In this document: piece after piece, positions 1 to 64,000 of the stretch | How the letters are laid out: each line of letters opens with the position of its first letter | Numbering within the stretch: the stretch's first letter is position 1 | From: Escherichia phage vB_EcoM_G2494 | Strand: one strand, 5' to 3' | Sequence record: MK327935.1 | Length of the DNA: 64,000 nt | Position numbers and translations under genes: made by a program | Notes under the pieces: generated by a model | The model's input: the letters and a program-made list of their open reading frames with translations, nothing else | The model's database searches: none | What the model was told of the DNA's origin: nothing

Positions 1-2109
1 TTAAAATTTAACATTCTTAACCAGTTTCATAAAGTCTTGTGCGCGTTTGTCGTTATGCAGAATACGATACCAGTTATCTACAATATCATACAGTAACGGG
101 CTATTCTCTTTAAACTTCGCACAAACTGCTTTAATTCGTTCGTTTGCTGCCGTGAATTTTTCATCACAGATCTTTTTAGTTTCTTCGTCCATAATCCAAC
201 GAGTACGAAGGAGTAACTTGGAAACCTCTTTATTATAATGACGACCGTACAGTCTGTCAATAAATTCTGGAACACAGCGTTCTAGTTCATCGTCATGAAA
301 CAACATAGTGATCACACCCAGATATTCGCCATACCCCAGATGATTGGTCTTAACCTTCTTAGCCAGACCAGCCAGCTTACCGCGAACAAATTCTAGCGCA
401 CATTCCAATTGTTCGTCAACGAGATATTTTTGTGTCTCATTACGGGTAATAATATACTTTGTTACCCCGAAGTAGTCAAGCGCCGTGTGTAATGTATTTT
501 CATTATAGATCGATTGACGGCTACGGCTTTCGAATGCATCACCCACTCGGAACATGTGCAAGCCTGATAACTCGCGAATCTCTGCCGCTTTCATGTGATG
601 GCTGGTTTTATGCCAACTGTCACCAATCTTTTCCATGATATACACGTTAGGCAGCTTGGGAGTAGCTTCACGTTGTGTACGCTCGGTCTTCTCCGGCTTA
701 ACTGCTTTAGCACGCAGATCATCGGCCTCTGATACCTTAATCACGGTCATTTCAGAATCATCATAATACTGTTTGATGTACTCGAAAGTCTCCATATGTT
801 TTTCGTTTTTCTGACGGAACACCAGTACCTTTTTATTGATGCCGTATTCCTGGACCATGCCGTTAAGAGTCAGTGCACGCAGTTTCGGTTTATCGGTATC
901 ATCAATAAGACACGTAATATCTTCTTTATGCATCCATACAAAATGCGTAATGTTGTATTGACTGCTAACGAAAGCAGGGCGCAATTTACTGATTGTGTGA
1001 CGAGTACGATACAGAGTATACACCTGACCTTCTACGTCATTAGGCGAATCTTTACCCGCATTAACAAACTTATTATAGATTGCTACCGGATCATCCCATT
1101 GTCCGATCTTGCCCATCTTGCTAATAATATTGCGTTGAGTCGATGAATACTCGCTCATAAATTGCGCAAGTTTACGTTCTGTTTTAATGTTGGCGATCTT
1201 TTCTTTAACCTTTTCCAACATCATTTCATTGATTTCTGCAATACGTTTTTCGATGTTCGCTTTAGTCTCAATTGACAAGTGAACTTCTTCACGCGATGGC
1301 ATCAGGTCCAGATCACCCAACTCAAAATTAATGTAAATGGTCTGGTGCTGGCGGTTTACAGCTTCTAACCATGTTCCGCGAACATATTCATACGGGATCG
1401 GATACTGGATCTTACCCATGATTGCATATACCACATAGGAATCGTTATCACGCCCATTACAAACATAATAATTATCAAAGCTAGGGAAATAATTAATTTC
1501 GATTGCATTGATATTAGGTTTGTGTTCCCCAAAATGACGCAGTACAAATTGTGCTTCTCGATGCCATGTCTGAATGTCTTTTTCTTTCACCGGAATAGTG
1601 ATTTTCAGACCATTGTCTTCATAGGTCGGTTCGTCGAAAATCTGCACCATTTTCGGCATAGAGTTTTGCACGAATGCAGTAAAACCATAAGCGCGACCAT
1701 TGTAATAGTTCACGATTGTAAAGGTGTCGGTGTAGCTATAAGCAGATTTCGCACCCAAACCAAAAGATCCGATATAATCATTAGTTTGGTCTTTTGTTGA
1801 TTCAAAGTAAACCGTAAACAGTTGTTCTAATTCTTTCTTAGACGGAATACCCGTACCATAATCACGCACAGAAAAATACGGTTCGATTGCAGTCGGTAAA
1901 TGAATATCAAACGGACGATCTAAGGTTCCGGCTTCTTTGTGAGTGTCGGTAGCATTGCATGAATACTCACGGACGCAAGCACGCTCACAATATTGATAAG
2001 TGTTCTTAGAAAGCACCATAAAAGCCTTGCTACTTGCTTTCAGTGAAAAATCAACCGCACCGCTCAGGTCACTGCCAAATACTTCTTCATTATCGATATG
2101 CATTTTCAT
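1..2109 (-). CDS. rIIA: rIIA protein (GHKL-type ATPase-like N-terminal domain)
   Basis: 702-aa ORF; N-terminal motifs RDYGTGIP and GSFGLGAKS typical of rIIA/GHKL fold; length and position next to gene 39 match T4 rIIA; stop codon at window positions 1-3, so complete. Confidence 0.8.
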   Translation of the reverse strand: MKMHIDNEEVFGSDLSGAVDFSLKASSKAFMVLSKNTYQYCERACVREYSCNATDTHKEAGTLDRPFDIHLPTAIEPYFSVRDYGTGIPSKKELEQLFTVYFESTKDQTNDYIGSFGLGAKSAYSYTDTFTIVNYYNGRAYGFTAFVQNSMPKMVQIFDEPTYEDNGLKITIPVKEKDIQTWHREAQFVLRHFGEHKPNINAIEINYFPSFDNYYVCNGRDNDSYVVYAIMGKIQYPIPYEYVRGTWLEAVNRQHQTIYINFELGDLDLMPSREEVHLSIETKANIEKRIAEINEMMLEKVKEKIANIKTERKLAQFMSEYSSTQRNIISKMGKIGQWDDPVAIYNKFVNAGKDSPNDVEGQVYTLYRTRHTISKLRPAFVSSQYNITHFVWMHKEDITCLIDDTDKPKLRALTLNGMVQEYGINKKVLVFRQKNEKHMETFEYIKQYYDDSEMTVIKVSEADDLRAKAVKPEKTERTQREATPKLPNVYIMEKIGDSWHKTSHHMKAAEIRELSGLHMFRVGDAFESRSRQSIYNENTLHTALDYFGVTKYIITRNETQKYLVDEQLECALEFVRGKLAGLAKKVKTNHLGYGEYLGVITMLFHDDELERCVPEFIDRLYGRHYNKEVSKLLLRTRWIMDEETKKICDEKFTAANERIKAVCAKFKENSPLLYDIVDNWYRILHNDKRAQDFMKLVKNVKF

Positions 2110-2123
2110 AATATAATCCTCAC

Positions 2124-2381
2124 TTAATTAAAATCTTCTTTGTCCATCTCTGCGTAGATTACATCCCACGCCCATAAATCAATAAACGCATTATATGTCA
2201 CGGTGCAATCGTTGTCAATCACTTCTTTCGCATATTTCTTGATGTTTTCGTAGGAAACTTGCGGGTCAATTTTGTGTTTACGAAGGTGCGCATATTCATA
2301 CCTCAGACATTTCATAAACAGGTCCATCGATTTCTTTTCTCGATGACACTTGGCGATCAGAAAATCAAAACTTCGACTCAT
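2124..2381 (-). CDS. hypothetical protein (rIIA.1 position)
   Basis: 85-aa ORF directly upstream of rIIA on same strand; no motif recognised. Confidence 0.45.
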   Translation of the reverse strand: MSRSFDFLIAKCHREKKSMDLFMKCLRYEYAHLRKHKIDPQVSYENIKKYAKEVIDNDCTVTYNAFIDLWAWDVIYAEMDKEDFN

Positions 2382-2391
2382 TTTCTACTCC

Positions 2392-2586
2392 TTATACATT
2401 TTCAATCACCCATTGCAGATGGGCTTCTGCGTCAACCAGTTCAGCGCGGCTTTTTTCTAAGCACTTGCTGTATTCTTTACGTTCCCAATCAGCTATTTCG
2501 TTTTTCAAGACTTCTTCATAGTAAGCAATTACGCCTTTCAGACCGGAAACTTTACGGCTTGCCAGTTCGATGTAATGGTTACGCAT
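2392..2586 (-). CDS. hypothetical protein
   Basis: 64-aa ORF, tightly packed in minus-strand gene string. Confidence 0.4.
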   Translation of the reverse strand: MRNHYIELASRKVSGLKGVIAYYEEVLKNEIADWERKEYSKCLEKSRAELVDAEAHLQWVIENV

Positions 2587-2836
2587 TTTGATTCTCCTTT
2601 GTTACTAGATAACGAATTTGGTCTTGCATTGCGATCAGTTCCCAGCGTGCTACTTTCATCATGGAAACTGACTCTTTGAACATAATATTAGCTTTTTCCT
2701 TCTCCCCTGTCAAGTATATTTCTGCAATTTTTTCACAAAATTTTTGAGTTTCTTCATTCTTAAACGGTTTCATATAAGTCAACCTTTTGTTTTCGATGGG
2801 GATATTATGATATATCCCCCTATCTGGTGTCAACAA
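2579..2836 (-). CDS. hypothetical protein
   Basis: 85-aa ORF overlapping neighbour by 8 nt. Confidence 0.4.
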   Translation of the reverse strand: MLTPDRGIYHNIPIENKRLTYMKPFKNEETQKFCEKIAEIYLTGEKEKANIMFKESVSMMKVARWELIAMQDQIRYLVTKENQNA

Positions 2837-2840
2837 CTTT

Positions 2841-3140
2841 TTAATCTTTTTTCAGTGCATCCATTACTCGCTCTGCGATCAGTTCTCGTAAGCACTGATA
2901 ACCATGATATTTGATGGCAATATCACGCAGATCATTAACCAGTTCCCGTACTTCATGGTCTTTCAAATCGTCTCTGTATTTCGATTTAACCGTGTCTTTA
3001 GGTGGATTGCGGATAACCTGAAAACCTTGTTCTGCAATCACTGCGGCTTCTCGCTGGCGTTCATGCTGTACTGTATTTTTGATCAGGTCTACTTCCATGA
3101 ACTTTGCCATACTCATCATCATGTTATTCTTTTTGCTCAT
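2841..3140 (-). CDS. hypothetical protein
   Basis: Listed ORF 2841..3221 trimmed to in-frame ATG (MSKKNN...) preceded by GAGGA; upstream part overlaps the gene-39 terminator. Confidence 0.45.
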   Translation of the reverse strand: MSKKNNMMMSMAKFMEVDLIKNTVQHERQREAAVIAEQGFQVIRNPPKDTVKSKYRDDLKDHEVRELVNDLRDIAIKYHGYQCLRELIAERVMDALKKD

Positions 3141-3152
3141 TATTAAATCCTC

Positions 3153-3192
3153 ATAAAAGAAAAGGGAGACTCCCATTATAGAGAATCTCCCT
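3153..3192 (-). terminator. intrinsic terminator downstream of gene 39
   Basis: Inverted repeat GGGAGA...TCTCCC followed on minus strand by T-run; coordinates approximate. Confidence 0.45.
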
Positions 3193-3205
3193 TGTATGTC
3201 AAGTG

Positions 3206-5029
3206 TTATGATTGCATCCAAATTTTGCGCTGATCTGCATCTTCACTATAGAGCAAATCGAATAGCTCTTTATAGTTTTCCGGTAACGTGATGATCTCCA
3301 TTACAGGATCGTTGATCACGCGATGATAATCTGATTCTGTAAGTGATGCTAACCCTTTGATATATCGAATGTTATAACCTTTGATATTATCTCTGTCGTT
3401 CTCGAAATCTTCTAGGTCATAATACCATCGAACATCATCACCTTTCTTTGGTTCCGCAATGATAATAGGTGTTTTGATAAACCGGATTCGTCCATCTTCG
3501 AACAGTTCAGGCCAACGTGCAAAGAAAGAGATCAGACTAGGTTTAATAGACCCGATGCCGTCAGTATCAGCGTCAGTCATAATCGCAATATTTTTGTATT
3601 GCATAACTTCCAGTGCATCAACACCAAATTGCAAGCCAGTGATCGCCATGATGTTAAAAATTTCGGCGTTCTTAACGATCTTTGCCTCCGGTTGTTCCCA
3701 CGTTGTAAGAGTTTTGCCTCGCAACGGGAAACCTCCATGTAAATCTTGATCACGTACAGAGATCAGATAGTTGATCGCGGAATCACCTTCCGTCAAAAAC
3801 AGGGTAGTTTCTGCGTCAGTTCCAATAAGGTTAGCTTTAACGTGTTTTGCTACCTTAGCCCGTTTCGCTGCCTTTGCTGCCTTAGTCGCTGCCGCTTTAT
3901 CTGCTGCCTCTTTGCGTGCTAGGACTACAGCAATAATAGGCATGATAATGTTTTCTTTCTTCGCAATGACTTTAGCCAGTTTTTTAAAATCAAGATCAAT
4001 ATGACGCTTGATATCACCAGTTGGATTAGTCAATCGTTCTTTTGTCTGTGAATCAAAGCGCAAGTTAGGCAATTCACGAACAATCAAAATACAGGTCAAT
4101 CCAGACTTAACCGCAGCTTTAGTAACATCAACCTTATAGTCTTTCTTGATTCGTTTTACAATCTCTTCACAAAGATCATCTGTCACGTAGTCTACGTGTG
4201 TTCCCCCGTTTTTGGTAAACAGACCATTAGCAAAGGATACTGATTTAAAACCTTCTCCCTCGACCGCAGGAACTATGGCAAGTGAAAAGTTTTTATCTTC
4301 AATGACAAACGGATCATCATTGTATAGTTTAGCATAATCCTTGAACTTACTAACAATACGTTTACCATTAAACTTAAACGTGATCTTAGGAAAGATTACG
4401 CTCAATGATTGCAGACGATCATGAACAATATCTAAAACAGAGTTGTCCATCATATAACCTTCGAAGTGGTCGAAGTCTGGGCAAAATGTAACCTTTGTTC
4501 CCTTCAATTTTGATGGTTTTGATGACCATGTGATATTTTCAGCACCATTTGTGCATTGAACGGTCATTTCTGTTTCACCGTCACAAGTTACACCAGTAAA
4601 CCAATCGCTAAAGAAATTTGACAACGACGACCCCACACCGTTCATCCCTTGCGTTAATCGATTGGTATCATCAAAGTTAGACCCTGCTTTTGTTCGTGTC
4701 CATGCGGCTACAGGTTGCGGAATCTGCGTACCCTCTGGAGTAGTAACCATATGTTGAGGAATACCGCGACCATTGTCTGTTACCGTAACAATATTGTTTT
4801 GGATATCGACGCTAATCACATTGGCAAATTCAAAATTAGTGCGGATCGCCTCGTCTACAGAGTTGTCGATGATCTCATCAATGATTTTAACCAGCCCAGG
4901 AACATATGAAATTTTTGTCCATTTACCGAACAGGAAACGTTGATGTTCTTCGTAAGTTGTTGATCCTATATACATTCCTGCACGCTTAAGGACATGTTCA
5001 CGATCAGATAAAATGCGAAACTCACTCAT
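3206..5029 (-). CDS. 39: DNA topoisomerase II large (ATPase, GyrB-like) subunit, fused gp39+gp60 form
   Basis: 607 aa; GHKL ATPase motifs (DNGRGIP), TOPRIM-like region; single uninterrupted ORF (no gene-60 bypass/split). Confidence 0.9.
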   Translation of the reverse strand: MSEFRILSDREHVLKRAGMYIGSTTYEEHQRFLFGKWTKISYVPGLVKIIDEIIDNSVDEAIRTNFEFANVISVDIQNNIVTVTDNGRGIPQHMVTTPEGTQIPQPVAAWTRTKAGSNFDDTNRLTQGMNGVGSSLSNFFSDWFTGVTCDGETEMTVQCTNGAENITWSSKPSKLKGTKVTFCPDFDHFEGYMMDNSVLDIVHDRLQSLSVIFPKITFKFNGKRIVSKFKDYAKLYNDDPFVIEDKNFSLAIVPAVEGEGFKSVSFANGLFTKNGGTHVDYVTDDLCEEIVKRIKKDYKVDVTKAAVKSGLTCILIVRELPNLRFDSQTKERLTNPTGDIKRHIDLDFKKLAKVIAKKENIIMPIIAVVLARKEAADKAAATKAAKAAKRAKVAKHVKANLIGTDAETTLFLTEGDSAINYLISVRDQDLHGGFPLRGKTLTTWEQPEAKIVKNAEIFNIMAITGLQFGVDALEVMQYKNIAIMTDADTDGIGSIKPSLISFFARWPELFEDGRIRFIKTPIIIAEPKKGDDVRWYYDLEDFENDRDNIKGYNIRYIKGLASLTESDYHRVINDPVMEIITLPENYKELFDLLYSEDADQRKIWMQS

Positions 5030-5128
5030 TATTAAACCTCTTCATAACATAACCATAACTTACTGCAACCGCCACAAAGACGGCTGCAACAATCATATTA
5101 AAAATTGAGTGATTGTCAAGTATATGAC

Positions 5129-5302
5129 TCATGACACGCGCACATTTTTATCGTAATACCCGCCATTAATCCCGCGCGGGGCAGTCAATCCCTGTTTGCA
5201 TTCTTTACCGCATTCAGGGCATTCTGCCTTTTCACGCTCGGAAATTTTGCGGATTTTCTGAAATTGACCGTGTTCTTCACAAGAATAATCGTATAATGGC
5301 AT
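5129..5302 (-). CDS. FmdB-like zinc-ribbon protein
   Basis: Trimmed to MPLYDYSCEEHG... with AAGGGGA SD; CxxHG...CPECG zinc ribbon pattern. Confidence 0.5.
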   Translation of the reverse strand: MPLYDYSCEEHGQFQKIRKISEREKAECPECGKECKQGLTAPRGINGGYYDKNVRVS

Positions 5303-5303
5303 A

Positions 5304-5972
5304 TTATCCCCTTTGTTTCTTAACTGAATTTGGATCTGGATTTTCTGGTAGGTCTTCCAGACCCATAGCATAACGTTGTGCATAGATTAGCATAAGAATA
5401 TCGCGAGCGCAATCATGAATTGCATCATGTGCGATAAAACCATCTAGCGTACCCATTGGTAACGGACACTCACACATCCCGCGATGCATCAATGTACGCT
5501 CAATGGCGGTGCGAACATCTCGGATGTTCCAGAATCGCACAGGTTCAAGATTGAACGTCTCTCGTGTATTGTGTGCATCGCGGATCATATCAACTAGTAA
5601 CGGAATATCAAACGCATTACCGCGTGACCACATTACGGATTTAACCGGATCTACTCCTACAGATTCACAGAATGCGTTAAAACGCGCTAAACCTTCTTTA
5701 GTTGATACTTCCGTACCATTTGTGATTAATTGCTTTCTCATGCCTTCTGAGGCGGTATTCTTCCACCATTCAACCACACCATGATCAAAGATCCTTACAC
5801 CTTTCTGGGAAGGAATATCAAATTTTACCAGAAAGGAATTGTCAACCAGTTCTTTAAATGTAGGTGGATTGTGCGGATCTTCTTTAAATCCGATTGCCGC
5901 CATATTGATCACCGCCCCATCAGGCGGATAACCTAAACTTTCAAAGTCAATCATTAAATCCACTGGAAGCAT
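5304..5972 (-). CDS. dexA: exonuclease A (DnaQ-like 3'-5' exonuclease)
   Basis: 222 aa; DFESLG Exo I motif and overall pattern of T4 DexA; position between gene 39 and dda. Confidence 0.8.
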   Translation of the reverse strand: MLPVDLMIDFESLGYPPDGAVINMAAIGFKEDPHNPPTFKELVDNSFLVKFDIPSQKGVRIFDHGVVEWWKNTASEGMRKQLITNGTEVSTKEGLARFNAFCESVGVDPVKSVMWSRGNAFDIPLLVDMIRDAHNTRETFNLEPVRFWNIRDVRTAIERTLMHRGMCECPLPMGTLDGFIAHDAIHDCARDILMLIYAQRYAMGLEDLPENPDPNSVKKQRG

Positions 5973-5973
5973 T

Positions 5974-6213
5974 TTAAATATCCTCCGCGATGTGTCGGAA
6001 CAACTCCAGATCGTTTTTATCTAACACTAGATTGCATTTGGTTGACCGATAATTGCAAACATTAATCAGTAAACTTTCCATCGCCTGTACCGACTGTACT
6101 TTATGTCGAAAAGACATTACATGTTGTGCATAATCAGCGTGAATTTTATCACGATGGAATGTTACGATGGCATCTAAACATAACAGTTTATCAAGTTCAT
6201 CAATAATCATCAT
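5974..6213 (-). CDS. hypothetical protein
   Basis: 79-aa ORF abutting dexA. Confidence 0.4.
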   Translation of the reverse strand: MMIIDELDKLLCLDAIVTFHRDKIHADYAQHVMSFRHKVQSVQAMESLLINVCNYRSTKCNLVLDKNDLELFRHIAEDI

Positions 6214-6214
6214 A

Positions 6215-6397
6215 TCAGTAACCCCGCTTAGTGAAGTGATCTATCATGGAATTAATACAATCGGCCTCGCTGATTCCAGATATACCCCATCCGTAGTTAC
6301 CCCACCTGAAATGCATGTATACACATTCGCCATGATACGATACTTTCACTTCGTCAAATTCTGGGATACTTCGCATAATCATAATAATATTCCTCAA
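6215..6397 (-). CDS. hypothetical protein
   Basis: 60-aa ORF between dda and dexA. Confidence 0.35.
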   Translation of the reverse strand: MRNIIMIMRSIPEFDEVKVSYHGECVYMHFRWGNYGWGISGISEADCINSMIDHFTKRGY

Positions 6398-7785
6398 ATA
6401 TAGTCTACACGATACCGTGCACGGGTAACACCCACATATAATAACTGCATTGCCAATTCAAAGTCAACATTATCTGTACACATGCAAGGGGTATACAGGA
6501 ACACGCGGTCTACGCTGATTCCTTGTGACTTATGAATAGTGCAAGCTGGTAATGCTTTTACATTCAAGAACATACGCTTCATCGTCCAGAAAGAATCCCA
6601 ATCCGGTTTAAAATTCGGATTCTCTTTCTTCATTTCGCGATATTGTCCGGCGACCGTATTCAGATAGATAGAGAAAATGTTCTTCTGACGTTGTTCTGTC
6701 AGAATGTTGATTTCTACTAAATCTGGTTTATCTGTAGTTATTCCGACTGCATCTAAACCGACTTTCTGATTTAGGATTTCTTTGTCTTCGTCATCATCGA
6801 CGCTTTCCACTTTCAGAGTATATCCTAAAACTGGTTGCGGATCTACCCCCGTGCAACGTAATGTAAATTCGCGCGGTATAACCTCTTTAACTCGGATCAT
6901 CTCACCATTGTTAAAAATAACATTGGGGATCTTCTTCCCGCGTTCATCTCGCAGATATTCGATCAATGGTTCCTGAGTAACCAGAATTTCATCTACAATC
7001 ACTGGTTCATCGGTGTTATAAACGCGCTTACGTACAATTTCATTGAGTTTTTCGACGCTCTTGTTAGTGTAGGCCAGAATACGGTTTTCTAGAAGGTCTT
7101 CCGGCGTTTTAACGGTTTCGAGATAATGTTTCATGAACTCTGGTAGAGTTGAGCTATGGAATACACCCTCGTTACCGCACTGCTTTTCGAATACCCATTT
7201 ACCGTTACGGACAGCGGTCGCCACATCAATTATTGGCGCATTAGATCGTTTAATCTCTGTAAGTTCTACATTCTGAAACCTTTCATCGGTGAAGAAAGGA
7301 GAGATCGACGTTGCGCCGCTCGGATCAACTGGTCGTAACTGGTACAGATCACCCACGGCAATAATAACAATTCGACCGTTGATACTCTTCATAAGAATAT
7401 CAAATAGTTTCTTATCGACCATACTCGCTTCATCAACAATGATGATCTGAACATCATCTAGCTTAGGAGTATCTTTTTGCTCAAATACTTGAGTATCTTC
7501 ATAGTTGGTCGGGTTTAGTCGCAGTAGTGCATGTAAAGTAAATGCTTGACGACCTACCGCTTTACTCAAAACTTTTTTAGCCTGGTGGGTAGGCGTTGCC
7601 AAAACCACACCAGTTACACCACGGCGGACCATTTCCTGAACAATGAATTTCATCATTGCGGTTTTACCAGTACCCGCCGCACCACGGACAGTTGTATGCT
7701 TCTTTTGTTCAATGCGTTTCATTAGAACATCAAAAGCATGTTTTTGCCCGTCTGTTAACATATCGAAAGTTAATACTCTGCTCAT
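6394..7785 (-). CDS. dda: Dda DNA helicase (SF1B)
   Basis: 463 aa; strong N-terminal similarity to T4 Dda (LTDGQKHAF, GAAGTGKT Walker A, IIVDEASM Walker B). Confidence 0.9.
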   Translation of the reverse strand: MSRVLTFDMLTDGQKHAFDVLMKRIEQKKHTTVRGAAGTGKTAMMKFIVQEMVRRGVTGVVLATPTHQAKKVLSKAVGRQAFTLHALLRLNPTNYEDTQVFEQKDTPKLDDVQIIIVDEASMVDKKLFDILMKSINGRIVIIAVGDLYQLRPVDPSGATSISPFFTDERFQNVELTEIKRSNAPIIDVATAVRNGKWVFEKQCGNEGVFHSSTLPEFMKHYLETVKTPEDLLENRILAYTNKSVEKLNEIVRKRVYNTDEPVIVDEILVTQEPLIEYLRDERGKKIPNVIFNNGEMIRVKEVIPREFTLRCTGVDPQPVLGYTLKVESVDDDEDKEILNQKVGLDAVGITTDKPDLVEINILTEQRQKNIFSIYLNTVAGQYREMKKENPNFKPDWDSFWTMKRMFLNVKALPACTIHKSQGISVDRVFLYTPCMCTDNVDFELAMQLLYVGVTRARYRVDYI

Positions 7786-8099
7786 TATCCTAAAATCCTC
7801 ACCTTGCGAACACAGATAGTATTGAGTTCTCGCCGTACCCGTTCTTTTTCATATTCAGGAATTTTATATTCGATACCATCCCGAACAATTTCAGAAGACC
7901 GGATTATGCCAAATTTTCGTTTAGGTACAACCTTGTATTTCGGTTCACCCGCCAATAGACTCTCACAATAATCTATCTGATCACACATTGACGCTAACGC
8001 AGCATCATGTGTTTCGCAAGTTAGGACGCGACCTTTCGCGTCCACTGAGTATTGAAAGAATCCGTCTTTATCACGATAACATACAGCAAATACATGCAT
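7785..8099 (-). CDS. hypothetical protein (dda.1 position)
   Basis: 104-aa ORF, start overlaps upstream stop. Confidence 0.45.
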   Translation of the reverse strand: MHVFAVCYRDKDGFFQYSVDAKGRVLTCETHDAALASMCDQIDYCESLLAGEPKYKVVPKRKFGIIRSSEIVRDGIEYKIPEYEKERVRRELNTICVRKVRILG

Positions 8100-8854
8100 T
8101 ATAAACCTACCTTCGCTTTCATCAATTCAATCCACGACGCATCAATCGGAAGCCCGTATTTCACGCGTTCTTTTTGTGCTGGCGTTAAGTTCTCATACTT
8201 AGAAAGAGATTCAATCAAAACGCTGGTATATTTTAGCACGATTTCGGTATTGTTTGCAATAGCCTTAAGTTTTTCCTCTTTCTTGTTGATTTCGCTAAGT
8301 GCTTGCTTGAGATCTGCAATTTTCTGATAACGTTCTTCCATACGGAAGAGAGTATTTTTAATCGCTCGCTCGGCTGCCTCTGCTTTCTCCGGTTCGTTGT
8401 GCTTTTTGTGGCGCTCGATTGCTAATTTCTTTTCTTCGATTGCCATTTCCTGATTTTTGATGCGATTCTCGTTAAGTTCGATCCACTCGATGTACTTCGC
8501 ACGTAGGGCAATTTCATCATCAGAAAGTTTACCTTTAGTTCCCAGTTCCTGGATCTCTTTAAGAGATTCGATAGTGTGATTGCCACGGAAAGAATTGTAT
8601 TTCAGTTTAACCGGAATTACATTGCCATCAACATATCCCAGATTGCAATCAATGCGCTCTAAGGAGAGTCCGTCATCACCTTCACCGAAAGCCTCACCTG
8701 AATAGGCACAATGAGTCTGACGGTAAATGTTACGAACAGTGACTAAGCTCATAGAGAAGTCTTTGTTGCGACGTGAAGCACCAGCCATGATAGAGTTCAG
8801 CCGGAAAACAACCAGCGCCAATTCTTCGTTAGATTTAAAAGCAAACAGTTTCAT
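8099..8854 (-). CDS. hypothetical coiled-coil protein (srd position)
   Basis: 251 aa, charged helical C-terminal half; lies where T4 carries srd but sequence identity not verified. Confidence 0.45.
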   Translation of the reverse strand: MKLFAFKSNEELALVVFRLNSIMAGASRRNKDFSMSLVTVRNIYRQTHCAYSGEAFGEGDDGLSLERIDCNLGYVDGNVIPVKLKYNSFRGNHTIESLKEIQELGTKGKLSDDEIALRAKYIEWIELNENRIKNQEMAIEEKKLAIERHKKHNEPEKAEAAERAIKNTLFRMEERYQKIADLKQALSEINKKEEKLKAIANNTEIVLKYTSVLIESLSKYENLTPAQKERVKYGLPIDASWIELMKAKVGL

Positions 8855-8879
8855 AATTGATTCTCCTTAGTTGGTATGT

Positions 8880-8910
8880 GTGTATTATTGTCTATCTGGT
8901 TTGTGCTGTC
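8880..8910 (-). promoter_or_regulatory. sigma70-type early promoter
   Basis: minus-strand TTGACA - 17 nt - AATAAT upstream of ORF 8099..8854; approximate. Confidence 0.4.
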
Positions 8911-8915
8911 AACAC

Positions 8916-9419
8916 TTAAATTAAAGAAAATTTGTAAATCTCTATCAGATCGCCGTTACACGCGTAAACTTCCTCGATCTCATCAAGGATCATGGTCGTT
9001 CCTATCTTGTATATGCACTCGCGCTCATCTGCCAACATAGCATACAAAGACAGTCGAGTAGTCGGATTGTCATACTCTTTAGACACCACTCGGTCAATAG
9101 CATGTTCGTAATAATTCATGCAAGGCTTGGTAGGTTTTATTGCAATAATCTTTCCTGTTGCATAAACATCGGTTGCAAAGTCCTCTGCTGTTGATTGTAG
9201 TGGCGTAAAGCTCATAGGACGCTCTACAACGAAAGAATCGCCTACAATTAAGGTATCCAGCTTACGACCTTCTCTTTTGCTCACACCGCGATACAAGGCT
9301 TCATGATGCACTAACCGCTCAGTCTTTTCAATCAATCCATTAAGGATCGACATATCGATATTTTCTTTAGAGTTCATCACCTCATCAATGATGTTAAGTT
9401 CTTCTGGTGTAAATTGCAT
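8916..9419 (-). CDS. putative ADP-ribosyltransferase (ModA/ModB-like)
   Basis: 167 aa; candidate R-S-E triad (LYRG, QST, ERE/EIEE) and position after dda/srd as for T4 modA/modB; product call tentative. Confidence 0.4.
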   Translation of the reverse strand: MQFTPEELNIIDEVMNSKENIDMSILNGLIEKTERLVHHEALYRGVSKREGRKLDTLIVGDSFVVERPMSFTPLQSTAEDFATDVYATGKIIAIKPTKPCMNYYEHAIDRVVSKEYDNPTTRLSLYAMLADERECIYKIGTTMILDEIEEVYACNGDLIEIYKFSLI

Positions 9420-9421
9420 AA

Positions 9422-9452
9422 TAAAAAAGCCTCCAATCTTTCGACGGGAGGC
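9422..9452 (-). terminator. intrinsic terminator after gene 56
   Basis: GCCTCC...GGAGGC stem followed by TTTTTT on minus strand; the 3' arm also supplies the SD of the next gene. Confidence 0.5.
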
Positions 9453-9488
9453 ATAATAAAACCATTATAGAGTAGTGTCAACTAATTT

Positions 9489-10007
9489 TTAGTAGCCGCG
9501 TTCTTGACGGGCGAAGTTTTCAGCATTTTTCAGATAGTACAGCTTGAAGATATCCTTAGCGGTTAAACCTAAGCCCAGCATTTTAATCAGCACAAAATGC
9601 CAGATATCGATCAATTCCATCGCAATTTCGGTTTTATCGTCATCTGACAGATCAGCAAATTTACGCGCTCGTGCTTCGCCGTGGTTCTTCTTCCACACTT
9701 TAGTAATTGCGCTTGCATCTTTGCCATTTGACATGCCACCCAGGGCAACATAAAGTTCTCGTGTCTCGTCGTCGATTGCGTCATCCCACAACTTCATCCA
9801 GTCAAGGATCTCCCCGCAAGTTTCCAGCTTATCAGGATGCATTACCCACTCAAATTTATCAGCTAGTGCGACCTGTAATCCTTTTTGCATATCTAACATT
9901 ACTTGCAGCGGATCTTTACCGCTAGTGATTGCCTCGGAATACGCAATACCAGCTTTAGACATAGTTTCATCATTAACAAGACCAGCACAAGAATTAAATT
10001 CACTCAT
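9489..10007 (-). CDS. 56: dCTP pyrophosphatase (dCTPase/dUTPase, MazG-like)
   Basis: Trimmed to MSEFNS...; PLQVMLDMQ and IFKLYYLKNAENFARQERGY closely match T4 gp56. Confidence 0.85.
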   Translation of the reverse strand: MSEFNSCAGLVNDETMSKAGIAYSEAITSGKDPLQVMLDMQKGLQVALADKFEWVMHPDKLETCGEILDWMKLWDDAIDDETRELYVALGGMSNGKDASAITKVWKKNHGEARARKFADLSDDDKTEIAMELIDIWHFVLIKMLGLGLTAKDIFKLYYLKNAENFARQERGY

Positions 10008-10017
10008 AATAAACCTC

Positions 10018-10581
10018 TCAAATAACATTAAACACTGCAAATTCACCGTGATACTTATACGCATAGTCATTATATACTATTGCGGCGTCTATTTCTAGGT
10101 CAAATTGTCCTATATAGACTTTATTTCCTTCATTGTCCCTTATCTGGGCGACCCATTTACCCGAACGACTATTATAATGCACTCCTTTAAAATTGCTAGT
10201 TTTAGTTTGGTTATTTCTTCTCATATTTTGGGTATTCTGTTTTTGTGTCGCCTCTCTTAAGTTTGGAGGATCGTTGTTTTCTGGATTCCCGTCAATATGG
10301 TCAATGACAGGTGGGCAATACCCATGCTCTAAGAAGAATACTATTCTATGCACAAGCTCAAAATATTGTTTTCCTTCAAAAGAAAATGAGACTTTTAGGT
10401 GTCCGGCTGTGACTTTAGATACCTTTACTATATCACCAACCTTATAAAACTGGCCTTCTTTCGTCGTTCGGCTTGCTTTGCTGTTTGTTTTATGAATCAA
10501 TATACCCCTTTCGTGTCTATATCTTCGACGTATTTCATCCTTTAATTCATCGCTCCATTCTTTGGCTTTCCTTACCCTCAC
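10018..10581 (-). CDS. free-standing HNH homing endonuclease with AP2 DNA-binding domain
   Basis: 187 aa; HNH motif (DHIDGNPENNDPPNLREAT) plus AP2-like domain (KGVHY...GKWVAQI...YIGQF); GTG start with GAGGG SD. Confidence 0.8.
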   Translation of the reverse strand: MRVRKAKEWSDELKDEIRRRYRHERGILIHKTNSKASRTTKEGQFYKVGDIVKVSKVTAGHLKVSFSFEGKQYFELVHRIVFFLEHGYCPPVIDHIDGNPENNDPPNLREATQKQNTQNMRRNNQTKTSNFKGVHYNSRSGKWVAQIRDNEGNKVYIGQFDLEIDAAIVYNDYAYKYHGEFAVFNVI

Positions 10582-10598
10582 AATACAACCCTCATTAA

Positions 10599-11627
10599 TT
10601 AAAATTTACAATATTTCATAAACCGCATTTTAGCCATCAGACCTTGTACGGTGTTCTCTTTGATATATTCCATGATCTGGTCGCGTGTAGCGCCCTCGTC
10701 CTGAATCATGGCGTTAACGTCTTTAGAATGCCACGGGCAGCGATCCCACAAAACAATCTTTTCCCCTGCATTGATAAACTTTTCCAGTCGGTGCATTGTA
10801 TCGGCAGACCGTGGTTCCGCATCAAGTACAAACACTCGCTGATCAGGGAAAGGAATTTCATCTAATCCCAAAGTACCGCCAGTAATTGCACACCCGTTAT
10901 CAATAAACAATGAATCGATCGGACCTTCTAAGAAATACACTGGTTTACTCGGATCGGCGCGTTCAAGACCATAGACCTTACTCGCTAACTCGTGAGTTTT
11001 AATCGTCATATATTTGGTCTTTCCGTAATCCTTTCTCAATGCTCGCCCCTGAATGGATTCTATCTTGTTCTCGCGGTTAAAGATAGGAATCACTAAACGC
11101 GGTTCAGGTTGTGGATTCTTGAAAGTATCAGCCTTAATGTGATTTGCTACCTTTTGCCATTCTCTCGTGAAATACAGAAGATCCCATTTATCGTGGGGAA
11201 TGCAACGATCACTGACATACTTTATTATAGGATGATTAGCCGGAAGAGTATCTAACCTCTCGCAGAAAGGCAATGTTTGCACTTTCTTAATCTCCGGCTT
11301 TTCTACCTTTTTCAATGGCTTGAACGTGGTGTTCTTGTGGTCGCCTTGTTCCTTCCGTCGTTCCATAAGCCATTCCCTGAATAGGTCCGGCTTATACTGT
11401 TTGAGAAATTCACCTAACGGCTGATTGTAGTTACAGTTGAAACAGCCGCAACGCAAACTATCCTTATAGGTATAGATACGGAATCGCGCTTGAGTATGAT
11501 TTTTCTTTGAGTCACCGCAGATCGGACAACTACAGACCAGCGTAAATGAGCTAGTATGCAACCGTTTAAAATTTCGTTCGCCGTATATGGCTTTTTCCGC
11601 TATTTCATAATCTGCGTAGTAAATCAT
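10599..11627 (-). CDS. 61: DNA primase
   Basis: 342 aa; zinc-binding CPICGDS...CFNC and collinear similarity with T4 gp61. Confidence 0.9.
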   Translation of the reverse strand: MIYYADYEIAEKAIYGERNFKRLHTSSFTLVCSCPICGDSKKNHTQARFRIYTYKDSLRCGCFNCNYNQPLGEFLKQYKPDLFREWLMERRKEQGDHKNTTFKPLKKVEKPEIKKVQTLPFCERLDTLPANHPIIKYVSDRCIPHDKWDLLYFTREWQKVANHIKADTFKNPQPEPRLVIPIFNRENKIESIQGRALRKDYGKTKYMTIKTHELASKVYGLERADPSKPVYFLEGPIDSLFIDNGCAITGGTLGLDEIPFPDQRVFVLDAEPRSADTMHRLEKFINAGEKIVLWDRCPWHSKDVNAMIQDEGATRDQIMEYIKENTVQGLMAKMRFMKYCKF

Positions 11628-11636
11628 AATAACCTC

Positions 11637-11840
11637 TTATAGCTCAAATTTCATGAAAGTTCCTACACTTTCATTTTCATTCTCTCCGTTCTCATCTAAG
11701 CCAAATTTGTAGACACTACCATCTGGCGATGTGTAAGAGAATACACGAAAACGGCCTACCGGGTCAAGTTCTGTAAATTCATATTCTTTTCCGGCTTCAA
11801 AAAGTGCATATGTGCTTTTAAGACATTTCATCGTAATCAT
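11637..11840 (-). CDS. hypothetical protein
   Basis: 67-aa ORF upstream of gene 61. Confidence 0.45.
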   Translation of the reverse strand: MITMKCLKSTYALFEAGKEYEFTELDPVGRFRVFSYTSPDGSVYKFGLDENGENENESVGTFMKFEL

Positions 11841-11972
11841 TTAAGCGCCACCGATGAGAACATGATAATAATACCAGCATACATAACAGTCTCAGAAATT
11901 TTTCTGTTTTTGTCTTATATCCAGATAGCCCGAAAAAGACAACACCTGAACCCGATAATGAATACAATAAAA

Positions 11973-12149
11973 CTAACCATTGTCTTTCTCCTTCTTGCGT
12001 TTTTCTTTACCCACTACGCTAGGTCCACGATTGGTAATAGATCCGCTCGTTTCACCTGCTGCGATCTTCTCAGGATTGCCGCCAGCATCGCCAGCGGTCA
12101 TATCTTCTTTGAGTTTATTTTCTTCAACAAACTGTTTAAATCCAATCAT
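11973..12149 (-). CDS. hypothetical small Gly/Lys-rich protein
   Basis: ~58-aa ORF not in the supplied table; ATG overlaps upstream stop (ATGA); low-complexity, so doubtful. Confidence 0.3.
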   Translation of the reverse strand: MIGFKQFVEENKLKEDMTAGDAGGNPEKIAAGETSGSITNRGPSVVGKEKRKKEKDNG

Positions 12150-12523
12150 AGAATAATCTCTTTCAGTAAGTCAACAATCTGGTCTTTCGTCAGTTTATCC
12201 TGATTCTCTACAATCTTGATAACACAAGCATTAACATCTTTTCGAGTCACGCGGGAGATCGTTTTAATACGATGAAACGGTTCGTAGAAATATACTGCTT
12301 CATTATAGAGCGCAGCAATTTTTCGACGCATTTGATCTTTATCTGACAAGAAAACAAGTGCTGTTTTATGACCTTCTACACCCACCACGTTATATAGTTC
12401 AGCAACACCCCAGCGACCTTCCGGTTCAATCATTCCGGCGTGTTTACCGTCGATAAAAATAAGAATATCTCCGTTGAATGCGGTTTTGAATGCTACATCT
12501 TCCGGCGTAATCATATTTTTCAT
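12146..12523 (-). CDS. hypothetical protein
   Basis: 125-aa ORF in the 61-41 interval. Confidence 0.5.
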   Translation of the reverse strand: MKNMITPEDVAFKTAFNGDILIFIDGKHAGMIEPEGRWGVAELYNVVGVEGHKTALVFLSDKDQMRRKIAALYNEAVYFYEPFHRIKTISRVTRKDVNACVIKIVENQDKLTKDQIVDLLKEIIL

Positions 12524-12553
12524 AATATAGTCTCCTTAGAGTTTCATTATAGA

Positions 12554-13189
12554 TCAATCGAATGTAGAAAGCAAATGTTTTGTTTCTTTCAGTTGTCGTT
12601 CAAGATTTTTGCGTTTCTCTTTAAGTTGCATTTTAGCATTATTTCGCTGTTTTTCAACATCTTTATCAATATTCTTAGTCCAATTATCAATATCAGAATA
12701 AGTTGGCATACCCAATTCTAGACCTAATGCGGTTGGATACAGGGTAACAGTCCATAAACCGCTAATCTTCTTAAATAGGTCTGGGTGTAGTGTACTATCT
12801 ACATCTTCCGGTGTCAACTCTTTTTCTTCTTTCAGTGGTGGGATCTCGTCATATGGTTCTAGTGCATTTACTTTAATATCAGATACCTCATCAAAGAATC
12901 CGCGTACATCCGCAGGAAATACACAAGCAATTTCCCAACCGTGATCACGCAGAGAAGTAATATTTTTCACTCCCCCACCATGTGTGATGATTGATGTGAC
13001 ATTGCCATCAAGGTCCACCGAATTTACGAGAAATGGCTTATCGTCTGTCAGATCATTATAAAACTGTGCTTCGGCTGTAGTCATCTCCAGAAACAGATCT
13101 CGAATCGGACGACCATCCGGTGCGTTACCTTCCTTGAGAGTATAAAAGCGACTTACGATCCATTTTGGCGGTAAAGTATTAGCGATCAT
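12554..13189 (-). CDS. hypothetical protein (61.2-like by position and size)
   Basis: 211 aa, acidic, C-terminal coiled coil; position and size recall T4 61.2; homology not verified. Confidence 0.5.
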   Translation of the reverse strand: MIANTLPPKWIVSRFYTLKEGNAPDGRPIRDLFLEMTTAEAQFYNDLTDDKPFLVNSVDLDGNVTSIITHGGGVKNITSLRDHGWEIACVFPADVRGFFDEVSDIKVNALEPYDEIPPLKEEKELTPEDVDSTLHPDLFKKISGLWTVTLYPTALGLELGMPTYSDIDNWTKNIDKDVEKQRNNAKMQLKEKRKNLERQLKETKHLLSTFD

Positions 13190-13239
13190 GTTATATCTCC
13201 TATCAAATCATTCACCAGCGCCCCACAGGGCGCATTTTA

Positions 13240-14652
13240 TTAGAAAGTCATGGTATTTGCTAGCTCGTCGAGTTTTTCGCGTTTCTCGGCTTGCTGTGCG
13301 CTTTGTGGTTTAACTTGTGCATTCTCCTGATCTGCGATCTGGTTTGGGACTTCATACCAACGCTGATTGCCTTTCTTCACACCAACGTTAAACCGTGAAT
13401 AATAGTTCTTATCACCGTAACGAGACTTGATCTGCTTCATGAGTTGGACGCCCATTTTAGCCAGGTCTTCGGTTTCGATAACACCCAACATAAAGTCGGC
13501 AGTAGCCGGAAGACCTGCTGATTCAGCGGTATCACTCATGTTAAGGTCGGAAGCATCCCAACCCGCGCGGGTAGTCTGTGCCGCAGTCCAACCAACAACA
13601 TCCCACTTAACAAAAAATCCTCGCAGTTCTTCCGCAATCGCCTTAACTAGTGTGTAACTATTTTCAGAGTATACACGCAAGCGAGACGATGCGCAAATCC
13701 CCAGATAGTCAACAATCACAACATCAGGTTTAAACTGTTTCTTGAGTCGCAATTCATTCATTAACGCCTCAAAGTGATTGGAGTTCGCGCCACCAGTCGG
13801 ATACTGCTTGATCATCAATTTTCCAACCGGACGATCTCCGATCTTCTTATTCTTAACACGCTTCATACGTGCGGAATATTCCGCAAAAGAAACATTACCA
13901 TTATCCAATTCATCTAATGTAATGTCAAGCAAGTTTGCGTCGATACGTTTGGCTACGACATGCTCTGCCATCTCCATTGAGATATACAATACATCATAAC
14001 CACATTCCATATAATCCGCAGCAAGAGAACACAATCCAAGCGATTTACCAACGTTTACACCAGCAAGCAACACATTTAGCGTTTTTCTTTCCGCCCCTCC
14101 TTTCGTGATTTTATTCAACATCGGCAGCTTAAATGGGATCTTATTCGCCTTAGTCTGATATAACAGGAATCGTTTTTCAAAGTCATTAAACCAGTCATGA
14201 CCTACATCAGAATCAAACGTAATGGATAGTGCTTCCTGCATGATCTCAGGAATAGCACCCTCACTCGGCAATTTCTTATTCTGTTTCTCTTTTGGTAGTT
14301 GTGCGTTCGCCTGAATCTCTAGCGCCCGTGACATTGCATTATACATGGCACGGTCACGAATAAATTTTTCGGTTTCCTTCATTAACCAATCAAGGTCTTC
14401 CGGTGTATTCTCCAGCGAATCGAGAAGAGTTTTAGCCCCTTCATATGTTGTCTGATTGCCTCTCTCCTTGTCTAAAGCAATCTGTAATGCTGTTGGCGTA
14501 GGAATATTGGAATATTCGTCTACGTGCTTTTTAATCAGCTTATAAATCAGTTTTTCTTCGTCTTCGGTGAAGTAGTCCGCTTTAAGGTGAGGCCATACAT
14601 TCGTAAAGAATGCGCCATTGTAAATCAACTGTGAAAAGATAGTTTTAATCAT
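13240..14652 (-). CDS. 41: replicative DNA helicase (DnaB family)
   Basis: 470 aa; Walker A GVNVGKS, RecA-like core and strong collinearity with T4 gp41. Confidence 0.92.
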   Translation of the reverse strand: MIKTIFSQLIYNGAFFTNVWPHLKADYFTEDEEKLIYKLIKKHVDEYSNIPTPTALQIALDKERGNQTTYEGAKTLLDSLENTPEDLDWLMKETEKFIRDRAMYNAMSRALEIQANAQLPKEKQNKKLPSEGAIPEIMQEALSITFDSDVGHDWFNDFEKRFLLYQTKANKIPFKLPMLNKITKGGAERKTLNVLLAGVNVGKSLGLCSLAADYMECGYDVLYISMEMAEHVVAKRIDANLLDITLDELDNGNVSFAEYSARMKRVKNKKIGDRPVGKLMIKQYPTGGANSNHFEALMNELRLKKQFKPDVVIVDYLGICASSRLRVYSENSYTLVKAIAEELRGFFVKWDVVGWTAAQTTRAGWDASDLNMSDTAESAGLPATADFMLGVIETEDLAKMGVQLMKQIKSRYGDKNYYSRFNVGVKKGNQRWYEVPNQIADQENAQVKPQSAQQAEKREKLDELANTMTF

Positions 14653-14966
14653 ACATAGCCCCCAACTACACGCATAACAAAGGTCTTGAGTTTATACCAG
14701 AAAGTTTCTTTTTTCAACTTTTCTTCTGCTTCTTTGATCTGCGCGGTTAACGCCTTAATGACGTGTGGATATACCACATCACGATCTGACGGCGTGGAGT
14801 AGTCGACCACAATACCTTTAGTGTCTGGATCGTATTCAACATTATGAATATAGACAATATGATGTTCTCCCTCTTCATCAACAATTATCAGTTCCTGAAT
14901 AACTGTCTTCATTGCTTCTTGAATCAAGCCGTGTGCTTCTTCTAAACTTGTTGGTTTCTTATCCAT
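14649..14966 (-). CDS. hypothetical protein (gene 40 position)
   Basis: 105 aa between uvsX and 41; start carries GAGAGGATTATATTATG initiation context. Confidence 0.45.
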   Translation of the reverse strand: MDKKPTSLEEAHGLIQEAMKTVIQELIIVDEEGEHHIVYIHNVEYDPDTKGIVVDYSTPSDRDVVYPHVIKALTAQIKEAEEKLKKETFWYKLKTFVMRVVGGYV

Positions 14967-15021
14967 AATATAATCCTCTCTAGATATGAAAAAGGGGCAC
15001 GTAGCCCCTTTACTACCATTG

Positions 15022-16092
15022 TTATGCTAACATATCTTCGATTTCTTTGTCAACTGCTTCGTCGCTGATCACTTGCCCCAGCTTATAATGATCGTTGATT
15101 GCTTCGTTAAACTTATCGTTTGTCAGAAGTGGTTTCCAGAACTCAATGCTATTGGTTTCTTTAGCACGGAACTTGCGTTCTTCGGTTTCCATCTCTCCGG
15201 TCTCGGTATTTAGGATTGAACGAGAATACCAGCCGTTTGACGGTTTCACTACCCAGCCTAACTCTACAGCCAATTCCAGCAAGCCGGAATAAGGATCGAT
15301 GCCACCGCTAAATGTTACGCTAATCGGGAACTTCGATTTTTCTTTAACGGTTCGTGATTTTTCCGCATTCAGGATAAAATCATAACCAGTAATTTCGGTT
15401 CCTTCTTTCTGCTGACGACGACCAATAATGAAAACTTCATTGGCTGAATACATCGCGCCCGTACCGCCGGACATAACGGTCTTACTAAACATTTCTTGCG
15501 TTTCGTAAGTGTGGTTAATAGCGATGCACGGGATATCATTCATAGTCAGATACGGTGTCACCATACGGAACAAGCCTTTAAGTGCTTTAGCTCGCGTCAT
15601 ATCCTGTGCGGATTTCTCATTAATCGCGTCTTCAACTTCTTTTTTACTTGCTAAGTTACCGATTGAGTCAATAAAGATGATCACTTTATCTTCACGGGTA
15701 ATTTGCTCAAGCTGGTTCATGATTTCAAATTTAAGTTCTTCGATGTTCTTGATTGGAACATGCACCACGCGATCAGGATCTACACCCATAGATTCAAGAT
15801 AAGCGGGTGTAATACCGAACTCAGAATCAAAGAACAAACACGCCGCATCAGGATTCTGTTTCATGTATGCACTAACACAAGTTAATCCCATGTTTGATTT
15901 AAAGTGCTTAGACGGACCAGCAAAGAAAATCAGACCAGATTGAAAGCCTTTTTTAAGATCACCGGAAAACGCAATATTCAGCATCGGGATCTTAGTGCGA
16001 GTATTTGTTTTTTCGTTAAAGAAGCTGGATTTAGACAGTACCGCAGTAGTTTTCAGGGTAGAGTTCTTTTTCAGTTTTTCCAGTACAGACAT
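15022..16092 (-). CDS. uvsX: UvsX recombinase (RecA-like)
   Basis: 356 aa; near-identical blocks to T4 UvsX (GPSKHFKSN, CIAINHTYETQEMFSKTVM, RTVKEKSKF). Confidence 0.92.
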   Translation of the reverse strand: MSVLEKLKKNSTLKTTAVLSKSSFFNEKTNTRTKIPMLNIAFSGDLKKGFQSGLIFFAGPSKHFKSNMGLTCVSAYMKQNPDAACLFFDSEFGITPAYLESMGVDPDRVVHVPIKNIEELKFEIMNQLEQITREDKVIIFIDSIGNLASKKEVEDAINEKSAQDMTRAKALKGLFRMVTPYLTMNDIPCIAINHTYETQEMFSKTVMSGGTGAMYSANEVFIIGRRQQKEGTEITGYDFILNAEKSRTVKEKSKFPISVTFSGGIDPYSGLLELAVELGWVVKPSNGWYSRSILNTETGEMETEERKFRAKETNSIEFWKPLLTNDKFNEAINDHYKLGQVISDEAVDKEIEDMLA

Positions 16093-16103
16093 TATTAATA
16101 CCT

Positions 16104-16331
16104 CTATTCAGTTAATCCGTAATACTTTAATTGCTTCATTGTTATTCGATCTTTGTAGTGCTCTTGAATTAACTTTTTCATCGCATCAACATCGATCGTC
16201 ACAAATACTTCGTTGCTGTGATTTCCGTGAACTTTCTTGAAATGCTCTATGCCTTCCTCACGTTCGCGTTTAATCTTTTCAATTTCTCTCATAGTATATT
16301 TCTCACGTTGGCGGGTATCGTCACCCAACAC
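16104..16331 (-). CDS. hypothetical protein
   Basis: 75-aa ORF between gene 43 and uvsX. Confidence 0.4.
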   Translation of the reverse strand: MLGDDTRQREKYTMREIEKIKREREEGIEHFKKVHGNHSNEVFVTIDVDAMKKLIQEHYKDRITMKQLKYYGLTE

Positions 16332-16353
16332 CCGCCATTATACACACTTTATC

Positions 16354-17830
16354 TTAAATGTCAAACAGGTCCGTAAGAGATGCCACTTTTTCATATTGCA
16401 GCTTTGCGGCCGTGGTAATGTTCTCCAGTGGTTTGACGAAAGTCTTATTAAACAACAAAGGCCAGTCTAACCACTTTAACACCTCTGATTCAATTTCTGG
16501 AGGAATACGAGTACCGGACAACCAACCAAAACAGATTTCTCCAAACGGATTTCGGTCTTTAAGCGGTACAATCATAACCTTCTCGCCCTCACGAATTGGA
16601 TCTAGTCCGAATTTTCGAGCATTACGATTATAACACAATACACTCTTAACCGCATACGGACAACCCTTAATCGGATACCCGTTTGAATCGCTGTATTTCT
16701 GTAGGTTGTTTGCAGATGATACCGCAGCAACCTCAAGATAGTCAAGTTTTCTAAACTCTTGCTCAAAAATACCGTAGTATTCCTGCAATGACTCTTCACC
16801 TTCCTGCAACATACGGCGAATACATTCTTTCAGTGATTTCTGACATGCTTTAGGGGTGGAGCTACGTTGCGTTTCCAAGCCCATGATTTTTAGCTTAGGT
16901 TCAGCAAAGCGCGTTCCTTCCATATCCCAAACATTAAGAGCATAACGCTTTTTACCCGTCCAGAATCCACCAATACCCGCAGATTTCAACGGGGGACCAG
17001 CAATTGCCTCTCGGTCCATAAACATCAAGTGCTCATAGTTGTTCATGTACTCGCATAACTCTCGATATCCTTTGTCGATAATCGGTTCCATTCGATGTTT
17101 ACCGAAATTATCAAGGAAGTCAACAAGTTTTTCGGTATCGTCGAAACGGTCTTCCCCGCCAACCTTATCAACAACATTGTTAACCAGCACATAAACGGAG
17201 TCAGTATCACAATAACGAACATATGCAAAATCGGTTGTTCCGCAAAGCTCGTTTAAGTATTCGTTAATCTTACGCTCAATCCACTGAATTGCAAGCTGAC
17301 CGAACAGTGTGATCGCACTAGCGTTACGGAGATCATAAAAACGGAATTTAGGATTCCCCAACGCACCATAAAGGGAGTTGATCAAAACTTTTCGAGAAAG
17401 CTGGTTTGTATTGCACAAGATCGACTCGTCTTTACATTCTTCCAGCAATTTCTCTAAGGCATCTTTACTTAATTCAGAAAGCATCGATTTAAACGCTTCA
17501 TCGAAGTCGTGACGCACTTCAACGCTATAGCTAATGGTTCCCCCATAAACATGATTTTCATCGTGTAGAATCGCTTTACATAGTTCAGCATTGCGATCAC
17601 ATGCCAACATCATGTTTTTGTACTGCTTACGCTGATCGAATACCTTTTTAATCTCAATCGGTACGATACCATGAATATCTTTTCTATACATCCATCCGTT
17701 AGGCGAGCAAGAATACTCATCACTCGGACGTGGTGCAGTTTTATTGATATACTCGTGCATCGGTGCAGCATCAAAAGATCCAGCGATTGTTTCCGGCGAA
17801 ATGTTAACCTGACGGATGATTGATGGATAC
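16354..17830 (-). CDS. 43: DNA polymerase gp43, 3' exon / C-terminal fragment
   Basis: Family-B motifs KVLINSLYGALG and YCDTDS; reading frame is open upstream of the listed Met back to YPSIIRQVNISPETI, the continuation of motif A. Confidence 0.85.
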
Positions 17831-18944
17831 CATTATGTTCAGCGCGGTTCGCTACTCCCGCGCCCGTTCTCTTGCGAACTGCTACATGTCACCATGTAGA
17901 TCAGACTATATCACATTCTCATAGAGAATCCTGCCATTTCGAATCGCTTGATTCTACTCTACTCGGTTCGTTACCCTTTCGATAGTCGTTGAACAACTGC
18001 ATCTTTAAGCTCATTTTGATCAAACGGTGTTCTCTTACAGTATCCGCTATAATTCTTAGCAAAAGGTTTCTTCTTACCAAAAATCTCTTTTCCTGAATTG
18101 TGTGCTTCAACAAGAAAATTCACCATTTCATCAAATGTGAAACTTGCAAATTTAGCATAAGTTTCATTACGTTTTGACATTATTTTACTCATAACTTCCG
18201 GTCGTTTAGACGCTGAATTTTCGCGTTTCTCGCCAGCATTAAATGATACCAACTCACCGGAAACATATCTAGGATCATCACAACTAACTCTAAACCGATT
18301 TCCTTCCTTATCCTTAACGATAACAGTATTCTTTAGCTTTTCTGCCATAGAATCAAGACCTTTTCGTATAGTGTCCTCATCAGCCCCGAAATATTTCTTT
18401 CCGCTCATATCGGTTCTGGCTTTTCCGGTCTTGTTTTCGGATATTTTCAGTCTAACTTCCTCTCGCTTGGCTGGGTTATTGTCTCCAGCGAATGCATCTT
18501 TGGTTAACGCCTTCACTTTATCGTCATAAGATCCTCTAGAGATGAAAGCATATGCTCTCTTGCATTCACCGTTATTGAATATTAAGCACAATAACCGATG
18601 CGCCTCGACGTGGTCTTCAAACTTAAGCCTAACAAGATTCCATTTATCTAACCGATATTCAGGGAACATTGACTTCGGGCATATATGATGCACCTCGGAA
18701 TATTCTTCACCCTGATACGGATTAGACACCAGTTTAATGTAGTCGTTTAATGCTTCCTCGTTATGTATTTCGTACTTTCTTAAAATGTCTTTCATCTCGC
18801 GCCTCCAATGTATATCAATATTTATATACATTATAAGACACGTTAGCTCAAAATGCAACTGCTGCTGATTGTCTCCTTAGAGATTTCCCAGCAATTAAGC
18901 AGGTTATTCGATCACTGTCACCAGTGAAAGCCCCATATCAGTTT
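17831..18944 (-). mobile_element. intervening sequence in gene 43: putative group I intron carrying an HNH homing endonuclease gene
   Basis: ~1.1 kb insertion between codons L and Y of motif A (DLTSL|YPS); 5' exon ends in T, insert ends in G; internal ORF has own late promoter; boundaries +/- a few nt. Confidence 0.6.
17971..18795 (-). CDS. HNH homing endonuclease (intron-encoded)
   Basis: Trimmed to MKDILRKYE... with GGAGG SD; His-Me finger motifs (EVHHICPKS...EDHVEAHRL); TATAAATA late-promoter motif ~20 nt upstream. Confidence 0.7.
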   Translation of the reverse strand: MKDILRKYEIHNEEALNDYIKLVSNPYQGEEYSEVHHICPKSMFPEYRLDKWNLVRLKFEDHVEAHRLLCLIFNNGECKRAYAFISRGSYDDKVKALTKDAFAGDNNPAKREEVRLKISENKTGKARTDMSGKKYFGADEDTIRKGLDSMAEKLKNTVIVKDKEGNRFRVSCDDPRYVSGELVSFNAGEKRENSASKRPEVMSKIMSKRNETYAKFASFTFDEMVNFLVEAHNSGKEIFGKKKPFAKNYSGYCKRTPFDQNELKDAVVQRLSKG

Positions 18945-20146
18945 AGGGAAGTAAGGTCAAAGCTCATCATCCAACGGTAAGCATTTGGCACAGGTTCTTT
19001 TACGAATGCGCCTGGATACGTCTGCTTAGGCTGTATCTTATTTTCCGGTACTACTTTACCCTCAGCTTTCAGAGATCCGAAGATAATAGCATCCCATACT
19101 TTCATCGGGTTATAAACATGGTTAAATTTAATCTTTGCATAGAAACATAGACTATACACAAGATCGATAAATCCACGCTTTTTATCAATCGCCAACACAC
19201 GATCAACGTCGCCGATGTTATAATCGATGTAAAGTTGATGGTTGTCATCACGCAATTTCTTTAACGGACCATCATAATCAACCTTACCGATTCCTGTCTC
19301 ATATTCAGCAACATAATCTAACGCATATGTTGGTTGAGTCGTAAAGCTAAATTTCTTGTACAGGTCAATATAATCAAGGCTTTCGATCCCCATGATCGTA
19401 AATGCTTCACGCTCGTTGCCAAAATCATCCTGTGAGATTCGGGATTTAATCTTACCGCACGGGCTTAGACGGTTAGCGGTTCTACTTCCGAACTTATTAC
19501 TGATACGTTTAATGATATATGGAATATCGAATGTTTCTGTGTTCCAGCCAGTGAAACCAACGGGTCGGTTTTCCTCAAAGAATCGGATGTATTCTAACAG
19601 CAATTCATCTTCTGTGTCATAGACGTTATAAACAACACGTTCTACAATATCTGGGCGAAGAATAGACTTGCTTGCTTCCCAAGATTCACCGTTTTTTCCT
19701 TTCAAATCAAATACAAAGAAACGATCATGTACGGAATCATAATGCGTAATTGCATCGATAGGATATTTCGCTTCTTCTGGTTTAGGAAATTCTGGGGCAG
19801 TGACCTCAATATCAACCCATGCTACACGGATTTTATTTCGGTCATATCGAATCTCTCCTTTATACGTATCGGACAGATAGGAGATGATAAAATCATCCAT
19901 CCCTAGTGCCTCTTGCCCCATCTCCCCCATCTTTTTACGCCATTTGTTGGCCTCGTTCATAGAGGGGAATTTTTTAGCAATGCAAGGCTTGCCATAGATA
20001 TCTTTATAATTCGTAACCATACCAGGCGCGGCATGATGAAATAAAGTTGGCGTATATTCAACGTAACGCTCTTGTTCTTGTCCAGCATCATCAATATAAC
20101 GCTCGTAGATCTTATCACCCACTCGCTCACATGACAGAAAATACAT
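18945..20146 (-). CDS. 43: DNA polymerase gp43, 5' exon / N-terminal fragment
   Basis: Collinear with T4 gp43 N-terminal and exonuclease domains up to MSFDLTSL; start set to ATG (MYFLSCERVGDKIYERYID) with GAAGGAG SD. Confidence 0.88.
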
Positions 20147-20177
20147 AATATAAACTCCTTCACTTACGAAAGACACT

Positions 20178-20209
20178 CATTATAGGGGAATCGACTTAGT
20201 TTGTCAATA
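20178..20209 (-). promoter_or_regulatory. sigma70-type promoter upstream of gene 43
   Basis: minus-strand TTGACA - 17 nt - TATAAT ~30 nt upstream of the gene-43 ATG; flanked by inverted repeat ATAGGGG/CCCCTAT. Confidence 0.5.
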
Positions 20210-20228
20210 CCCCTATCCCATCAGTATC

Positions 20229-20591
20229 TTAGCGTCCGATCTGATATTTCTCGATCAGTGTCCATTCTTCTTTCTGTTTGAAAGATAGTACACGGAAATT
20301 ATTAACTTCGGTAGTTTCAAAATCATTATCAATCAGGGTACACAGATTCCACTGCGCCAGAAGTTTTGCAATGTTATTACGGCGTAATTCATCTTCCCAC
20401 GTCATTTTAACACTACGACCATCTAATTTCAACAACTCCTTGAAATGAACGATGTAATAGCGCCCCTTCTTCTGGAGAATATGACAAGACTGATACAGTG
20501 TCTTGTCTCGATTGTTGGCAATGCCGCAGCGGGTTAAAGTTTCCTTAATTTTAAGGAAGTTTTCAGGACTAATCAAATTAATTTCAATCAT
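20229..20591 (-). CDS. regA: RegA translational repressor
   Basis: 120 aa; near-identical blocks to T4 RegA (KETLTR, ANN-DK-LYQSCHILQKKG-YYIVHFKE). Confidence 0.9.
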   Translation of the reverse strand: MIEINLISPENFLKIKETLTRCGIANNRDKTLYQSCHILQKKGRYYIVHFKELLKLDGRSVKMTWEDELRRNNIAKLLAQWNLCTLIDNDFETTEVNNFRVLSFKQKEEWTLIEKYQIGR

Positions 20592-20592
20592 T

Positions 20593-21171
20593 TTACCACC
20601 TTTCTATAATCTTTTTAAGTCGTTTCCTTTCTGTCTGATTCTTAGTAACACCCGCCAAAAGTTCATCGGTCGCATACGGTTTAATGTGCTTCAATAACTT
20701 GTCCATATATCCCTTTTCATTAGCCAAATCGAGATAAAACCGGGCGTCATCCATATTTACACAATATGCTTTCGCCACTGCCATTAAAACCAATTTTTGG
20801 TCCAATTCTTCTGTTAGTTTAGCCCATTTACCGTATCGTTTCCCCTTAGAAATACTCTGTAAGAGATAATCAAAATGCATTTGATCTGGGAGGCCATGAC
20901 CGATTAAATTCATCACATACGCGCTATATAGGCAATCTGCGTGCTGGGAAAGAGCGGTGTTAATCCATCTCTGGTTATATGCAGAATTGTTTCCCACATT
21001 AACGCGCTGTTTATCTAAGGTGATATGATCCATCAGAGCAAATAATGCATTGTCGGTTTTCTCGGTGAATGTATCCGCTAATTCAGACACCTTTTCCCAA
21101 TCACGAGAGCGCCATGCAATTTCATGCTCGTTTAATTGTGTATCATCTTCACCGAAAAATTGACCTAACAT
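20593..21171 (-). CDS. 62: clamp loader small subunit
   Basis: 192 aa; KRYGKWAKL block and collinearity with T4 gp62; upstream of regA as in T4. Confidence 0.8.
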   Translation of the reverse strand: MLGQFFGEDDTQLNEHEIAWRSRDWEKVSELADTFTEKTDNALFALMDHITLDKQRVNVGNNSAYNQRWINTALSQHADCLYSAYVMNLIGHGLPDQMHFDYLLQSISKGKRYGKWAKLTEELDQKLVLMAVAKAYCVNMDDARFYLDLANEKGYMDKLLKHIKPYATDELLAGVTKNQTERKRLKKIIERW

Positions 21172-22160
21172 TATACGAACTCCAATTCAACCATTAATTG
21201 CATTAACAAAAAGACAATGTGAATCTCTTTATCAGCCGCGTGCGCAAACATCTGATTATTTTCACCGATAATCTCAGTGAGACGAATAATAGAAGCTGGC
21301 TTAACTTGAGTATACAACTCATTATAAAGTTTCTTGACAAATTGAGCGTATGTATTGGTATATCGCGGTGCAAGTTTACGCACATTAGCAAACTGTTTAG
21401 TTTTAAGTGCTTCCACCACATCGGTTACTTCGGTATTGCTACTTTCGATAACCATGCTTAATACGCCAGCATCAATTTTACCATGTTTAGCGTAGCGGTC
21501 CAAAAGTTTCATTACGCGCCGGAAGTCTGGGAAGTTCTGCTTAACCAATTCCGCTAATACGCGCATTTCTTCTACTGGTACACCTTCTTTATCAAGAATT
21601 GCCTTACACCGGACGATCATTTCTTTCATCATGCGAAGCTGATCATCTTTAGTCGGAGATCCAAACGTGATGGGATCAAATCGAGATCGTAACGCTGGGA
21701 TAATACCTTCTAGATCGTTTGCTGTGATAATGAATGTCACGTTGTTTGAGTATGCCTCAGAGAAACTACGCAAGTGTCTTTGAGCATCAGCCAACCCCGC
21801 TCGGTCATACTCATCGATAATAACAACTTTGCCTTTTTCTCGTTTTTCTTCATCGAGTGATACACTCTGCGCAAAGCGTGTAATCTCATCGCGGATAAAA
21901 TCAATCTTACAATCTGCGCCGTTAACAAACAGATAATCAACACCCACATCTTCGCAAAGCGCCTTAGCAACGGTTGTTTTACCAGTACCCGGCGATGGGC
22001 TATGCAGGATCATAGAAGGGATTCGGCCTTGCTTAACAATCTGCGCGAAGATCTTTTTATCTGCTTCCGGCAGAATACATTCAGAAATTGATTTCGGACG
22101 GTATTTCTGTTCCCACTGAAACTCATTTTCATTAACACTCAGCATATAATCACCTCTCAC
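21171..22160 (-). CDS. 44: clamp loader large subunit (AAA+ ATPase)
   Basis: 329 aa; Walker A SPSPGTGKTT, AAA+ sensor motifs; T4 gene order 45-44-62. Confidence 0.9.
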   Translation of the reverse strand: MRGDYMLSVNENEFQWEQKYRPKSISECILPEADKKIFAQIVKQGRIPSMILHSPSPGTGKTTVAKALCEDVGVDYLFVNGADCKIDFIRDEITRFAQSVSLDEEKREKGKVVIIDEYDRAGLADAQRHLRSFSEAYSNNVTFIITANDLEGIIPALRSRFDPITFGSPTKDDQLRMMKEMIVRCKAILDKEGVPVEEMRVLAELVKQNFPDFRRVMKLLDRYAKHGKIDAGVLSMVIESSNTEVTDVVEALKTKQFANVRKLAPRYTNTYAQFVKKLYNELYTQVKPASIIRLTEIIGENNQMFAHAADKEIHIVFLLMQLMVELEFV

Positions 22161-22210
22161 AAATTACATCATTAAAACGGGGAGTATTTACACTCCCCAC
22201 AAACATTATA

Positions 22211-22900
22211 TTAGTCGGTGTAGCTGGAGTCAAGGTCACACGCGATCATATAAGATACGGTTTCACTTGCCAGCCATACAGCCTTACGGCGAGTGAAGCT
22301 CAGTTTGTAATCGCCGAAGTCAGTAGCAACCAGTTTCATGTTATCTTTACGAATAAAGAAATGGAAGTCTGCGGTTCCGGTATATTCGCCCATATCAAGA
22401 CAAAACATCTCATTAGGATTATTTTTGTCAATCTCTTCCCAGCCTTTGATCATCAGACGACCATCAATCGGAAGAAATTCAAGGCGATCCACTTTAAGCT
22501 GATTGCTCATTTTCATAAGCTGTTTCAGATCGTCGTTGCTCAGTTCGTAATCTACATCGCTTGCAGGTGGAGTAACTCGGCCTTTCGGTGATACGATAGC
22601 AGCAGCACTAGCACCAGGGTAATTAATTTTCAGACGATCATTAGACACACGAATGTTACCAGTGCGGTCATCAACCGTAATATCTGCTTCATCGCCCACC
22701 AGATTCAGAATGCCCAGGAAAGAGTTAAGATCATAGATCCCGATTTCGTGTTCCAGTTCTTGATTCAGAGTCGCTTCACCATATACAACGTTTGTCATGT
22801 TTTTGGTGATTAGGACGTTTCCTTTTTTCAGGATGATACCTGGGTTAATAGCGGAAAAGTTTTTCAGGGTAGCAATGGTTTCTTTAGTCAGTTTCATCAA
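22211..22900 (-). CDS. 45: sliding clamp
   Basis: 229 aa; size and collinearity with T4 gp45. Confidence 0.88.
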   Translation of the reverse strand: MMKLTKETIATLKNFSAINPGIILKKGNVLITKNMTNVVYGEATLNQELEHEIGIYDLNSFLGILNLVGDEADITVDDRTGNIRVSNDRLKINYPGASAAAIVSPKGRVTPPASDVDYELSNDDLKQLMKMSNQLKVDRLEFLPIDGRLMIKGWEEIDKNNPNEMFCLDMGEYTGTADFHFFIRKDNMKLVATDFGDYKLSFTRRKAVWLASETVSYMIACDLDSSYTD

Positions 22901-22927
22901 ATCACCTTTATCATGTTAATCAATTAA

Positions 22928-23326
22928 TTACGGGTTTACTTCGTGCTCATTTTGAATCTTTAGCATTCTTTCGATAAATTTTTTCTCGGCTTCCTTATCG
23001 GATGAGTGAGTATACTTCAATCCAATGTAAGCTGTCAAGTATTGTTGCAGAGCATAGACAGTAACAGGATTCTTTGCGGTCTTTTTTCCGTCGAGATATA
23101 CAAGATCACCACGAACATCAAACGCAAGTTTACGACGAATCACATCATCAACAAATTTATCTAGGACAAAATACCACTCAATACACTCTATCCCGTGACG
23201 GTAGTTCATTACATCATTATCTTTGATATAGTCAAACGGAATATGACATAATTTACTATTTTGTAGGATGAATAGCATTTGTTCTTTTAAGCTCATACGT
23301 TTCATTCTATCACTTCCCATCAGCAA
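22928..23326 (-). CDS. rpbA: RNA polymerase binding protein A (by position)
   Basis: 132-aa ORF immediately upstream of gene 45, as rpbA in T4; sequence identity not verified. Confidence 0.5.
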   Translation of the reverse strand: MLMGSDRMKRMSLKEQMLFILQNSKLCHIPFDYIKDNDVMNYRHGIECIEWYFVLDKFVDDVIRRKLAFDVRGDLVYLDGKKTAKNPVTVYALQQYLTAYIGLKYTHSSDKEAEKKFIERMLKIQNEHEVNP

Positions 23327-23687
23327 TTGCGATCAGACGAGTTACTACTACGCTAGCGGCTTCAATCAGCAGTTCATCAGTGTCAATCTGATAACCTTTT
23401 TCGAGAATATCTTTACCTCGAATAGTTTTAGCGCCTTTAGCAATTGAATCATCGTAATACTTGCGCATTGCCGCGATCCATTCTTTTTGCACCATATCAT
23501 CAATATGCGCGTACAGTTCAAAGCGTGCTTGCTGCGGGATAACCTTCATTTTAGCTTTCTCGGTTTCCGGCATTTGTAGTACCCACGCTTTACGGATCTT
23601 GTTCATTGCTCGGTCAAATTCGAGACTGGTTTTCTTGTTCTGAATGTCTGCTACAGTAATTTTAGCCAGGTTTGCGGAAGTAGTCAT
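23310..23687 (-). CDS. hypothetical protein
   Basis: Listed ORF trimmed to MTTSANLAK... preceded by GGAG SD. Confidence 0.45.
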   Translation of the reverse strand: MTTSANLAKITVADIQNKKTSLEFDRAMNKIRKAWVLQMPETEKAKMKVIPQQARFELYAHIDDMVQKEWIAAMRKYYDDSIAKGAKTIRGKDILEKGYQIDTDELLIEAASVVVTRLIAIADGK

Positions 23688-23718
23688 AATATTAATCTCC
23701 AAAAATAAAATCAGTATA

Positions 23719-23949
23719 TCACGTTCTAAAGTTTGTTGCAACCCCAGCATCAGGGTAATCAAGTTTATCAAAGTTGGGGACCAGCATAAACTCATGATGA
23801 CGACAAGACAACATTTTTGTTATGTCTGCATCGCTGTATATGCTGTTTTTCATATCCCCCATACTAACTACATATTCTTCACCGGAATATAGATTGATTA
23901 AGGTATACAATTCTAACTCCGGCTGCGTTACTCTGTCAAATGTTAACAT
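23719..23949 (-). CDS. hypothetical protein
   Basis: 76-aa ORF between gene 46 and the next small ORF. Confidence 0.35.
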   Translation of the reverse strand: MLTFDRVTQPELELYTLINLYSGEEYVVSMGDMKNSIYSDADITKMLSCRHHEFMLVPNFDKLDYPDAGVATNFRT

Positions 23950-25633
23950 TCATTTCAGTGAATCGCCCACGTTTAACCATCTTGAGATGACGGCTAAAAT
24001 CATCAGGGTTATGGTCACGATGGCTGATAATATACACGTTATCATCTAACTTGTCAATGATGGAATCAAGTGCTTTTACGCCTTGAACGTCCGTAGCCCC
24101 ATCATAAATTTCGTCGAGTACCAACAAAGAAATATTAGTACCAGATACTTTACCAGCAACATCACGCCATGTAAAGAGCATCGCAAGGTCAATACGTGCC
24201 TTTTCGCCTTGACTGAATGATGTATACGAAAACGATTCACGCCCCCGTGATTTGATTGTTTCGTTAAACTCTTCATCTAGCGTAAAGATATAATCCGCTT
24301 CCATGATATCAAGATAATACGCAATCCGATCATTGAAATATGGAATATATTTCTTGACGATAGACGCCTTAACACCGGAATCCTTCAACATTTCTGTTAC
24401 AAATCCACGATGATATTTTTCAAGAACTAGCTTTGATTTTTCATTAGTGATCTCTACCAGTTCGTGTTCCAGTTTAGCAAGTTCTTCGGAATTGTCAACC
24501 CTTTCTTTTTGTAATTCCTGAATTGCTTTCTGGATCTGTTTAGCCCGACCTACAGATGCCGTTAAATTCGCTCTCTGTGACTCTATAGCGCGTTTAATTT
24601 CCAAGACCTTAGTTTGTGCTGTCTGGAAAGAATTGGCTTTCTCTGCGTATTCTACGCGTTTCTCGTCAATCAGAGACAGTTTATGTTCTGCTTGTGCTTT
24701 TTGTTCGCGTACAGCTTGATCATTACCCTGAATGATCGGTTGTGTGCACGTAGGACAGATCCCTCCTTTCTCGTGCATATGGATAACACGATCAAAGTTC
24801 TGGATCTGCGCACCAATCTGTGCGATAGCAGTATTAATTTTAGCCAATGCCGCGCTAGGATCTTCCGGCATAACAACAGCCAATAGCTCATCGGTCAAGC
24901 GCGTTTCTTCGGCTTTAAATGCTTTAGCCGATTCTACCTCTTTATCATACATATTTTGTAAACGCTGGAGATTCTCGGCACTCGCCTTGCTAGCGTCTTC
25001 TATGTACTTTTTATGAGTGTTGATTTGTTGCTGAACGTGATTAGCTTTCATTTCCTGCATTTGGATATTCTGGGTAATCTCGCGCACATACGCTTTATTC
25101 AGTTTATCCATTTCGCCTAGCGTAGCAATATCAAGCAAATCCTCGACCAGTTTACGGCGACCCGCTGCCGGAAGACTCATAAACGGAACATAACCAGCAG
25201 TGCCTAAAACAACGATCTGTTTGAAGCTGGCTAGGTTCATGCCTATGATACCTTCAAAATATTCCTGAAAGTCTTTGGTGCTTGCGCTCTCGTCGATCTT
25301 TTGACCGTCGCGATGCACTTCGAATACTTCCGGTTTTTGACCACGTTTGATATAAAACTCTTTCCCGTCCAGTTCAAACCAGACTTCGACTAACAGTTTC
25401 TTTTTGTTGACGCTGTTAATCAATTGGCCTTTCTTGATACTACGAAACGGTTTACCGAACAACACAAAGCAAAGCGCCTCGATCATGGTCGATTTACCAG
25501 CACCGTTAACACCAGTGATTAGTGTCTTTTTGAATCCGTCTAGCTGAATCTCTACAGGTTCAGCACCCACGCTCATTATATTTTGATAGCGCAAGGTTTT
25601 AAAATTTAACTTTGCCATTAAGCCACTCCGCAA
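23936..25633 (-). CDS. 46: recombination endonuclease subunit (SbcC/Rad50-like)
   Basis: 565 aa; Walker A GVNGAGKST, coiled-coil middle with CPTC zinc hook, C-terminal signature/Walker B (LLVLDE); collinear with T4 gp46. Confidence 0.9.
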   Translation of the reverse strand: MRSGLMAKLNFKTLRYQNIMSVGAEPVEIQLDGFKKTLITGVNGAGKSTMIEALCFVLFGKPFRSIKKGQLINSVNKKKLLVEVWFELDGKEFYIKRGQKPEVFEVHRDGQKIDESASTKDFQEYFEGIIGMNLASFKQIVVLGTAGYVPFMSLPAAGRRKLVEDLLDIATLGEMDKLNKAYVREITQNIQMQEMKANHVQQQINTHKKYIEDASKASAENLQRLQNMYDKEVESAKAFKAEETRLTDELLAVVMPEDPSAALAKINTAIAQIGAQIQNFDRVIHMHEKGGICPTCTQPIIQGNDQAVREQKAQAEHKLSLIDEKRVEYAEKANSFQTAQTKVLEIKRAIESQRANLTASVGRAKQIQKAIQELQKERVDNSEELAKLEHELVEITNEKSKLVLEKYHRGFVTEMLKDSGVKASIVKKYIPYFNDRIAYYLDIMEADYIFTLDEEFNETIKSRGRESFSYTSFSQGEKARIDLAMLFTWRDVAGKVSGTNISLLVLDEIYDGATDVQGVKALDSIIDKLDDNVYIISHRDHNPDDFSRHLKMVKRGRFTEMNVNI

Positions 25634-25862
25634 TCACACATTCCATAATATTAAATGCTAACACATCTTCATCAATGTTGTAAACACTTGCTGCCTTCAC
25701 TTTAACTAATGTGTCTCTGCGATCTGGCAGCATGATCACATAATCCAGTGTCGCAGGATCATATGTCATAAAGGGATCAACATAAATCCCTTTATTCAAT
25801 GCCAGATATTCGCGAAGACCTTCTATAACCCTGTGTCTAAGGTAGGTCATCGATAGAATCAT
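25599..25862 (-). CDS. hypothetical protein (46.1 position)
   Basis: 87-aa ORF. Confidence 0.4.
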   Translation of the reverse strand: MILSMTYLRHRVIEGLREYLALNKGIYVDPFMTYDPATLDYVIMLPDRRDTLVKVKAASVYNIDEDVLAFNIMECVIAEWLNGKVKF

Positions 25863-26443
25863 TTTAGTTTATGTTCCTCTAAAAATTCTTCAATTTCACC
25901 TTGCAGATCTTCCGCTTGTTGTTCCAGAATATCGCGAAATTCACCTACAGTCAAGCGGTAATCACATTTCACCAGTCGATGCGGGAGAATATACCCTTTA
26001 TACATTGTCTCTGACGCTTCCAGGAATACCCCACTATGCATGACAGAGATCCAACCTGTTAGCGTCAATGGAGTATTCGGAAAATAATACTTGCTGGATT
26101 GTTTCCACTGGACGAAAGCACCATATACAATCGGATTATATTCACCAACCACACTCTTAATAATGGATTCTACTTTGTCTTTTACAAAGTCGCCAATGTC
26201 CATAGTTATCATCAACTCTTTTGGATTAATGATTTTAAGGTAACGACGGTAGCCGTCATCATACCACATCTTAACAACTGACCGATCAATATTCGCTTTC
26301 AGATAGCCATAGATCGGATTCTTGTAATATGATTGTTTTAGTGTGTACGCGTGCACCAATTCAATAAAATATTCCATTGCTACCGAATCAGGATCAGCCG
26401 CGACCATAGTCGTATTCATAATATGTTCCTCGTTCAATTTCAT
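25859..26443 (-). CDS. hypothetical protein (46.2 position)
   Basis: 194-aa ORF between genes 47 and 46. Confidence 0.5.
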   Translation of the reverse strand: MKLNEEHIMNTTMVAADPDSVAMEYFIELVHAYTLKQSYYKNPIYGYLKANIDRSVVKMWYDDGYRRYLKIINPKELMITMDIGDFVKDKVESIIKSVVGEYNPIVYGAFVQWKQSSKYYFPNTPLTLTGWISVMHSGVFLEASETMYKGYILPHRLVKCDYRLTVGEFRDILEQQAEDLQGEIEEFLEEHKLK

Positions 26444-26711
26444 ATTGTTTCAGGTCTTCTAAAAGTTCATCCACTGCTTGTTTCAGTGTATGGCGTAGCG
26501 TAAAGTAATAGCTTTCATCAAATTCTATTTCCGCGCGAGGAATAGAGCGAAACTTGCACTTAACGGTAGTATCAGTGAGTCGCTTTTCGACCATCATCCG
26601 AACTTCTTCATGCTCTTTGGAATACCATACATCAACGGAGATCCCCTTGCGTCGAGCAAACATAGGCAATGCCGCATTAAATTCCATTACCTTTTGTGCA
26701 AGTGTTTTCAT
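26394..26711 (-). CDS. hypothetical protein
   Basis: 105-aa ORF. Confidence 0.4.
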   Translation of the reverse strand: MKTLAQKVMEFNAALPMFARRKGISVDVWYSKEHEEVRMMVEKRLTDTTVKCKFRSIPRAEIEFDESYYFTLRHTLKQAVDELLEDLKQYEIERGTYYEYDYGRG

Positions 26712-26971
26712 CGTACAGACTCCATAGACCCACGAGCAATAACATTCTGGGTAATATCAGCAACCTTACGAGATACGATGTTTGTTAGCCCATCTTTGGT
26801 GATATTTTCACGATCAAATGGGATTTCGTCATGAGTCCACAAACCATAGTTAGATCGAAATGATAGCATATACTGACCATCTCGCACAACCTCGAATACA
26901 TGGATCTTAGTGAATTTCGATAAACCTTCGTTGATTTCTTTCAGTGCATTAGTAATCATAACAACCTCCAA
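26708..26971 (-). CDS. hypothetical protein
   Basis: 87-aa ORF. Confidence 0.4.
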   Translation of the reverse strand: MEVVMITNALKEINEGLSKFTKIHVFEVVRDGQYMLSFRSNYGLWTHDEIPFDRENITKDGLTNIVSRKVADITQNVIARGSMESVR

Positions 26972-27013
26972 TCAATTTTTAGAGAGTATAACGGGGATTT
27001 CTCCCCGCGTCAA

Positions 27014-28039
27014 CTAACTTTTTGCGCTATTTACTTCGGCTAAAAGTTCATCAGAAATACGCTTGACCGCCGCAAGTTCTTCCGGTTCTAGGTTTTGTTC
27101 TTCCAGATATTCATAGACCATCTGAATAGTGCTTTTAACTTCAATAACACCTGTTTCCTGTGATGCGCTACTCTCCAGCTTATGGACCACTTTTAGCTTG
27201 TGTACAACGGCCTCTAACGCGCTTTCTAACTTAGTTAACCCATTATCAGCGACCGTTGCGATAAGACGCACACTAAGCCCCTTAAAGCGTTCTACATCGA
27301 TTTTATCATCTGACGGGTAAGTGATACGCACATGATAAGTTTTGTCATTCTGGATAAACTCCTTTTTGTGTGTATCGGTATCGAATACCCAAAAACCACG
27401 CGGATCGTTTTCGTCACCCGCCGTTAGTGTGTATGGTGTACCAATATACGTTACGTTACCGCCATCACTGATAGTATGAAAGTGACCCGAAAACACTTCA
27501 CGGTATTTCTTGAGGAAGTCCGCGCTATAACCTTCGGATTTTAGCCCTTTATAGAAATAGTAACCGGACAATTCCCAATGGCCTACACAATATTCGCTGA
27601 ATGAGTTTTGAATAAACTCTAAAACCTCTGATTTATTGTCATCACAAAACCACGGGAACAGATCAAATGATACACCATCAAAGGTAACTGTTTCCGGTTT
27701 ATCGATAACCTTAATGCAATCATACTGGCTTAACACTTCGCGCGGTGCGTTAGGCTGGATCTTGTTTCGTTTAAACATATCATGATTCCCGACCGTGATA
27801 TAACAAGTAATATCAGCCTCTTCCAGTAACGGGATGACCTTAGTACGGTTAAATTTCATGGTTTCATGGGTAATTGCTTTTCGGCAATCAAACCAATCCC
27901 CTGTTTGAATCCATGTCTTAATATTATGCTCTTTGGAGTATTCAACCGCTTTCTTGATGGTATCAAGAATATACTCGTGCACCCACGGATCATCGCCACC
28001 GATACCAGTATGCAGATCACCTAAAAGCAAAATTTTCAT
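27014..28039 (-). CDS. 47: recombination endonuclease subunit (SbcD/Mre11-like)
   Basis: 341 aa; phosphoesterase motifs (GDLH, GDWFD, GNHD, GHWE, GHFH) and collinearity with T4 gp47. Confidence 0.9.
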   Translation of the reverse strand: MKILLLGDLHTGIGGDDPWVHEYILDTIKKAVEYSKEHNIKTWIQTGDWFDCRKAITHETMKFNRTKVIPLLEEADITCYITVGNHDMFKRNKIQPNAPREVLSQYDCIKVIDKPETVTFDGVSFDLFPWFCDDNKSEVLEFIQNSFSEYCVGHWELSGYYFYKGLKSEGYSADFLKKYREVFSGHFHTISDGGNVTYIGTPYTLTAGDENDPRGFWVFDTDTHKKEFIQNDKTYHVRITYPSDDKIDVERFKGLSVRLIATVADNGLTKLESALEAVVHKLKVVHKLESSASQETGVIEVKSTIQMVYEYLEEQNLEPEELAAVKRISDELLAEVNSAKS

Positions 28040-28083
28040 AGTCTCTTCCTCTCTTCGTTTTCGATGCTCTCACTATATCACAG

Positions 28084-28118
28084 AAAAATAAAAAGGGAAA
28101 CCCCTTTCAGAGTCTCCC
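28084..28118 (-). terminator. candidate intrinsic terminator
   Basis: GGGA...TCCC hairpin followed by TTTTTATTTTT on minus strand, just downstream of ORF 28130..28444; approximate. Confidence 0.35.
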
Positions 28119-28129
28119 TTATAAAGCCA

Positions 28130-28444
28130 TTACAGCATACTTAATACCGTTTGCCGTGTACTAACCCACATAGCAGAAAGCAGTTCTGGCGTGTGTGGCT
28201 GTTTGTAGATATCACGTAACTTTCCGATAGCGTAGATATACGCATCACGGTTATCATCGATGATAGCTTGTTCAGCCCACCGCTTAAGGCGTGCAATCTC
28301 TCGCGAGTTCTTACGCAAGATCTTTTCCGCTTTCTTAGCGGCTTTAGCCTCTAGTTCTGCTTGTACTTTGTCTACTTCACTCACTGCAATCTGGTCATGC
28401 TGTTCATCGTAAGTCATGTTATTTTCCTTCTGGGATATAATCAA
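28130..28444 (-). CDS. hypothetical protein
   Basis: 104-aa ORF. Confidence 0.45.
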   Translation of the reverse strand: MIISQKENNMTYDEQHDQIAVSEVDKVQAELEAKAAKKAEKILRKNSREIARLKRWAEQAIIDDNRDAYIYAIGKLRDIYKQPHTPELLSAMWVSTRQTVLSML

Positions 28445-28652
28445 TTATTAAAGAAAATTCATCTTCTGATACATTATAGCTATGTGAGATTGTACCCGTA
28501 AAGACCTCAAGATCCGGTGATTTGATATTGCACGGATCGATAATCACCGGAACGCCGCAATCTCTCAAAAATAATTTGGCGAAATACGGCACGAGGTCAG
28601 TTTCAAACTCTGCTTCTTCCAGCAAACGGGAAATGTTAATTTTCAATCTCAT
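28419..28652 (-). CDS. hypothetical protein
   Basis: 77-aa ORF. Confidence 0.35.
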
Positions 28653-29169
28653 AAAATTGGTCCAGGCTAGGCAATTCCTCGGTCAATACATCTTCAACCT
28701 TTGGCGCTTTCGGTTTATTGACCGATTCCTCGTAGTTGTTGATTTTATCGTAAATGTCCTGTATGAATGCCTCATCAGCAATCTGGCACATATCAGCGTC
28801 GCGTTCGTCATATACATGATGCACAAAATATTTGTATTTTGCGGCTGTCGCTGTTCTCTCTTTTTTAATGCGCTGTACAAAAGCATTAAAGCACGCTTGC
28901 GTGATGTAAGCATGAGGATTTTTATACTTTGTCTCGTCAAAATTAATCAAACCCTTGACCGCCGCTTCGATTCCGTCGTCGATCATTTCTTCGCGCCATG
29001 TTTGACTATAACCAGAAAAGTTAAAACGACGTGATAGATTTTTAGAGATTTGCATAATTGCTAGGCCGATTTGATCGCTCATTGGAACTTGCCGACCTTC
29101 TGCTGCAATTTGTTGTTTCCAACGGCAAATTTCTTCGTAAAGCTCTTTATTGTTTACATAATCAGACAC
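28636..29169 (-). CDS. 55: late-transcription sigma factor
   Basis: 177 aa; long identical blocks with T4 gp55 ([47 protein letters not shown]). Confidence 0.9.
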
Positions 29170-29209
29170 TTCGCACCCTCGCTATTATTTAGGAAATAAC
29201 CCTTTCGGG

Positions 29210-30679
29210 CTATTCCCCATTGCCATTATACTTTCTTTGCTTAGTTATCCACACTCTAACCATCTCTACAGATTCACCGTCAGACGGATCAAGAGTTTTT
29301 CCTTTTTTCTTCATGCGGTACTTAAATCCGTTAAATCTTGCATTCTCTTGCTCGTTAAAGTCGAACATCTTTTTAAATGATTTTCGCCCTTTACGCTCAC
29401 CACATTCTAGCGGAATCATTCGGTCTGTTATTACATTGGCATTAGGTAGAAACGTTTTTAGATAATCTACCAACGCCCAATCAGGAACATATAGATTAAC
29501 ATTCTCCTTGCTCTCGTTGTCTCTCAGGTTACAACGCAAACATAATTGAAATGCTGGTTCCAGATAATCAGACACATGACGCGCTTTCAAAAACTCATTT
29601 GTCGGGAGATCACAACTATTAGCAAGACCTTTTAAAATATCAATCTCCCATCGTTGAGGGTTAAAGCTGAACATCACAGCAACATTTTTATGATGAATGT
29701 AAGAGTTAAGACCATAAGACCCGTAAGGTATCCGCTCGCCAATACCATTTGTGCACGCTTCACGGTCCCGATTCACGGTATAAATGAAGTCATCACCACA
29801 TTCATTTTTAACCATATCAACAAGACGTTCAAAGGTATTGTTTGTTTCTGACTGGTGACGCGACCATCGTTCAGAGTCCGTCATAAGGATGATATTAACT
29901 CTATCTGTATTTTTATACTCTTTGAAATATAGTCTGGATTCTAGCGCACTCGGAACAAAATCGCAATTTGCATAGTATCGTAGATACTTCCCACTATATG
30001 TATCAAAGAGATTTGCACATGCTATCGTAACCTTTTTAAAGTCTCCCCACGTACCGTGTTTGTTATCGTTCAAGAAAACAATTTTCGACCCATTCTTCCG
30101 GTGTCCTTCGTTATGTTTTACCATAACGTTGATTTTCTTCTCTAATAACGCCTCATAAAGCCCTCTAAGAGAAGAATCGATCATATCAGTACCATCCTTT
30201 GCACTTTCTATCTTTTCTTTGATAGCGGCCTTCTCAGAGTCTTTTAGAACTAAGTTCTGTAGGCATTCCGATTCGTCGGCGATTGGTTCGCAATGCTTCG
30301 TGATAAGTTCAAGATTAGACTTAAACGGATACTCATTAAATTCAACCAGTTGAGGAACTTCATCAATGTAAAGAGCATATTCACCAAAAATTTTTGAACG
30401 TTCCATATTAGATAACGCTGTATGTGTAATGAATATCACATCAGCACCATCTTTAACTGATTGCATTATCGACGCTTGCACTGTCTTAAGGCTTCTTAGT
30501 CTTGTGCTATCAATCAAGACAGCACGACCGCCCATTCTTTTAAACTTATTGTAAGATTGTTCACTTAAAACACGAGATGGCGAAGCAATAACCGCTTTTT
30601 CTTTTGTCTCTAGGACGTGGGAAAGTATAGCATCAGTTTTCCCCGCCGCTGGCAATGCGATTAATGTTTCAATCTTCAT
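29210..30679 (-). CDS. P-loop NTPase of unknown function (helicase-like Walker A/B)
   Basis: 489 aa; Walker A ALPAAGKT near N-terminus and Walker B LYIDEV ~100 aa later; no T4 counterpart recognised at this locus. Confidence 0.55.
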   Translation of the reverse strand: MKIETLIALPAAGKTDAILSHVLETKEKAVIASPSRVLSEQSYNKFKRMGGRAVLIDSTRLRSLKTVQASIMQSVKDGADVIFITHTALSNMERSKIFGEYALYIDEVPQLVEFNEYPFKSNLELITKHCEPIADESECLQNLVLKDSEKAAIKEKIESAKDGTDMIDSSLRGLYEALLEKKINVMVKHNEGHRKNGSKIVFLNDNKHGTWGDFKKVTIACANLFDTYSGKYLRYYANCDFVPSALESRLYFKEYKNTDRVNIILMTDSERWSRHQSETNNTFERLVDMVKNECGDDFIYTVNRDREACTNGIGERIPYGSYGLNSYIHHKNVAVMFSFNPQRWEIDILKGLANSCDLPTNEFLKARHVSDYLEPAFQLCLRCNLRDNESKENVNLYVPDWALVDYLKTFLPNANVITDRMIPLECGERKGRKSFKKMFDFNEQENARFNGFKYRMKKKGKTLDPSDGESVEMVRVWITKQRKYNGNGE

Positions 30680-30984
30680 TAGAAACCCTTACGTCGTGCT
30701 TTCTGGCATTTCTTGATCATTTTATCAGAAATTTCGCGCTTCGGTGCAATCTCTTTCACACCGAAAGCACTAATGCCAAATTCAGAGAGAATATATTCAA
30801 CCAACAATTCACGCACACGCGCTTTACCGATATTCACGCCGTTATTTTTCAGATATGTCTGGCCTTCGACTTGCATCAGATCTAAATCTGCGTCGGTAAT
30901 ATTGATTTCTTCCATGCGCCCAAATCGAGAATAAACCATGTGTGCGATTGCATTGTGTACTAACATAATATATTCCTCACTCAA
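30679..30984 (-). CDS. hypothetical protein
   Basis: 101-aa ORF abutting the start of the NTPase gene. Confidence 0.4.
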   Translation of the reverse strand: MSEEYIMLVHNAIAHMVYSRFGRMEEINITDADLDLMQVEGQTYLKNNGVNIGKARVRELLVEYILSEFGISAFGVKEIAPKREISDKMIKKCQKARRKGF

Positions 30985-31135
30985 GAATTACTTAATGATA
31001 CTTACTTTACCAGATCCATGACAATGAGCGCAACACCCATCACCACGCAATCCTGTTCCGTTACAGTGTTTACACTTCTTCAACGGTAAAGCCATTATAG
31101 CAAATAAAGCAATAATGAACACCGAAACTAAATTC

Positions 31136-31405
31136 TCAATAATCATAAATCTCCCTCAGTTCTTTATAGCCTCCAATGTGCTCGTTGTCAATGAATATCT
31201 GGGGGTATACAAATCGGAGGCTCTTTGAGTTCAGCCTCCCCGCCAGTTCTTCAATCATATCACGGTCGGGAATAATGTCAACCCCAACCTGCTTGAATAC
31301 TGGTTTAAGTGTATACGGAATACCCAGATCATCCAGTAGCTTCATTGCACTAATACAACCATAACAATGATAAGCCTCTTTCGGTATGCCGTATATCTCG
31401 ATCAT
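31136..31405 (-). CDS. nrdH: glutaredoxin-like protein (NrdH-type)
   Basis: 89 aa; CYGC redox motif near N-terminus, glutaredoxin fold pattern; in nrd gene neighbourhood. Confidence 0.65.
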   Translation of the reverse strand: MIEIYGIPKEAYHCYGCISAMKLLDDLGIPYTLKPVFKQVGVDIIPDRDMIEELAGRLNSKSLRFVYPQIFIDNEHIGGYKELREIYDY

Positions 31406-31902
31406 TTCTCAGCCTTTAATCTTTCTAGTTCTTCTTCCAGTTCCTTGATCCGTCGGTCACGTTCAAAGTCACGCTGCAACTTAGTGGCGAATACTCGTTT
31501 AAACTGATTGTAATCATCGATTTTAAACACTTCTTCTTCGCCATAGCGACGCACAGAAACTTCGTAGTTATTGAAGAATTGTTGCATCATTGCTTCGGAT
31601 GATAGTTCTGCTGATACTACTTTAAAATATTGATCTTCGGTAGGTGAAAACCAATTACAAGCATAAAGATAAACCTTTTCATTGTCTGGACACTGGTAAG
31701 CCTTACCATCGATTTCAATCACAGAAACATATTCAGGTATACTAGATGAATCAATAGCTAAGACTTTAAACGCACGGTCCCCGATAAACTCGGAGATCAC
31801 ACGATTCGCATCACTGGTTGCAAATGCTTTACGCGCTTGTTCGTTTTTCCACTGATAGGTCATACCAACAACAAACATATTACCAACCTCGCTCTTTACC
31901 AA
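31402..31902 (-). CDS. hypothetical protein, paralog family A
   Basis: 166 aa; shares GxTYxWK N-terminal module and charged helical C-terminal tail with the next three ORFs. Confidence 0.5.
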   Translation of the reverse strand: MVKSEVGNMFVVGMTYQWKNEQARKAFATSDANRVISEFIGDRAFKVLAIDSSSIPEYVSVIEIDGKAYQCPDNEKVYLYACNWFSPTEDQYFKVVSAELSSEAMMQQFFNNYEVSVRRYGEEEVFKIDDYNQFKRVFATKLQRDFERDRRIKELEEELERLKAEK

Positions 31903-32704
31903 TCAAAAATTCAACTTCACGACGTTTAATGTCTTCTTGAAGGTCTTTAATCTTCTGGCGATCTTGCATGATTTCATCCATCTTGTCAAGTGCTGCGATG
32001 AAATCATCGAAACGTTCAAAGGTTTTACCTTCATTTGCTTCGCCAAATTTAACCATTCTCAGGCCGTAACGACTACTAAACAGACGTTTCAACTGTCCAA
32101 CGATTTTAGAATCAGTGGTTATAACTTCCAATTCTTCTACTTCACGAAAGAATTTTCTATCAGAATCAATAAACCAGCTAGTTCCTTTATGGTCTCTATC
32201 TTCGGTTGCGCTCATTAGAGTATGGTCTTTACCATCAATTTCAATTACATCAATTTGCCCACATGGACTAACATTTTTAACAGTAAAAGGTCTATAATTT
32301 ATTGCTCGTGCAATAACATAATTAAGGTTAGATACGTTTTCAGCATAATGGCAGAAGTCTGTCATAGCATTCGCATCTTTCCAAGTATAAGTTTTACCAA
32401 CTTCCCATTTCTGGGGAACTTCTTCAACTTCACGAAAGAATTTTCGATCGAATGGACTAAAGAAATATGTTGCAGTCCAAATGTCTTTTCCTGTAGCAGT
32501 TTTTGCCGTATGATAAACACCGTCTAGCTCTATTGCATTAATCCAACCGTTACCCTCGATCTCGATGATGGTAAATGGCTTGTCACCAATAGCTGCACTA
32601 ATATCGCTGTTAAGTGGAGAAAGAACACCTTCTCCGTTAGTAATAAACTCAGTTTTAGCGTTTTCATCTTTCCAGGTGTAAGTTTTACCAATTTCCCATT
32701 TCAT
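31880..32704 (-). CDS. hypothetical protein, paralog family A (internally duplicated)
   Basis: 274 aa; two tandem copies of module W-E-x-GKTYTWKD ... FSPFDRKFFREVEE. Confidence 0.5.
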   Translation of the reverse strand: MKWEIGKTYTWKDENAKTEFITNGEGVLSPLNSDISAAIGDKPFTIIEIEGNGWINAIELDGVYHTAKTATGKDIWTATYFFSPFDRKFFREVEEVPQKWEVGKTYTWKDANAMTDFCHYAENVSNLNYVIARAINYRPFTVKNVSPCGQIDVIEIDGKDHTLMSATEDRDHKGTSWFIDSDRKFFREVEELEVITTDSKIVGQLKRLFSSRYGLRMVKFGEANEGKTFERFDDFIAALDKMDEIMQDRQKIKDLQEDIKRREVEFLIGKERGW

Positions 32705-32716
32705 AATATATTCCCC

Positions 32717-33196
32717 TTAACCGATTTTATCAAGTTCGTTTAATGCTTTCTCTGCTTCCTGTATAGCTTGCACTCTTTCCGGCATTTTGTCAAGAAAATC
32801 TTTCAACTCTTCAAAACTGGAGATATGACGCAAGGCATTAGCACCGATAGCCGCATGTGATTTGCATTCAAAGCGAATTTTATAATTATCCATCGCCAAT
32901 TTGAGAAGATCAATTAATTTAGATTCTTCTGGAATAATAATTTCTTCAAATCTGCTACGGTCATGATCCAGAAACCAACAAGATAGACCTACATCGGTTG
33001 AACTCATATAAGTTCCATCATGAAGATAAACAGACCGCACGTATCCTTTTTTCGCATCAACCGACGCAACTTTAAACGGTAATCGCAGATATTTCAAATA
33101 ATCAACATCATACCATTTAAAAAATTGGTTTGCATCTTTTACATCTTTCCACGCATAGGTCTTACCAGCTTCCCATTTCATAATATCATCTCTCAT
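32717..33196 (-). CDS. hypothetical protein, paralog family A
   Basis: 159 aa; MKWEAGKTYAWKD module. Confidence 0.5.
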   Translation of the reverse strand: MRDDIMKWEAGKTYAWKDVKDANQFFKWYDVDYLKYLRLPFKVASVDAKKGYVRSVYLHDGTYMSSTDVGLSCWFLDHDRSRFEEIIIPEESKLIDLLKLAMDNYKIRFECKSHAAIGANALRHISSFEELKDFLDKMPERVQAIQEAEKALNELDKIG

Positions 33197-33722
33197 TTTT
33201 GATACGTGATTCTAATTGGATCATACGGTCGCGCGTTTGCTTGTATTCGCGGATAGCACCGATTCGGCTAGGCATACCATCCAGTACGCTCTTAATCCCT
33301 TCTAGGGTAGTGATTTTAGCAATACTATTATGTAATCCCATCTTATCGATTAACTGAATGTCGTAGGCTTCCATAAGCAGACCCAGACGTTCTAAAGTTA
33401 GGTCTTCTTCTTTTTCTTCCGATTCTGGAATCTTAGGTTCAATAGTAACTTCGGTAAAGAAACGACGCTCACCAGACCAAAACCACACACCGGAACAGCC
33501 AATAGGGGATTCTTTTAACGTCATAGAGTCGTAACCACTGCCGATAATAGTAATTTCTCTAACATCACCATCATCGTCAAGGTCTTCTACCCTAAACGGG
33601 CGACCAGCCAACAAGTCAACAATACATCTGTTAATAGACGACGAAAATTTAGTCAGTTCGGCTTTCGACGCTTCGCATTCAATCTTGTAAGTTTTACCAA
33701 CTTCCCATTCCATAATAATCAC
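33186..33722 (-). CDS. hypothetical protein, paralog family A
   Basis: 178 aa; MEWEVGKTYKIE module, charged C-terminal helix. Confidence 0.5.
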   Translation of the reverse strand: MIIMEWEVGKTYKIECEASKAELTKFSSSINRCIVDLLAGRPFRVEDLDDDGDVREITIIGSGYDSMTLKESPIGCSGVWFWSGERRFFTEVTIEPKIPESEEKEEDLTLERLGLLMEAYDIQLIDKMGLHNSIAKITTLEGIKSVLDGMPSRIGAIREYKQTRDRMIQLESRIKNER

Positions 33723-33723
33723 C

Positions 33724-34233
33724 TCAAATAATTTTCACTGGAATACTATTAACAATCTTGTATTGTACTTGATTGTCAGACCCCCGCCACGGCTTCTTCG
33801 TTGGCATATCTTTAATATAACGCCCATCGATGAACATGTCAACTGATTCTACAATTTTTCTTTGCTCATCATTCAATTGGTCAAGGGTATAACCAGACCA
33901 TAGCCAAATATCTTTATTTGGCATCCATGATTTTACTTCATCGATGATCCGTTGTACACCCTTTAAATTGCGTTTATACAGTGGATCGCCACCTAAGAAT
34001 GTTAGCCCCTGAATAAAATCAGGTCTAAGCAGATCCAGAATTAATCCCATTGTATCATCGGTGAATAGTTCCCCGTTCTTAGGATTGAGTAGACTGGAAT
34101 TAAAGCAACCATCACATGCGTGTGAACATCCGGTAACGTAAAGGGAGACTCTCACTCCCTCACCGTTAACCATATCACAATCTTTAATATCGGCATAGCG
34201 TAGTTTGCCGTATGTATCAGAACTCATATTCAA
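33724..34233 (-). CDS. nrdG: anaerobic ribonucleotide reductase activating protein (radical SAM)
   Basis: 169 aa; C-x3-C-x2-C cluster (GCSHACDGC) and NrdG-like size. Confidence 0.85.
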   Translation of the reverse strand: MNMSSDTYGKLRYADIKDCDMVNGEGVRVSLYVTGCSHACDGCFNSSLLNPKNGELFTDDTMGLILDLLRPDFIQGLTFLGGDPLYKRNLKGVQRIIDEVKSWMPNKDIWLWSGYTLDQLNDEQRKIVESVDMFIDGRYIKDMPTKKPWRGSDNQVQYKIVNSIPVKII

Positions 34234-34444
34234 TTACCCCGAACTCGTTTACAATCTGCGCTTTATAGTAACCACCGCGAGATGCTAATAGATAAGCTGG
34301 GCTTAGGTATTCGTATTCACGGATTTCTACTTGTGCGTTTTCAGTTTCCCAAATCAGTAAAGTCCACATATTTGATTCTCCTGTAAAGTTGTATCTCGTC
34401 TTGATGAATATAGTATAGGGGATCTCGCGATCCCCGTCAAGCAT
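34217..34444 (-). CDS. hypothetical protein
   Basis: 75-aa ORF; real start probably internal. Confidence 0.3.
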   Translation of the reverse strand: MLDGDREIPYTIFIKTRYNFTGESNMWTLLIWETENAQVEIREYEYLSPAYLLASRGGYYKAQIVNEFGVIEYEF

Positions 34445-34449
34445 TTATT

Positions 34450-34992
34450 TTAAATTTTTCGAATGTATTCAGACCATTCCTTCCCTGTCATTTCGGACCC
34501 GTTCTGGAAACTGAAATATTCATACGGCATCGAGTCAAGATAAAACAGGATCATACATCGCGCCATATAATACCAATCACGATTAAAGTAAACTACGTTA
34601 TCACCAGTACCATCAACCCCTTTATCATAACCATCGCGGGTACGGGCGACCCATTGAATGGTATCATTTTTCTCACGGATAGTAACAGGTTCCCAATATC
34701 CAGCACATCCAGCATGACCACACGAACAAGTAAGGAAATATTGACCTTTTGCTTTGTTGTCATCCCATTCACGATGAATTGGTTTGATTTCGTGAAACAG
34801 TGCCAAACAATCATGATTATGCAACACTGGCTTACCATCAATCAATGCATGGAATGTATACAAACGACCAGTAGACAAATAGCTATCCTCACGCTCAACC
34901 AGTTCAATAGCAATCTTTTTAGCTTGTTCTTTGTGTCGTTGTGCTTTACGCTTACGGTTTAATGATTTCATATTCACCTCACACATTATCAA
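34450..34992 (-). CDS. hypothetical protein
   Basis: 180-aa ORF, Cys/His-rich segment (CSCGHAGCAGYW). Confidence 0.45.
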   Translation of the reverse strand: MIMCEVNMKSLNRKRKAQRHKEQAKKIAIELVEREDSYLSTGRLYTFHALIDGKPVLHNHDCLALFHEIKPIHREWDDNKAKGQYFLTCSCGHAGCAGYWEPVTIREKNDTIQWVARTRDGYDKGVDGTGDNVVYFNRDWYYMARCMILFYLDSMPYEYFSFQNGSEMTGKEWSEYIRKI

Positions 34993-35534
34993 AGGTCGCG
35001 ATATAGTACATTATGAAAATGAGAACTTGCATTACCAATATTGTAGATAATAAATTCTTCATCCGGCGCTTGCGCTACAAATTGAGTATGAGCAACCGCC
35101 ACAACCTTAAAAATACGATCCGTGATCTTGTGTTTAATTTCTGCCCCTACTTCCATAGGAACATATTCATTTGTTTCTGTTTCAGTCGCAAAACAGCCAT
35201 CTTCTTCATAAGCACGAACAAATCGGTCGCAATCAGTACGCTTAACAAATTCAAGAGTATATAATTCTCGTGAATTGTCGGTATAGACCAATACAGAATT
35301 ATTATGATAGCGAATCACATACAGGTTATTATCATCGTCAATTACGCAAAAGCTACGGATTCCTTCGCCTTTACTCCAGCAGATATTAACCACCGTTCCT
35401 CTAATAAAAAAACTTTCCTTTAAATTAAAACTAGCCAATGTGCTAGCGTGCATTTTAACAACAACACCATCGCCAATTTCCAGTTTACGAAGTTTAACTT
35501 CTTTGCTCAGTACACAAAACATCATCATCATCAT
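34989..35534 (-). CDS. hypothetical protein
   Basis: 181-aa ORF downstream of a consensus promoter. Confidence 0.45.
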   Translation of the reverse strand: MMMMMFCVLSKEVKLRKLEIGDGVVVKMHASTLASFNLKESFFIRGTVVNICWSKGEGIRSFCVIDDDNNLYVIRYHNNSVLVYTDNSRELYTLEFVKRTDCDRFVRAYEEDGCFATETETNEYVPMEVGAEIKHKITDRIFKVVAVAHTQFVAQAPDEEFIIYNIGNASSHFHNVLYRDL

Positions 35535-35561
35535 GTTGTCCTCTCGTTGTTTTCGATGTGA

Positions 35562-35591
35562 GCATTATACATTAGCTAATCAGGTTGTCAA
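35562..35591 (-). promoter_or_regulatory. sigma70-type early promoter
   Basis: minus-strand TTGACA - 16 nt - TATAAT directly after the nrdD terminator. Confidence 0.5.
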
Positions 35592-35628
35592 CACCCCAAA
35601 ACGAAAAAGCCGACCCTTTCGGATCGGC
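35592..35628 (-). terminator. intrinsic terminator after nrdD
   Basis: GC-rich hairpin followed by TTTTTCGTTTT on minus strand. Confidence 0.55.
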
Positions 35629-35634
35629 TGAAAA

Positions 35635-37497
35635 TTACATGTGCTTAACGCGGTTTACCATCTCGGAGTGTTTCCCGTGGTTAAATGGACGCAGATCAAC
35701 AGATCCAAGATATCCACTAACGCGACGGATAACATTCATCTTTTCCAGATTGTCATTGCCGCAATCAGGACAAACAAAACCAGACTCGGTCGCTCTCATT
35801 TCCTTATTAGATCCGCATACATGACATACATCAGAAGGAGTATTAACACCGAAGTAGTGCAATTTATCCATTGCATAGTCCACTACAGTTTCAAGACCTT
35901 TCAGGTTGTTTTTCATGTCTGGGAACTCAACATAAGAGATCATGCCACCGGACGCCAGCCAGTGATAATCTTTCTCAAAGTCGATTTTCTCAAATGGAGT
36001 GACTTTCCGGTCTACGTCAAGGTGGAATGAGTTGGTGTACCAGTCTTTATCGGTAGCACCCTTAACAATACCAAATTGCTCTCGGTCCAGTCGATTAAAT
36101 CGATAGCAAAGGCTCTCGGCTGGCGTACCGTAAAGACTAAACCCAAGTCCGGTTTCGTCCTTCCATTTTTCAGTATAATGACGCAAGATCTTAAGAATAT
36201 GTTTACCGTATCGCTGCGCATCTTCCGAATCAAACGGATGAACATCAAACAGGACGCTCAATACCTCATGTAAACCAATATATCCAAGAGAGATACTAGC
36301 GCGACCATCTTTCAGAACTTCCAAAATTTCATCGTTTTGATGAATACGGAAAAACGCACCTTCGGTATACAGTACAGGAGCAACATTAGCTTTAGCGCCT
36401 TTTAAAGCGTCTACGCGACTCATGAGCGCATCAAAACAAATAGGCATACGATTAGCTAGCTCTTGTTCGAATAGCTCAATTCTGCGCATTACAGACGCTT
36501 TACCAGCACGACGCGCGGCAATAAGGGCAATACGCGGAAGATTCAGAGTCACAACACCTAAGTTATTACGTCCGTCTAATACTTCTTCGCCTTTCTCATT
36601 ATGCCACACACCCAGGAAGCTACGACAACCCATCGGGCTAACCGGAACACTAGATCCAGTGATACTACGGTTATTCTTCGCAGAGATATAATCAGGGTAA
36701 AGACGCTTACTAGAACATTCCAATGCAAGTTGCTTAATGTCGTAGTTCGGATCTTCCGGTTTAAGGTTTAATCCTTCTTCTAAGAACATCACCAGCTTAG
36801 GAAACACCGGAGTGATACCATCTTTACCTAAACCTTTAGTTCGAACTTTCAGGATCGCTTTCTGAATCAGTTTTTCTTCCCAGCTAGTCCCCATACCAAA
36901 TGTTAAAGTCACAAAAGGTGTTTGACCGTTGGTGGAGAACAAAGTGTTGATTTCATATTCCAACGCTTGATACCCGTCTAGCGTTTCTTTTTCTGTCTTC
37001 TCTTGTGCATAGAGAGTATCCGCTTTGATTCCGTAGGTTTCGGCATCAGCAAGGTGTTTATGATATGTTTTCTCAACATACGGTGCTAACACCTGATCGA
37101 TGTTTGCAATTGTGGTCCCGCCATATTGATGACTTGCCACCTGTGCGATAATTTGAGCGGTTACAGCACATGCAACACCGATCGATTTAGGACTTTCGAT
37201 TTGTGCGCTACCCAATTTAAAACCATTCTCTAACATGTCTTTGAGATTAACAAGACAGCAGTTAGTAAACGGCATAGCGGGTGCATAATCCATATCATGA
37301 TAATGAATGTCACCGTCTACATGCGCTTTATAGATGTGCTCAGGTAACACGGTTTTAGCAATCTGTTTAGACACAGCACCAGCAATCAGATCTCGACGTG
37401 TCGGGAATGTTCGCGCGTCTTTGTTCGCGTTCTCTTTGCTTACTTCGTTTTCTTTACCCGTTGCGATCTCTGTAATGTCTTTGATTAGTTTTTCCAT
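35635..37497 (-). CDS. nrdD: anaerobic ribonucleoside-triphosphate reductase (glycyl radical enzyme)
   Basis: 620 aa; C-terminal glycyl radical motif RVSGYLG and CxxC zinc ribbon; catalytic-core blocks. Confidence 0.92.
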   Translation of the reverse strand: MEKLIKDITEIATGKENEVSKENANKDARTFPTRRDLIAGAVSKQIAKTVLPEHIYKAHVDGDIHYHDMDYAPAMPFTNCCLVNLKDMLENGFKLGSAQIESPKSIGVACAVTAQIIAQVASHQYGGTTIANIDQVLAPYVEKTYHKHLADAETYGIKADTLYAQEKTEKETLDGYQALEYEINTLFSTNGQTPFVTLTFGMGTSWEEKLIQKAILKVRTKGLGKDGITPVFPKLVMFLEEGLNLKPEDPNYDIKQLALECSSKRLYPDYISAKNNRSITGSSVPVSPMGCRSFLGVWHNEKGEEVLDGRNNLGVVTLNLPRIALIAARRAGKASVMRRIELFEQELANRMPICFDALMSRVDALKGAKANVAPVLYTEGAFFRIHQNDEILEVLKDGRASISLGYIGLHEVLSVLFDVHPFDSEDAQRYGKHILKILRHYTEKWKDETGLGFSLYGTPAESLCYRFNRLDREQFGIVKGATDKDWYTNSFHLDVDRKVTPFEKIDFEKDYHWLASGGMISYVEFPDMKNNLKGLETVVDYAMDKLHYFGVNTPSDVCHVCGSNKEMRATESGFVCPDCGNDNLEKMNVIRRVSGYLGSVDLRPFNHGKHSEMVNRVKHM

Positions 37498-37541
37498 TGT
37501 ATCACCTATGAAAAAGCGGGATTTCTCCCGCTCGTTGATAG

Positions 37542-38036
37542 TTATTTTACCAGTTCTGCTAATTCTTTTTCCGCCGCTTCCAGTTCAGCTTTAAGCTGTT
37601 TAATCTCTTGTCGCTTCTTATTAGCGGCTTCCTGCTTACTATTTCGGATAACCTGATCTAGATACAACTCCCAATCCTGAATATTTTTGATAATGTATCC
37701 GTCAACATTAATTGGTCGGAGATTCAGTACAGCTTCCAGTTTAGTCGCAAAAACTTTAATTGCTGGTGTGAAGTATTCATATTCGTTATCTTCAAACCAA
37801 TAACCTAGACTTGCATTATCAATACGAAGACGAAGTTTAAGATCAAGGTCTTTATCGTCGGTGTAAAGATCTTTCACCTGCCCCATCGAGCTAACAACAA
37901 CTTTAAAACGAATTTTATCTACACCGCCAAAAACATCTTCAAGAATATCAGCAATTGAGCTATTAGCGCAAGATTGGTCGCTGAATGCGTCAAGGTTTTC
38001 TTTAGTTACAGTATACCAAACATCTTGTACCCACAT
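37542..38036 (-). CDS. hypothetical protein, C-terminal coiled coil
   Basis: 164 aa; GAGAGGATTATATTATG start context; ends in KQLKAELEAAEKELAELVK helix. Confidence 0.5.
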   Translation of the reverse strand: MWVQDVWYTVTKENLDAFSDQSCANSSIADILEDVFGGVDKIRFKVVVSSMGQVKDLYTDDKDLDLKLRLRIDNASLGYWFEDNEYEYFTPAIKVFATKLEAVLNLRPINVDGYIIKNIQDWELYLDQVIRNSKQEAANKKRQEIKQLKAELEAAEKELAELVK

Positions 38037-38065
38037 AATATAATCCTCTCGTTGTTAAGTGGGAG

Positions 38066-38095
38066 TATTATAGCATACTCCCTTCGCATGTCAAG
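38066..38095 (-). promoter_or_regulatory. sigma70-type early promoter with dyad symmetry (PeSL-like)
   Basis: TTGACA - 16 nt - TATAAT; -10 lies in loop of GGGAGTAT/ATACTCCC inverted repeat. Confidence 0.5.
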
Positions 38096-39269
38096 CACTA
38101 ACTTTTTTCTTTACTGCTTTCACCTTCTGGCGAATTGCTCGAATCTCTTCGATCTCTTTTTCAGTCTCTTTAACAATTTCTTTGCGATTCTGAATATCTG
38201 TATCGAGATTATCATCAAGTTTAGGCAGCATGTCAATCAAGAACTTTTTAAAGTCTTTCAGGTTTCGGATAACAGCACCTTCACCCATTACCGCAACACC
38301 CACACCATCCGGCAGATCACCAAACAGCTTAACCAGTTCAGACAGATGATCATGATCTTCTAGTGCTTCTTCCGGTTCAGATGGCAGTTCAACAAAGTTA
38401 TAACGTTCATCATTGCTGATCAAGTGATACCAGCAAAGCCCGAAAGATTTCGGTGTATATTCTACACCATCAATTTCAACCGCGTCAACACTTCCATAAT
38501 CATCTACTTTAGTTACCTTAAATCCTTGTCCCAGCTTTTGAACAATTTCAACAACATGACTTGATACAGTTTCAGCGGTAAACCAATATGGCAAATTATG
38601 CTGATTTGGCTTGTAGCGTTCACCTACTTTAAATCTCTGACCAGCCGCTTGCATAGAATGAAATTGTTGTTTCGTGATTTCCGCGAAGTATTCAAATTCG
38701 CCACCATCAAACACACAAGCCCATTGATCACAAAAACGATCTGCCTTAACAGTTTCACCTTTCGCGGTGATCGTGGTAGCTGATCCGTGCAATTCTTCTT
38801 CAACTAAAAAGCCATATTCGACAAAATCAACAAGTTTCATAGCTTCTTTGTGATCTGGATCATGCTCTCCCCAGAATCGCTTAAATTCTTGCAAACCTTC
38901 TGGGGTAAACGAATAACATTTACCTTTTTCAAAGTAAGTCGGCATTGCATCCTCTTTCTTGTTCATCGCTTCGTATGCCTCTTTTGAGATGCGTTTAAAG
39001 TATTTACGCTCACTGTGCATAATCATAGTAGCCCAATAATCCACAATATCATTAGCGGAATAAACTACATCTCCAGCTTCAATAGTAATAACATGACCGT
39101 GGTCATCTTTTTCTAATACTTTAAAGCCCTTTTCTACGATTTCAGCAACCCGAATATGACCACGGCGCGAAGCATCGGTCAGAATAATTGAATAGCGAGA
39201 AAAGTCTAGAAACTCATCTTTACCGCCTTCACGGAATGCATAGTAATGACCTTCAAAGAATTTAGCCAT
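38091..39269 (-). CDS. hypothetical protein, paralog family B (three internal repeats)
   Basis: 392 aa; three ~95-aa repeats; ERKYFKRISK motif shared with ORFs 39326 and 39907; charged C-terminal helix. Confidence 0.5.
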   Translation of the reverse strand: MAKFFEGHYYAFREGGKDEFLDFSRYSIILTDASRRGHIRVAEIVEKGFKVLEKDDHGHVITIEAGDVVYSANDIVDYWATMIMHSERKYFKRISKEAYEAMNKKEDAMPTYFEKGKCYSFTPEGLQEFKRFWGEHDPDHKEAMKLVDFVEYGFLVEEELHGSATTITAKGETVKADRFCDQWACVFDGGEFEYFAEITKQQFHSMQAAGQRFKVGERYKPNQHNLPYWFTAETVSSHVVEIVQKLGQGFKVTKVDDYGSVDAVEIDGVEYTPKSFGLCWYHLISNDERYNFVELPSEPEEALEDHDHLSELVKLFGDLPDGVGVAVMGEGAVIRNLKDFKKFLIDMLPKLDDNLDTDIQNRKEIVKETEKEIEEIRAIRQKVKAVKKKVSA

Positions 39270-39299
39270 AATATAATCCTCTCGTTGTTTAGACGGGAG

Positions 39300-39330
39300 T
39301 ATCTTACTACTCCCGTTTCATCATGTCAAG
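39300..39330 (-). promoter_or_regulatory. sigma70-type early promoter with dyad symmetry (PeSL-like)
   Basis: TTGACA - 17 nt - TAAGAT; 9-bp inverted repeat ACGGGAGTA/TACTCCCGT around -10. Confidence 0.45.
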
Positions 39331-39892
39331 CGTTAAATGACTTTTGGATCTCTTTCAGTTCAGCTACTTTATCGGCGCTGAATTTAGCGTAGGTATCATG
39401 TCGAATAATTTCACTTTCAAGAAAGGTTTCCAGCCGAGTTCTATTTTCAATAAGGAACTCTTTCAGGTCTTCCGCGTTCTTGATAAAGATTTTATTGTCG
39501 GTAATGTCATCTTCAATCGCAAAGGAGATAGAGCGAACTTTACCAAACAAGTTAATCAGATCTTCCAGAGATTCTTCTTTCTTAACTGGTTTCATTTCTT
39601 CAAACTGCTTTTTAGTGATACGTTTAAAGTATTTGCGCTCGTTTGCAGCAATCAGAACAGATGCACCTTCATACTCATGAGTTTCTACCAGATACACACG
39701 CCCCATCGCATCAACAGTTAGAACTTTAAAGCCGTTACAAAGCACGTCATACAAGAACTTATTATGTTGCGGACATCGTTTGATAAATTCCTCTGCGGAC
39801 TCAGCATTACGGAAAGTGTAATAACGACCTCGTTCAAAAACAGCATCAGTTGAAGACTTAGCCGGATACAATTTATACGTTTTCTGTACCAT
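39326..39892 (-). CDS. hypothetical protein, paralog family B
   Basis: Trimmed to MVQKTYKLY... with GAGGATTATATTATG context; ERKYFKRITK motif. Confidence 0.5.
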   Translation of the reverse strand: MVQKTYKLYPAKSSTDAVFERGRYYTFRNAESAEEFIKRCPQHNKFLYDVLCNGFKVLTVDAMGRVYLVETHEYEGASVLIAANERKYFKRITKKQFEEMKPVKKEESLEDLINLFGKVRSISFAIEDDITDNKIFIKNAEDLKEFLIENRTRLETFLESEIIRHDTYAKFSADKVAELKEIQKSFNA

Positions 39893-39906
39893 AATATAAT
39901 CCTCTA

Positions 39907-40179
39907 TCATTTCACTAATTGAACAGCACGAAACAGAATGCGGTCACACGGAAGAAGCATAAATTCCCAACGCGGATCAAAGTCTTTAGCGGTATATGTT
40001 TTCCCATCAACCGAGATTTCACTTACATAACCAATAGGTGACACTTTAAGAACAGTAAACCCATTCTTGATGACTTCGTAGGTATCTTTCAATCCTTCGT
40101 AGTCATCCTCTAGGAAGTCTTTACGTGCTTGCTCAGATTTAAAAACATAGGCCACACCAGCTTTAAACATCTTACGCAT
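39907..40179 (-). CDS. hypothetical protein, paralog family B-related
   Basis: Trimmed to MRKMFKAG... with AGGAG SD; the listed longer ORF would overlap its own promoter. Confidence 0.45.
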   Translation of the reverse strand: MRKMFKAGVAYVFKSEQARKDFLEDDYEGLKDTYEVIKNGFTVLKVSPIGYVSEISVDGKTYTAKDFDPRWEFMLLPCDRILFRAVQLVK

Positions 40180-40210
40180 TGTTGATTCTCCTTCTTGATT
40201 AGATGGGAGT

Positions 40211-40239
40211 ATTTTACTACTCCCATTTCTTATTGTCAA
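40211..40239 (-). promoter_or_regulatory. sigma70-type early promoter with dyad symmetry (PeSL-like)
   Basis: TTGACA - 17 nt - TAAAAT; inverted repeat ATGGGAGTA/TACTCCCAT around -10. Confidence 0.45.
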
Positions 40240-40242
40240 CTA

Positions 40243-40716
40243 CTATCTTAATCTTTGTATAAATTGTTTCTTATACTTCTTCGTGATTTCTTCTCGTGTA
40301 TCAGCGTCGCAGTAATCGAAACCTTCTGCGTCCATAATAGCAACCATCTCCGCGCGTGTCAAGCGTGAAAATCGTTTTACTTTATCAACAGCATATTGAG
40401 GATGTAAATGATTGTCGGTGTAGTCTCCTTTGATGTAATTAACATAGTTTGTAGCCCAAACAACGAAATCAGCACCTAAAGCACCAACACCAAACCGTTT
40501 AAAGTCTCCGGTCAACGATCCTTCTAGGCGGTTGCAACACGAATGAAGCAATCCCCTTACGCGGCCTTGCCCTTTCCCATCTAGATCGTGGTCGTGGTCA
40601 AGATGGTTTTTGCTCATATCCTCAAAAAGTGGCAATTGACAAAGGGGGCAAATGCCCCCCTGTTTTTCGAATAGTTCTTGTTTGTACTCTTTAGCACTCT
40701 TAGCAGTCAGTAACAT
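40243..40716 (-). CDS. 49: endonuclease VII (Holliday junction resolvase)
   Basis: Trimmed to MLLTAK...; NHLDHDHDL and VRGLL blocks match T4 gp49. Confidence 0.85.
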   Translation of the reverse strand: MLLTAKSAKEYKQELFEKQGGICPLCQLPLFEDMSKNHLDHDHDLDGKGQGRVRGLLHSCCNRLEGSLTGDFKRFGVGALGADFVVWATNYVNYIKGDYTDNHLHPQYAVDKVKRFSRLTRAEMVAIMDAEGFDYCDADTREEITKKYKKQFIQRLR

Positions 40717-40740
40717 AAATTCACCCTCCAAAGAAGGTAT

Positions 40741-41022
40741 TTAACCATTAATCTTGTTTTTGACTACAAAGGATCGGAACTCATCAAAACCACCGATATA
40801 ATCACCATCATAGAAAATCTGCGGCATGGTGGCAATAACTTCTACCCCTGCGCGATCCTGAATGTCGGCAATGATAGAATCAATCTTTACCGGACGACCG
40901 TTTTCGTCTACACCATCATTAACCGGAATGTAGATGTAAGGGATCTTACGCGATTCACAAAGGCGCTTTGCATTCTGGCAATACTTACAGTTGTAACCTT
41001 CAAAACCAAAAATTTCTACCAT
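40741..41022 (-). CDS. nrdC: thioredoxin/glutaredoxin-like protein
   Basis: Trimmed to MVEIFGF...; CKYCQNAKRL redox motif and MPQIF...GG.IGGFD block as in T4 NrdC. Confidence 0.75.
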   Translation of the reverse strand: MVEIFGFEGYNCKYCQNAKRLCESRKIPYIYIPVNDGVDENGRPVKIDSIIADIQDRAGVEVIATMPQIFYDGDYIGGFDEFRSFVVKNKING

Positions 41023-41030
41023 GTTATACC

Positions 41031-41843
41031 TCAATCTACGTTAGTTACATAAACTTCTTGCGTATCAGAAGACTTACCACCTGAACGATCTAGGCAATAG
41101 GTCTTATTCAACAGGACGCAGTTTAAATCATTCCGCTTGATAAAGTCAAGGAGATGATCATTTACCTTTCCCTTATGATGTGTGACATTACTGATACCAA
41201 ACTGAAAACCACGCGCCATAATCGATTCTACCCACTGATAGAATTTAATCTCTTCCTCGTCACTCCAGAACTTATTATATTCCGCAGAAGTGATAAGGTA
41301 CGGCGGGTCCAAATAAACGAAATCACCTGGCAAGATCTCGATCTCGTCATAACGACCAGACGTAAAACTGATTCGACCGTCTTTGTTTTCTTCCTTAAAA
41401 TTCAGGACACGCTCTACCGCGTTTTCGTTAAAAGTCCGTCGGCCAAAATTAGCATTAAATTCTCCCTTCCTGTTATGGCGGTTAATGTTGCTAAAACTGT
41501 GCTGAATCAGAACAAACAGAGATAGCGGATCTGGATTCTCATTATACTTCTTACGGAATGTCATGTAAGCGTCTTTATCATCACGAGACAAACCATTTTC
41601 GGCAATAATACGCTTGATCGTAGAAACCGGATCAGGACACTCGTCAATCGCTTTGTACGCGTCAATTAAGCGGTGATCATAGTCATTAGCCAGCACATCC
41701 CCTTCGACGTACAGAGACACGCTCAAGCCGCCACAGAAGGCATCAACAAAGCGGTTATAGTGCTTAGGGAAATACTTACTAACACCCGGCAATAACTTTT
41801 CCTTATTGCCAGTATAGGGAATTAAACCTAATGCTTTCTTCAT
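41031..41843 (-). CDS. dam: DNA adenine methyltransferase
   Basis: 270 aa; motif I FVDAFCGGLSVSL, motif IV DFVYLDPPYLIT, YNKFWSDEEE block as in T4 Dam. Confidence 0.9.
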   Translation of the reverse strand: MKKALGLIPYTGNKEKLLPGVSKYFPKHYNRFVDAFCGGLSVSLYVEGDVLANDYDHRLIDAYKAIDECPDPVSTIKRIIAENGLSRDDKDAYMTFRKKYNENPDPLSLFVLIQHSFSNINRHNRKGEFNANFGRRTFNENAVERVLNFKEENKDGRISFTSGRYDEIEILPGDFVYLDPPYLITSAEYNKFWSDEEEIKFYQWVESIMARGFQFGISNVTHHKGKVNDHLLDFIKRNDLNCVLLNKTYCLDRSGGKSSDTQEVYVTNVD

Positions 41844-42274
41844 TATCCCTTCCTCAAATAAGTTCGCTCAATCTCTACCAGTTCGAAAAATTCATCCCAA
41901 TCACACGGAAAGTTGCAGTTTCCAAAATGGTCCTCTTTGTAAAGTTCTTTACCGGATGGCAGCTTAATATCTGTTACGCTGTAGTATCCGCAACAATCGC
42001 AATCACCCTCTGTATATTCTGTTTTAGTAGGAATATCCATCATTGCCAGATACAAAGGTACATCGTCTTGCTCAAAGTTCATGTAACCTTCATGGTCGAA
42101 TGAAACAAAGTTATCATCGCCACCGAAAGGGATATAATGGTCATAATCGGTTACAGGTTGACCGTGTAATTCCCATTCTACAATTTTAACATTACCGCTA
42201 AACTTGATACCCATAATTTCAACAAGAAAATGAGTATCGTCAATGTAAATCTTACTAGGGGTTGGATAAACCAT
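41843..42274 (-). CDS. hypothetical protein
   Basis: 143-aa ORF; conserved GAGGATTATATAATG-type start context. Confidence 0.45.
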   Translation of the reverse strand: MVYPTPSKIYIDDTHFLVEIMGIKFSGNVKIVEWELHGQPVTDYDHYIPFGGDDNFVSFDHEGYMNFEQDDVPLYLAMMDIPTKTEYTEGDCDCCGYYSVTDIKLPSGKELYKEDHFGNCNFPCDWDEFFELVEIERTYLRKG

Positions 42275-42284
42275 TATATAATCC

Positions 42285-42581
42285 TCATATCTCAGAGAAT
42301 AGAATCTCTGTTAGCTTCACTGACTGCTCTCTGAATGTTAGCGTATACTCGAAAGGAAAGTCAACGCCTAATTTCAGAAGAGAATAGCCTACCGCCTCTT
42401 TATGCTTATCGGTTAGGGCGATCCTAACCAATTCCCGTTGAATCTCTTTAGGCGGTGAATGGATAGTAACACGGGTATCATGCAATGTCCAGTCACCATT
42501 TCGAATTAAGATTAACGGTTTATCATCATTGAAGATCACCGACCCCTTTCCGGTCGGTGAGTGTTTTATACTAATCATCAA
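42285..42581 (-). CDS. hypothetical protein
   Basis: 98-aa ORF. Confidence 0.4.
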   Translation of the reverse strand: MMISIKHSPTGKGSVIFNDDKPLILIRNGDWTLHDTRVTIHSPPKEIQRELVRIALTDKHKEAVGYSLLKLGVDFPFEYTLTFREQSVKLTEILFSEI

Positions 42582-42792
42582 ATTCTAAGAAATATTCTGG
42601 AACGATATAACCGTTAAAGTCATTACACTTATAAAAATGTGGTGCATTTAATGCTGGATGAGCATTAGTAAAGAGTTTACCCTCTAGAAACAGAATGTAA
42701 TTAATAGGTCTAATACCTACAGAATCAGGGTCTAAACCTTTTTCTTTCAGTTCAGCCAGCGTTAAAACTCGTCCAGATCGTAACTTAGCCAT
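42571..42792 (-). CDS. hypothetical protein
   Basis: 73-aa ORF. Confidence 0.4.
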   Translation of the reverse strand: MAKLRSGRVLTLAELKEKGLDPDSVGIRPINYILFLEGKLFTNAHPALNAPHFYKCNDFNGYIVPEYFLEFDD

Positions 42793-43078
42793 GATTTACC
42801 CCTAATTCATCAAGATTATGTCGCAGCATTTCAGAGTATTTTTCTACTTCCTTGATCTTAGTGTGGATCTCCACGATCTCATCTTCACTATCAGATAGTT
42901 TAATGGCAATCGCGAGCGTGCTTTTACCAGCTTTCATAGTCTCTTTCCGTTCAACCAATAGATCCGCGTGTTTCAATAGCAATTCTTCACGTCGAACATA
43001 AGCGACGGTCAAAGCCTCATCAGCGATTTCTAAAGCATTTTCAGCGACACCAACAACCATTTTACGAGTAGACAGCAT
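42785..43078 (-). CDS. hypothetical protein
   Basis: 97-aa ORF. Confidence 0.4.
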   Translation of the reverse strand: MLSTRKMVVGVAENALEIADEALTVAYVRREELLLKHADLLVERKETMKAGKSTLAIAIKLSDSEDEIVEIHTKIKEVEKYSEMLRHNLDELGVNHG

Positions 43079-43092
43079 AAATTCACCTCACA

Positions 43093-43401
43093 TTATTTCA
43101 CGTTAACGCCGTTATCAATCCAGCCGACGCTATTTGGTTTAACAGTTTTACCATAGGATGCATACTTAATCAAGCATGGTTTAACATCATTATCAAATCT
43201 TCCTAAACGTACTCCCAAATCAGGAATATCCATGTATGCGGCTTTATATCCCCATGTACCGTATTCAGAATCAATCTCAACCGGACGGCCTTTAAAAGCA
43301 TACACTACACCGTGACGGTCAACGATAACATAGCGATAGCCAGCCGGAAGATACACAGTTTCGCCGTAAACTTTAACTGGAGTAGCAGAAGAGATAAACA
43401 T
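43093..43401 (-). CDS. hypothetical protein
   Basis: Trimmed to MFISSATPV... with GAGGATTATATTATG context. Confidence 0.45.
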   Translation of the reverse strand: MFISSATPVKVYGETVYLPAGYRYVIVDRHGVVYAFKGRPVEIDSEYGTWGYKAAYMDIPDLGVRLGRFDNDVKPCLIKYASYGKTVKPNSVGWIDNGVNVK

Positions 43402-43435
43402 AATATAATCCTCACATCGTTCATTTGATGCGGTC

Positions 43436-43464
43436 ATTATATGATAACCGCATTTTCATGTCAA
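43436..43464 (-). promoter_or_regulatory. sigma70-type early promoter (PeSL-like)
   Basis: TTGACA - 17 nt - TATAAT; inverted repeat ATGCGGT/ACCGCAT spanning spacer and -10. Confidence 0.5.
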
Positions 43465-43470
43465 CAGTTT

Positions 43471-43809
43471 TTAAAAATCTTCTTCCGGTTTATATCGACC
43501 GTCATCGACTGGTTTTGGACTGAATCCTTTATGCGTGCGCGGCTTCGCTTCCGGTTTACCAGCAATCATCAAACCAAAACATTTCAGCCCCTTATAACAC
43601 ATAACAATATCAACCACGGTCCACGTTATAGGCCATACGATTGCAGCAATACAAAATGCTCCTATATCGACCTCTTTGGTGTCCTTGTCGAATCTGGCGT
43701 ACAAGCAGAATACTAGATACGAGATCATTGCACCAGTAGTCCAGATATAAAGCACATTAACAATATCTTGTGTTGTCACATTATCCTCCTTACATGTCTT
43801 GTAGTGCAT
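43471..43809 (-). CDS. hypothetical membrane protein
   Basis: Hydrophobic segments; start uncertain (listed ORF overlaps upstream gene by ~100 nt). Confidence 0.35.
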   Translation of the reverse strand: MHYKTCKEDNVTTQDIVNVLYIWTTGAMISYLVFCLYARFDKDTKEVDIGAFCIAAIVWPITWTVVDIVMCYKGLKCFGLMIAGKPEAKPRTHKGFSPKPVDDGRYKPEEDF

Positions 43810-44068
43810 AAAAGCATTTTTCTTCATAGTCATAGAAAATGTCAAAGTATGCTTTTTCCACATACTCGCCATTAATCCAAGCGGTAGTAACAATCAGAGT
43901 GGTCCAGTTAGATCCGCTCTCAACGGTAAAGGTTTTAATACCCAGCTTCGCTGCCAAGTCGAACGCAAACCGGACGCAACCACGGCAGGAAGTGATATTG
44001 GAAGTTTTGATTTTAAAGCCACCGCGAGTTTTAGAAATTTCTACTTTAGCGAAAGACAGGTTGCTCAT
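43790..44068 (-). CDS. hypothetical protein
   Basis: Trimmed to MSNLSFAKVE... preceded by conserved leader ...AGGAGAATCAAA-ATG; related to ORF 46449..46670. Confidence 0.5.
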   Translation of the reverse strand: MSNLSFAKVEISKTRGGFKIKTSNITSCRGCVRFAFDLAAKLGIKTFTVESGSNWTTLIVTTAWINGEYVEKAYFDIFYDYEEKCFYALQDM

Positions 44069-44104
44069 TTTGATTCTCCTTAAGAAAGTGTGTTTCGTTT
44101 TGAT

Positions 44105-44140
44105 GTGTGTAGTATAAGGGATCACCGATCCCCTGTCAAC
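44105..44140 (-). promoter_or_regulatory. sigma70-type early promoter with spacer stem-loop (PeSL-like)
   Basis: TTGACA - 17 nt - TATACT; spacer contains GGGGATC/GATCCCC inverted repeat. Confidence 0.45.
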
Positions 44141-44148
44141 AACTTTTT

Positions 44149-44478
44149 TTATGATTTTAGTGAATTAACCACTACATCAAAATGATGTACAGAGCACACC
44201 TTACGAAACACATATTCATCATGTTTCGGAATCGCCCCCAACCGCTTTATTTCGCTCGCCGACACGATAAACCGTTTATCAGGTGCATTTACCTTATATG
44301 CTTCAACAACGCACGGAAAACGCGTTTTAGAGAGTTCGGGATAGTTTTCTGACTCCATCAGGACAATGAATACCCTATTACATTGATTGTAGAATCCGGT
44401 TTTTGATTTCATCAAGTTTTCTTCTCTGTGAAATTCGTGCAATCTTCCTTTCATGATTTCGTTGGTTCTTGTCTTCAC
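44149..44478 (-). CDS. hypothetical protein
   Basis: 109-aa ORF; overlaps upstream ORF by ~100 nt, true start probably internal. Confidence 0.4.
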   Translation of the reverse strand: MKTRTNEIMKGRLHEFHREENLMKSKTGFYNQCNRVFIVLMESENYPELSKTRFPCVVEAYKVNAPDKRFIVSASEIKRLGAIPKHDEYVFRKVCSVHHFDVVVNSLKS

Positions 44479-44719
44479 AGTTTACCCACTCAACAAGGTC
44501 TTTACCTAACTCGAAAGCCCATTCTCGGTCCTGCTTTACGTTTTGTAGGTATGGACTTTCTGACACTCGACGCAGTGATCTTGTCGTAACAAGAATGATC
44601 CCAGGAATGTTCGGATGTTCCTTTCCATATACAATAGGACGCGAGTCACTATCAATACCTTGTAAGAAGGTGTATCCTGAATCACTTAGAATCATATACT
44701 TTTTCATTTCGTTCATCAC
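44378..44719 (-). CDS. hypothetical protein, paralog of 44716..44973
   Basis: 113 aa; shares D-x-Y-x-FL-x-G ... LVTT-x-LR pattern with neighbour. Confidence 0.4.
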   Translation of the reverse strand: MMNEMKKYMILSDSGYTFLQGIDSDSRPIVYGKEHPNIPGIILVTTRSLRRVSESPYLQNVKQDREWAFELGKDLVEWVNCEDKNQRNHERKIARISQRRKLDEIKNRILQSM

Positions 44720-44973
44720 AGTTTCCTCAACCAGTTATTCAAGCGAGTAAACCATGACGATTTTCGTGCTTTTTCTGTTTTACGGGCAAATCTATCCAAG
44801 AAACACCATTCATAATCATCATTGTAAATTCCCTCAAAGGAAGCTCCAGCTTTGCGTAATTCTTTGGTTGTTACCAAGAAACTATCATAGAATGGAGTTC
44901 CTCGAACAATGATCGGAAGTTTAACACCTTTCAAGAAAGAATAATCGGCATCATTAATAATTTCAATTTTCAT
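44716..44973 (-). CDS. hypothetical protein, paralog of 44378..44719
   Basis: 85-aa ORF. Confidence 0.45.
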   Translation of the reverse strand: MKIEIINDADYSFLKGVKLPIIVRGTPFYDSFLVTTKELRKAGASFEGIYNDDYEWCFLDRFARKTEKARKSSWFTRLNNWLRKL

Positions 44974-45218
44974 TTTACATTATCTCCATAGATCTTTCCA
45001 TCAATATCAATTTCACCAGCGCGAACATCTAGGATAAGATGCGGTAGGTGTATGCAGTTTTCCCACCCTACGCGCTTCATTTCTGAAACAGTGACGTAAG
45101 CCCACCCGTTCGCTGTAATAAAGTCTACTTCAACCTTGAGAGGAAAGCAAGACTTTTCTATGTCTTCGAATCCGATAATGTGTTTTGTCGTTGAATATGG
45201 AATATATCCGATGATCAT
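44970..45218 (-). CDS. hypothetical protein
   Basis: 82-aa ORF. Confidence 0.4.
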   Translation of the reverse strand: MIIGYIPYSTTKHIIGFEDIEKSCFPLKVEVDFITANGWAYVTVSEMKRVGWENCIHLPHLILDVRAGEIDIDGKIYGDNVK

Positions 45219-45649
45219 TTTGTGATCTCCTTATACTCAACACACCATAAGCGGGTAGCCCATGATAAACGCTCATAACGCTGACAGAAATCGGACCATA
45301 GATATTGTGTACCGTTCGGCATAGTTGAAATATGCGTTTTCTCTCCAACTTTCACGAAAGAAGTATTCGATTTTGTGATCTCGACCGGAGTATATCCGAA
45401 AGCGGGTTCCAAGCCAACATCTGAACTAAATGCTAATTTAACAGAATTTGTTTTTCTGACCGCTGTCCGGTTTCCTTCTGGGTATAGCACAGCAGGTTTA
45501 GCGCCTAAGCGGATAAACTCAGTGTTTTTAATAAACAGAATATCATGATAACCGTCATATTCCGACACTTCCATAGTAACAGGAAAATCGACATGTTTTA
45601 AACCTGGTGGATCTCGCATATCATGAAATGTAGCCATCAACTTTTTCAT
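45215..45649 (-). CDS. hypothetical protein, paralog pair C
   Basis: 144 aa; C-terminal block ITKSNTSFVKVGEKTHISTM...QYLWSDFC...LSWA shared with next ORF. Confidence 0.45.
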   Translation of the reverse strand: MKKLMATFHDMRDPPGLKHVDFPVTMEVSEYDGYHDILFIKNTEFIRLGAKPAVLYPEGNRTAVRKTNSVKLAFSSDVGLEPAFGYTPVEITKSNTSFVKVGEKTHISTMPNGTQYLWSDFCQRYERLSWATRLWCVEYKEITK

Positions 45650-45659
45650 TCTATATTCC

Positions 45660-45905
45660 TCACTCTTCTGTAATTACTTCATATTCAATTTTCCATACAT
45701 CAATCGCCCAGCTTAAAAGCTCATACGATTTACAGAAAGATGACCAAATATACTGTTTTCCGTGCATCGTTGTTATGTGTGTATGCTCACCAACTTCAAC
45801 GAAAGACATATTTGACTTTGTGATAACTATAGGAATGCGACCGAAAGGTGGCGGTATTACTGATTCGTTGGTCTTCATTCTATATTCCTCACTCTTCTGT
45901 TTCAT
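45660..45905 (-). CDS. hypothetical protein, paralog pair C
   Basis: 81 aa; ITKSNMSFVEVGEHTHITTM...QYIWSSFC...LSWA. Confidence 0.45.
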   Translation of the reverse strand: MKQKSEEYRMKTNESVIPPPFGRIPIVITKSNMSFVEVGEHTHITTMHGKQYIWSSFCKSYELLSWAIDVWKIEYEVITEE

Positions 45906-46086
45906 TTCTTTTATATGGTACTATAACAGGATTAATACAGCAAGCACCAATTACGTTATGAGCACCACAATTTAAGCATTTATAATCATGGAACTTATTA
46001 AGGAATCGCCCGAACTCATAACCGACTAACGCCGCGTGTACTTGAGTCTCGATCTCATCCATGTCAGCCAATGTTTTAACCTTCAT
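45889..46086 (-). CDS. hypothetical protein
   Basis: Trimmed to MKVKTLADM... with GAGGATTATATTATG context; CxxC...C cluster. Confidence 0.4.
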   Translation of the reverse strand: MKVKTLADMDEIETQVHAALVGYEFGRFLNKFHDYKCLNCGAHNVIGACCINPVIVPYKRNETEE

Positions 46087-46096
46087 AATATAATCC

Positions 46097-46387
46097 TCAA
46101 ATACTGGTTTTGCGAAGATGGTCATTACATGCTTTTAATGCATCAGTCGAGGTGTCATAGCGAGTATTATCATAGCACCAATAACCATCTGTCAACTGAT
46201 AAATTAATCCATCCTTTTTAGCGTCGATGAAAGACAATTCTTTGAAAGTTTCTACTTTCTTTGCTGATACTCCACGGTCACGGCGTTTATAGAGTTTAGC
46301 TAAAACGCGTTCAGCTTGTTCCTCTTTATCGCCAGACAGATCCCAGATGACGTTTCTGATATGCTTGATTAATTGTTCAGTGGTCAT
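46097..46387 (-). CDS. hypothetical protein
   Basis: 96-aa ORF. Confidence 0.45.
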   Translation of the reverse strand: MTTEQLIKHIRNVIWDLSGDKEEQAERVLAKLYKRRDRGVSAKKVETFKELSFIDAKKDGLIYQLTDGYWCYDNTRYDTSTDALKACNDHLRKTSI

Positions 46388-46414
46388 ATTTGATTCTCCT
46401 TAGTTGGTATGGTT

Positions 46415-46446
46415 ATCATTATACGGGGATTTCTCACCGTGTCAAC
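46415..46446 (-). promoter_or_regulatory. sigma70-type early promoter
   Basis: TTGACA - 16 nt - TATAAT upstream of ORF 46097..46387. Confidence 0.5.
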
Positions 46447-46448
46447 AA

Positions 46449-46670
46449 TTAAATGATCTCTGCTTCACCGTTAAGGAAGAAGGACCATGTTTTGTTAGGA
46501 TAACGAAGCGCCCATGATTCAGCAGTTTTAACACCAGCTTCGAACAATTGACGGCTGGTTACTTTAGCCATACCATCTTCGATGGCAACGTTTTCAATAA
46601 TCATCGGGTACTTAGCGCCACGCATGAAACCGAAGCCAGCGGAAGATTTGATGATTTTAACAGTTGCCAT
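46449..46670 (-). CDS. hypothetical protein
   Basis: Trimmed to MATVKIIKSS... preceded by conserved leader ...AGGAGAATCAAAA-ATG. Confidence 0.5.
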   Translation of the reverse strand: MATVKIIKSSAGFGFMRGAKYPMIIENVAIEDGMAKVTSRQLFEAGVKTAESWALRYPNKTWSFFLNGEAEII

Positions 46671-46706
46671 TTTTGATTCTCCTAGAAAGTGTCGTGTTTC
46701 GATGGG

Positions 46707-46739
46707 TGTATTATGCAATAACACCGGATAGCTGTCAAC
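46707..46739 (-). promoter_or_regulatory. sigma70-type early promoter with conserved leader
   Basis: TTGACA - 17 nt - CATAAT followed by leader ACACCCATCGAAACACGACAC. Confidence 0.5.
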
Positions 46740-46756
46740 ACTTTCTAAGAAAAATT

Positions 46757-47041
46757 TTAAATTAATCGAATATAACCAAGAATTTCAGCGCCTTTAGCCA
46801 GTCCTAAAACTTCCCATTCAAGGTCGCCGTAGTCATAATTTGCAACCATCAACTGACCATTTTTCATGCAGCAATCATGAGAGAAAATTTGCCCCGCATA
46901 AACTACGATAGTAATAAACTTTCCTGATTCTGGCGGTGTGGAAGACAAAGCGACCATATGACCATTCAGCTTAGTAACCAGTGATGGAACAATAAAATTC
47001 GGGCTTACCTTAATACCGTTAAATTCGTTTGTGTCTTTCAT
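46757..47041 (-). CDS. hypothetical protein
   Basis: 94-aa ORF. Confidence 0.45.
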   Translation of the reverse strand: MKDTNEFNGIKVSPNFIVPSLVTKLNGHMVALSSTPPESGKFITIVVYAGQIFSHDCCMKNGQLMVANYDYGDLEWEVLGLAKGAEILGYIRLI

Positions 47042-47388
47042 GCCAGACCTCGCAAAACACTAATAGCATAATCATGCTGGTTATTCATAATATCAATTGC
47101 ATTGTGATAACGAGCTAAACCATCAAGGATAAATTCTTGTTTATCCTGTTTCAGTTTGGTATCACGCGCAGCCATAAGAGCATCAAGAACAGGTCCAAAG
47201 TGATTATCTAATTCATCTTCGGTTGCAATGTTTCCTATTGCCTCGTCGATCCGTGATTCTAATGCTTGCTTTTCGTTGATCACTTGCTGGGTATATTCCA
47301 ACACATCAAGAATATCGCGGGTAACGTCGCCATGATAAGGTATTCCCGCATGAAGATGATCAATTAATCGCTGAATATCAATGTTCAT
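47038..47388 (-). CDS. hypothetical protein
   Basis: 116-aa ORF. Confidence 0.45.
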   Translation of the reverse strand: MNIDIQRLIDHLHAGIPYHGDVTRDILDVLEYTQQVINEKQALESRIDEAIGNIATEDELDNHFGPVLDALMAARDTKLKQDKQEFILDGLARYHNAIDIMNNQHDYAISVLRGLA

Positions 47389-47723
47389 TTGTAACCCTCC
47401 TCTGAAAGCACATCCCAGATCGTTGAGTCAAGGTGCATTAAATTCCACATAATAGAGTCATAACTACCGAAGCCAGAAGTAAAAATTACATCACACTGGC
47501 GATATGTCTTATGAAAATCGGTGGCTGTCTCTGCATCAATCGGCATATCGTCACCTGAAAGCACCAGACATTTAAGAATCATAACTCTGTTAGCCGTTGG
47601 CGCTTGCTTAGTCTTTTCAGCATATTTTTCGATGATCCGTTTTGCCTTTTCTTCTTTGATACGTCCAGACCAAATCCGGTTTCGGTATTGATTCATAATA
47701 ATTTCAATCACATCATTTTGCAT
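47385..47723 (-). CDS. hypothetical protein
   Basis: 112-aa ORF. Confidence 0.45.
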   Translation of the reverse strand: MQNDVIEIIMNQYRNRIWSGRIKEEKAKRIIEKYAEKTKQAPTANRVMILKCLVLSGDDMPIDAETATDFHKTYRQCDVIFTSGFGSYDSIMWNLMHLDSTIWDVLSEEGYK

Positions 47724-47922
47724 TCTTCACGGTCTCCATAATTGTTTTGTAAGCCAGCTTAAGATGATCACCGAAAAACTTTGCAGTGTTACCCTTCGGA
47801 TCACGGAGCATGGTTTCTACGATCTCATCGGCAGTAACAATTTCTCCTTTCTTTGCTGCATGTTCTACCATATACTTCAAAGTTTCTTCGGAAGCAAGTG
47901 CTGCGGCTACTGGATTAATCAT
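47713..47922 (-). CDS. hypothetical protein
   Basis: 69-aa ORF. Confidence 0.4.
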   Translation of the reverse strand: MINPVAAALASEETLKYMVEHAAKKGEIVTADEIVETMLRDPKGNTAKFFGDHLKLAYKTIMETVKNAK

Positions 47923-47950
47923 TTTGGTTCTCCTTTGTTGTCGATGTGTG

Positions 47951-47981
47951 CATTATGCTATACCATATTCCGGTTGTCAAC
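47951..47981 (-). promoter_or_regulatory. sigma70-type early promoter
   Basis: TTGACA - 17 nt - CATAAT immediately downstream of terminator hairpin. Confidence 0.5.
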
Positions 47982-47985
47982 ACCT

Positions 47986-48020
47986 AAAAACGAAAAAGCC
48001 ACCCTTTCGGATGGCTTTTT
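47986..48020. terminator. intrinsic terminator (hairpin flanked by A-run and T-run)
   Basis: GCCACC...GGATGGC hairpin with T-run on both strands; ends the ~260 nt ORF-free 3' region after ORF 48251..48649. Confidence 0.5.
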
Positions 48021-48250
48021 GATTATATTTTATTCACGTCCATTTGTATAGTAGTGTTTGAATCGACCTTTGCTAAACTCGTTAAACATAGTAACCAATT
48101 CACCATCCCTTTCCAATGATAAACCTTCCTCGTCTTAGACGGGTCTTCCGATTAGGTAGTAATTGAACACGCGAAAGTATGAGGAAGCCAAATAGTTGTG
48201 TTAATGCTAGTATTCTTTTACTTCTGGTATGTATCCCACAGTGACTAACA

Positions 48251-56729: not shown

Positions 56730-56982
56730 AGAATGAAATTTTCACAGACACAATTTTACCATAAGTGAAGAATGAATATACATTATCGAGATATTCAACG
56801 TCACCTACAATCACATCAAACTGCGGATCAGCAACCGCCGCAACATATTCTACCAGTTCATCAAGAGAATGCAACTTAATTTCATCAATTCGGCTGTATT
56901 TGGTTGCATCTTTGATTTTAAAACCACGTTCTTTCAGCTTATCAATTAGAATTTCACGCGGAGTTTCAAACAGTTTGCTCAT
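56662..56982 (-). CDS. hypothetical protein
   Basis: 106 aa; GAGGATTATATTATG start context. Confidence 0.45.
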   Translation of the reverse strand: MSKLFETPREILIDKLKERGFKIKDATKYSRIDEIKLHSLDELVEYVAAVADPQFDVIVGDVEYLDNVYSFFTYGKIVSVKISFCENVEVLASEPEKPTDNGPSAA

Positions 56983-57003
56983 AATATAATCCTCACATTA
57001 AAT

Positions 57004-57204
57004 CTAAAATTTGTTAACGACGAATTGCATAATTAGACTAATCACAAACATTGCAAACCAAGTATAAATGCAACAGATAAAAGCTACATACAATTCAATC
57101 TGGTCAGAGAATACACCGGGTAAAAGCATTAGCAAAATAACAACAGTAAAGACGCTAGCGATACCCGCAACAAAACCAATATCATTTTTACTAATCGTCA
57201 TCAA
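57004..57204 (-). CDS. small membrane protein
   Basis: 66 aa, two TM helices. Confidence 0.4.
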   Translation of the reverse strand: MMTISKNDIGFVAGIASVFTVVILLMLLPGVFSDQIELYVAFICCIYTWFAMFVISLIMQFVVNKF

Positions 57205-57410
57205 GTCACCGTTTTGTAAAGAAACACAATAAAATCCAAGACAAGAAAGACAGTGTAAATGATCATCGTCAAGACAGTAAACACTGTCAAATTTTCATCG
57301 TTAGTTAATTCATAGTCGCCCATCCATACAATCACAAGATATAGCATTGAAAGAATGGAAGCACCTACGAAGTTAAAAAACATATTCTTGAGCGTCATAT
57401 TAACAACCAT
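57201..57410 (-). CDS. small membrane protein
   Basis: 69 aa, two TM helices. Confidence 0.4.
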   Translation of the reverse strand: MVVNMTLKNMFFNFVGASILSMLYLVIVWMGDYELTNDENLTVFTVLTMIIYTVFLVLDFIVFLYKTVT

Positions 57411-57582
57411 CGCGGCTTAAGTCAACAGCAATTGCATACAGCATAATGAATATGCTAGCAGATCCGAGAATCAATACACCCTCACATTTTGAAACTCGCT
57501 CATCAAAATGTAACATTATCCATCCGAGGATGTTAAAGGCGCAGACCGCGCCTATGTTCGCTAACCAATTAATCTTTTTCAT
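57400..57582 (-). CDS. small membrane protein
   Basis: 60 aa, two TM helices. Confidence 0.4.
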   Translation of the reverse strand: MKKINWLANIGAVCAFNILGWIMLHFDERVSKCEGVLILGSASIFIMLYAIAVDLSRDGC

Positions 57583-57590
57583 AATATACC

Positions 57591-57917
57591 TTAGAAAGAA
57601 ACAGTTTTCAAGAAATCCAGATTTTCAGTACCGAAAACAGAAAAGTAGTGTTTTCCTTTTTCGGTTTTAGAGAAAGCGATTGTCTTCTCTACATGGTGAC
57701 GGAAGCCAGACAGACGATCACCCAGGTCAAGGCGGCAAGCGTAAGTAGTGCCGTTTTCGAAAGTAACCTCGATTTGAGTTTTGTCATATTCGCTTTCATA
57801 GGCTTTTGCTGCCGCGTCCTGTGCTTTACGCTCGAAGTCTTCGAAGTGGAATACTTCGTTTGCTTTAGCGAATACAGAAGATTCAGAGAAGATAACTTTA
57901 ACAGATACTGGTTTCAT
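57591..57917 (-). CDS. hypothetical protein
   Basis: 108 aa; preceded by conserved leader ...AGGAGTATCAAA-ATG. Confidence 0.5.
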   Translation of the reverse strand: MKPVSVKVIFSESSVFAKANEVFHFEDFERKAQDAAAKAYESEYDKTQIEVTFENGTTYACRLDLGDRLSGFRHHVEKTIAFSKTEKGKHYFSVFGTENLDFLKTVSF

Positions 57918-57958
57918 TTTGATACTCCTTAGTAGTTCGTGTTTCGTTTCGATGGGTG

Positions 57959-57989
57959 TATTATGCTATACACCCTATCGCGTGTCAAC
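57959..57989 (-). promoter_or_regulatory. sigma70-type early promoter with conserved leader
   Basis: TTGACA - 17 nt - CATAAT then leader ACACCCATCGAAACGAAACAC. Confidence 0.5.
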
Positions 57990-57996
57990 AACTTTT

Positions 57997-58185
57997 TTAG
58001 TCTTTTTTCAAAATTTTTAAGGCAGTTTCTACAGCACCTTTCCAACCTTCCCACATAATGGACATAGTAAGGAAGTTAAAGCACCCGCAGGAATCAACCT
58101 TTTTAGAGATAAACCATTCAACAAATCCTTCGCTCATACCATGCTCTTTAGCGGATTCGCGTAATTGTTCAATTTGGTCTTCCAT
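57997..58185 (-). CDS. hypothetical protein
   Basis: 62-aa ORF. Confidence 0.4.
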   Translation of the reverse strand: MEDQIEQLRESAKEHGMSEGFVEWFISKKVDSCGCFNFLTMSIMWEGWKGAVETALKILKKD

Positions 58186-58207
58186 AGTATCACCTCAACA
58201 CTTAACG

Positions 58208-58402
58208 TTATTCAAACTCAAACGGTCTATTCAACCTATTGTAAAAGTACATATAACAAGCAAAATTATGTTTTGGCTGTACCGTATCAGATAGACACGC
58301 TTTTACAGCCTCGCGGTCCGATGGGTCTACACCCTCAGCTTTAAGTAATGCTAAAATCTGGTTATAGCGTACTCTTAGTTGTACTAATGGTTTATCCCCC
58401 AT
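58208..58402 (-). CDS. hypothetical protein
   Basis: 64-aa ORF. Confidence 0.4.
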   Translation of the reverse strand: MGDKPLVQLRVRYNQILALLKAEGVDPSDREAVKACLSDTVQPKHNFACYMYFYNRLNRPFEFE

Positions 58403-58411
58403 ATTACCCCC

Positions 58412-58633
58412 TTATAGTTGATCAGCGATGTAAGCGTGACAAGCGCGGAGTTTCATTAATGCACTACCTTTCACTTCGCCTACGATGTTCATAACTTCTA
58501 AGCGGTCGGATGGATTCATCTTAGAGCACCAGATCTGGTTAGCCAATTCCAGTTTACTCATATTTGGTTCCATCTCAAACAGTTCACGCTCAAAGTCGAT
58601 AATTTCTTTTGCTGCGTCTTTAAAGTTAATCAT
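58412..58633 (-). CDS. hypothetical protein
   Basis: 73-aa ORF. Confidence 0.4.
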   Translation of the reverse strand: MINFKDAAKEIIDFERELFEMEPNMSKLELANQIWCSKMNPSDRLEVMNIVGEVKGSALMKLRACHAYIADQL

Positions 58634-58654
58634 TTTGATTCTCCCGTTTCGTTG

Positions 58655-58691
58655 ATGTTTGTATTGTAGGGGAGTTATCCTCCCCTGTCAA
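58655..58691 (-). promoter_or_regulatory. sigma70-type early promoter with spacer stem-loop (PeSL-like)
   Basis: TTGACA - 17 nt - TACAAT; spacer holds GGGGAG/CTCCCC inverted repeat. Confidence 0.45.
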
Positions 58692-58699
58692 CACTTTTA

Positions 58700-58885
58700 T
58701 CAGAAATATGCAATATAGTTTGCCAGTCCTACAGAGTCATCATTCGGCATTGCTTTTACTGCCAGTTCAAACCCTGCTTCAACTTTCTGTTTAGCGGATT
58801 CTTCGTTATAACCCCAGATTACCAGAATAGCTACTACGTTTTCTTTGCTTACTGCTTTCAGTGCTTTAGTGATGCGACGTGCCAT
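58700..58885 (-). CDS. hypothetical protein
   Basis: 61 aa; conserved leader ...ACGGAGAATCAAATT-ATG. Confidence 0.4.
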   Translation of the reverse strand: MARRITKALKAVSKENVVAILVIWGYNEESAKQKVEAGFELAVKAMPNDDSVGLANYIAYF

Positions 58886-58930
58886 AATTTGATTCTCCGT
58901 TTAAGAAAGTGTGTTTCGTTTCGATGGGTG

Positions 58931-58961
58931 TATTATGCTATAGGCCGGATCTGGTGTCAAC
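58931..58961 (-). promoter_or_regulatory. sigma70-type early promoter with conserved leader
   Basis: TTGACA - 17 nt - CATAAT then ACACCCATCGAAACGAAACAC. Confidence 0.5.
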
Positions 58962-59162
58962 AACTTTTTTAAAAAATTTTAGGCAATAAAAAAGCCACTC
59001 CGAAGAGTGGCTTATAGGGAAGGTAGCGAATCTTCCTTGTCTCCAACCTGCTAGCGGCCTAGCAAGTGAATGCTTTAGCGTACCGGATCGCCCACATACG
59101 CTGTAATAAATGCGGCTAGGTGACGTCCAAATCATTCTAACCGCGCTGTCTTTAGTTCACTA

Positions 59163-59381
59163 TTATTTATATCGCTTTCTCTCGCGACGTTTTTGATCTT
59201 CTTCCTTGATAGAGTTAAATGCATCAAAAAGACACATGAAACTAATAATAAACATAACCGTATTTTCTATGATATCCCACGGCTTCGCATCAGTACAGAT
59301 CCCCCAAACGGTAAGAAATGCAAATAGTGCAGAAGAGATCACAAGCATGATACTTGCTAAGATATAAAAAGTCATTTTCAT
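59163..59381 (-). CDS. small membrane protein
   Basis: 72 aa, two TM helices, basic C-terminus. Confidence 0.4.
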   Translation of the reverse strand: MKMTFYILASIMLVISSALFAFLTVWGICTDAKPWDIIENTVMFIISFMCLFDAFNSIKEEDQKRRERKRYK

Positions 59382-59572
59382 GGTTTTACCTCAATTCTTC
59401 GATATTCATCACACATCCACGCAGTAAGCAAGAATCCCAACACATAAGCAACAAAATACGTTAATGCTTCTTCTGGTTCGGTGCTATGCGCCATCATCAG
59501 ACCAGCGAGAAAGGTCTTAACAATTACATTTAAAATAATTAGCCACGCAAATAATTTCATCGTTTGCCCCAT
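59378..59572 (-). CDS. small membrane protein
   Basis: 64 aa, two TM helices. Confidence 0.4.
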   Translation of the reverse strand: MGQTMKLFAWLIILNVIVKTFLAGLMMAHSTEPEEALTYFVAYVLGFLLTAWMCDEYRRIEVKP

Positions 59573-59796
59573 TTCGGTCGAGTCTTTTCAAACTTATACA
59601 TTCCGTAACAATCTCGAATCATCCACGTAACAAGAGCACCAGTCAACACAGACAATACACAGAAGAAGTAAAACGGTCCGGTTGCATTATCAACATGAGC
59701 AAGCCAGGTAAAGAAAACACATGCTAAGAATGTGAAGAACATCATAAAACACAAGAAAGCAAAATATTTTATGCTACTCATAGCGCCACCATACAA
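59557..59796 (-). CDS. small membrane protein
   Basis: 79 aa, two TM helices. Confidence 0.4.
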   Translation of the reverse strand: MYGGAMSSIKYFAFLCFMMFFTFLACVFFTWLAHVDNATGPFYFFCVLSVLTGALVTWMIRDCYGMYKFEKTRPKWGKR

Positions 59797-59884
59797 CAGA
59801 TCATAAGAAAACCCAACGCAATAAGAATTGCATCAAATTTAGTGAACTCCGGTCCACCTATCAACATCATTCGTTCTATTTCGT

Positions 59885-60127
59885 TCATAGCGTACAAAGC
59901 CATTTAAAAGCACCACATAAAGCGAGCAGAATACTAGGTATAAACGAGATCAAAACAAGGTTGCAAAAATCATCTAAGGTAACACCGGAATAGCTACCTA
60001 CTGTAACAACACCGATCATCAGACACAGAAAGAAAACAAATGCAATCAGAAACAAAGTATTACTAAACAGTTTAGTGATCATTAGACACCCCACGACGAT
60101 CAATTTCAAAAACTTTTTTATCATCAA
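59885..60127 (-). CDS. small membrane protein
   Basis: 80 aa, two TM helices. Confidence 0.4.
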   Translation of the reverse strand: MMIKKFLKLIVVGCLMITKLFSNTLFLIAFVFFLCLMIGVVTVGSYSGVTLDDFCNLVLISFIPSILLALCGAFKWLCTL

Positions 60128-60275
60128 CGAAGCATGTCACAACTGCCTCGTTGACTTCCGCAAATTGTTGTGTTACCCACTTAAGGTCAGAGCGAAACAA
60201 TGTTCTATTAATAACAAATGTTTTACCGCTCTTATCCTTACCCATAAATTTTGCTTTAACCATATCAAATTCCAT
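60072..60275 (-). CDS. hypothetical protein
   Basis: 67-aa ORF. Confidence 0.4.
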   Translation of the reverse strand: MEFDMVKAKFMGKDKSGKTFVINRTLFRSDLKWVTQQFAEVNEAVVTCFVDDKKVFEIDRRGVSNDH

Positions 60276-60293
60276 ATTATCACCTTATTTGCT

Positions 60294-60443
60294 AATCGCT
60301 AAACCCAATCCGAAGAGAGCACCCGATGCTACAGTATACCCGAAAGTTTCAAAGGCAGTAAAGATATCTAAGCCACCAGCTAACAGAGTTGCAGTAAACA
60401 GAGTACCAGCTACGAACATAAAAGTTTTACCGATGAATTTCAT
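60294..60443 (-). CDS. small membrane protein (unlisted ORF)
   Basis: ~50-aa hydrophobic ORF (MKFIGKTFMFVAGTLF...) behind conserved leader AGGAGAATCAAA-ATG; below table cutoff; coordinates approximate. Confidence 0.35.
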
Positions 60444-60469
60444 TTTGATTCTCCTTTCGTTTGTTTGTG

Positions 60470-60503
60470 GGGGTATCTTACTACCCCCGTTTCATGTTGT
60501 CAA
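60470..60503 (-). promoter_or_regulatory. sigma70-type early promoter with dyad symmetry (PeSL-like)
   Basis: TTGACA - 17 nt - TAAGAT; inverted repeat GGGGGTA/TACCCCC around -10. Confidence 0.45.
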
Positions 60504-60509
60504 CTATTT

Positions 60510-60884
60510 TTAAGAATATTTTACTTCGTCTACAATGTCTTTCATGACATTGATTTCCATTCCGGTCAGAACACGTTGGAACATGTGCTGCACATACGCT
60601 TTCAGGTATTCATTTGATGGCTTGCTATCGAAAGTCTTTTTAGTGTAGTAGTCATCACCGAAAGCTACTGTAATTACATTTTCGTCGTCGTTCCAAGCGA
60701 TATAAGCAAATTTGCCGTTATCCCAGAAGCGAGCACTAATTGCTACTTTTGTTGAATCGAATCCTACTTCGCTGTGAGATTCAAGAACTACTTGCGTACC
60801 AGTTTCTTTATGAATGTAGTAGCGGGATACTAAGTCAAAGTTACGGGTGTAGTGACATTCGAATTTATCTTTAAACATCATCAT
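60510..60884 (-). CDS. hypothetical protein
   Basis: Trimmed to MMMFKDKFE... behind conserved leader ...AGGAGAATCAAA-ATG. Confidence 0.45.
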   Translation of the reverse strand: MMMFKDKFECHYTRNFDLVSRYYIHKETGTQVVLESHSEVGFDSTKVAISARFWDNGKFAYIAWNDDENVITVAFGDDYYTKKTFDSKPSNEYLKAYVQHMFQRVLTGMEINVMKDIVDEVKYS

Positions 60885-60920
60885 TTTGATTCTCCTAAGT
60901 GTGTTTCGTTTCGATATGTG

Positions 60921-60951
60921 CATTATGCTATAGTCGTTTATGGTTGTCAAC
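60921..60951 (-). promoter_or_regulatory. sigma70-type early promoter with conserved leader
   Basis: TTGACA - 17 nt - CATAAT then leader CACATATCGAAACGAAACAC. Confidence 0.5.
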
Positions 60952-60960
60952 ACCTAAAAA

Positions 60961-60987
60961 CAAAAAACCCCGAAAAATTTTTCGGGG
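60961..60987 (-). terminator. intrinsic terminator after Acb1-like gene
   Basis: CCCCGAAAAATTTTTCGGGG hairpin followed by TTTTTTGTTTTT on minus strand. Confidence 0.55.
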
Positions 60988-60994
60988 TATAGAA

Positions 60995-61465
60995 TTACAG
61001 TTTGGTCGTCCACTCCAGGTCTAGATCTTCGACATACTCATGAGATCGGACAATCTCTAAATCGAACTCTAGGTTAGTGCCAAATTTACGCGCACCAACA
61101 TCATAAGAAAGCGTGATATGCGGTACATATTCAGGATAATCCCACGTCGCACCTAAAGCAGTGCCGATATCGTGTCTGAATTGCATGTAGTCGCTTTCAA
61201 ATGCCAGCACAAGCGCATTAGTACCGGATTGAGTTTCAAACACTTTCAGATGGCATAGAGAGCCTAAGAACTTCTCCCCTTCTTCTGGGATAAACGGAAC
61301 ATAGACACGAGAATATAAGATAGTGCTATGCAGTTTATCACGAGGAACGGCATTAGGCAGATCGTAGAACTCCTGCAATTTTTCAATGCGGTCTAGTGTA
61401 TCCTCAGTGAATTTAACCGCCGCATATGTACCTTTAACGGATTCTCGAAACGGGGTCATAATCAA
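60995..61465 (-). CDS. 2H phosphoesterase, Acb1-like (anti-CBASS cyclic-oligonucleotide phosphodiesterase candidate; T4 57B position)
   Basis: 156 aa; two H-x-T-x motifs (HSTIL, HITLS) typical of 2H phosphoesterases; immediately upstream of 57A as T4 57B/Acb1. Confidence 0.6.
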   Translation of the reverse strand: MIMTPFRESVKGTYAAVKFTEDTLDRIEKLQEFYDLPNAVPRDKLHSTILYSRVYVPFIPEEGEKFLGSLCHLKVFETQSGTNALVLAFESDYMQFRHDIGTALGATWDYPEYVPHITLSYDVGARKFGTNLEFDLEIVRSHEYVEDLDLEWTTKL

Positions 61466-61728
61466 GCCTCCGTGATCAGTTCTACTTCCTCTTTAGCGTC
61501 TTCCGCTGCTTCGTCTTTAGGGAGAAGTGCTTTCACTTCTTCGACAATAGCATCAAGGGAAACAGTCCCGTTTTCGTCTGGCTGAATACCCAGAATGCGT
61601 ACCAGTTCCATCAATACACGCTCACGATCTTTCAGTTGGCCTTCTAAGAATGCGGCCTTTTCTTGAGTGTCAAACAGACGTACTTTCAGGACATTAATCA
61701 TTTGTTCATGCTGATTGGACATATTCAC
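61462..61728 (-). CDS. 57A: tail fibre assembly chaperone 57A
   Basis: 88 aa; helical acidic protein resembling T4 gp57A, located upstream of gene 1. Confidence 0.65.
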   Translation of the reverse strand: MNMSNQHEQMINVLKVRLFDTQEKAAFLEGQLKDRERVLMELVRILGIQPDENGTVSLDAIVEEVKALLPKDEAAEDAKEEVELITEA

Positions 61729-61754
61729 ATCTCCTACTTGTTGATAACTTTTTA

Positions 61755-62411
61755 TTAAATGTTCGCGAGAATCGCGCTTTCAAATTCTTCTAATGTACCA
61801 TTATTTATGATAATGGTTTCACCGTCAATAGGCAAAATTCCTTTTTCGGTGGAGTGAGTCGATACAATACCAGTATCACGCTGAATATGCAACACCTTAG
61901 CACCCATAGAACGCACGAGAGCAATTTCAATAGGCTGACGCACATCAACCACTACAAAATAACCTTCTTCATTTTTGCGCTTCATAAACTCATTCACGAA
62001 GAGATTACACCAATAAAGCGGATTGATCAAGTTAACCATTATATCAGTACCGAGAGTGGTTAACATGAGACGAATAGACCAGACGTTATTATGTTTTTCG
62101 CCAATCTCATTAACGACCTTGTAAATCTCAGCCAGACGATCACAAGTAAAGGAACTACCGCCATACTTCGAATCTAGCATAAGCAGACACTGAATAAACC
62201 ACTTATGCGCGGTATAGGTATCAATACCTAGATCGGATTCTCTGTCACGCCCTAACCCGTCAAAGTCAAGATAAGTCAGACCTAAGTCTGGTTGACATTC
62301 GCACAATATTTCTTTGATCGGTGCTGCCAGTTGATAACTATGTCCATCAATGATTAACGCGGCAGTGTCTTTTCCTACTCGCTTTTTACCACAAAGTGCA
62401 ATCAATTTCAT
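61755..62411 (-). CDS. 1: deoxynucleoside monophosphate kinase
   Basis: 218 aa; MKLI-L-G-KR-GKDT P-loop, WSIR-LM-TLGTD, PIRDG-like blocks as T4 gp1. Confidence 0.85.
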   Translation of the reverse strand: MKLIALCGKKRVGKDTAALIIDGHSYQLAAPIKEILCECQPDLGLTYLDFDGLGRDRESDLGIDTYTAHKWFIQCLLMLDSKYGGSSFTCDRLAEIYKVVNEIGEKHNNVWSIRLMLTTLGTDIMVNLINPLYWCNLFVNEFMKRKNEEGYFVVVDVRQPIEIALVRSMGAKVLHIQRDTGIVSTHSTEKGILPIDGETIIINNGTLEEFESAILANI

Positions 62412-62426
62412 TATATAAGCCTCTTA

Positions 62427-63017
62427 TTACTTTCTAAAAGCAGGGTGCATAGCTTTAATACCTTCCACCCTCTGACGATCCGCCGCCTGAATTGCTGGGC
62501 GAGGAACGATCAGTTGACCATCACGTTCAATGCTCATTGTTTTAAAGGGAAGAATTGCAGTACACACCAGAGATTCATGCATATCATCGGTGTATGTTAA
62601 CTCAAGTTCCCCCAATTGTGAACACCAACAACCATAAAAGTTAAAAGTGCACACAATGTTACGTCGTTCGTTGTCCATCATGTGAACTTGAACGGCTTCC
62701 GGCATTGAATCCTTCCACGCAGTGGAGTTACCGTTATTGTAGTCTACTATAGAAAGCATCCATGTGTAAAGGTTTAGATAACTTTCCAAATGCTCATCGA
62801 CAATAAACCGGACTACCAGCGGGTCAAACTCTACATGACTAGACGGATAATCAGCAACCGCCAAACCATATTGACCAGCAACTTGTTTAGTCGGTGGAAT
62901 GGTTATAGCAGGAAGTGTAACACCTTGAGCATTTAAAGTAAAGCCTTTTGTTAGTTGCCCATCTGGAATATTGATCTGCCAGTTGCTGGGGTTAGCATAG
63001 TTAAAGAGATTAGACAT
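62427..63017 (-). CDS. putative tail completion / sheath stabiliser protein (gene 3 position)
   Basis: 196-aa ORF following gene 1 as gene 3 does in T4; sequence identity not verified. Confidence 0.4.
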   Translation of the reverse strand: MSNLFNYANPSNWQINIPDGQLTKGFTLNAQGVTLPAITIPPTKQVAGQYGLAVADYPSSHVEFDPLVVRFIVDEHLESYLNLYTWMLSIVDYNNGNSTAWKDSMPEAVQVHMMDNERRNIVCTFNFYGCWCSQLGELELTYTDDMHESLVCTAILPFKTMSIERDGQLIVPRPAIQAADRQRVEGIKAMHPAFRK

Positions 63018-63206
63018 TACTGATTCCTCAAATGAAAATATTTATTAACAATTGTCGCTTTGCGACGTGCCGTAGGCACTGACTACTTTTTAACCTAAAC
63101 AAATTTTTATTATTCTAAAGATCTTTCTTCGTTTTGGTTATGTTTTAACCAATAACTATATTTTTATACAGTAATAAATAAAACGGGTACTATACGAGGA
63201 CTTCTT

Positions 63207-63461
63207 ATGACAGAAGACATTTTGTTAAAACTCTATGATCGTTTGGACAACGAATTGGCAACATTGCGGGGTGAAGTTCTCTATTTGTCTAAATGCAATA
63301 CAGATCTGCTTAAGCAGATTGCAGAAAGGGATGATCAAATAAAATCCCTTTCAGGTGCATTACGTGATCGCGACAAGGCATTAGAGATTTTACAGCGTGT
63401 TACCAATAAGGAAGAATTAAAAGACTTCTTACATGGTTATGCTCATGCTATCGATCTATAA
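63207..63461 (+). CDS. hypothetical coiled-coil protein
   Basis: Only convincing plus-strand gene: 84 aa, GAGGA SD, AT-rich upstream region with AATAAATA late-promoter-like motif, followed by strong hairpin terminator. Confidence 0.5.
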   Translation: MTEDILLKLYDRLDNELATLRGEVLYLSKCNTDLLKQIAERDDQIKSLSGALRDRDKALEILQRVTNKEELKDFLHGYAHAIDL

Positions 63462-63488
63462 TAAAAAAAGCCCGTCAATGACGGGCTT
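63462..63488. terminator. bidirectional intrinsic terminator
   Basis: GCCCGTC-AAT-GACGGGC hairpin flanked by A-run and T-rich tract, between convergent genes. Confidence 0.6.
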
Positions 63489-63492
63489 AATG

Positions 63493-64000
63493 TTATGCAT
63501 CCTTCCAAACTTTCCTTGCGTCGTATTTCTTGCCTTTTGACATAAACTGATATGTCGGCATATAGATAATATTGCTCCAGTCTTTCGGGCTAATCTCAAC
63601 AAGTTTTGTTTTAATGTGTCCCGGTAGATATGCTTTGATCATGTGATCACTTCCACGCATACCTTTTACATCGCTCCATTTGATTTTTAAGCGTGTTTTA
63701 TTGCTCAAGGTAGGAGTAGATGCATATTGCTTTAAAAGTGCTTCCAGAAACTGCTGACGGGCTTTAGGCGTTACATAGTGTAAGTTAAGACCCAGCATTA
63801 CAGTATTACCCGCCTTTGTCTTAGAATCACCCAGACAAATGATCAGCGGGAAAACATCCCAATATGGCAAAGTGTCTTTATACTTCGCATCATACATAAA
63901 GGTATAGATTCGCCCTACTTGCGGTTTTACAATCTGGTGTCCCTTTATTCCCGCTTTTATTGTTTTAGTAAACCACTCCTGTGATTTTTCTTTAGGACGA
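63493..64000 (-). CDS. late structural protein, C-terminal part (gene 2- or 4-like by position)
   Basis: ORF open to the window edge (>=168 codons, start beyond 64000); convergent with the plus-strand gene; assignment by synteny only. Confidence 0.35.

Follow-up and report, generated by a model that had tools for sequence, protein, structure and literature searches.

Why should small genes encoding unrelated proteins be preceded by one and the same leader? The question is raised by a stretch of 64,000 nucleotides of Escherichia phage vB_EcoM_G2494 (MK327935.1), here called the window, which belongs to an RB49-like Krischvirus and shares 96-97% identity with RB49, ECD7 and FL20. A preliminary description had reported such a leader before five or more genes, conserved independently of their coding sequences, and had proposed either a target of RegB cleavage or a recombination-prone cassette. 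We conclude that the shared leader is the downstream, promoter-proximal half of the promoter/terminator cassettes (PeSLs) known from RB49-type coliphages, and we hold it to be probable that this half is modular, joining a start-site element to a RegB-type SD block, and that it is used as a crossover site.

The reality of the leader is not in doubt. The 21-mer ACACCCATCGAAACGAAACAC has five minus-strand copies with 0-3 mismatches in the whole window (44110-44090, 46709-46689, 57959-57939, 58931-58911 and 60921-60901), against an expectation of 0 from 100 shuffles, and each lies in the order TTGACA-N17-CATAAT/TATACT, ACACCCATCGAAACGAAACAC, linker of 5-12 nt, GGAG(A/T)ATCAAA, ATG. The five ATG starts (44068, 46670, 57917, 58885 and 60884) are concordant with the RB49 gene calls mapped to the window. 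Every one of the five promoters has 11/12 consensus matches and a 17-nt spacer; the region 5' of the promoters is A/T-rich, and AAAGTTG directly adjoins the -35 hexamer. Mean pairwise identity, calculated for each segment of the five copies, is 1.00 in the -35 hexamer, 0.40 in the 17-nt spacer, 0.87 in the -10 hexamer, 0.77 in the discriminator, 0.89 from +1 to +15 and 0.96 in the SD block (GGAG and the following 7 nt); the linker is variable in both length and sequence. A similarity confined to the hexamers and the SD is therefore ruled out by the values for the discriminator and for +1 to +15. Coding nucleotides 4-93 are only 0.26-0.28 identical, and BLASTP found no significant mutual similarity among the five encoded proteins (best E = 0.18), so that the leader is indeed kept independently of what it precedes.

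All five cassettes lie on the minus strand. The first (44066..44139) has its -35 TTGACA at 44139-44134, its -10 TATACT at 44116-44111, a spacer hairpin (GGGGATCGGTGATCCC), a predicted transcription start at 44104 and the SD block GGAGAATCAAA at 44079-44069, and serves a coding sequence of 92 aa (43790-44068). In the second (46668..46738), the -35 (46738-46733) and the -10 CATAAT (46715-46710) are followed by a predicted start at 46703, GGAGAATCAAA at 46682-46672 and a coding sequence of 73 aa (46449-46670); a weak 5-bp stem over the -10 makes this copy the exception to the clear stem-loop found at the other four. The third (57915..57988; -35 57988-57983, -10 CATAAT 57965-57960) carries an 8-bp hairpin, GGGTGTAT/ATACACCC, over the -10 and discriminator, with a predicted start at 57953, GGAGTATCAAA at 57928-57918 and a product of 108 aa (57591-57917). 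Terminator hairpins followed by a T-run head the remaining two: 58883..59013 (hairpin 59013-58992, -35 58960-58955, -10 58937-58932, predicted start 58925, GGAGAATCAAA 58898-58888, 61 aa encoded at 58700-58885) and 60882..60988 (hairpin 60988-60967, -35 60950-60945, -10 60927-60922, predicted start 60915, GGAGAATCAAA 60895-60885, 124 aa encoded at 60510-60884).

The count of five or more was likewise correct: a shorter or degenerate leader follows about 13 other promoters on the minus strand of the window, e.g. at 47922, 52565, 58633, 60443, 40179, 8854 and 2773. Such minus-strand members include 58631..58691 (TTGACA-GGGGAGGATAACTCCCC-TACAAT-ACAAACATCAACGAAACGGGAGAATCAAA-ATG), 60441..60503 (TTGACA-N17-TAAGAT-ACCCCCACAAACAAACGAAAGGAGAATCAAA-ATG, with the stem GGGGGTA/TACCCCC over the -10), 47920..48020 (TTGACA-N17-CATAAT-GCACACATCGACAACAAAGGAGAACCAAA-ATG, with a terminator hairpin upstream at 48020-47993), 46385..46445 (TTGACA-N16-TATAAT-GATAACCATACCAACTAAGGAGAATCAAAT-ATG) and 52563..52625 (TTGACA-N17-TAATAT-ACCCCCATCGAAACAACAAAGGAGTATTAAA-ATG).

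This architecture is that of the promoter-early stem-loops, conserved blocks of ~100 bp that reach in RB49 and phi1 from the stop codon of one gene to the SD and start codon of the next, number ~51 per genome, and have experimentally shown promoter and terminator activity (Arbiol 2010, PMC2839356). The order of AT-rich region, stem-loop, promoter, SD and start is the same here as in the PeSLs of RB49/phi1 and of other T4-likes (Comeau 2014, PMC4122927), which in RB49/phi1 likewise sit in hyperplastic regions and are tied to indels (Arbiol 2010). The window shows the promoter, the A/T-rich upstream region, the stem-loop, the SD with an ORFan start, the copy number and clustering, and the association with indels: 24 of the 122 genes mapped in the 64 kb are promoter-proximal, with clusters at 43-48 kb and 57-61 kb, and the genes 3' of the long-leader cassettes are annotated as hypothetical in RB49. 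The repeated leader is thus already known as part of the PeSL. In the portions of the two PeSL papers on which we draw, the elements are aligned on promoter and SD, the segment from -10 to SD is not singled out, and neither RegB nor an occurrence of the core in phages beyond the T4-likes is mentioned (PMC2839356, PMC4122927).

It is this segment that divides into two modules, an A/C-rich core and the SD block GGAGAAUCAAA. In 43 of 76 viral matches the core starts exactly 5 nt past the -10, so that the predicted transcript begins AUCGAAACGAAAC, and the A of CATCG is the probable transcription start; RB49 early promoters favour C at -3..-1, and their predicted consensus matches 5'-end mapping (PMC1524935). 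The annotated starts of two strong phage promoters read by E. coli RNAP, T7 A1 (cc|ATCGAGAGG) and A3 (ac|ATGAAACGACAG), similarly place the initiating A after CC or AC and 7 nt past the -10, as predicted here; A1 begins ATCGA, resembling the start of the motif, and A3 begins ATGAAACGA, the first 10 nt of the motif minus one base. The T7 leaders differ in being long, in having no SD following, in diverging after +5 to +9 and in not being repeated cassettes. The agreement with what has been published on initially transcribed sequences (PMC5961368) is only loose: the region is rich in purines and lacks a YG step between +5 and +7, but CG steps are present at +3/+4 and +8/+9. The conservation of the core extends to +15 and further, which is more than promoter escape alone should need.

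The core is also found well outside Krischvirus. Of 76 exact matches to CATCGAAACGAAACAC in IMG/VR, 43 lie exactly 5 nt downstream of the end of a TAnnnT hexamer; the spacing between motif and ATG ranges over 12-24 nt. It is present in T1-like, Slopekvirus, Felix-O1-like, Stenotrophomonas and Vibrio phages, and its context was verified in the Drexlerviridae TR3, PGN590, tunus and GaoY1-9D, in Slopekvirus KP27, in the Ounavirinae phage Panisse, in Stenotrophomonas phage BUCT626 and in Vibrio phage D483; the T1-like TR3 has the core or a near variant at ~7 promoters. In bacterial genomes, promoter and SD context accompanies just 9 of 124 core matches, five of which are Vibrio contigs resembling one orthologous locus. 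Part of the sharing across families could be due to horizontal transfer rather than independent selection.

These data bear on the possibility that the core acts purely at the RNA level, independently of initiation, as a translational enhancer, a standby site for the ribosome (S1) or a protection against RppH/RNase E. The core is free of structure, rich in A and C but poor in U, and its distance to the start codon is 12-30 nt; S1 binds single-stranded stretches of ~11 nt (PMC1702504). An internal RNA element would nevertheless not need the 5-nt phasing to the -10, compatible as that phasing is with a function at the 5' terminus; similar starts occur at T7 A1/A3, hundreds of nucleotides from any start codon; and pairing of the core with 16S rRNA does not stand out (duplex of -12.7 kcal/mol versus a shuffle mean of -16.4). 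We therefore regard a purely RNA-level role as unlikely, if worth keeping in mind.

The proposal of a recombination-prone cassette is supported both by the PeSL experiments in RB49/phi1, in which recombination to mini-circles included crossovers between -10 and SD (PMC2839356), and by cassette indels and promoter swaps that distinguish the window from related phages at these elements. The g38 cassette of RB49 is missing from the window, and the promoter at 46445 has been swapped, the spacer and discriminator of 46385..46445 being non-orthologous to the RB49 counterpart at the same site. Krischvirus phage Skers has CATCGAAAC twice at its orthologue of the cassette of the gene starting at 57917, and an inserted 232-nt cassette with a T1-type promoter separates the two copies. 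The genes starting at 58885, 58633 and 58402 have DNA homologues in T1-like phages at 72-85% identity, the latter two (58412-58633 and 58208-58402) being 83-85% identical to genes of one such phage; the homology takes in the -10 and the leader core at 58885 and stops at the SD/ATG at 58633. A further minus-strand ORF, 45660-45905, missing in RB49, is bounded by a 27-nt direct repeat, ACAGAAGAGTGAGGAATATAGAATGAA (45900-45874 and 45671-45645; the feature spans 45645..45900), which is itself a translation-initiation region, and is a cassette indel via the repeated SD/start sequence.

Lambdoid phages have conserved boundary or linker sequences for modular exchange, and Cluster K mycobacteriophages have 13-bp start-associated sequences. 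Both kinds are short, recur at gene boundaries or translation starts before unrelated genes, and have been proposed as regulatory signals and/or crossover points; they differ from the PeSL leader in sequence, host and phage group, and to our knowledge none is linked to the point at which a sigma-70 promoter starts transcription.

Exchange of this kind invites the objection that the similarity merely reflects cassettes that were recently duplicated or converted one another, the leader sequence having no specific function. PeSLs do recombine with one another (PMC2839356), and promoter variants are exchanged between orthologous sites. Conversion tracts, however, would not skip a spacer of 40% identity amid a -10, discriminator and +1..+15 at 77-89%, and in unrelated phage families the core keeps its register after -35/-10 contexts that are specific to each lineage. 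Orthologous leader sites are also less variable than synonymous sites: across 11 Krischvirus genomes 15/165 leader sites vary, versus 153/923 third-codon sites (p = 0.014). Homogenisation as the whole explanation is improbable.

The RegB proposal is plausible for one module and fails for the other. In T4, the RegB/S1 consensus GGAGRAYARAA spans 11 nt from GGA in the SD of early mRNAs and makes upstream sequence unnecessary; GGA is invariant, G is preferred at position 4, A is favoured at 6, 8, 10 and 11, and C is avoided at 9 (Durand 2006, PMC1702504). All five long-leader SD blocks contain GGAG. The SD block GGAGAAUCAAA matches the consensus at 10/11 positions, as does GGAGAATCAAA, and GGAGTATCAAA at 9/11; the C at position 8 of the SD block departs from the A that T4 sites strongly prefer there. 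As in T4, the GGAG lies in an early-gene SD, is predicted by folding to be single-stranded, and occurs in a genome with regB (51803..52225, minus strand, start mapped from RB49); the A-rich 7-mer after it fits the T4 preferences in part, and the likeness is confined to the last 11 nt of the leader. GGAGRAYNRAA occurs 10 times in the window, where 1.48 matches are expected, and each time a start codon follows after 0-2 nt; a RegB-type site precedes 11 of the 24 promoter-proximal genes versus 3 of the 98 others (p = 5e-7), a comparison confounded by the cassettes being paralogous copies. The SD of regB itself, GGATAATAAA(A), is of the GGAU type, and RB49 RegB cuts its own GGAU SD (PMC3014915). 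The SD block alone is thus a plausible RegB target.

The larger claim, that the entire 45-nt leader is the recognition element and the 21-nt motif helps RegB/S1 to find and cut GGAG, can appeal to the same three facts, namely regB in the window, the 10/11 match and a leader predicted to be single-stranded. Against it, the defined site has no upstream need (PMC1702504), the motif lies at or upstream of the predicted transcription start, the 16-mer core is locked to the -10 and not to GGAG wherever a viral match has a promoter context (43 of 76), and the 12-16 nt core occurs in other non-T4 phages and in TR3, where a search for a RegB homologue found none. We reject the 21-nt motif as a RegB determinant and consider the whole-leader version very improbable. 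That the leader is a structured RNA regulating in cis (riboswitch, thermosensor or attenuator), or is targeted by a trans-acting sRNA, is scarcely credible, having nothing but sequence conservation in its favour, given that all five leaders fold worse than their own shuffles (MFE -2.1 to -5.1 kcal/mol, z-scores +0.7 to +1.6), that the linker between core and SD is variable, and that Rfam 15 covariance models gave no match at the gathering threshold in the whole window.

On the preferred reading of modular PeSL halves, each minus-strand cassette would run from the upstream stop codon through an AT-rich stretch, the stem-loop, TTGACA-N17-(C/T)ATAAT and the discriminator ACACCC to the presumed start at the A of CATCG, and thence through an unstructured A/C-rich leader of 37-46 nt to GGAGAAUCAAA and the ATG that opens a small ORFan gene. 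The first module, from -6 to about +15, would be a start-site or initially transcribed element in fixed register with the -10, common to sigma-70-type promoters of many unrelated virulent phages and presumably maintained because selection favours immediate-early expression that is very strong and uniform, achieved by efficient start-site use, by escape from a promoter close to consensus and by a 5' end free of structure. The second, the SD block, may load ribosomes strongly and later let RegB shut off these early mRNAs. Because the leader stands before so many unrelated genes, and co-infecting phages have it too, it would be a preferred site of homologous crossover, and crossovers there would move ORFan cassettes within and between phage genomes, a movement demonstrated for PeSLs by published experiments (PMC2839356) and here by genome comparison. 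What appears to be new is that the first 12-16 transcribed bases, counted from the predicted start, occupy the same place in promoters of unrelated virulent phages, and that these same bases appear to mark crossover points for the exchange of gene cassettes; a core that is shared across families and phased to the start site is a modest new lead.

The preliminary description had placed a near-identical leader of about 45 nt before unrelated genes, and our analysis bears this out: the 21-mer ACACCCATCGAAACGAAACAC occurs in five minus-strand copies (at 44110, 46709, 57959, 58931 and 60921, with 0-3 mismatches), none being expected by chance, and by BLASTP the five downstream proteins are not homologous to one another. 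Alignment of 150 nt around each site, together with a promoter scan, reveals one arrangement in every copy: AT-rich sequence comes first, then a promoter made of TTGACA, 17 nt of spacer and CATAAT (in a single copy TATACT), and after it the motif, a linker of 5-12 nt, GGAG(A/T)ATCAAA and ATG; these ATGs (44068, 46670, 57917, 58885 and 60884, after which the cassettes c44068 to c60884 are named) agree with gene calls of phage RB49 when these are mapped onto the window. Mean pairwise identity among the five cassettes is 1.00 for the -35 hexamer, 0.40 for the 17-nt promoter spacer, 0.87 for the -10 hexamer, 0.77 for the discriminator, 0.89 for +1 to +15, 0.96 for the Shine-Dalgarno (SD) block of GGAG plus 7 nt, and 0.26-0.28 for nucleotides 4-93 of the coding sequences, and the value for +1 to +15 means that the likeness is not confined to the promoter hexamers and the SD.

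The feature is real and already described: it is the promoter-early stem-loop (PeSL) cassette of RB49-type phages, i.e. an early promoter and its 5'UTR. With Escherichia phage RB49 and further members of Krischvirus (family Straboviridae) the region shares 96-97% identity, and the RB49 annotation gives it as a run of small minus-strand hypothetical genes, plus tk, regB, dmd and others. In RB49 and phi1, Arbiol et al. (PMC2839356) describe about 51 PeSLs per genome, conserved over some 100 bp: the upstream gene's stop codon and AT-rich sequence are accompanied by a sigma-70 promoter close to consensus, by a stem-loop that can occupy any of five places with respect to this promoter, and by an ORFan's SD and start codon. 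The same authors demonstrated promoter and terminator activity in RB49/phi1, as well as PeSL-PeSL recombination into mini-circles, with some crossovers between the -10 and the SD. Every PeSL feature recognizable at the sequence level is present in our five elements, the stem-loop being a terminator hairpin upstream of c58885 and c60884, a hairpin within the promoter spacer of c44068, in c57917 an 8-bp hairpin that overlaps the -10 and discriminator, and in c46670 no more than a weak stem. Approximately 13 further promoters in the window carry shortened forms of the leader (e.g. ACCCCCATCGAAACAACAAAGGAGTATTAAA, GCACACATCGACAACAAAGGAGAACCAAA), so that the five copies make up the long-leader part of a larger family. 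About 200 nt without a convincing gene (58960-59163) extend from the stop of gene g59163 to the c58885 promoter and include the terminator hairpin at 59013-58992; a 65-aa ORF (58938-59135) that overlaps this terminator and promoter is probably spurious.

Comparison of orthologues points to constraint on the leader. Across 11 Krischvirus genomes, taken from GenBank phage records and aligned over 57.4-61.2 kb, a stretch that holds five cassettes (the IMG/VR orthologue search gave one locus, ECD7), 15 of 165 leader sites vary (pi 0.023), as compared with 153 of 923 third codon positions (pi 0.058), 11 of 85 promoter-spacer sites (pi 0.040) and 1 of 30 sites in the -10 hexamers (pi 0.006). The leader is less variable than third codon positions (Fisher p = 0.014), a difference that indicates moderate purifying selection as judged from sequence variation.

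RB49 early promoters prefer C at -3 to -1, and their consensus agrees with mapped 5' ends (Nolan et al., PMC1524935), while the annotated T7 starts fall between cc and ATCGAGAGG in A1 and between ac and ATGAAACGACAG in A3. From the statement by Nolan et al. (2006) and the T7 annotation we infer that the A of CATCG, which lies 7 nt after the -10 hexamer, is the first base transcribed, in which case ACACCC would be the discriminator and the mRNA would begin AUCGAAACGAAACAC. Most likely, and as our preferred working model, the element would have three parts: a start-site and initially transcribed core (the A/C-rich 12-16 nt within the 21-nt motif) that would drive strong immediate-early expression, an unstructured leader, and a RegB/S1-type SD that would load ribosomes and later permit shut-off. 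From start to +30 of the coding region the five leaders are nearly structure-free (MFE -2.1 to -5.1 kcal/mol, all z-scores positive). The core is also compatible, if not decisively so, with published work on initially transcribed sequences, according to which escape is favoured when the initial transcript is purine-rich and has no YG step around +6 (PMC5961368).

Two other roles can be dismissed: an rRNA base-pairing enhancer, given that pairing of the motif with 16S rRNA of E. coli is weaker than that of its shuffles (-12.7 kcal/mol against a mean of -16.4 kcal/mol); and a structured RNA, Rfam having no match in the window and the leaders folding worse than their shuffles. As to a host origin, the 51-nt consensus has no match (E <= 10) in 5,426 complete E. 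coli genomes, a search that excludes only matches of about 20 nt or longer.

The suggestion that the leader is a RegB target survives in part. The RegB/S1 target is 11 single-stranded nucleotides, GGAGRAYARAA (Durand et al., PMC1702504; the T4 RegB consensus is given there as GGAGAAUAAAA), with which GGAGAAUCAAA agrees at 10 of 11 positions, the exception being C at position 8. The relaxed pattern GGAGRAYNRAA has 10 matches in the window (1.48 expected by chance), all on the minus strand and all ending 0-2 nt before a start codon; sites of this type precede 11 of 24 promoter-proximal genes versus 3 of 98 others (p = 5e-7), and any GGAG in the SD is found in 17/24 versus 25/98, although paralogy among the cassette copies confounds these enrichment figures. 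The endoribonuclease gene regB itself lies in the window (51803-52225), with GGAUAAUAAA(A) as its SD; in RB49, RegB reportedly cuts the GGAU SD of its own gene (PMC3014915). The consensus match, the promoter-proximal enrichment and the presence of regB make cleavage of the cassette SDs plausible on sequence grounds, for the last 11 nt of the leader only; upstream of these the RegB reading fails, the core being tied to the transcription start and not to the SD. A second repeated translation-initiation region, GAGGATTATATT-ATG, stands in eight exact minus-strand copies before unrelated genes (2107-2121, 14964-14978, 38034-38048, 39267-39281, 39890-39904, 43399-43413, 46084-46098 and 56980-56994); having GAGG and not GGAG, it would not be a RegB-type site, and it may mark a different regulatory gene class.

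The other possibility raised at the outset, that of a recombination-prone cassette, proved right. The g38 adhesin cassette of RB49 (RB49 45330-46198) is missing from the window, and at the junction the promoter at 46445 has a spacer and discriminator non-orthologous to RB49, the leader being identical from CATACC onward; an ORF that is extra relative to RB49 (45660-45905) lies between 27-nt direct repeats of an SD/start region. Three small early genes (58700-58885 and 58208-58633) have homologues in coliphages of the Drexlerviridae. The minus-strand gene g58885 has DNA homologues, 72-79% identical, in about 100 T1-like phages, which keep CATAAT, 5 nt and CATCGAAACG and differ on the -35 side and in the SD, and its neighbours g58633 and g58402 share 83-85% identity with genes of GaoY1-9D (Nouzillyvirus), in which homology stops at the SD/ATG and the sequence upstream is a promoter and leader of T1 type. 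An identity of 72-85% over these three genes thus indicates, from sequence comparison, recent gene flow between the family of the window phage and the Drexlerviridae. The most telling case of exchange is Skers (Krischvirus, MW748999 149306-149534), in which a 47-aa ORF cassette interrupts the leader of the c57917 orthologue, in the order Krisch-type promoter, CATCGAAACGA, 47-aa ORF, T1-type promoter (AATAGCACTTTTTGTTAAAA-N19-TATAGT-TACCT), CATCGAAAC, and the normal SD and gene. Two copies of CATCGAAAC bound this insert, whose promoter part is 86% identical to T1-like phages; in the phage collection a DNA homologue exists for this T1-type promoter only and none for the 47-aa ORF. A foreign cassette thus lies between two copies of the shared core, and cassette shuffling would result from the repeated homology.

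Other differences from RB49 involve HNH-type sequences. A 1.1-kb insertion (17830-18956) inside the DNA polymerase (gene 43) region carries a minus-strand 286-aa ORF (17971-18831) with an HNH-like motif, and gene 43 itself seems to be divided between an N-terminal ORF (18938-20146, 402 aa) and a C-terminal portion. Two further indels concern window 10001-10590 and RB49 26365-26931: the window has a 590-nt insertion that includes a 68-aa ORF (10018-10224) and has a 43%-identical tblastn match to the RB49 HNH/AP2 endonuclease, and conversely it lacks the RB49 HNH endonuclease gene p040 at about 28036-28040.

The core extends well beyond Krischvirus. BLAST of the consensus against GenBank phages matched 557 records, with hosts in Klebsiella, Escherichia, Vibrio, Enterobacter, Salmonella, Citrobacter, Yersinia, Cronobacter and Erwinia, and its context was verified directly in TR3 (Drexlerviridae), KP27 (Slopekvirus), Panisse (Ounavirinae), the Stenotrophomonas phage BUCT626 (Beaumontvirinae) and Vibrio phage D483 (unclassified in its record), where the motif adjoins an Alt-like gene. 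In collection scans with the exact 16-mer CATCGAAACGAAACAC, IMG/VR gave 76 matches, 40 of them with a -10-like hexamer, an SD and a start codon around the motif and 43 with a TAnnnT hexamer ending exactly 5 nt upstream, the distance to the ATG being variable (12 to 24 nt). In bacteria, scanned at one genome per species, the matches listed are mostly chance-like, with phage-like context in 9 of 124, five of these nine being Vibrio contigs at apparently one orthologous locus. At this conserved chromosomal locus the 16-mer lies exactly 5 nt after a TATACT -10 and downstream of a Fur-box-like TGATAATTTCAT; it is the only bacterial context like that of the phages among the matches listed, and may be due to chance.

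The whole genome of the T1-like TR3 contains ten copies of a separate promoter type, in which ATAGCAC-N5-TG(C/T)TAA precedes a -10; some seven of these then carry CATCGAAACGA or a close variant, and one extra leader of core type sits behind a promoter lacking this box; no RegB homologue was found in TR3. This near-palindromic box takes the place of a -35, some 19-21 nt ahead of the -10, and does not occur in the window; it resembles an operator or a phage-specific recognition site. This distribution implies that the core is tied to the transcription start and is no RegB determinant, and the fact that the promoter parts upstream of it differ from lineage to lineage speaks against promoters having simply been copied whole and in favour of constraint on the start and the initially transcribed region. 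A broader reading, tentative enough that we lean slightly against it, is that the core is a pan-phage early-promoter element with a specific mechanistic role (at host RNA polymerase or the mRNA 5' end) and also a universal homology 'linker' that lets unrelated phages exchange cassettes of early genes, the Skers insertion being an example. The sequence meant would be (C)AUCGAAACGAA(ACAC), with which the transcript would begin (12-16 bases), fixed at 5 nt past the -10; it would range over virulent phages of Gammaproteobacteria in at least four or five unrelated lineages (several Straboviridae genera, Drexlerviridae, Ounavirinae, Beaumontvirinae and probably jumbo phages) and, among the matches listed, be essentially absent from bacteria in promoter context. 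Our literature search found no published work naming the motif string and nothing relevant on Drexlerviridae promoter motifs; in those parts of the literature covered, the strict phasing of core and -10, the spread over unrelated virulent families and the presence at inter-family cassette junctions are apparently unreported, which makes them a modest lead.

For the window itself the outcome is mostly a housekeeping result, the leader belonging to a published class of mobile regulatory cassettes, and PeSL membership explains both the uniform immediate-early expression of dozens of ORFan genes and the high plasticity of the region. Across families, a start-site-phased core that recurs behind very different -35/-10 contexts in virulent phages (T4-like, T1-like, Felix-O1-like and others) points to an unrecognised constraint at the host RNA polymerase or the mRNA 5' end. 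It is also a simple sequence tag with which early promoters and the boundaries of cassettes can be located in new phage genomes, and it offers a testable route for gene flow between unrelated lytic phages, namely short shared homology at transcript starts.

Follow-up and report, generated by a model that had tools for sequence, protein, structure and literature searches.

Few phage gene products are as poorly understood as small early membrane proteins, and the few characterised cases, such as T4 Imm, decide which phages enter an infected cell. Imm binds a partner that inserts into the membrane, the tape-measure protein of the incoming phage, and blocks genome entry (bioRxiv 10.64898/2026.03.06.709160). 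Small accessory genes of T4 are also found in the dmd operon, an early operon termed an anti-TA island, in which dmd is accompanied by tifA, adfA and sp, the last an exclusion gene (PMC9391042), and in the vs.8-57B hyperplastic region, where three uncharacterised two-helix ORFs (e.3, e.4 and trna.4) lie in the neighbourhood running from the endolysin to 57B/acb1. In RB49 and phi1, ORFan cassettes are flanked by PeSLs, repeats composed of a conserved early promoter and a G/C-rich stem-loop, and ORFans are inserted, deleted or replaced between close relatives (Arbiol et al. 2010, PMC2839356).

The window analysed here, a stretch of 64,000 nucleotides from Escherichia phage vB_EcoM_G2494 (MK327935.1), is that of an RB49-like Krischvirus, a T4-like coliphage with 98% identity to phage W115, in agreement with the T4-type phage proposed in the initial annotation. 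Approximately 5 kb of its early region encodes some 14 very small, predicted two-helix inner-membrane proteins, out of a genome-wide total of about 19 small membrane genes. Small membrane ORFs formed 10 adjacent pairs, where random gene order would give 1.3 (permutation p≤1e-5). One early 5-kb stretch thus carries nearly all the small membrane proteins of a coliphage genus of therapeutic type; it adjoins two proven counter-defence genes (dmd and acb1) and constitutes a compact, clonable candidate set for superinfection-exclusion and anti-defence screens. If the hairpin ORFs turn out to be no more than accessory ORFans, this stretch would be a typical T4-like hyperplastic region. The ORFs are already present in databases as hypothetical proteins, under an annotation that dates from 2003. 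Those that the initial annotation had located at 57004-57582 and 59163-60443 were found there, on the minus strand. The genes, with PHROGs and RefSeq starts (ORF lengths of 36 to 74 aa), are as follows:

54975-55364: M15 endolysin, neighbour of cluster A
55393..56388, minus strand: cluster A (A1 to A5, 52 to 71 aa), proteins like those of B and C, beside the M15 endolysin and outside the span of the initial annotation
57004..57201, minus strand: B1, 65 aa, predicted two-helix membrane protein, RB49p110 orthologue, dimorphic locus (hydropathy, AlphaFold2, PHROG 15379)
57201..57398, minus strand: B2, 65 aa, two predicted helices, acidic loop GDYELTNDEN, RB49p111 (hydropathy, charge-free segments, PHROG 21837)
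57400..57582, minus strand: B3, 60 aa, predicted two-helix membrane protein, RB49p112 (hydropathy, PHROG 16425)
57591-57917: N3, LPD25 domain gene, between the promoter at 57960..57988 and B3-B2-B1
59163..59381, minus strand: C1, 72 aa, two predicted helices and basic tail KRRERKRYK, RB49p118 (hydropathy, charge-free segments, PHROG 15168)
59378..59560, minus strand: C2, 60 aa, two predicted helices, acidic loop STEPEE, RB49p119 (hydropathy, charge-free segments, PHROG 15717)
59557..59781, minus strand: C3, 74 aa, two predicted helices and basic tail, RB49p120 (hydropathy, charge-free segments, PHROG 15290)
59778..59888, minus strand: C4, 36 aa, one predicted C-terminal hydrophobic helix, RB49p121 with a shorter start (PHROG 15282)
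59885..60082, minus strand: C5, 65 aa, two predicted helices, RB49p122, 11-nt overlap with the end of dmd (hydropathy, PHROG 17225)
60072..60275, minus strand: dmd, 67 aa, soluble antitoxin against RnlA/LsoA, within the cluster (Pfam Dmd, E=1.5e-15; PHROG 2102)
60285..60443, minus strand: C6, 52 aa, opening gene of the operon, two predicted helices rich in Gly, Ala and Thr (G41xxxG45xxxA49), RB49p124 (charge-free segments, AlphaFold2)

Kyte-Doolittle hydropathy (19-residue window, threshold 1.6) yielded two hydrophobic segments for B1, B2, B3, C1, C2, C3 and C5, and also for each of A2 to A5. C6 scored one segment by hydropathy, its second helix deriving from a 19-residue charge-free segment and from the AlphaFold2 model, a helix-turn-helix (residues 3 to 22 and 27 to 50; pLDDT 70). 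Similarly, B1 was modelled as a helix-turn-helix (residues 5 to 30 and 35 to 64; pLDDT 73). Topology prediction by hydropathy, charge-free segments and AlphaFold2, the check suggested in the initial annotation, thus backed two-helix proteins. The claim of two helices in ORFs of 50 to 80 aa held for B1 to B3, C1 to C3, C5 and C6 (52 to 74 aa), C4 departing from it with 36 aa and a single helix. A 41-aa start for C4 was rejected, given that stop codons were found there in six of the nine relatives; PHROG 15282 aligned to residues 6 to 41 of that long form. The 59163-60443 run, described as consisting wholly of membrane ORFs, contains the soluble Dmd (47% identity to T4 Dmd), and of the short charged tails claimed for all the proteins, strongly basic ones were found in C1 and C3 (also in A2), the tail of C2 being charged but net neutral, with no strongly basic tail elsewhere.

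Basic residues were distributed at the N terminus, and usually at the C terminus too, while the central turn was purely acidic, which by the positive-inside rule points to an N-in/C-in arrangement. From this charge pattern, the proteins would form hairpins in the inner membrane, their short acidic loop facing the periplasm; the loops comprise only 1 to 8 residues and the ORFs carry no periplasmic domain. T4 Imm resembles them in being small (83 aa), early and located in the inner membrane; it has hydrophobic helices, its C-terminal tail is charged, and it is non-essential. However, its central loop is basic and its N terminus periplasmic, whereas the loop is acidic and the N terminus basic in most of the present ORFs; the predicted charge pattern is opposite to that of Imm in 11 of the 14, with a basic loop in A5 only. 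Besides, imm sits between genes 42 and 43 and not in the region matching these ORFs. The predicted N-in/C-in orientation, being opposite to that of Imm, would count against an Imm-like reading.

None of the 14 ORFs resembled T4 Imm, Sp, RI, e.3, e.4 or trna.4. The Imm_superinfect profile (PF14373) gave no match to them at E≤1 or E≤0.1, blastp against T4 Imm gave E values of at least 3.8, and tblastn of T4 Imm against the whole RB49-like genome found no homologue (E≥4.3). T4 RI, which consists of a SAR helix and a periplasmic domain, has neither similarity nor a counterpart of that domain among these ORFs. T4 Spackle, which consists of a signal peptide and a periplasmic inhibitor domain directed at the gp5 lysozyme, showed no similarity to any of the 14; a weak syntenic Sp-like match (E=0.049) was located outside these clusters, at 13393-13587 of the window. 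T4 e.3 and e.4 share with the ORFs the genomic neighbourhood, the two helices and their adjacency to each other, but they are about twice as long (120 to 130 aa), have long basic tails and are unrelated in sequence, and the vs.8-57B region of T4 holds three such ORFs versus approximately 14 here. The dmd operon of T4 is likewise an early operon combining dmd with several small accessory genes, directed against host defences or rival phages, although the companions of dmd there are two soluble proteins, TifA and AdfA, and a periplasmic one, Sp, and here they are membrane hairpins with no homology to these.

No family match was obtained for any membrane ORF in Pfam, NCBIfam or PADLOC, and no homologues were found beyond Krischvirus. 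An exhaustive profile search with B1 gave no match beyond its own cluster, and the matches of C3 among 5.8 billion proteins were limited to Krischvirus-like sequences. Each of the 14 ORFs falls in its own PHROG, with E values of at least 0.17 in an all-against-all blastp (B1 and its allele B1alt excepted) and hhalign probabilities of at most 8%. A tandem paralogous family was accordingly rejected, since neighbouring ORFs had no detectable similarity, and the term tandem used in the initial annotation does not apply in the sense of repeats.

Comparison of the clusters between relatives, also suggested at the outset, revealed ORFs kept under purifying selection. Checked gene by gene, all ORFs were intact in nine GenBank relatives and in one divergent metagenomic relative (L017). 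Pooled pN/pS across the nine ranged from 0.07 to 0.56, and dN/dS against L017 from 0.04 to 0.51, with dS up to 1.2 and no gene above 1. Intact in ten relatives and with ratios of 0.04 to 0.56, the ORFs are therefore real genes. C3, with a dN/dS of 0.04 to 0.11, was the best-conserved membrane ORF of its cluster against L017. Against the same relative, C1 retained 65% amino acid identity (dS 1.2, dN/dS 0.19) and B3, intact in all relatives, gave a dN/dS of 0.24. The pN/pS of C6 was 0.07, with its loop and second helix unchanged in L017, as was the loop of B2; C5 is intact in L017 though no gene is called there. In general, membrane ORFs were 35 to 89% identical between the window and L017, versus 96 to 100% for their soluble neighbours, the loops and tails being invariant and the helices carrying conservative substitutions. 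This greater divergence could reflect relaxed constraint on transmembrane residues and not an arms race.

Each of the 58 Krischvirus records was found to contain cluster C. In cluster B, 47 of them carried B2 plus B1 and the other 11 a 64-aa allele (B1alt, 34 to 35% identity to B1), with breakpoints inside the cluster and not at a PeSL. B2 was missing from MIZ4 and phiS and frameshifted in W115 and JK32. The genes are thus genuine and selectively maintained, each encoding a helical hairpin of 52 to 74 aa (a 36-aa single helix in C4), and the 14 proteins are mutually unrelated, limited to the genus and traded as gene-sized alleles.

Promoters and terminators were predicted from consensus matches, and the following elements were located:

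57960..57988, minus strand: sigma-70-type early promoter within a PeSL-like repeat of family D1, TTGACA-17-CATAAT, 11 of 12 matches (also in the GEC-3S annotation)
58932-58960: next early promoter beyond the C-operon terminator
58992..59013, minus strand: predicted intrinsic terminator ending the C operon, 9-bp stem and T-run (also in the GEC-3S annotation)
59014..59162, minus strand: conserved structured non-coding stretch, from the C1 stop codon to the terminator (alignment, folding)
60475..60503, minus strand: early promoter within a PeSL-like repeat of family D2, upstream of C6-dmd-C5-C4-C3-C2-C1 (consensus match; also in the GEC-3S annotation)

Five early promoters, TTGACA-17-(C/T)A(T/C)AAT or TAAGAT, were predicted within the D1/D2 repeats (copies at 57939-57999, 58911-58971, 60440-60522 and 60901-60961). 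The GEC-3S record annotates the same sites, and these fit the PeSL elements of RB49/phi1 (PMC2839356), phages of the same group with the same flanking repeats; the replacement of B1 by B1alt and the loss of B2 parallel the ORFan exchange described there. That study (Arbiol et al. 2010) dealt with the shuffling mechanism; the membrane nature and clustering of the ORFs are absent from it, the word membrane referring to filtration membranes. The PeSL-like repeats border whole clusters and not individual membrane ORFs. Junctions consist of ATGA-type 4-nt overlaps (C1 to C5, with one at each end of C2), the 11-nt overlap of dmd and C5, or −1, +1, +8 or +9 nt; overlaps of a few codons had been described, but with PHROGs and RefSeq starts the true ones span 1 to 11 nt. 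By its layout, C6-dmd-C5-C4-C3-C2-C1 reads as one translationally coupled operon, with its promoter at 60503 and, at 59013-58992, a terminator in which variation among relatives is confined to loop bases. No terminator was predicted separating N3-B3-B2-B1 from N2, N1, A5 to A1 and the endolysin, and therefore transcripts from the promoter at 57988 may extend over B, A and the endolysin together.

The initial annotation had mentioned superinfection exclusion, lysis inhibition and membrane targeting as possible functions; these are not established and come by analogy. The favoured reading, with a probability of about 40%, is that the proteins serve superinfection exclusion or counter-defence as accessory effectors in the envelope, and not lysis. 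The hairpins would then be dispensable accessory effectors, produced within minutes of infection and targeted to the cell envelope, where each would have its own binding partner embedded in the membrane, perhaps the DNA-injection channel of a rival phage, as in the binding of the tape-measure protein by T4 Imm, or else a membrane-bound host defence or abortive-infection effector. The hairpins would share a counter-defence and competition toolkit with the neighbouring Dmd and Acb1, apart from the lysis machinery. In agreement with this, dmd lies inside the operon and the Acb1 gene (E=1.2e-51) 550 bp upstream of it, and accessory behaviour was observed in the B1/B1alt dimorphism, in the loss or frameshifting of B2 and in the lower identity to L017 of the membrane ORFs than of their soluble neighbours. 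The association with dmd and acb1 is, however, a weak clue to function, given that gene order is shuffled by PeSL recombination.

A role in lysis timing, in which some hairpins would be holins, pinholins or antiholins tuning the T holin and M15 endolysin in place of the missing RI, was considered distinctly unlikely. S21-type holins have a class II two-helix, N-in/C-in architecture, and the phage 21 S68 class of about 70 aa with a charged C terminus is matched in prediction by C1, C3 and A2, whose tails are strongly basic, and less closely by C2 (net-neutral tail), B1, B2, C5 and C6. Moreover, the helices of C6 and A3 are Gly/Ala/Ser-rich, resembling SAR or glycine-zipper domains, cluster A adjoins the endolysin, and tblastn of T4 RI found nothing in the RB49-like genome at E≤1. 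Nevertheless, no ORF reached the threshold of a holin profile, the best match, C3 to Phage_holin_3_6, being non-significant (E=0.049; 14 bits, below the cut-off of 28.4). Class II holins are expressed late with the endolysin, whereas all promoters predicted upstream of these ORFs are of the early type, and the single perfect late-promoter motif of the region, TATAAATA, lies at the 3' end of C1, upstream of none of them. RB49 has its T holin (RB49p254) and pseT.2/pseT.3 spanins annotated at other loci, and a canonical T holin makes a hole-forming role unnecessary for the hairpins. Cluster C would be co-transcribed with dmd, 4 to 5 kb away from the endolysin, and 14 unrelated lysis regulators would be unprecedented. 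The predicted early promoters, the co-transcription with dmd and the proximity of acb1 thus favour a role towards host or competitor over lysis control.

Many phage early ORFans are toxic inhibitors of host proteins, and the hairpins might optimise the infected cell by blocking or diverting machinery of the host inner membrane (transporters, respiratory complexes, FtsH/HflKC, the divisome or cell-wall lipid-II enzymes), their targets not being other phages or defences. Predicted early expression, inner-membrane hairpin topology and purifying selection are consistent with such a takeover, and the conserved loops and tails imply specific partners. It seems rather unlikely, though, since host core machinery is conserved and could hardly explain genes that are genus-restricted, dimorphic and dispensable, with mosaicism at the allele level; besides, no match to known inhibitors was found. 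We regard as very improbable that the ORFs have little or no function, as hitch-hiking or recent filler in a T-rich, PeSL-shuffled hyperplastic region. They are ORFans for which no homologue was found beyond Krischvirus, phages in which some of them are missing or frameshifted are viable, and the coding strand carries a T excess throughout the region, a composition that easily produces hydrophobic ORFs. However, dN/dS was far under 1 in every ORF, even at saturating dS, and the intact ORFs in ten relatives, the presence of cluster C in every Krischvirus record, the tight translational coupling and the invariant loops and tails all argue for function.

Within the envelope-effector reading, the 14 or so unrelated hairpins might form an island in which each is a dedicated inhibitor, embedded in the membrane, of its own target, such as the injection channels of different rival phage groups (a set of Imm-like immunities, much as colicin immunity proteins occur in arrays) or membrane-bound Abi effectors. 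They would be co-regulated with Dmd and Acb1, swapped by allele and governed by a late-expressed RNA of about 170 nt (see below); this extended form is doubtful, and we hold it to be quite improbable.

A highly conserved, structured non-coding element of approximately 170 nt was also observed downstream of C1. An Rfam search with it gave no match. Its identity was approximately 97 to 100% in all relatives, even where that of C1 was 72%, with a fold z score of −3.4 and one compensatory pair, and it may belong to a 3'UTR or constitute a small RNA of its own.

The region 55000-61000 was matched in 60 phage records, 52 of which aligned with it over most of its length (95-99% identity); all 52 are RB49-like Krischvirus (Straboviridae), the closest being Escherichia phage W115 (98.2% identity). 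All genes in this region lie on the minus strand, in the same order as in RB49 and W115: vs.8, M15 endolysin, small ORFs, 55.3, small ORFs, dmd, 57B, 57A, 1, 3. Both this match and the gene order bear out the initial annotation of a T4-type phage. The ORFs of clusters B (57004-57582) and C (59163-60443) were already in the databases, as "hypothetical protein" in RB49 (RB49p110-112 and p118-124) and as "putative membrane protein" in W115, and are long-annotated, genus-specific ORFans of unassigned function. Their features were as follows.

B1, 57004-57201, minus strand: two hydrophobic segments (Kyte-Doolittle)
B2, 57201-57398, minus strand: two hydrophobic segments (Kyte-Doolittle)
B3, 57400-57582, minus strand: two hydrophobic segments (Kyte-Doolittle)
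C1, 59163-59381, minus strand: two hydrophobic segments (Kyte-Doolittle)
C2, 59378-59560, minus strand: two hydrophobic segments (Kyte-Doolittle)
C3, 59557-59781, minus strand: two hydrophobic segments (Kyte-Doolittle)
C5, 59885-60082, minus strand: two hydrophobic segments (Kyte-Doolittle)
dmd, 60072-60275, minus strand: soluble antitoxin (Pfam Dmd, E=1.5e-15)
C6, 60285-60443, minus strand: one Kyte-Doolittle segment at the threshold used

The observation of small two-helix proteins was correct apart from minor corrections. Hydropathy supported two hydrophobic helices in B1-B3, C1, C2, C3 and C5, and also in A2-A5 of cluster A, beside the endolysin. For C6 the second helix was supported by two 19-residue Gly/Ala/Thr-rich stretches without charges and by AlphaFold2, which was run on two proteins and modelled both as helix-turn-helix hairpins (B1, H5-30/H35-64, pLDDT 73; C6, H3-22/H27-50, pLDDT 70). 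The description of 59163-60443 as entirely two-helix stood for C1-C3, C5 and C6 and failed for the soluble Dmd and for C4, a 36-aa ORF with a single helix. Six relatives have stop codons in the extension that a longer C4 start would add, and the C4 PHROG profile starts at residue 6. The reported overlaps of a few codons were not found: with conserved starts, the C5/C4, C4/C3, C3/C2 and C2/C1 junctions are 4-nt ATGA overlaps, dmd and C5 overlap by 11 nt, and the remaining junctions are gaps of -1 to +9 nt.

Nor are the ORFs tandem in the sense of duplicated. Paralogy among the 14 ORFs (A1-A5, B1-B3 and C1-C6) was rejected by blastp and hhalign: all-against-all blastp gave nothing below E=0.17, profile-profile comparison reached a probability of 8% at most, and each ORF has one private PHROG, all of unknown function. 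Pfam, NCBIfam and PADLOC scans of all ORFs matched no family, every hit being below its threshold. A tblastn search of 50,697 phage records with the concatenated B and C proteins, a query that loses some sensitivity, found 58 records, all Krischvirus. A word-indexed search of 5.8 billion proteins with C3, C6 and B1alt (a 64-aa allele replacing B1) returned only Krischvirus-like proteins, and an exhaustive HMMER profile search (B1 plus B1alt) of 1.84 billion representatives returned only its own cluster and one repetitive, spurious match. Foldseek with the B1 and C6 models against BFVD gave no match at E<=0.001, and what it returned were generic helical hairpins; a two-helix hairpin holds too little fold information for structure search. 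A host origin was rejected: none of 5,426 complete E. coli genomes gave a blastn match to 57004-60443. Literature on RB49 genes, Krischvirus exclusion and transcriptomics yielded nothing about these genes.

T4 Imm, Sp, 61.1, 61.2, 61.4, imm.1, RI, e.2, e.3, e.4 and trna.4 were each unrelated to all 14 ORFs. However, T4 e.3, e.4 and trna.4 are themselves two-helix ORFs in the syntenic vs.8-57B hyperplastic region, and therefore the phenomenon is positional, not homologous. Elsewhere in the window, T4 Spackle weakly matched 13393-13587 (minus strand) by tblastn (27% over 74 aa, E=0.049). This site is close to the homologue of 61.1 (11982-12149), in a position syntenic with T4 sp, and may encode a divergent Sp.

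Small membrane ORFs were clustered non-randomly: with a crude whole-genome gene set (the window plus RB49 64-164 kb), 10 adjacent pairs of small hydrophobic-helix ORFs were observed versus 1.3 expected (permutation p<=1e-5). Outside the 5-kb region, a RefSeq cross-check left about five such genes: RB49p167, the spanin pseT.3, and window ORFs 5022-5132, 30988-31146 and 49603-49896. Two of these are two-helix ORFs, of 65 aa (RB49p167, RB49 98607-98804) and 97 aa (49603-49896, minus strand; no match in Pfam). What is new here is that nearly all small membrane proteins of the phage, mutually unrelated, lie together in a single 5-kb stretch, predicted to be early, with two counter-defence genes next to it.

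The stretch carries two repeat families, D1 and D2, recovered by repeat search, whose coding-strand reading is an A-rich tract, GTTGACA, a 17-nt spacer and CATAAT, adjoining a G/C-rich stem-loop; they match the promoter-early stem-loop (PeSL) cassettes described for RB49 and phi1 (PMC2839356; PMC4122927). A consensus scan placed early-type promoters at 60950, 60503, 58960, 58691 and 57988 and strong terminators at 60988-60967 and 59013-58992, and all seven of these sites are annotated independently in the GEC-3S record. On these sites, C6-dmd-C5-C4-C3-C2-C1 reads as one predicted early operon, while B3-B2-B1 follow an LPD25-domain gene (57591-57917) downstream of the predicted promoter at 57988. 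Consensus prediction gave no terminator ahead of the neighbour genes N2 and N1, A5-A1 and the endolysin, and no transcript data for these genes were found in the literature on Krischvirus transcriptomics. At the A3/A2 junction is a near-consensus sigma-70 promoter (55779-55807, minus strand; TTGACA-17-TATTAT, 11/12), the -10 element of which falls within the coding sequence of A2; a separate early transcript for A1 and the endolysin could start from it, or its presence could be due to chance.

Eleven of the 14 ORFs have Lys or Arg at the N-terminus and, as charged residues of the central turn, exclusively Asp or Glu; most of these 11 also have a basic C-terminus, A3 and A4 being acidic at the end. 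By the positive-inside rule, hairpins with this charge distribution are predicted to lie N-in/C-in, their short acidic loop in the periplasm. T4 Imm is the opposite case, which has a basic loop and its N-terminus toward the periplasm (bioRxiv 10.64898/2026.03.06.709160). Canonical T holin and spanins are encoded elsewhere in the phage, and no recognisable Imm or RI was found in its genome. Dmd is encoded inside the C operon with Acb1 (57B, E=1.2e-51) just upstream, and in T4 the genes tifA, adfA and sp, the last an exclusion gene, share an operon with dmd (PMC9391042). Taken together, these data best support, at a probability of roughly 0.4, early, dispensable effectors: the hairpins would be switched on early and would act on the envelope, targeting rival phages or membrane-linked host defences. 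The functions proposed initially are a reasonable analogy; the membrane ORFs belong to no known family.

Among other explanations, modulators of host physiology seem unlikely; they too would fit a predicted early operon. Lysis-timing factors, to which the position of cluster A beside the endolysin could point, appear a little less likely again, with holin and spanins located elsewhere. Near-neutral filler is the least probable. In nine GenBank relatives every ORF was intact, with pooled pN/pS of 0.07-0.56. Against L017, a more divergent relative on a 175-kb metagenomic contig, each membrane ORF gave dN/dS of 0.04-0.51, a range that includes C1 although its synonymous sites are saturated (dS 1.2). 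Substitutions were mostly conservative and within helices; the B2 loop GDYELTNDEN, the C2 and A2 tails, and the C6 loop and second helix were invariant.

Between related phages, these putative envelope effectors differ by allele. Cluster B is dimorphic, with B2 and B1 in 47 records and the single B1alt allele (34-35% identity to B1) in 11, while L017 joins B2 with B1alt. In W115 and JK32, B2 is frameshifted by a 1-nt deletion that leaves a 48-aa ORF with an internal Met start. B1 showed zero synonymous variation among the eight relatives carrying it while the adjoining B3 varies, which suggests that the B2-B1 segment spread recently. Compared with L017, soluble neighbours were 96-100% identical and membrane ORFs 35-89%, except C3 (99%), and dS differed thirty-fold between adjacent genes; this is allele-level mosaicism, as expected of accessory genes.

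Several neighbouring loci also deserve mention. N7 (58700-58885, DUF7421) has a PeSL promoter on both sides and encodes a protein 100% conserved in Krischvirus. At the DNA level, N7 shares 71-79% identity with a gene of many T1-like Drexlerviridae phages (~50 kb), and N5/N6 (58208-58633) share 83% identity with part of phage GaoY1-9D, a pattern that suggests transfer of genes between coliphage families that are unrelated. In contig L014 (ena:ERZ27235393:k99_1567), baseplate genes gp7 and gp6 directly follow N1 in place of cluster A; the contig was probably misassembled into a chimera at a repeat, although the arrangement could be real. The RefSeq product name "57B"/"RNA ligase" for 60995-61459 is out of date: Pfam PF23474 (E=1.2e-51) identifies the gene as the anti-CBASS nuclease Acb1.

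Finally, between C1 and its terminator lies a previously unannotated, highly conserved, structured non-coding element of ~170 nt. In this interval (58984-59171, minus strand), ~150 nt of non-coding sequence separate the terminator from the stop codon of C1. This sequence showed 96-100% identity across all 58 Krischvirus records and was nearly invariant in L017, where the adjoining C1 gene is just 72% identical. A 65-aa ORF at 58938-59135 was ruled out by indels of 1-2 nt. Rfam gave no match to the element, it contains neither tRNA nor tmRNA, and T4 rnaC/rnaD are not similar to it. Its fold comprises four hairpins (-60 kcal/mol, z=-3.4) and includes one compensatory change, G-C to A-U. Just upstream is the late-promoter motif TATAAATA (59171-59164), perfect and invariant, of which the 64-kb window has only three copies. 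Candidate identities for the element are a small RNA that the phage expresses late and a structured 3'UTR.

Follow-up and report, generated by a model that had tools for sequence, protein, structure and literature searches.

Gene 57B of a Krischvirus coliphage encodes a probable orthologue of the anti-CBASS nuclease Acb1

Results

We analyzed a 64,000-nt stretch of the genome of Escherichia phage vB_EcoM_G2494 (MK327935.1), hereafter the window, and focused on gene 57B (acb1), a short gene on its minus strand at 60995..61459. It directly follows gene 57A (61462..61722, minus strand), which we assigned as a tail-fibre chaperone from matches to PF17594 GP57 (E = 2.9e-6) and phrog_1002 (E = 3.2e-26), an ATG start with AGGAG, and the annotation of phage JSE. 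Two further genes on the same strand served as synteny anchors: gene 1, encoding a dNMP kinase (61755..62411; PF21448, E = 1.6e-67), and gene 3, encoding a tail completion or sheath stabiliser protein (62427..63017; phrog_45, E = 4.9e-43; PF06841; JSE annotation). The minus-strand order 3-1-57A-57B is common to the window, JSE, and T4, which bears out the proposal of a first-pass annotation that the gene occupies the slot of T4 gene 57B. The same annotation had placed the gene immediately upstream of 57A. The two do adjoin, but both lie on the minus strand, so acb1 is transcriptionally downstream of 57A and would be called upstream in plus-strand coordinates only. Past gene 3, a lone 84-aa ORF on the plus strand (63207..63461), hypothetical in JSE, separates it from a minus-strand gene that is labelled "endonuclease" in JSE and extends from about 63493 off the end of the window.

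The locus is well represented among deposited genomes. Over the 2.1 kb around acb1, 58 published Krischvirus genomes, including those of JSE, vB_EcoM_011D4, G2248, and KFS-EC, match the window at 98.8-99.3% DNA identity. The gp57B of RB49, JSE, Phi1, and other Krischvirus phages is the product of the same gene, and these proteins are about 99% identical to that of the window.

We then considered where the coding sequence begins. The first-pass annotation had delimited an ORF at 60995..61465, which is a minus-strand frame of 156 aa if counted from a TTG at 61465. This ORF exists and is intact, but its start moves to an ATG at 61459, giving 154 aa followed by a TAA stop. The TTG overlaps the TGA stop of 57A (61464..61462) and has a spacer of 1 nt to the sole Shine-Dalgarno sequence. 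That sequence, a GGAGG read at 61467..61471 on the minus strand, falls within the last codons of 57A and 7 nt before the ATG. In the RefSeq record of JSE (NC_012740.1), 57B is annotated as a CDS of 465 nt (L001:4595-5059), equal in length to the one delimited here. Given the favourable position of the GGAGG relative to the ATG, the 1-nt spacer of the TTG, and the length of the JSE coding sequence, the true start of acb1 is likely the ATG at 61459 and not the TTG. The matches to Pfam PF23474 and PDB 7T26 described below also support this coding sequence. The ATG follows the 57A stop after a gap of 2 nt, with which translational coupling between 57A and acb1 is plausible.

Signals surrounding the gene suggest how it may be transcribed. 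At 60951..60988 on the minus strand, starting 6 nt after the acb1 TAA, a hairpin (ACCCCGAAAAATTTTTCGGGGT) and the T run behind it resemble an intrinsic terminator. The hairpin itself (60988..60967) has a GC-rich 9-bp stem with 5 GC pairs, followed by TTTTTTGTTTT, and the T's extend to about 60951. Terminator features are also annotated at the acb1 locus in the record of phage vB_EcoM_G2248. Directly after the hairpin lies a near-consensus sigma-70 promoter-like site (TTGACA-17-CATAAT; 60950..60922, minus strand), which would start a separate unit. Since a hairpin and T run follow the stop codon and are in turn followed by a separate promoter, acb1 looks like the final gene of a 57A-acb1 (or 3-1-57A-acb1) transcript. 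Sigma-70-like sites, which are consensus matches only, were also present inside gene 1 (61828..61800) and at its start (62438..62410). The T4-type late promoter TATAAATA was absent from 60000-64000 and occurred once at 59164.

The genes downstream of acb1 differ from those of T4. The position that ipI, an anti-restriction gene, takes in T4 is filled in the window by an orphan gene of 124 aa (60510..60884, minus strand; phrog_15253), followed on the same strand by a 52-aa gene (60285..60443; phrog_16462) and dmd (60072..60275). The last of these, discriminator of mRNA degradation, is an antitoxin-like anti-defence gene recognized by PF17587 (E = 1.5e-15) and phrog_2102 (E = 2.3e-31). Both orphan genes are restricted to Krischvirus-like phages. 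The 124-aa protein had a sub-threshold Pfam match to Gp30.7 (E = 0.004), no sequence match in the PDB, three close homologues among 5.8 billion proteins, and two matches among 1.84 billion representatives. AlphaFold2 (AF2) modelled it with low confidence (pLDDT 65.7), and a fold search of BFVD with the model returned the RB49 orthologue only. The arrangement of acb1 with the 52-aa gene and dmd downstream resembles a small anti-defence island.

Several other features of the window are described here for completeness. Downstream of dmd, five small and very hydrophobic ORFs of 41-80 aa lie head to tail at 59163..60127 on the minus strand. Four of them were scanned against Pfam and none scored above threshold; the ORFs look like small membrane proteins. 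T4 carries a second anti-CBASS gene, vs.4 (Acb2). Searching with tblastn, we found no homologue of T4 vs.4 or ipI below E = 1 in the 64-kb window. Three tandem paralogues of 111, 86, and 64 aa (52230..52565, 52626..52886, and 52868..53062, minus strand; phrog_6261 / phrog_15978) share the motif C-[AS]-H-L-x-x-[RD]-[KT]-W. These phrog_6261 paralogues sit between regB and an RlaP-like gene, roughly in the place of vs.3, vs.4, and vs.5 of T4. The RlaP-like gene (53084..53782, minus strand) encodes a nucleotidyltransferase of 232 aa of the RlaP or "RNA repair pathway DNA polymerase beta" type (PF10127, E = 2.8e-14) and is called nrdC.11 in JSE.

Multiple searches converged on the family of the acb1 product. 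It matched the Pfam model of the anti-CBASS protein Acb1 (PF23474) over profile positions 1-143 of 144, with an E-value of 1.3e-51 and a score of 174.6 bits relative to a gathering cut-off of 27 bits. It also matched phrog_755 (E = 1.1e-54), and its sole match in a sequence search of the PDB was Acb1 of Erwinia phage FBB1 (7T26/7T27; E = 2e-43). T4 57B found the gene in the window by tblastn with an E-value of 1.9e-40. In a three-way alignment, the product had 54% identity with FBB1 Acb1 and 47% with T4 gp57B, which is itself Acb1 (NP_049750.1), the founding anti-CBASS nuclease, and is encoded in the same slot and on the same strand after 57A. All 64 homologues retrieved from a large protein database carried PF23474, and some of them go by "Anti-CBASS protein Acb1" in UniRef and "RNA ligase" at NCBI. 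Homologues of acb1 in 1472 phage records belonged mostly to T4-like phages of Enterobacteria, Acinetobacter, Aeromonas, and Vibrio. No NCBIfam model matched Acb1 or its neighbours.

The name "RNA ligase", which is also the RefSeq and PHROG label, raises the possibility that the protein is instead a 2H enzyme of the LigT type, that is, a 2'-5' RNA ligase or RNA 2',3'-cyclic phosphodiesterase with RNA ends as its substrates, for instance during tRNA repair. LigT-type enzymes such as E. coli LigT (5LDI) do share the 2H superfamily fold and two HxT/S motifs with the window protein. Their Pfam models also produced matches, although both were sub-threshold: 2_5_RNA_ligase2 (PF13563) at E = 0.0012 scored 19.3 bits against a gathering cut-off of 27, and LigT_PEase (PF02834) at E = 0.06 scored 14 bits against 23.3. 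By comparison, the score against the Acb1 model lay far above its cut-off.

We next compared functional residues. Hobbs et al. (2022) identified the catalytic tetrad of Acb1, HxT/HxT, as H44, T46, H113, and T115 (PMC9117128). The base-stacking aromatics are Y12, W74, F107, and W147, and E141 contacts adenine N6, all in T4 numbering (PMC9117128). A C-terminal lid formed by residues 145-152 in T4 and FBB1 Acb1 closes over the ligand (PMC9117128) and is needed for activity (10.1101/2025.08.21.671373). Residues of the T4 and window proteins corresponded one to one: Y12, H44, and T46 keep their numbers, and W74, F107, H113, T115, E141, and W147 of T4 align with F74, Y108, H114, T116, E144, and W150, respectively. 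The two motifs named in the first-pass annotation were both found in the ORF, HSTIL with its histidine at 61330..61328 and HITLS with its histidine at 61120..61118. The first contains H44-S45-T46-I47 (61319..61330, minus strand), aligning with H44/T46 of T4 and FBB1 Acb1, and the second contains H114-I115-T116-L117 (61109..61120, minus strand), aligning with H113/T115 of T4. The lid corresponds to residues 148-154 (LEWTTKL; 60998..61018, minus strand), which include W150 and align with the T4 and FBB1 lids.

These positions were also conserved among homologues. H44, T46, H114, and T116 were invariant (63/63), Y12 was kept in 62 of the 63, E144 was glutamate in 57/63, and W150 was tryptophan in 48/63. 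Position 74 was more variable, with phenylalanine in 41 homologues and tryptophan in 22, and position 108 was F, Y, H, or W across the same 63. The window protein has an aromatic residue at all four stacking positions (Y12, F74, Y108, and W150). At two of them, F74 and Y108, it agrees with FBB1 Acb1, which was crystallized with the hydrolysed product of 3'3'-cGAMP (PMC9117128). Judged from the alignment, every residue that defines Acb1 is present in the window protein.

Such conservation bears on whether the protein could be an inactive relic, or serve a purely structural role, in which the fold was kept and catalysis lost. The reading frame is intact with a ribosome-binding site and a terminator, the catalytic tetrad and the ligand contacts are all retained, and the protein is 95-99% identical over 57 related phage records. 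Because conservation is complete and identity among these phages is so high, a relic is very unlikely, to the point of being negligible.

The predicted structure was in agreement with the sequence searches. An AF2 model of the acb1 product built from 62 sequences had a mean pLDDT of 91.3 and a pTM of 0.84. Low confidence was confined to residues 1-5 and 151-154, and at the latter it is as expected for a flexible lid. Searching the PDB with Foldseek, the model superimposed on 7T26 with a TM-score of 0.97, an rmsd of 0.9 Å, and 52% identity, and on 7T27 with a TM-score of 0.94. The next-best structures were those of a 2H phosphodiesterase from Burkholderia phage BCSR5 (9Q2G, 9Q2Y), at TM-scores of 0.66-0.73. 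LigT-type structures (5LDI, 5LDM, and related entries) also appeared in the list, but with TM-scores of about 0.5 (0.45-0.58), an rmsd of about 7 Å (4.5-7.7 Å), and 10-13% identity. Moreover, LigT-type enzymes are without the C-terminal lid and base-stacking set of Acb1, whereas the window protein conserves the Acb1-specific ligand residues Y12, E144, and W150 along with the lid. We therefore rejected a LigT identity on the basis of the Pfam thresholds and the structural superposition, and regard it as highly improbable. The first-pass annotation had named a closer relationship to LigT as the finding that would speak against Acb1; we found LigT to be the more distant relative in both profile and structure.

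Taken together, sequence, profile, structure, and synteny uphold the Acb1-like identity proposed in the first-pass annotation. We conclude that the window gene is very probably the Krischvirus (RB49/JSE-type) orthologue of T4 gp57B, that is, an Acb1 predicted to act on CBASS signals.

Among characterized proteins, FBB1 Acb1 is the most similar to this Krischvirus Acb1 along the full chain, with a similar length, the same tetrad, the same F/Y stacking states, and the C-terminal glutamate and tryptophan. The FBB1 structures represent the apo form (7T26) and the form with the 3'3'-cGAMP product (7T27). FBB1 Acb1 lacks a two-residue insertion that the window protein has around 128-129, and the phages differ in genus and host, the window belonging to a Krischvirus of E. 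coli. Relative to T4 Acb1, the window protein has F in place of W74, Y in place of F107, one additional residue near 80, and two additional residues near 128, in the N128-L129 region. The BCSR5 phosphodiesterase (2H PDE-9) belongs to the structural group of Acb1 and cleaves 3'3'-cGAMP (10.1101/2025.08.21.671373). However, it is only 16-18% identical to the window protein, its lid is N-terminal, and it cleaves 2'3'-c-di-AMP poorly (10.1101/2025.08.21.671373).

The differences from T4 Acb1 leave room for an Acb1 enzyme whose substrate range has shifted, such that its main target differs. It might, for example, spare 2'3'-c-di-AMP and so not trigger Panoptes, or favour trinucleotides. Identity to T4 Acb1 of less than half, the two aromatic substitutions, and the two small insertions are compatible with such a shift, and 2H phosphodiesterases of the same group are reported to differ in 2'3'-c-di-AMP cleavage, with the core setting specificity (10.1101/2025.08.21.671373). 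Against this, F74 and Y108 match FBB1 Acb1, which processes 3'3'-cGAMP, and phenylalanine is the majority state of the family at position 74. All ten of the Acb1 homologues tested in an earlier study cleaved 3'3'-cGAMP and cAAA (PMC9117128), and the active-site residues of the window protein give no hint of change. On balance, we consider a shifted range of this kind unlikely and retain the reading of a typical Acb1.

Discussion

Published biochemistry provides a detailed expectation for the protein encoded by this gene. Acb1 cleavage is metal-independent and occurs 3' of adenosine, with 3'3'-cGAMP, cUA, cAAA, and cAAG being cut but not cGG or cA4 (PMC9117128). The ten homologues mentioned above comprised T4 Acb1 and nine others, and a T4 Δacb1 mutant was more sensitive to CBASS (PMC9117128). 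The RB49-type phage vB_EcoM-G2494 was one of the 57 phages in the lysate screen of Hobbs et al. (PMC9117128). More recently, T4 Acb1 was ranked among the most promiscuous viral 2H phosphodiesterases and was found to also cut 2'3'-c-di-AMP and cA3 (10.1101/2025.08.21.671373). Cleavage of these two molecules makes phages with Acb1 targets of Panoptes guard systems (10.1101/2025.08.21.671373; PMC13577387). Our literature search returned no paper naming Acb1 together with RB49, Krischvirus, or JSE.

For the window's Acb1, we infer the activity, substrate range, and anti-CBASS effect in vivo. By homology, the protein would be a small metal-independent 2H phosphodiesterase whose U-shaped beta-sheet pocket takes up 3'-5'-linked cyclic di- and trinucleotides made by the CD-NTases of host CBASS systems. 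Its predicted substrates are 3'3'-cGAMP, cUA, cAAA, and cAAG, each ligand having at least one adenosine. Y12, F74, Y108, and W150 would stack on the bases, E144 would read adenine N6, and the C-terminal lid would shut over the bound ligand. In the strained ligand, the 2'-OH of adenosine would attack the 3'-5' phosphodiester, driven by H44/T46/H114/T116, and the reaction would proceed through a 2',3'-cyclic phosphate intermediate to a linear product with a 3'-phosphate. The signal would thus be gone before CBASS effectors fire, leaving the effectors inactive and allowing the phage to escape abortive infection.

The surroundings of the gene invite a more speculative reading. Tentatively, and with considerable doubt, we suggest that a small anti-defence island may begin with acb1 and continue in a separately promoted early unit of the 124-aa gene, the 52-aa gene, and dmd, in which case the two orphans might be new anti-defence proteins. 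Separately, and just as tentatively, this Acb1 may have another substrate range than T4 Acb1; a difference in 2'3'-c-di-AMP cleavage, and with it in the triggering of Panoptes, would be one example.

Publications already cover the gene as well as its family, structure, and mechanism, and the locus is about 99% identical to deposited genomes having a 57B annotation. Mechanistically, the Krischvirus acb1 adds nothing new. Almost every one of the 58 near-identical records labels 57B "RNA ligase", "gp57B conserved hypothetical protein", or "hypothetical protein". The first of these is an older name resting on the 2H fold and not on experiment. The protein is a clear Acb1, and the public labels "RNA ligase" and "hypothetical protein" for 57B are out of date.

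Our analysis confirms an intact Acb1 in coliphages of the RB49/JSE type, several of which are candidates for phage therapy. These phages are therefore predicted to be resistant to many CBASS systems. By the same token, an intact Acb1 predicts sensitivity to guards such as Panoptes, which fire on the depletion of cyclic nucleotides (10.1101/2025.08.21.671373; PMC13577387).
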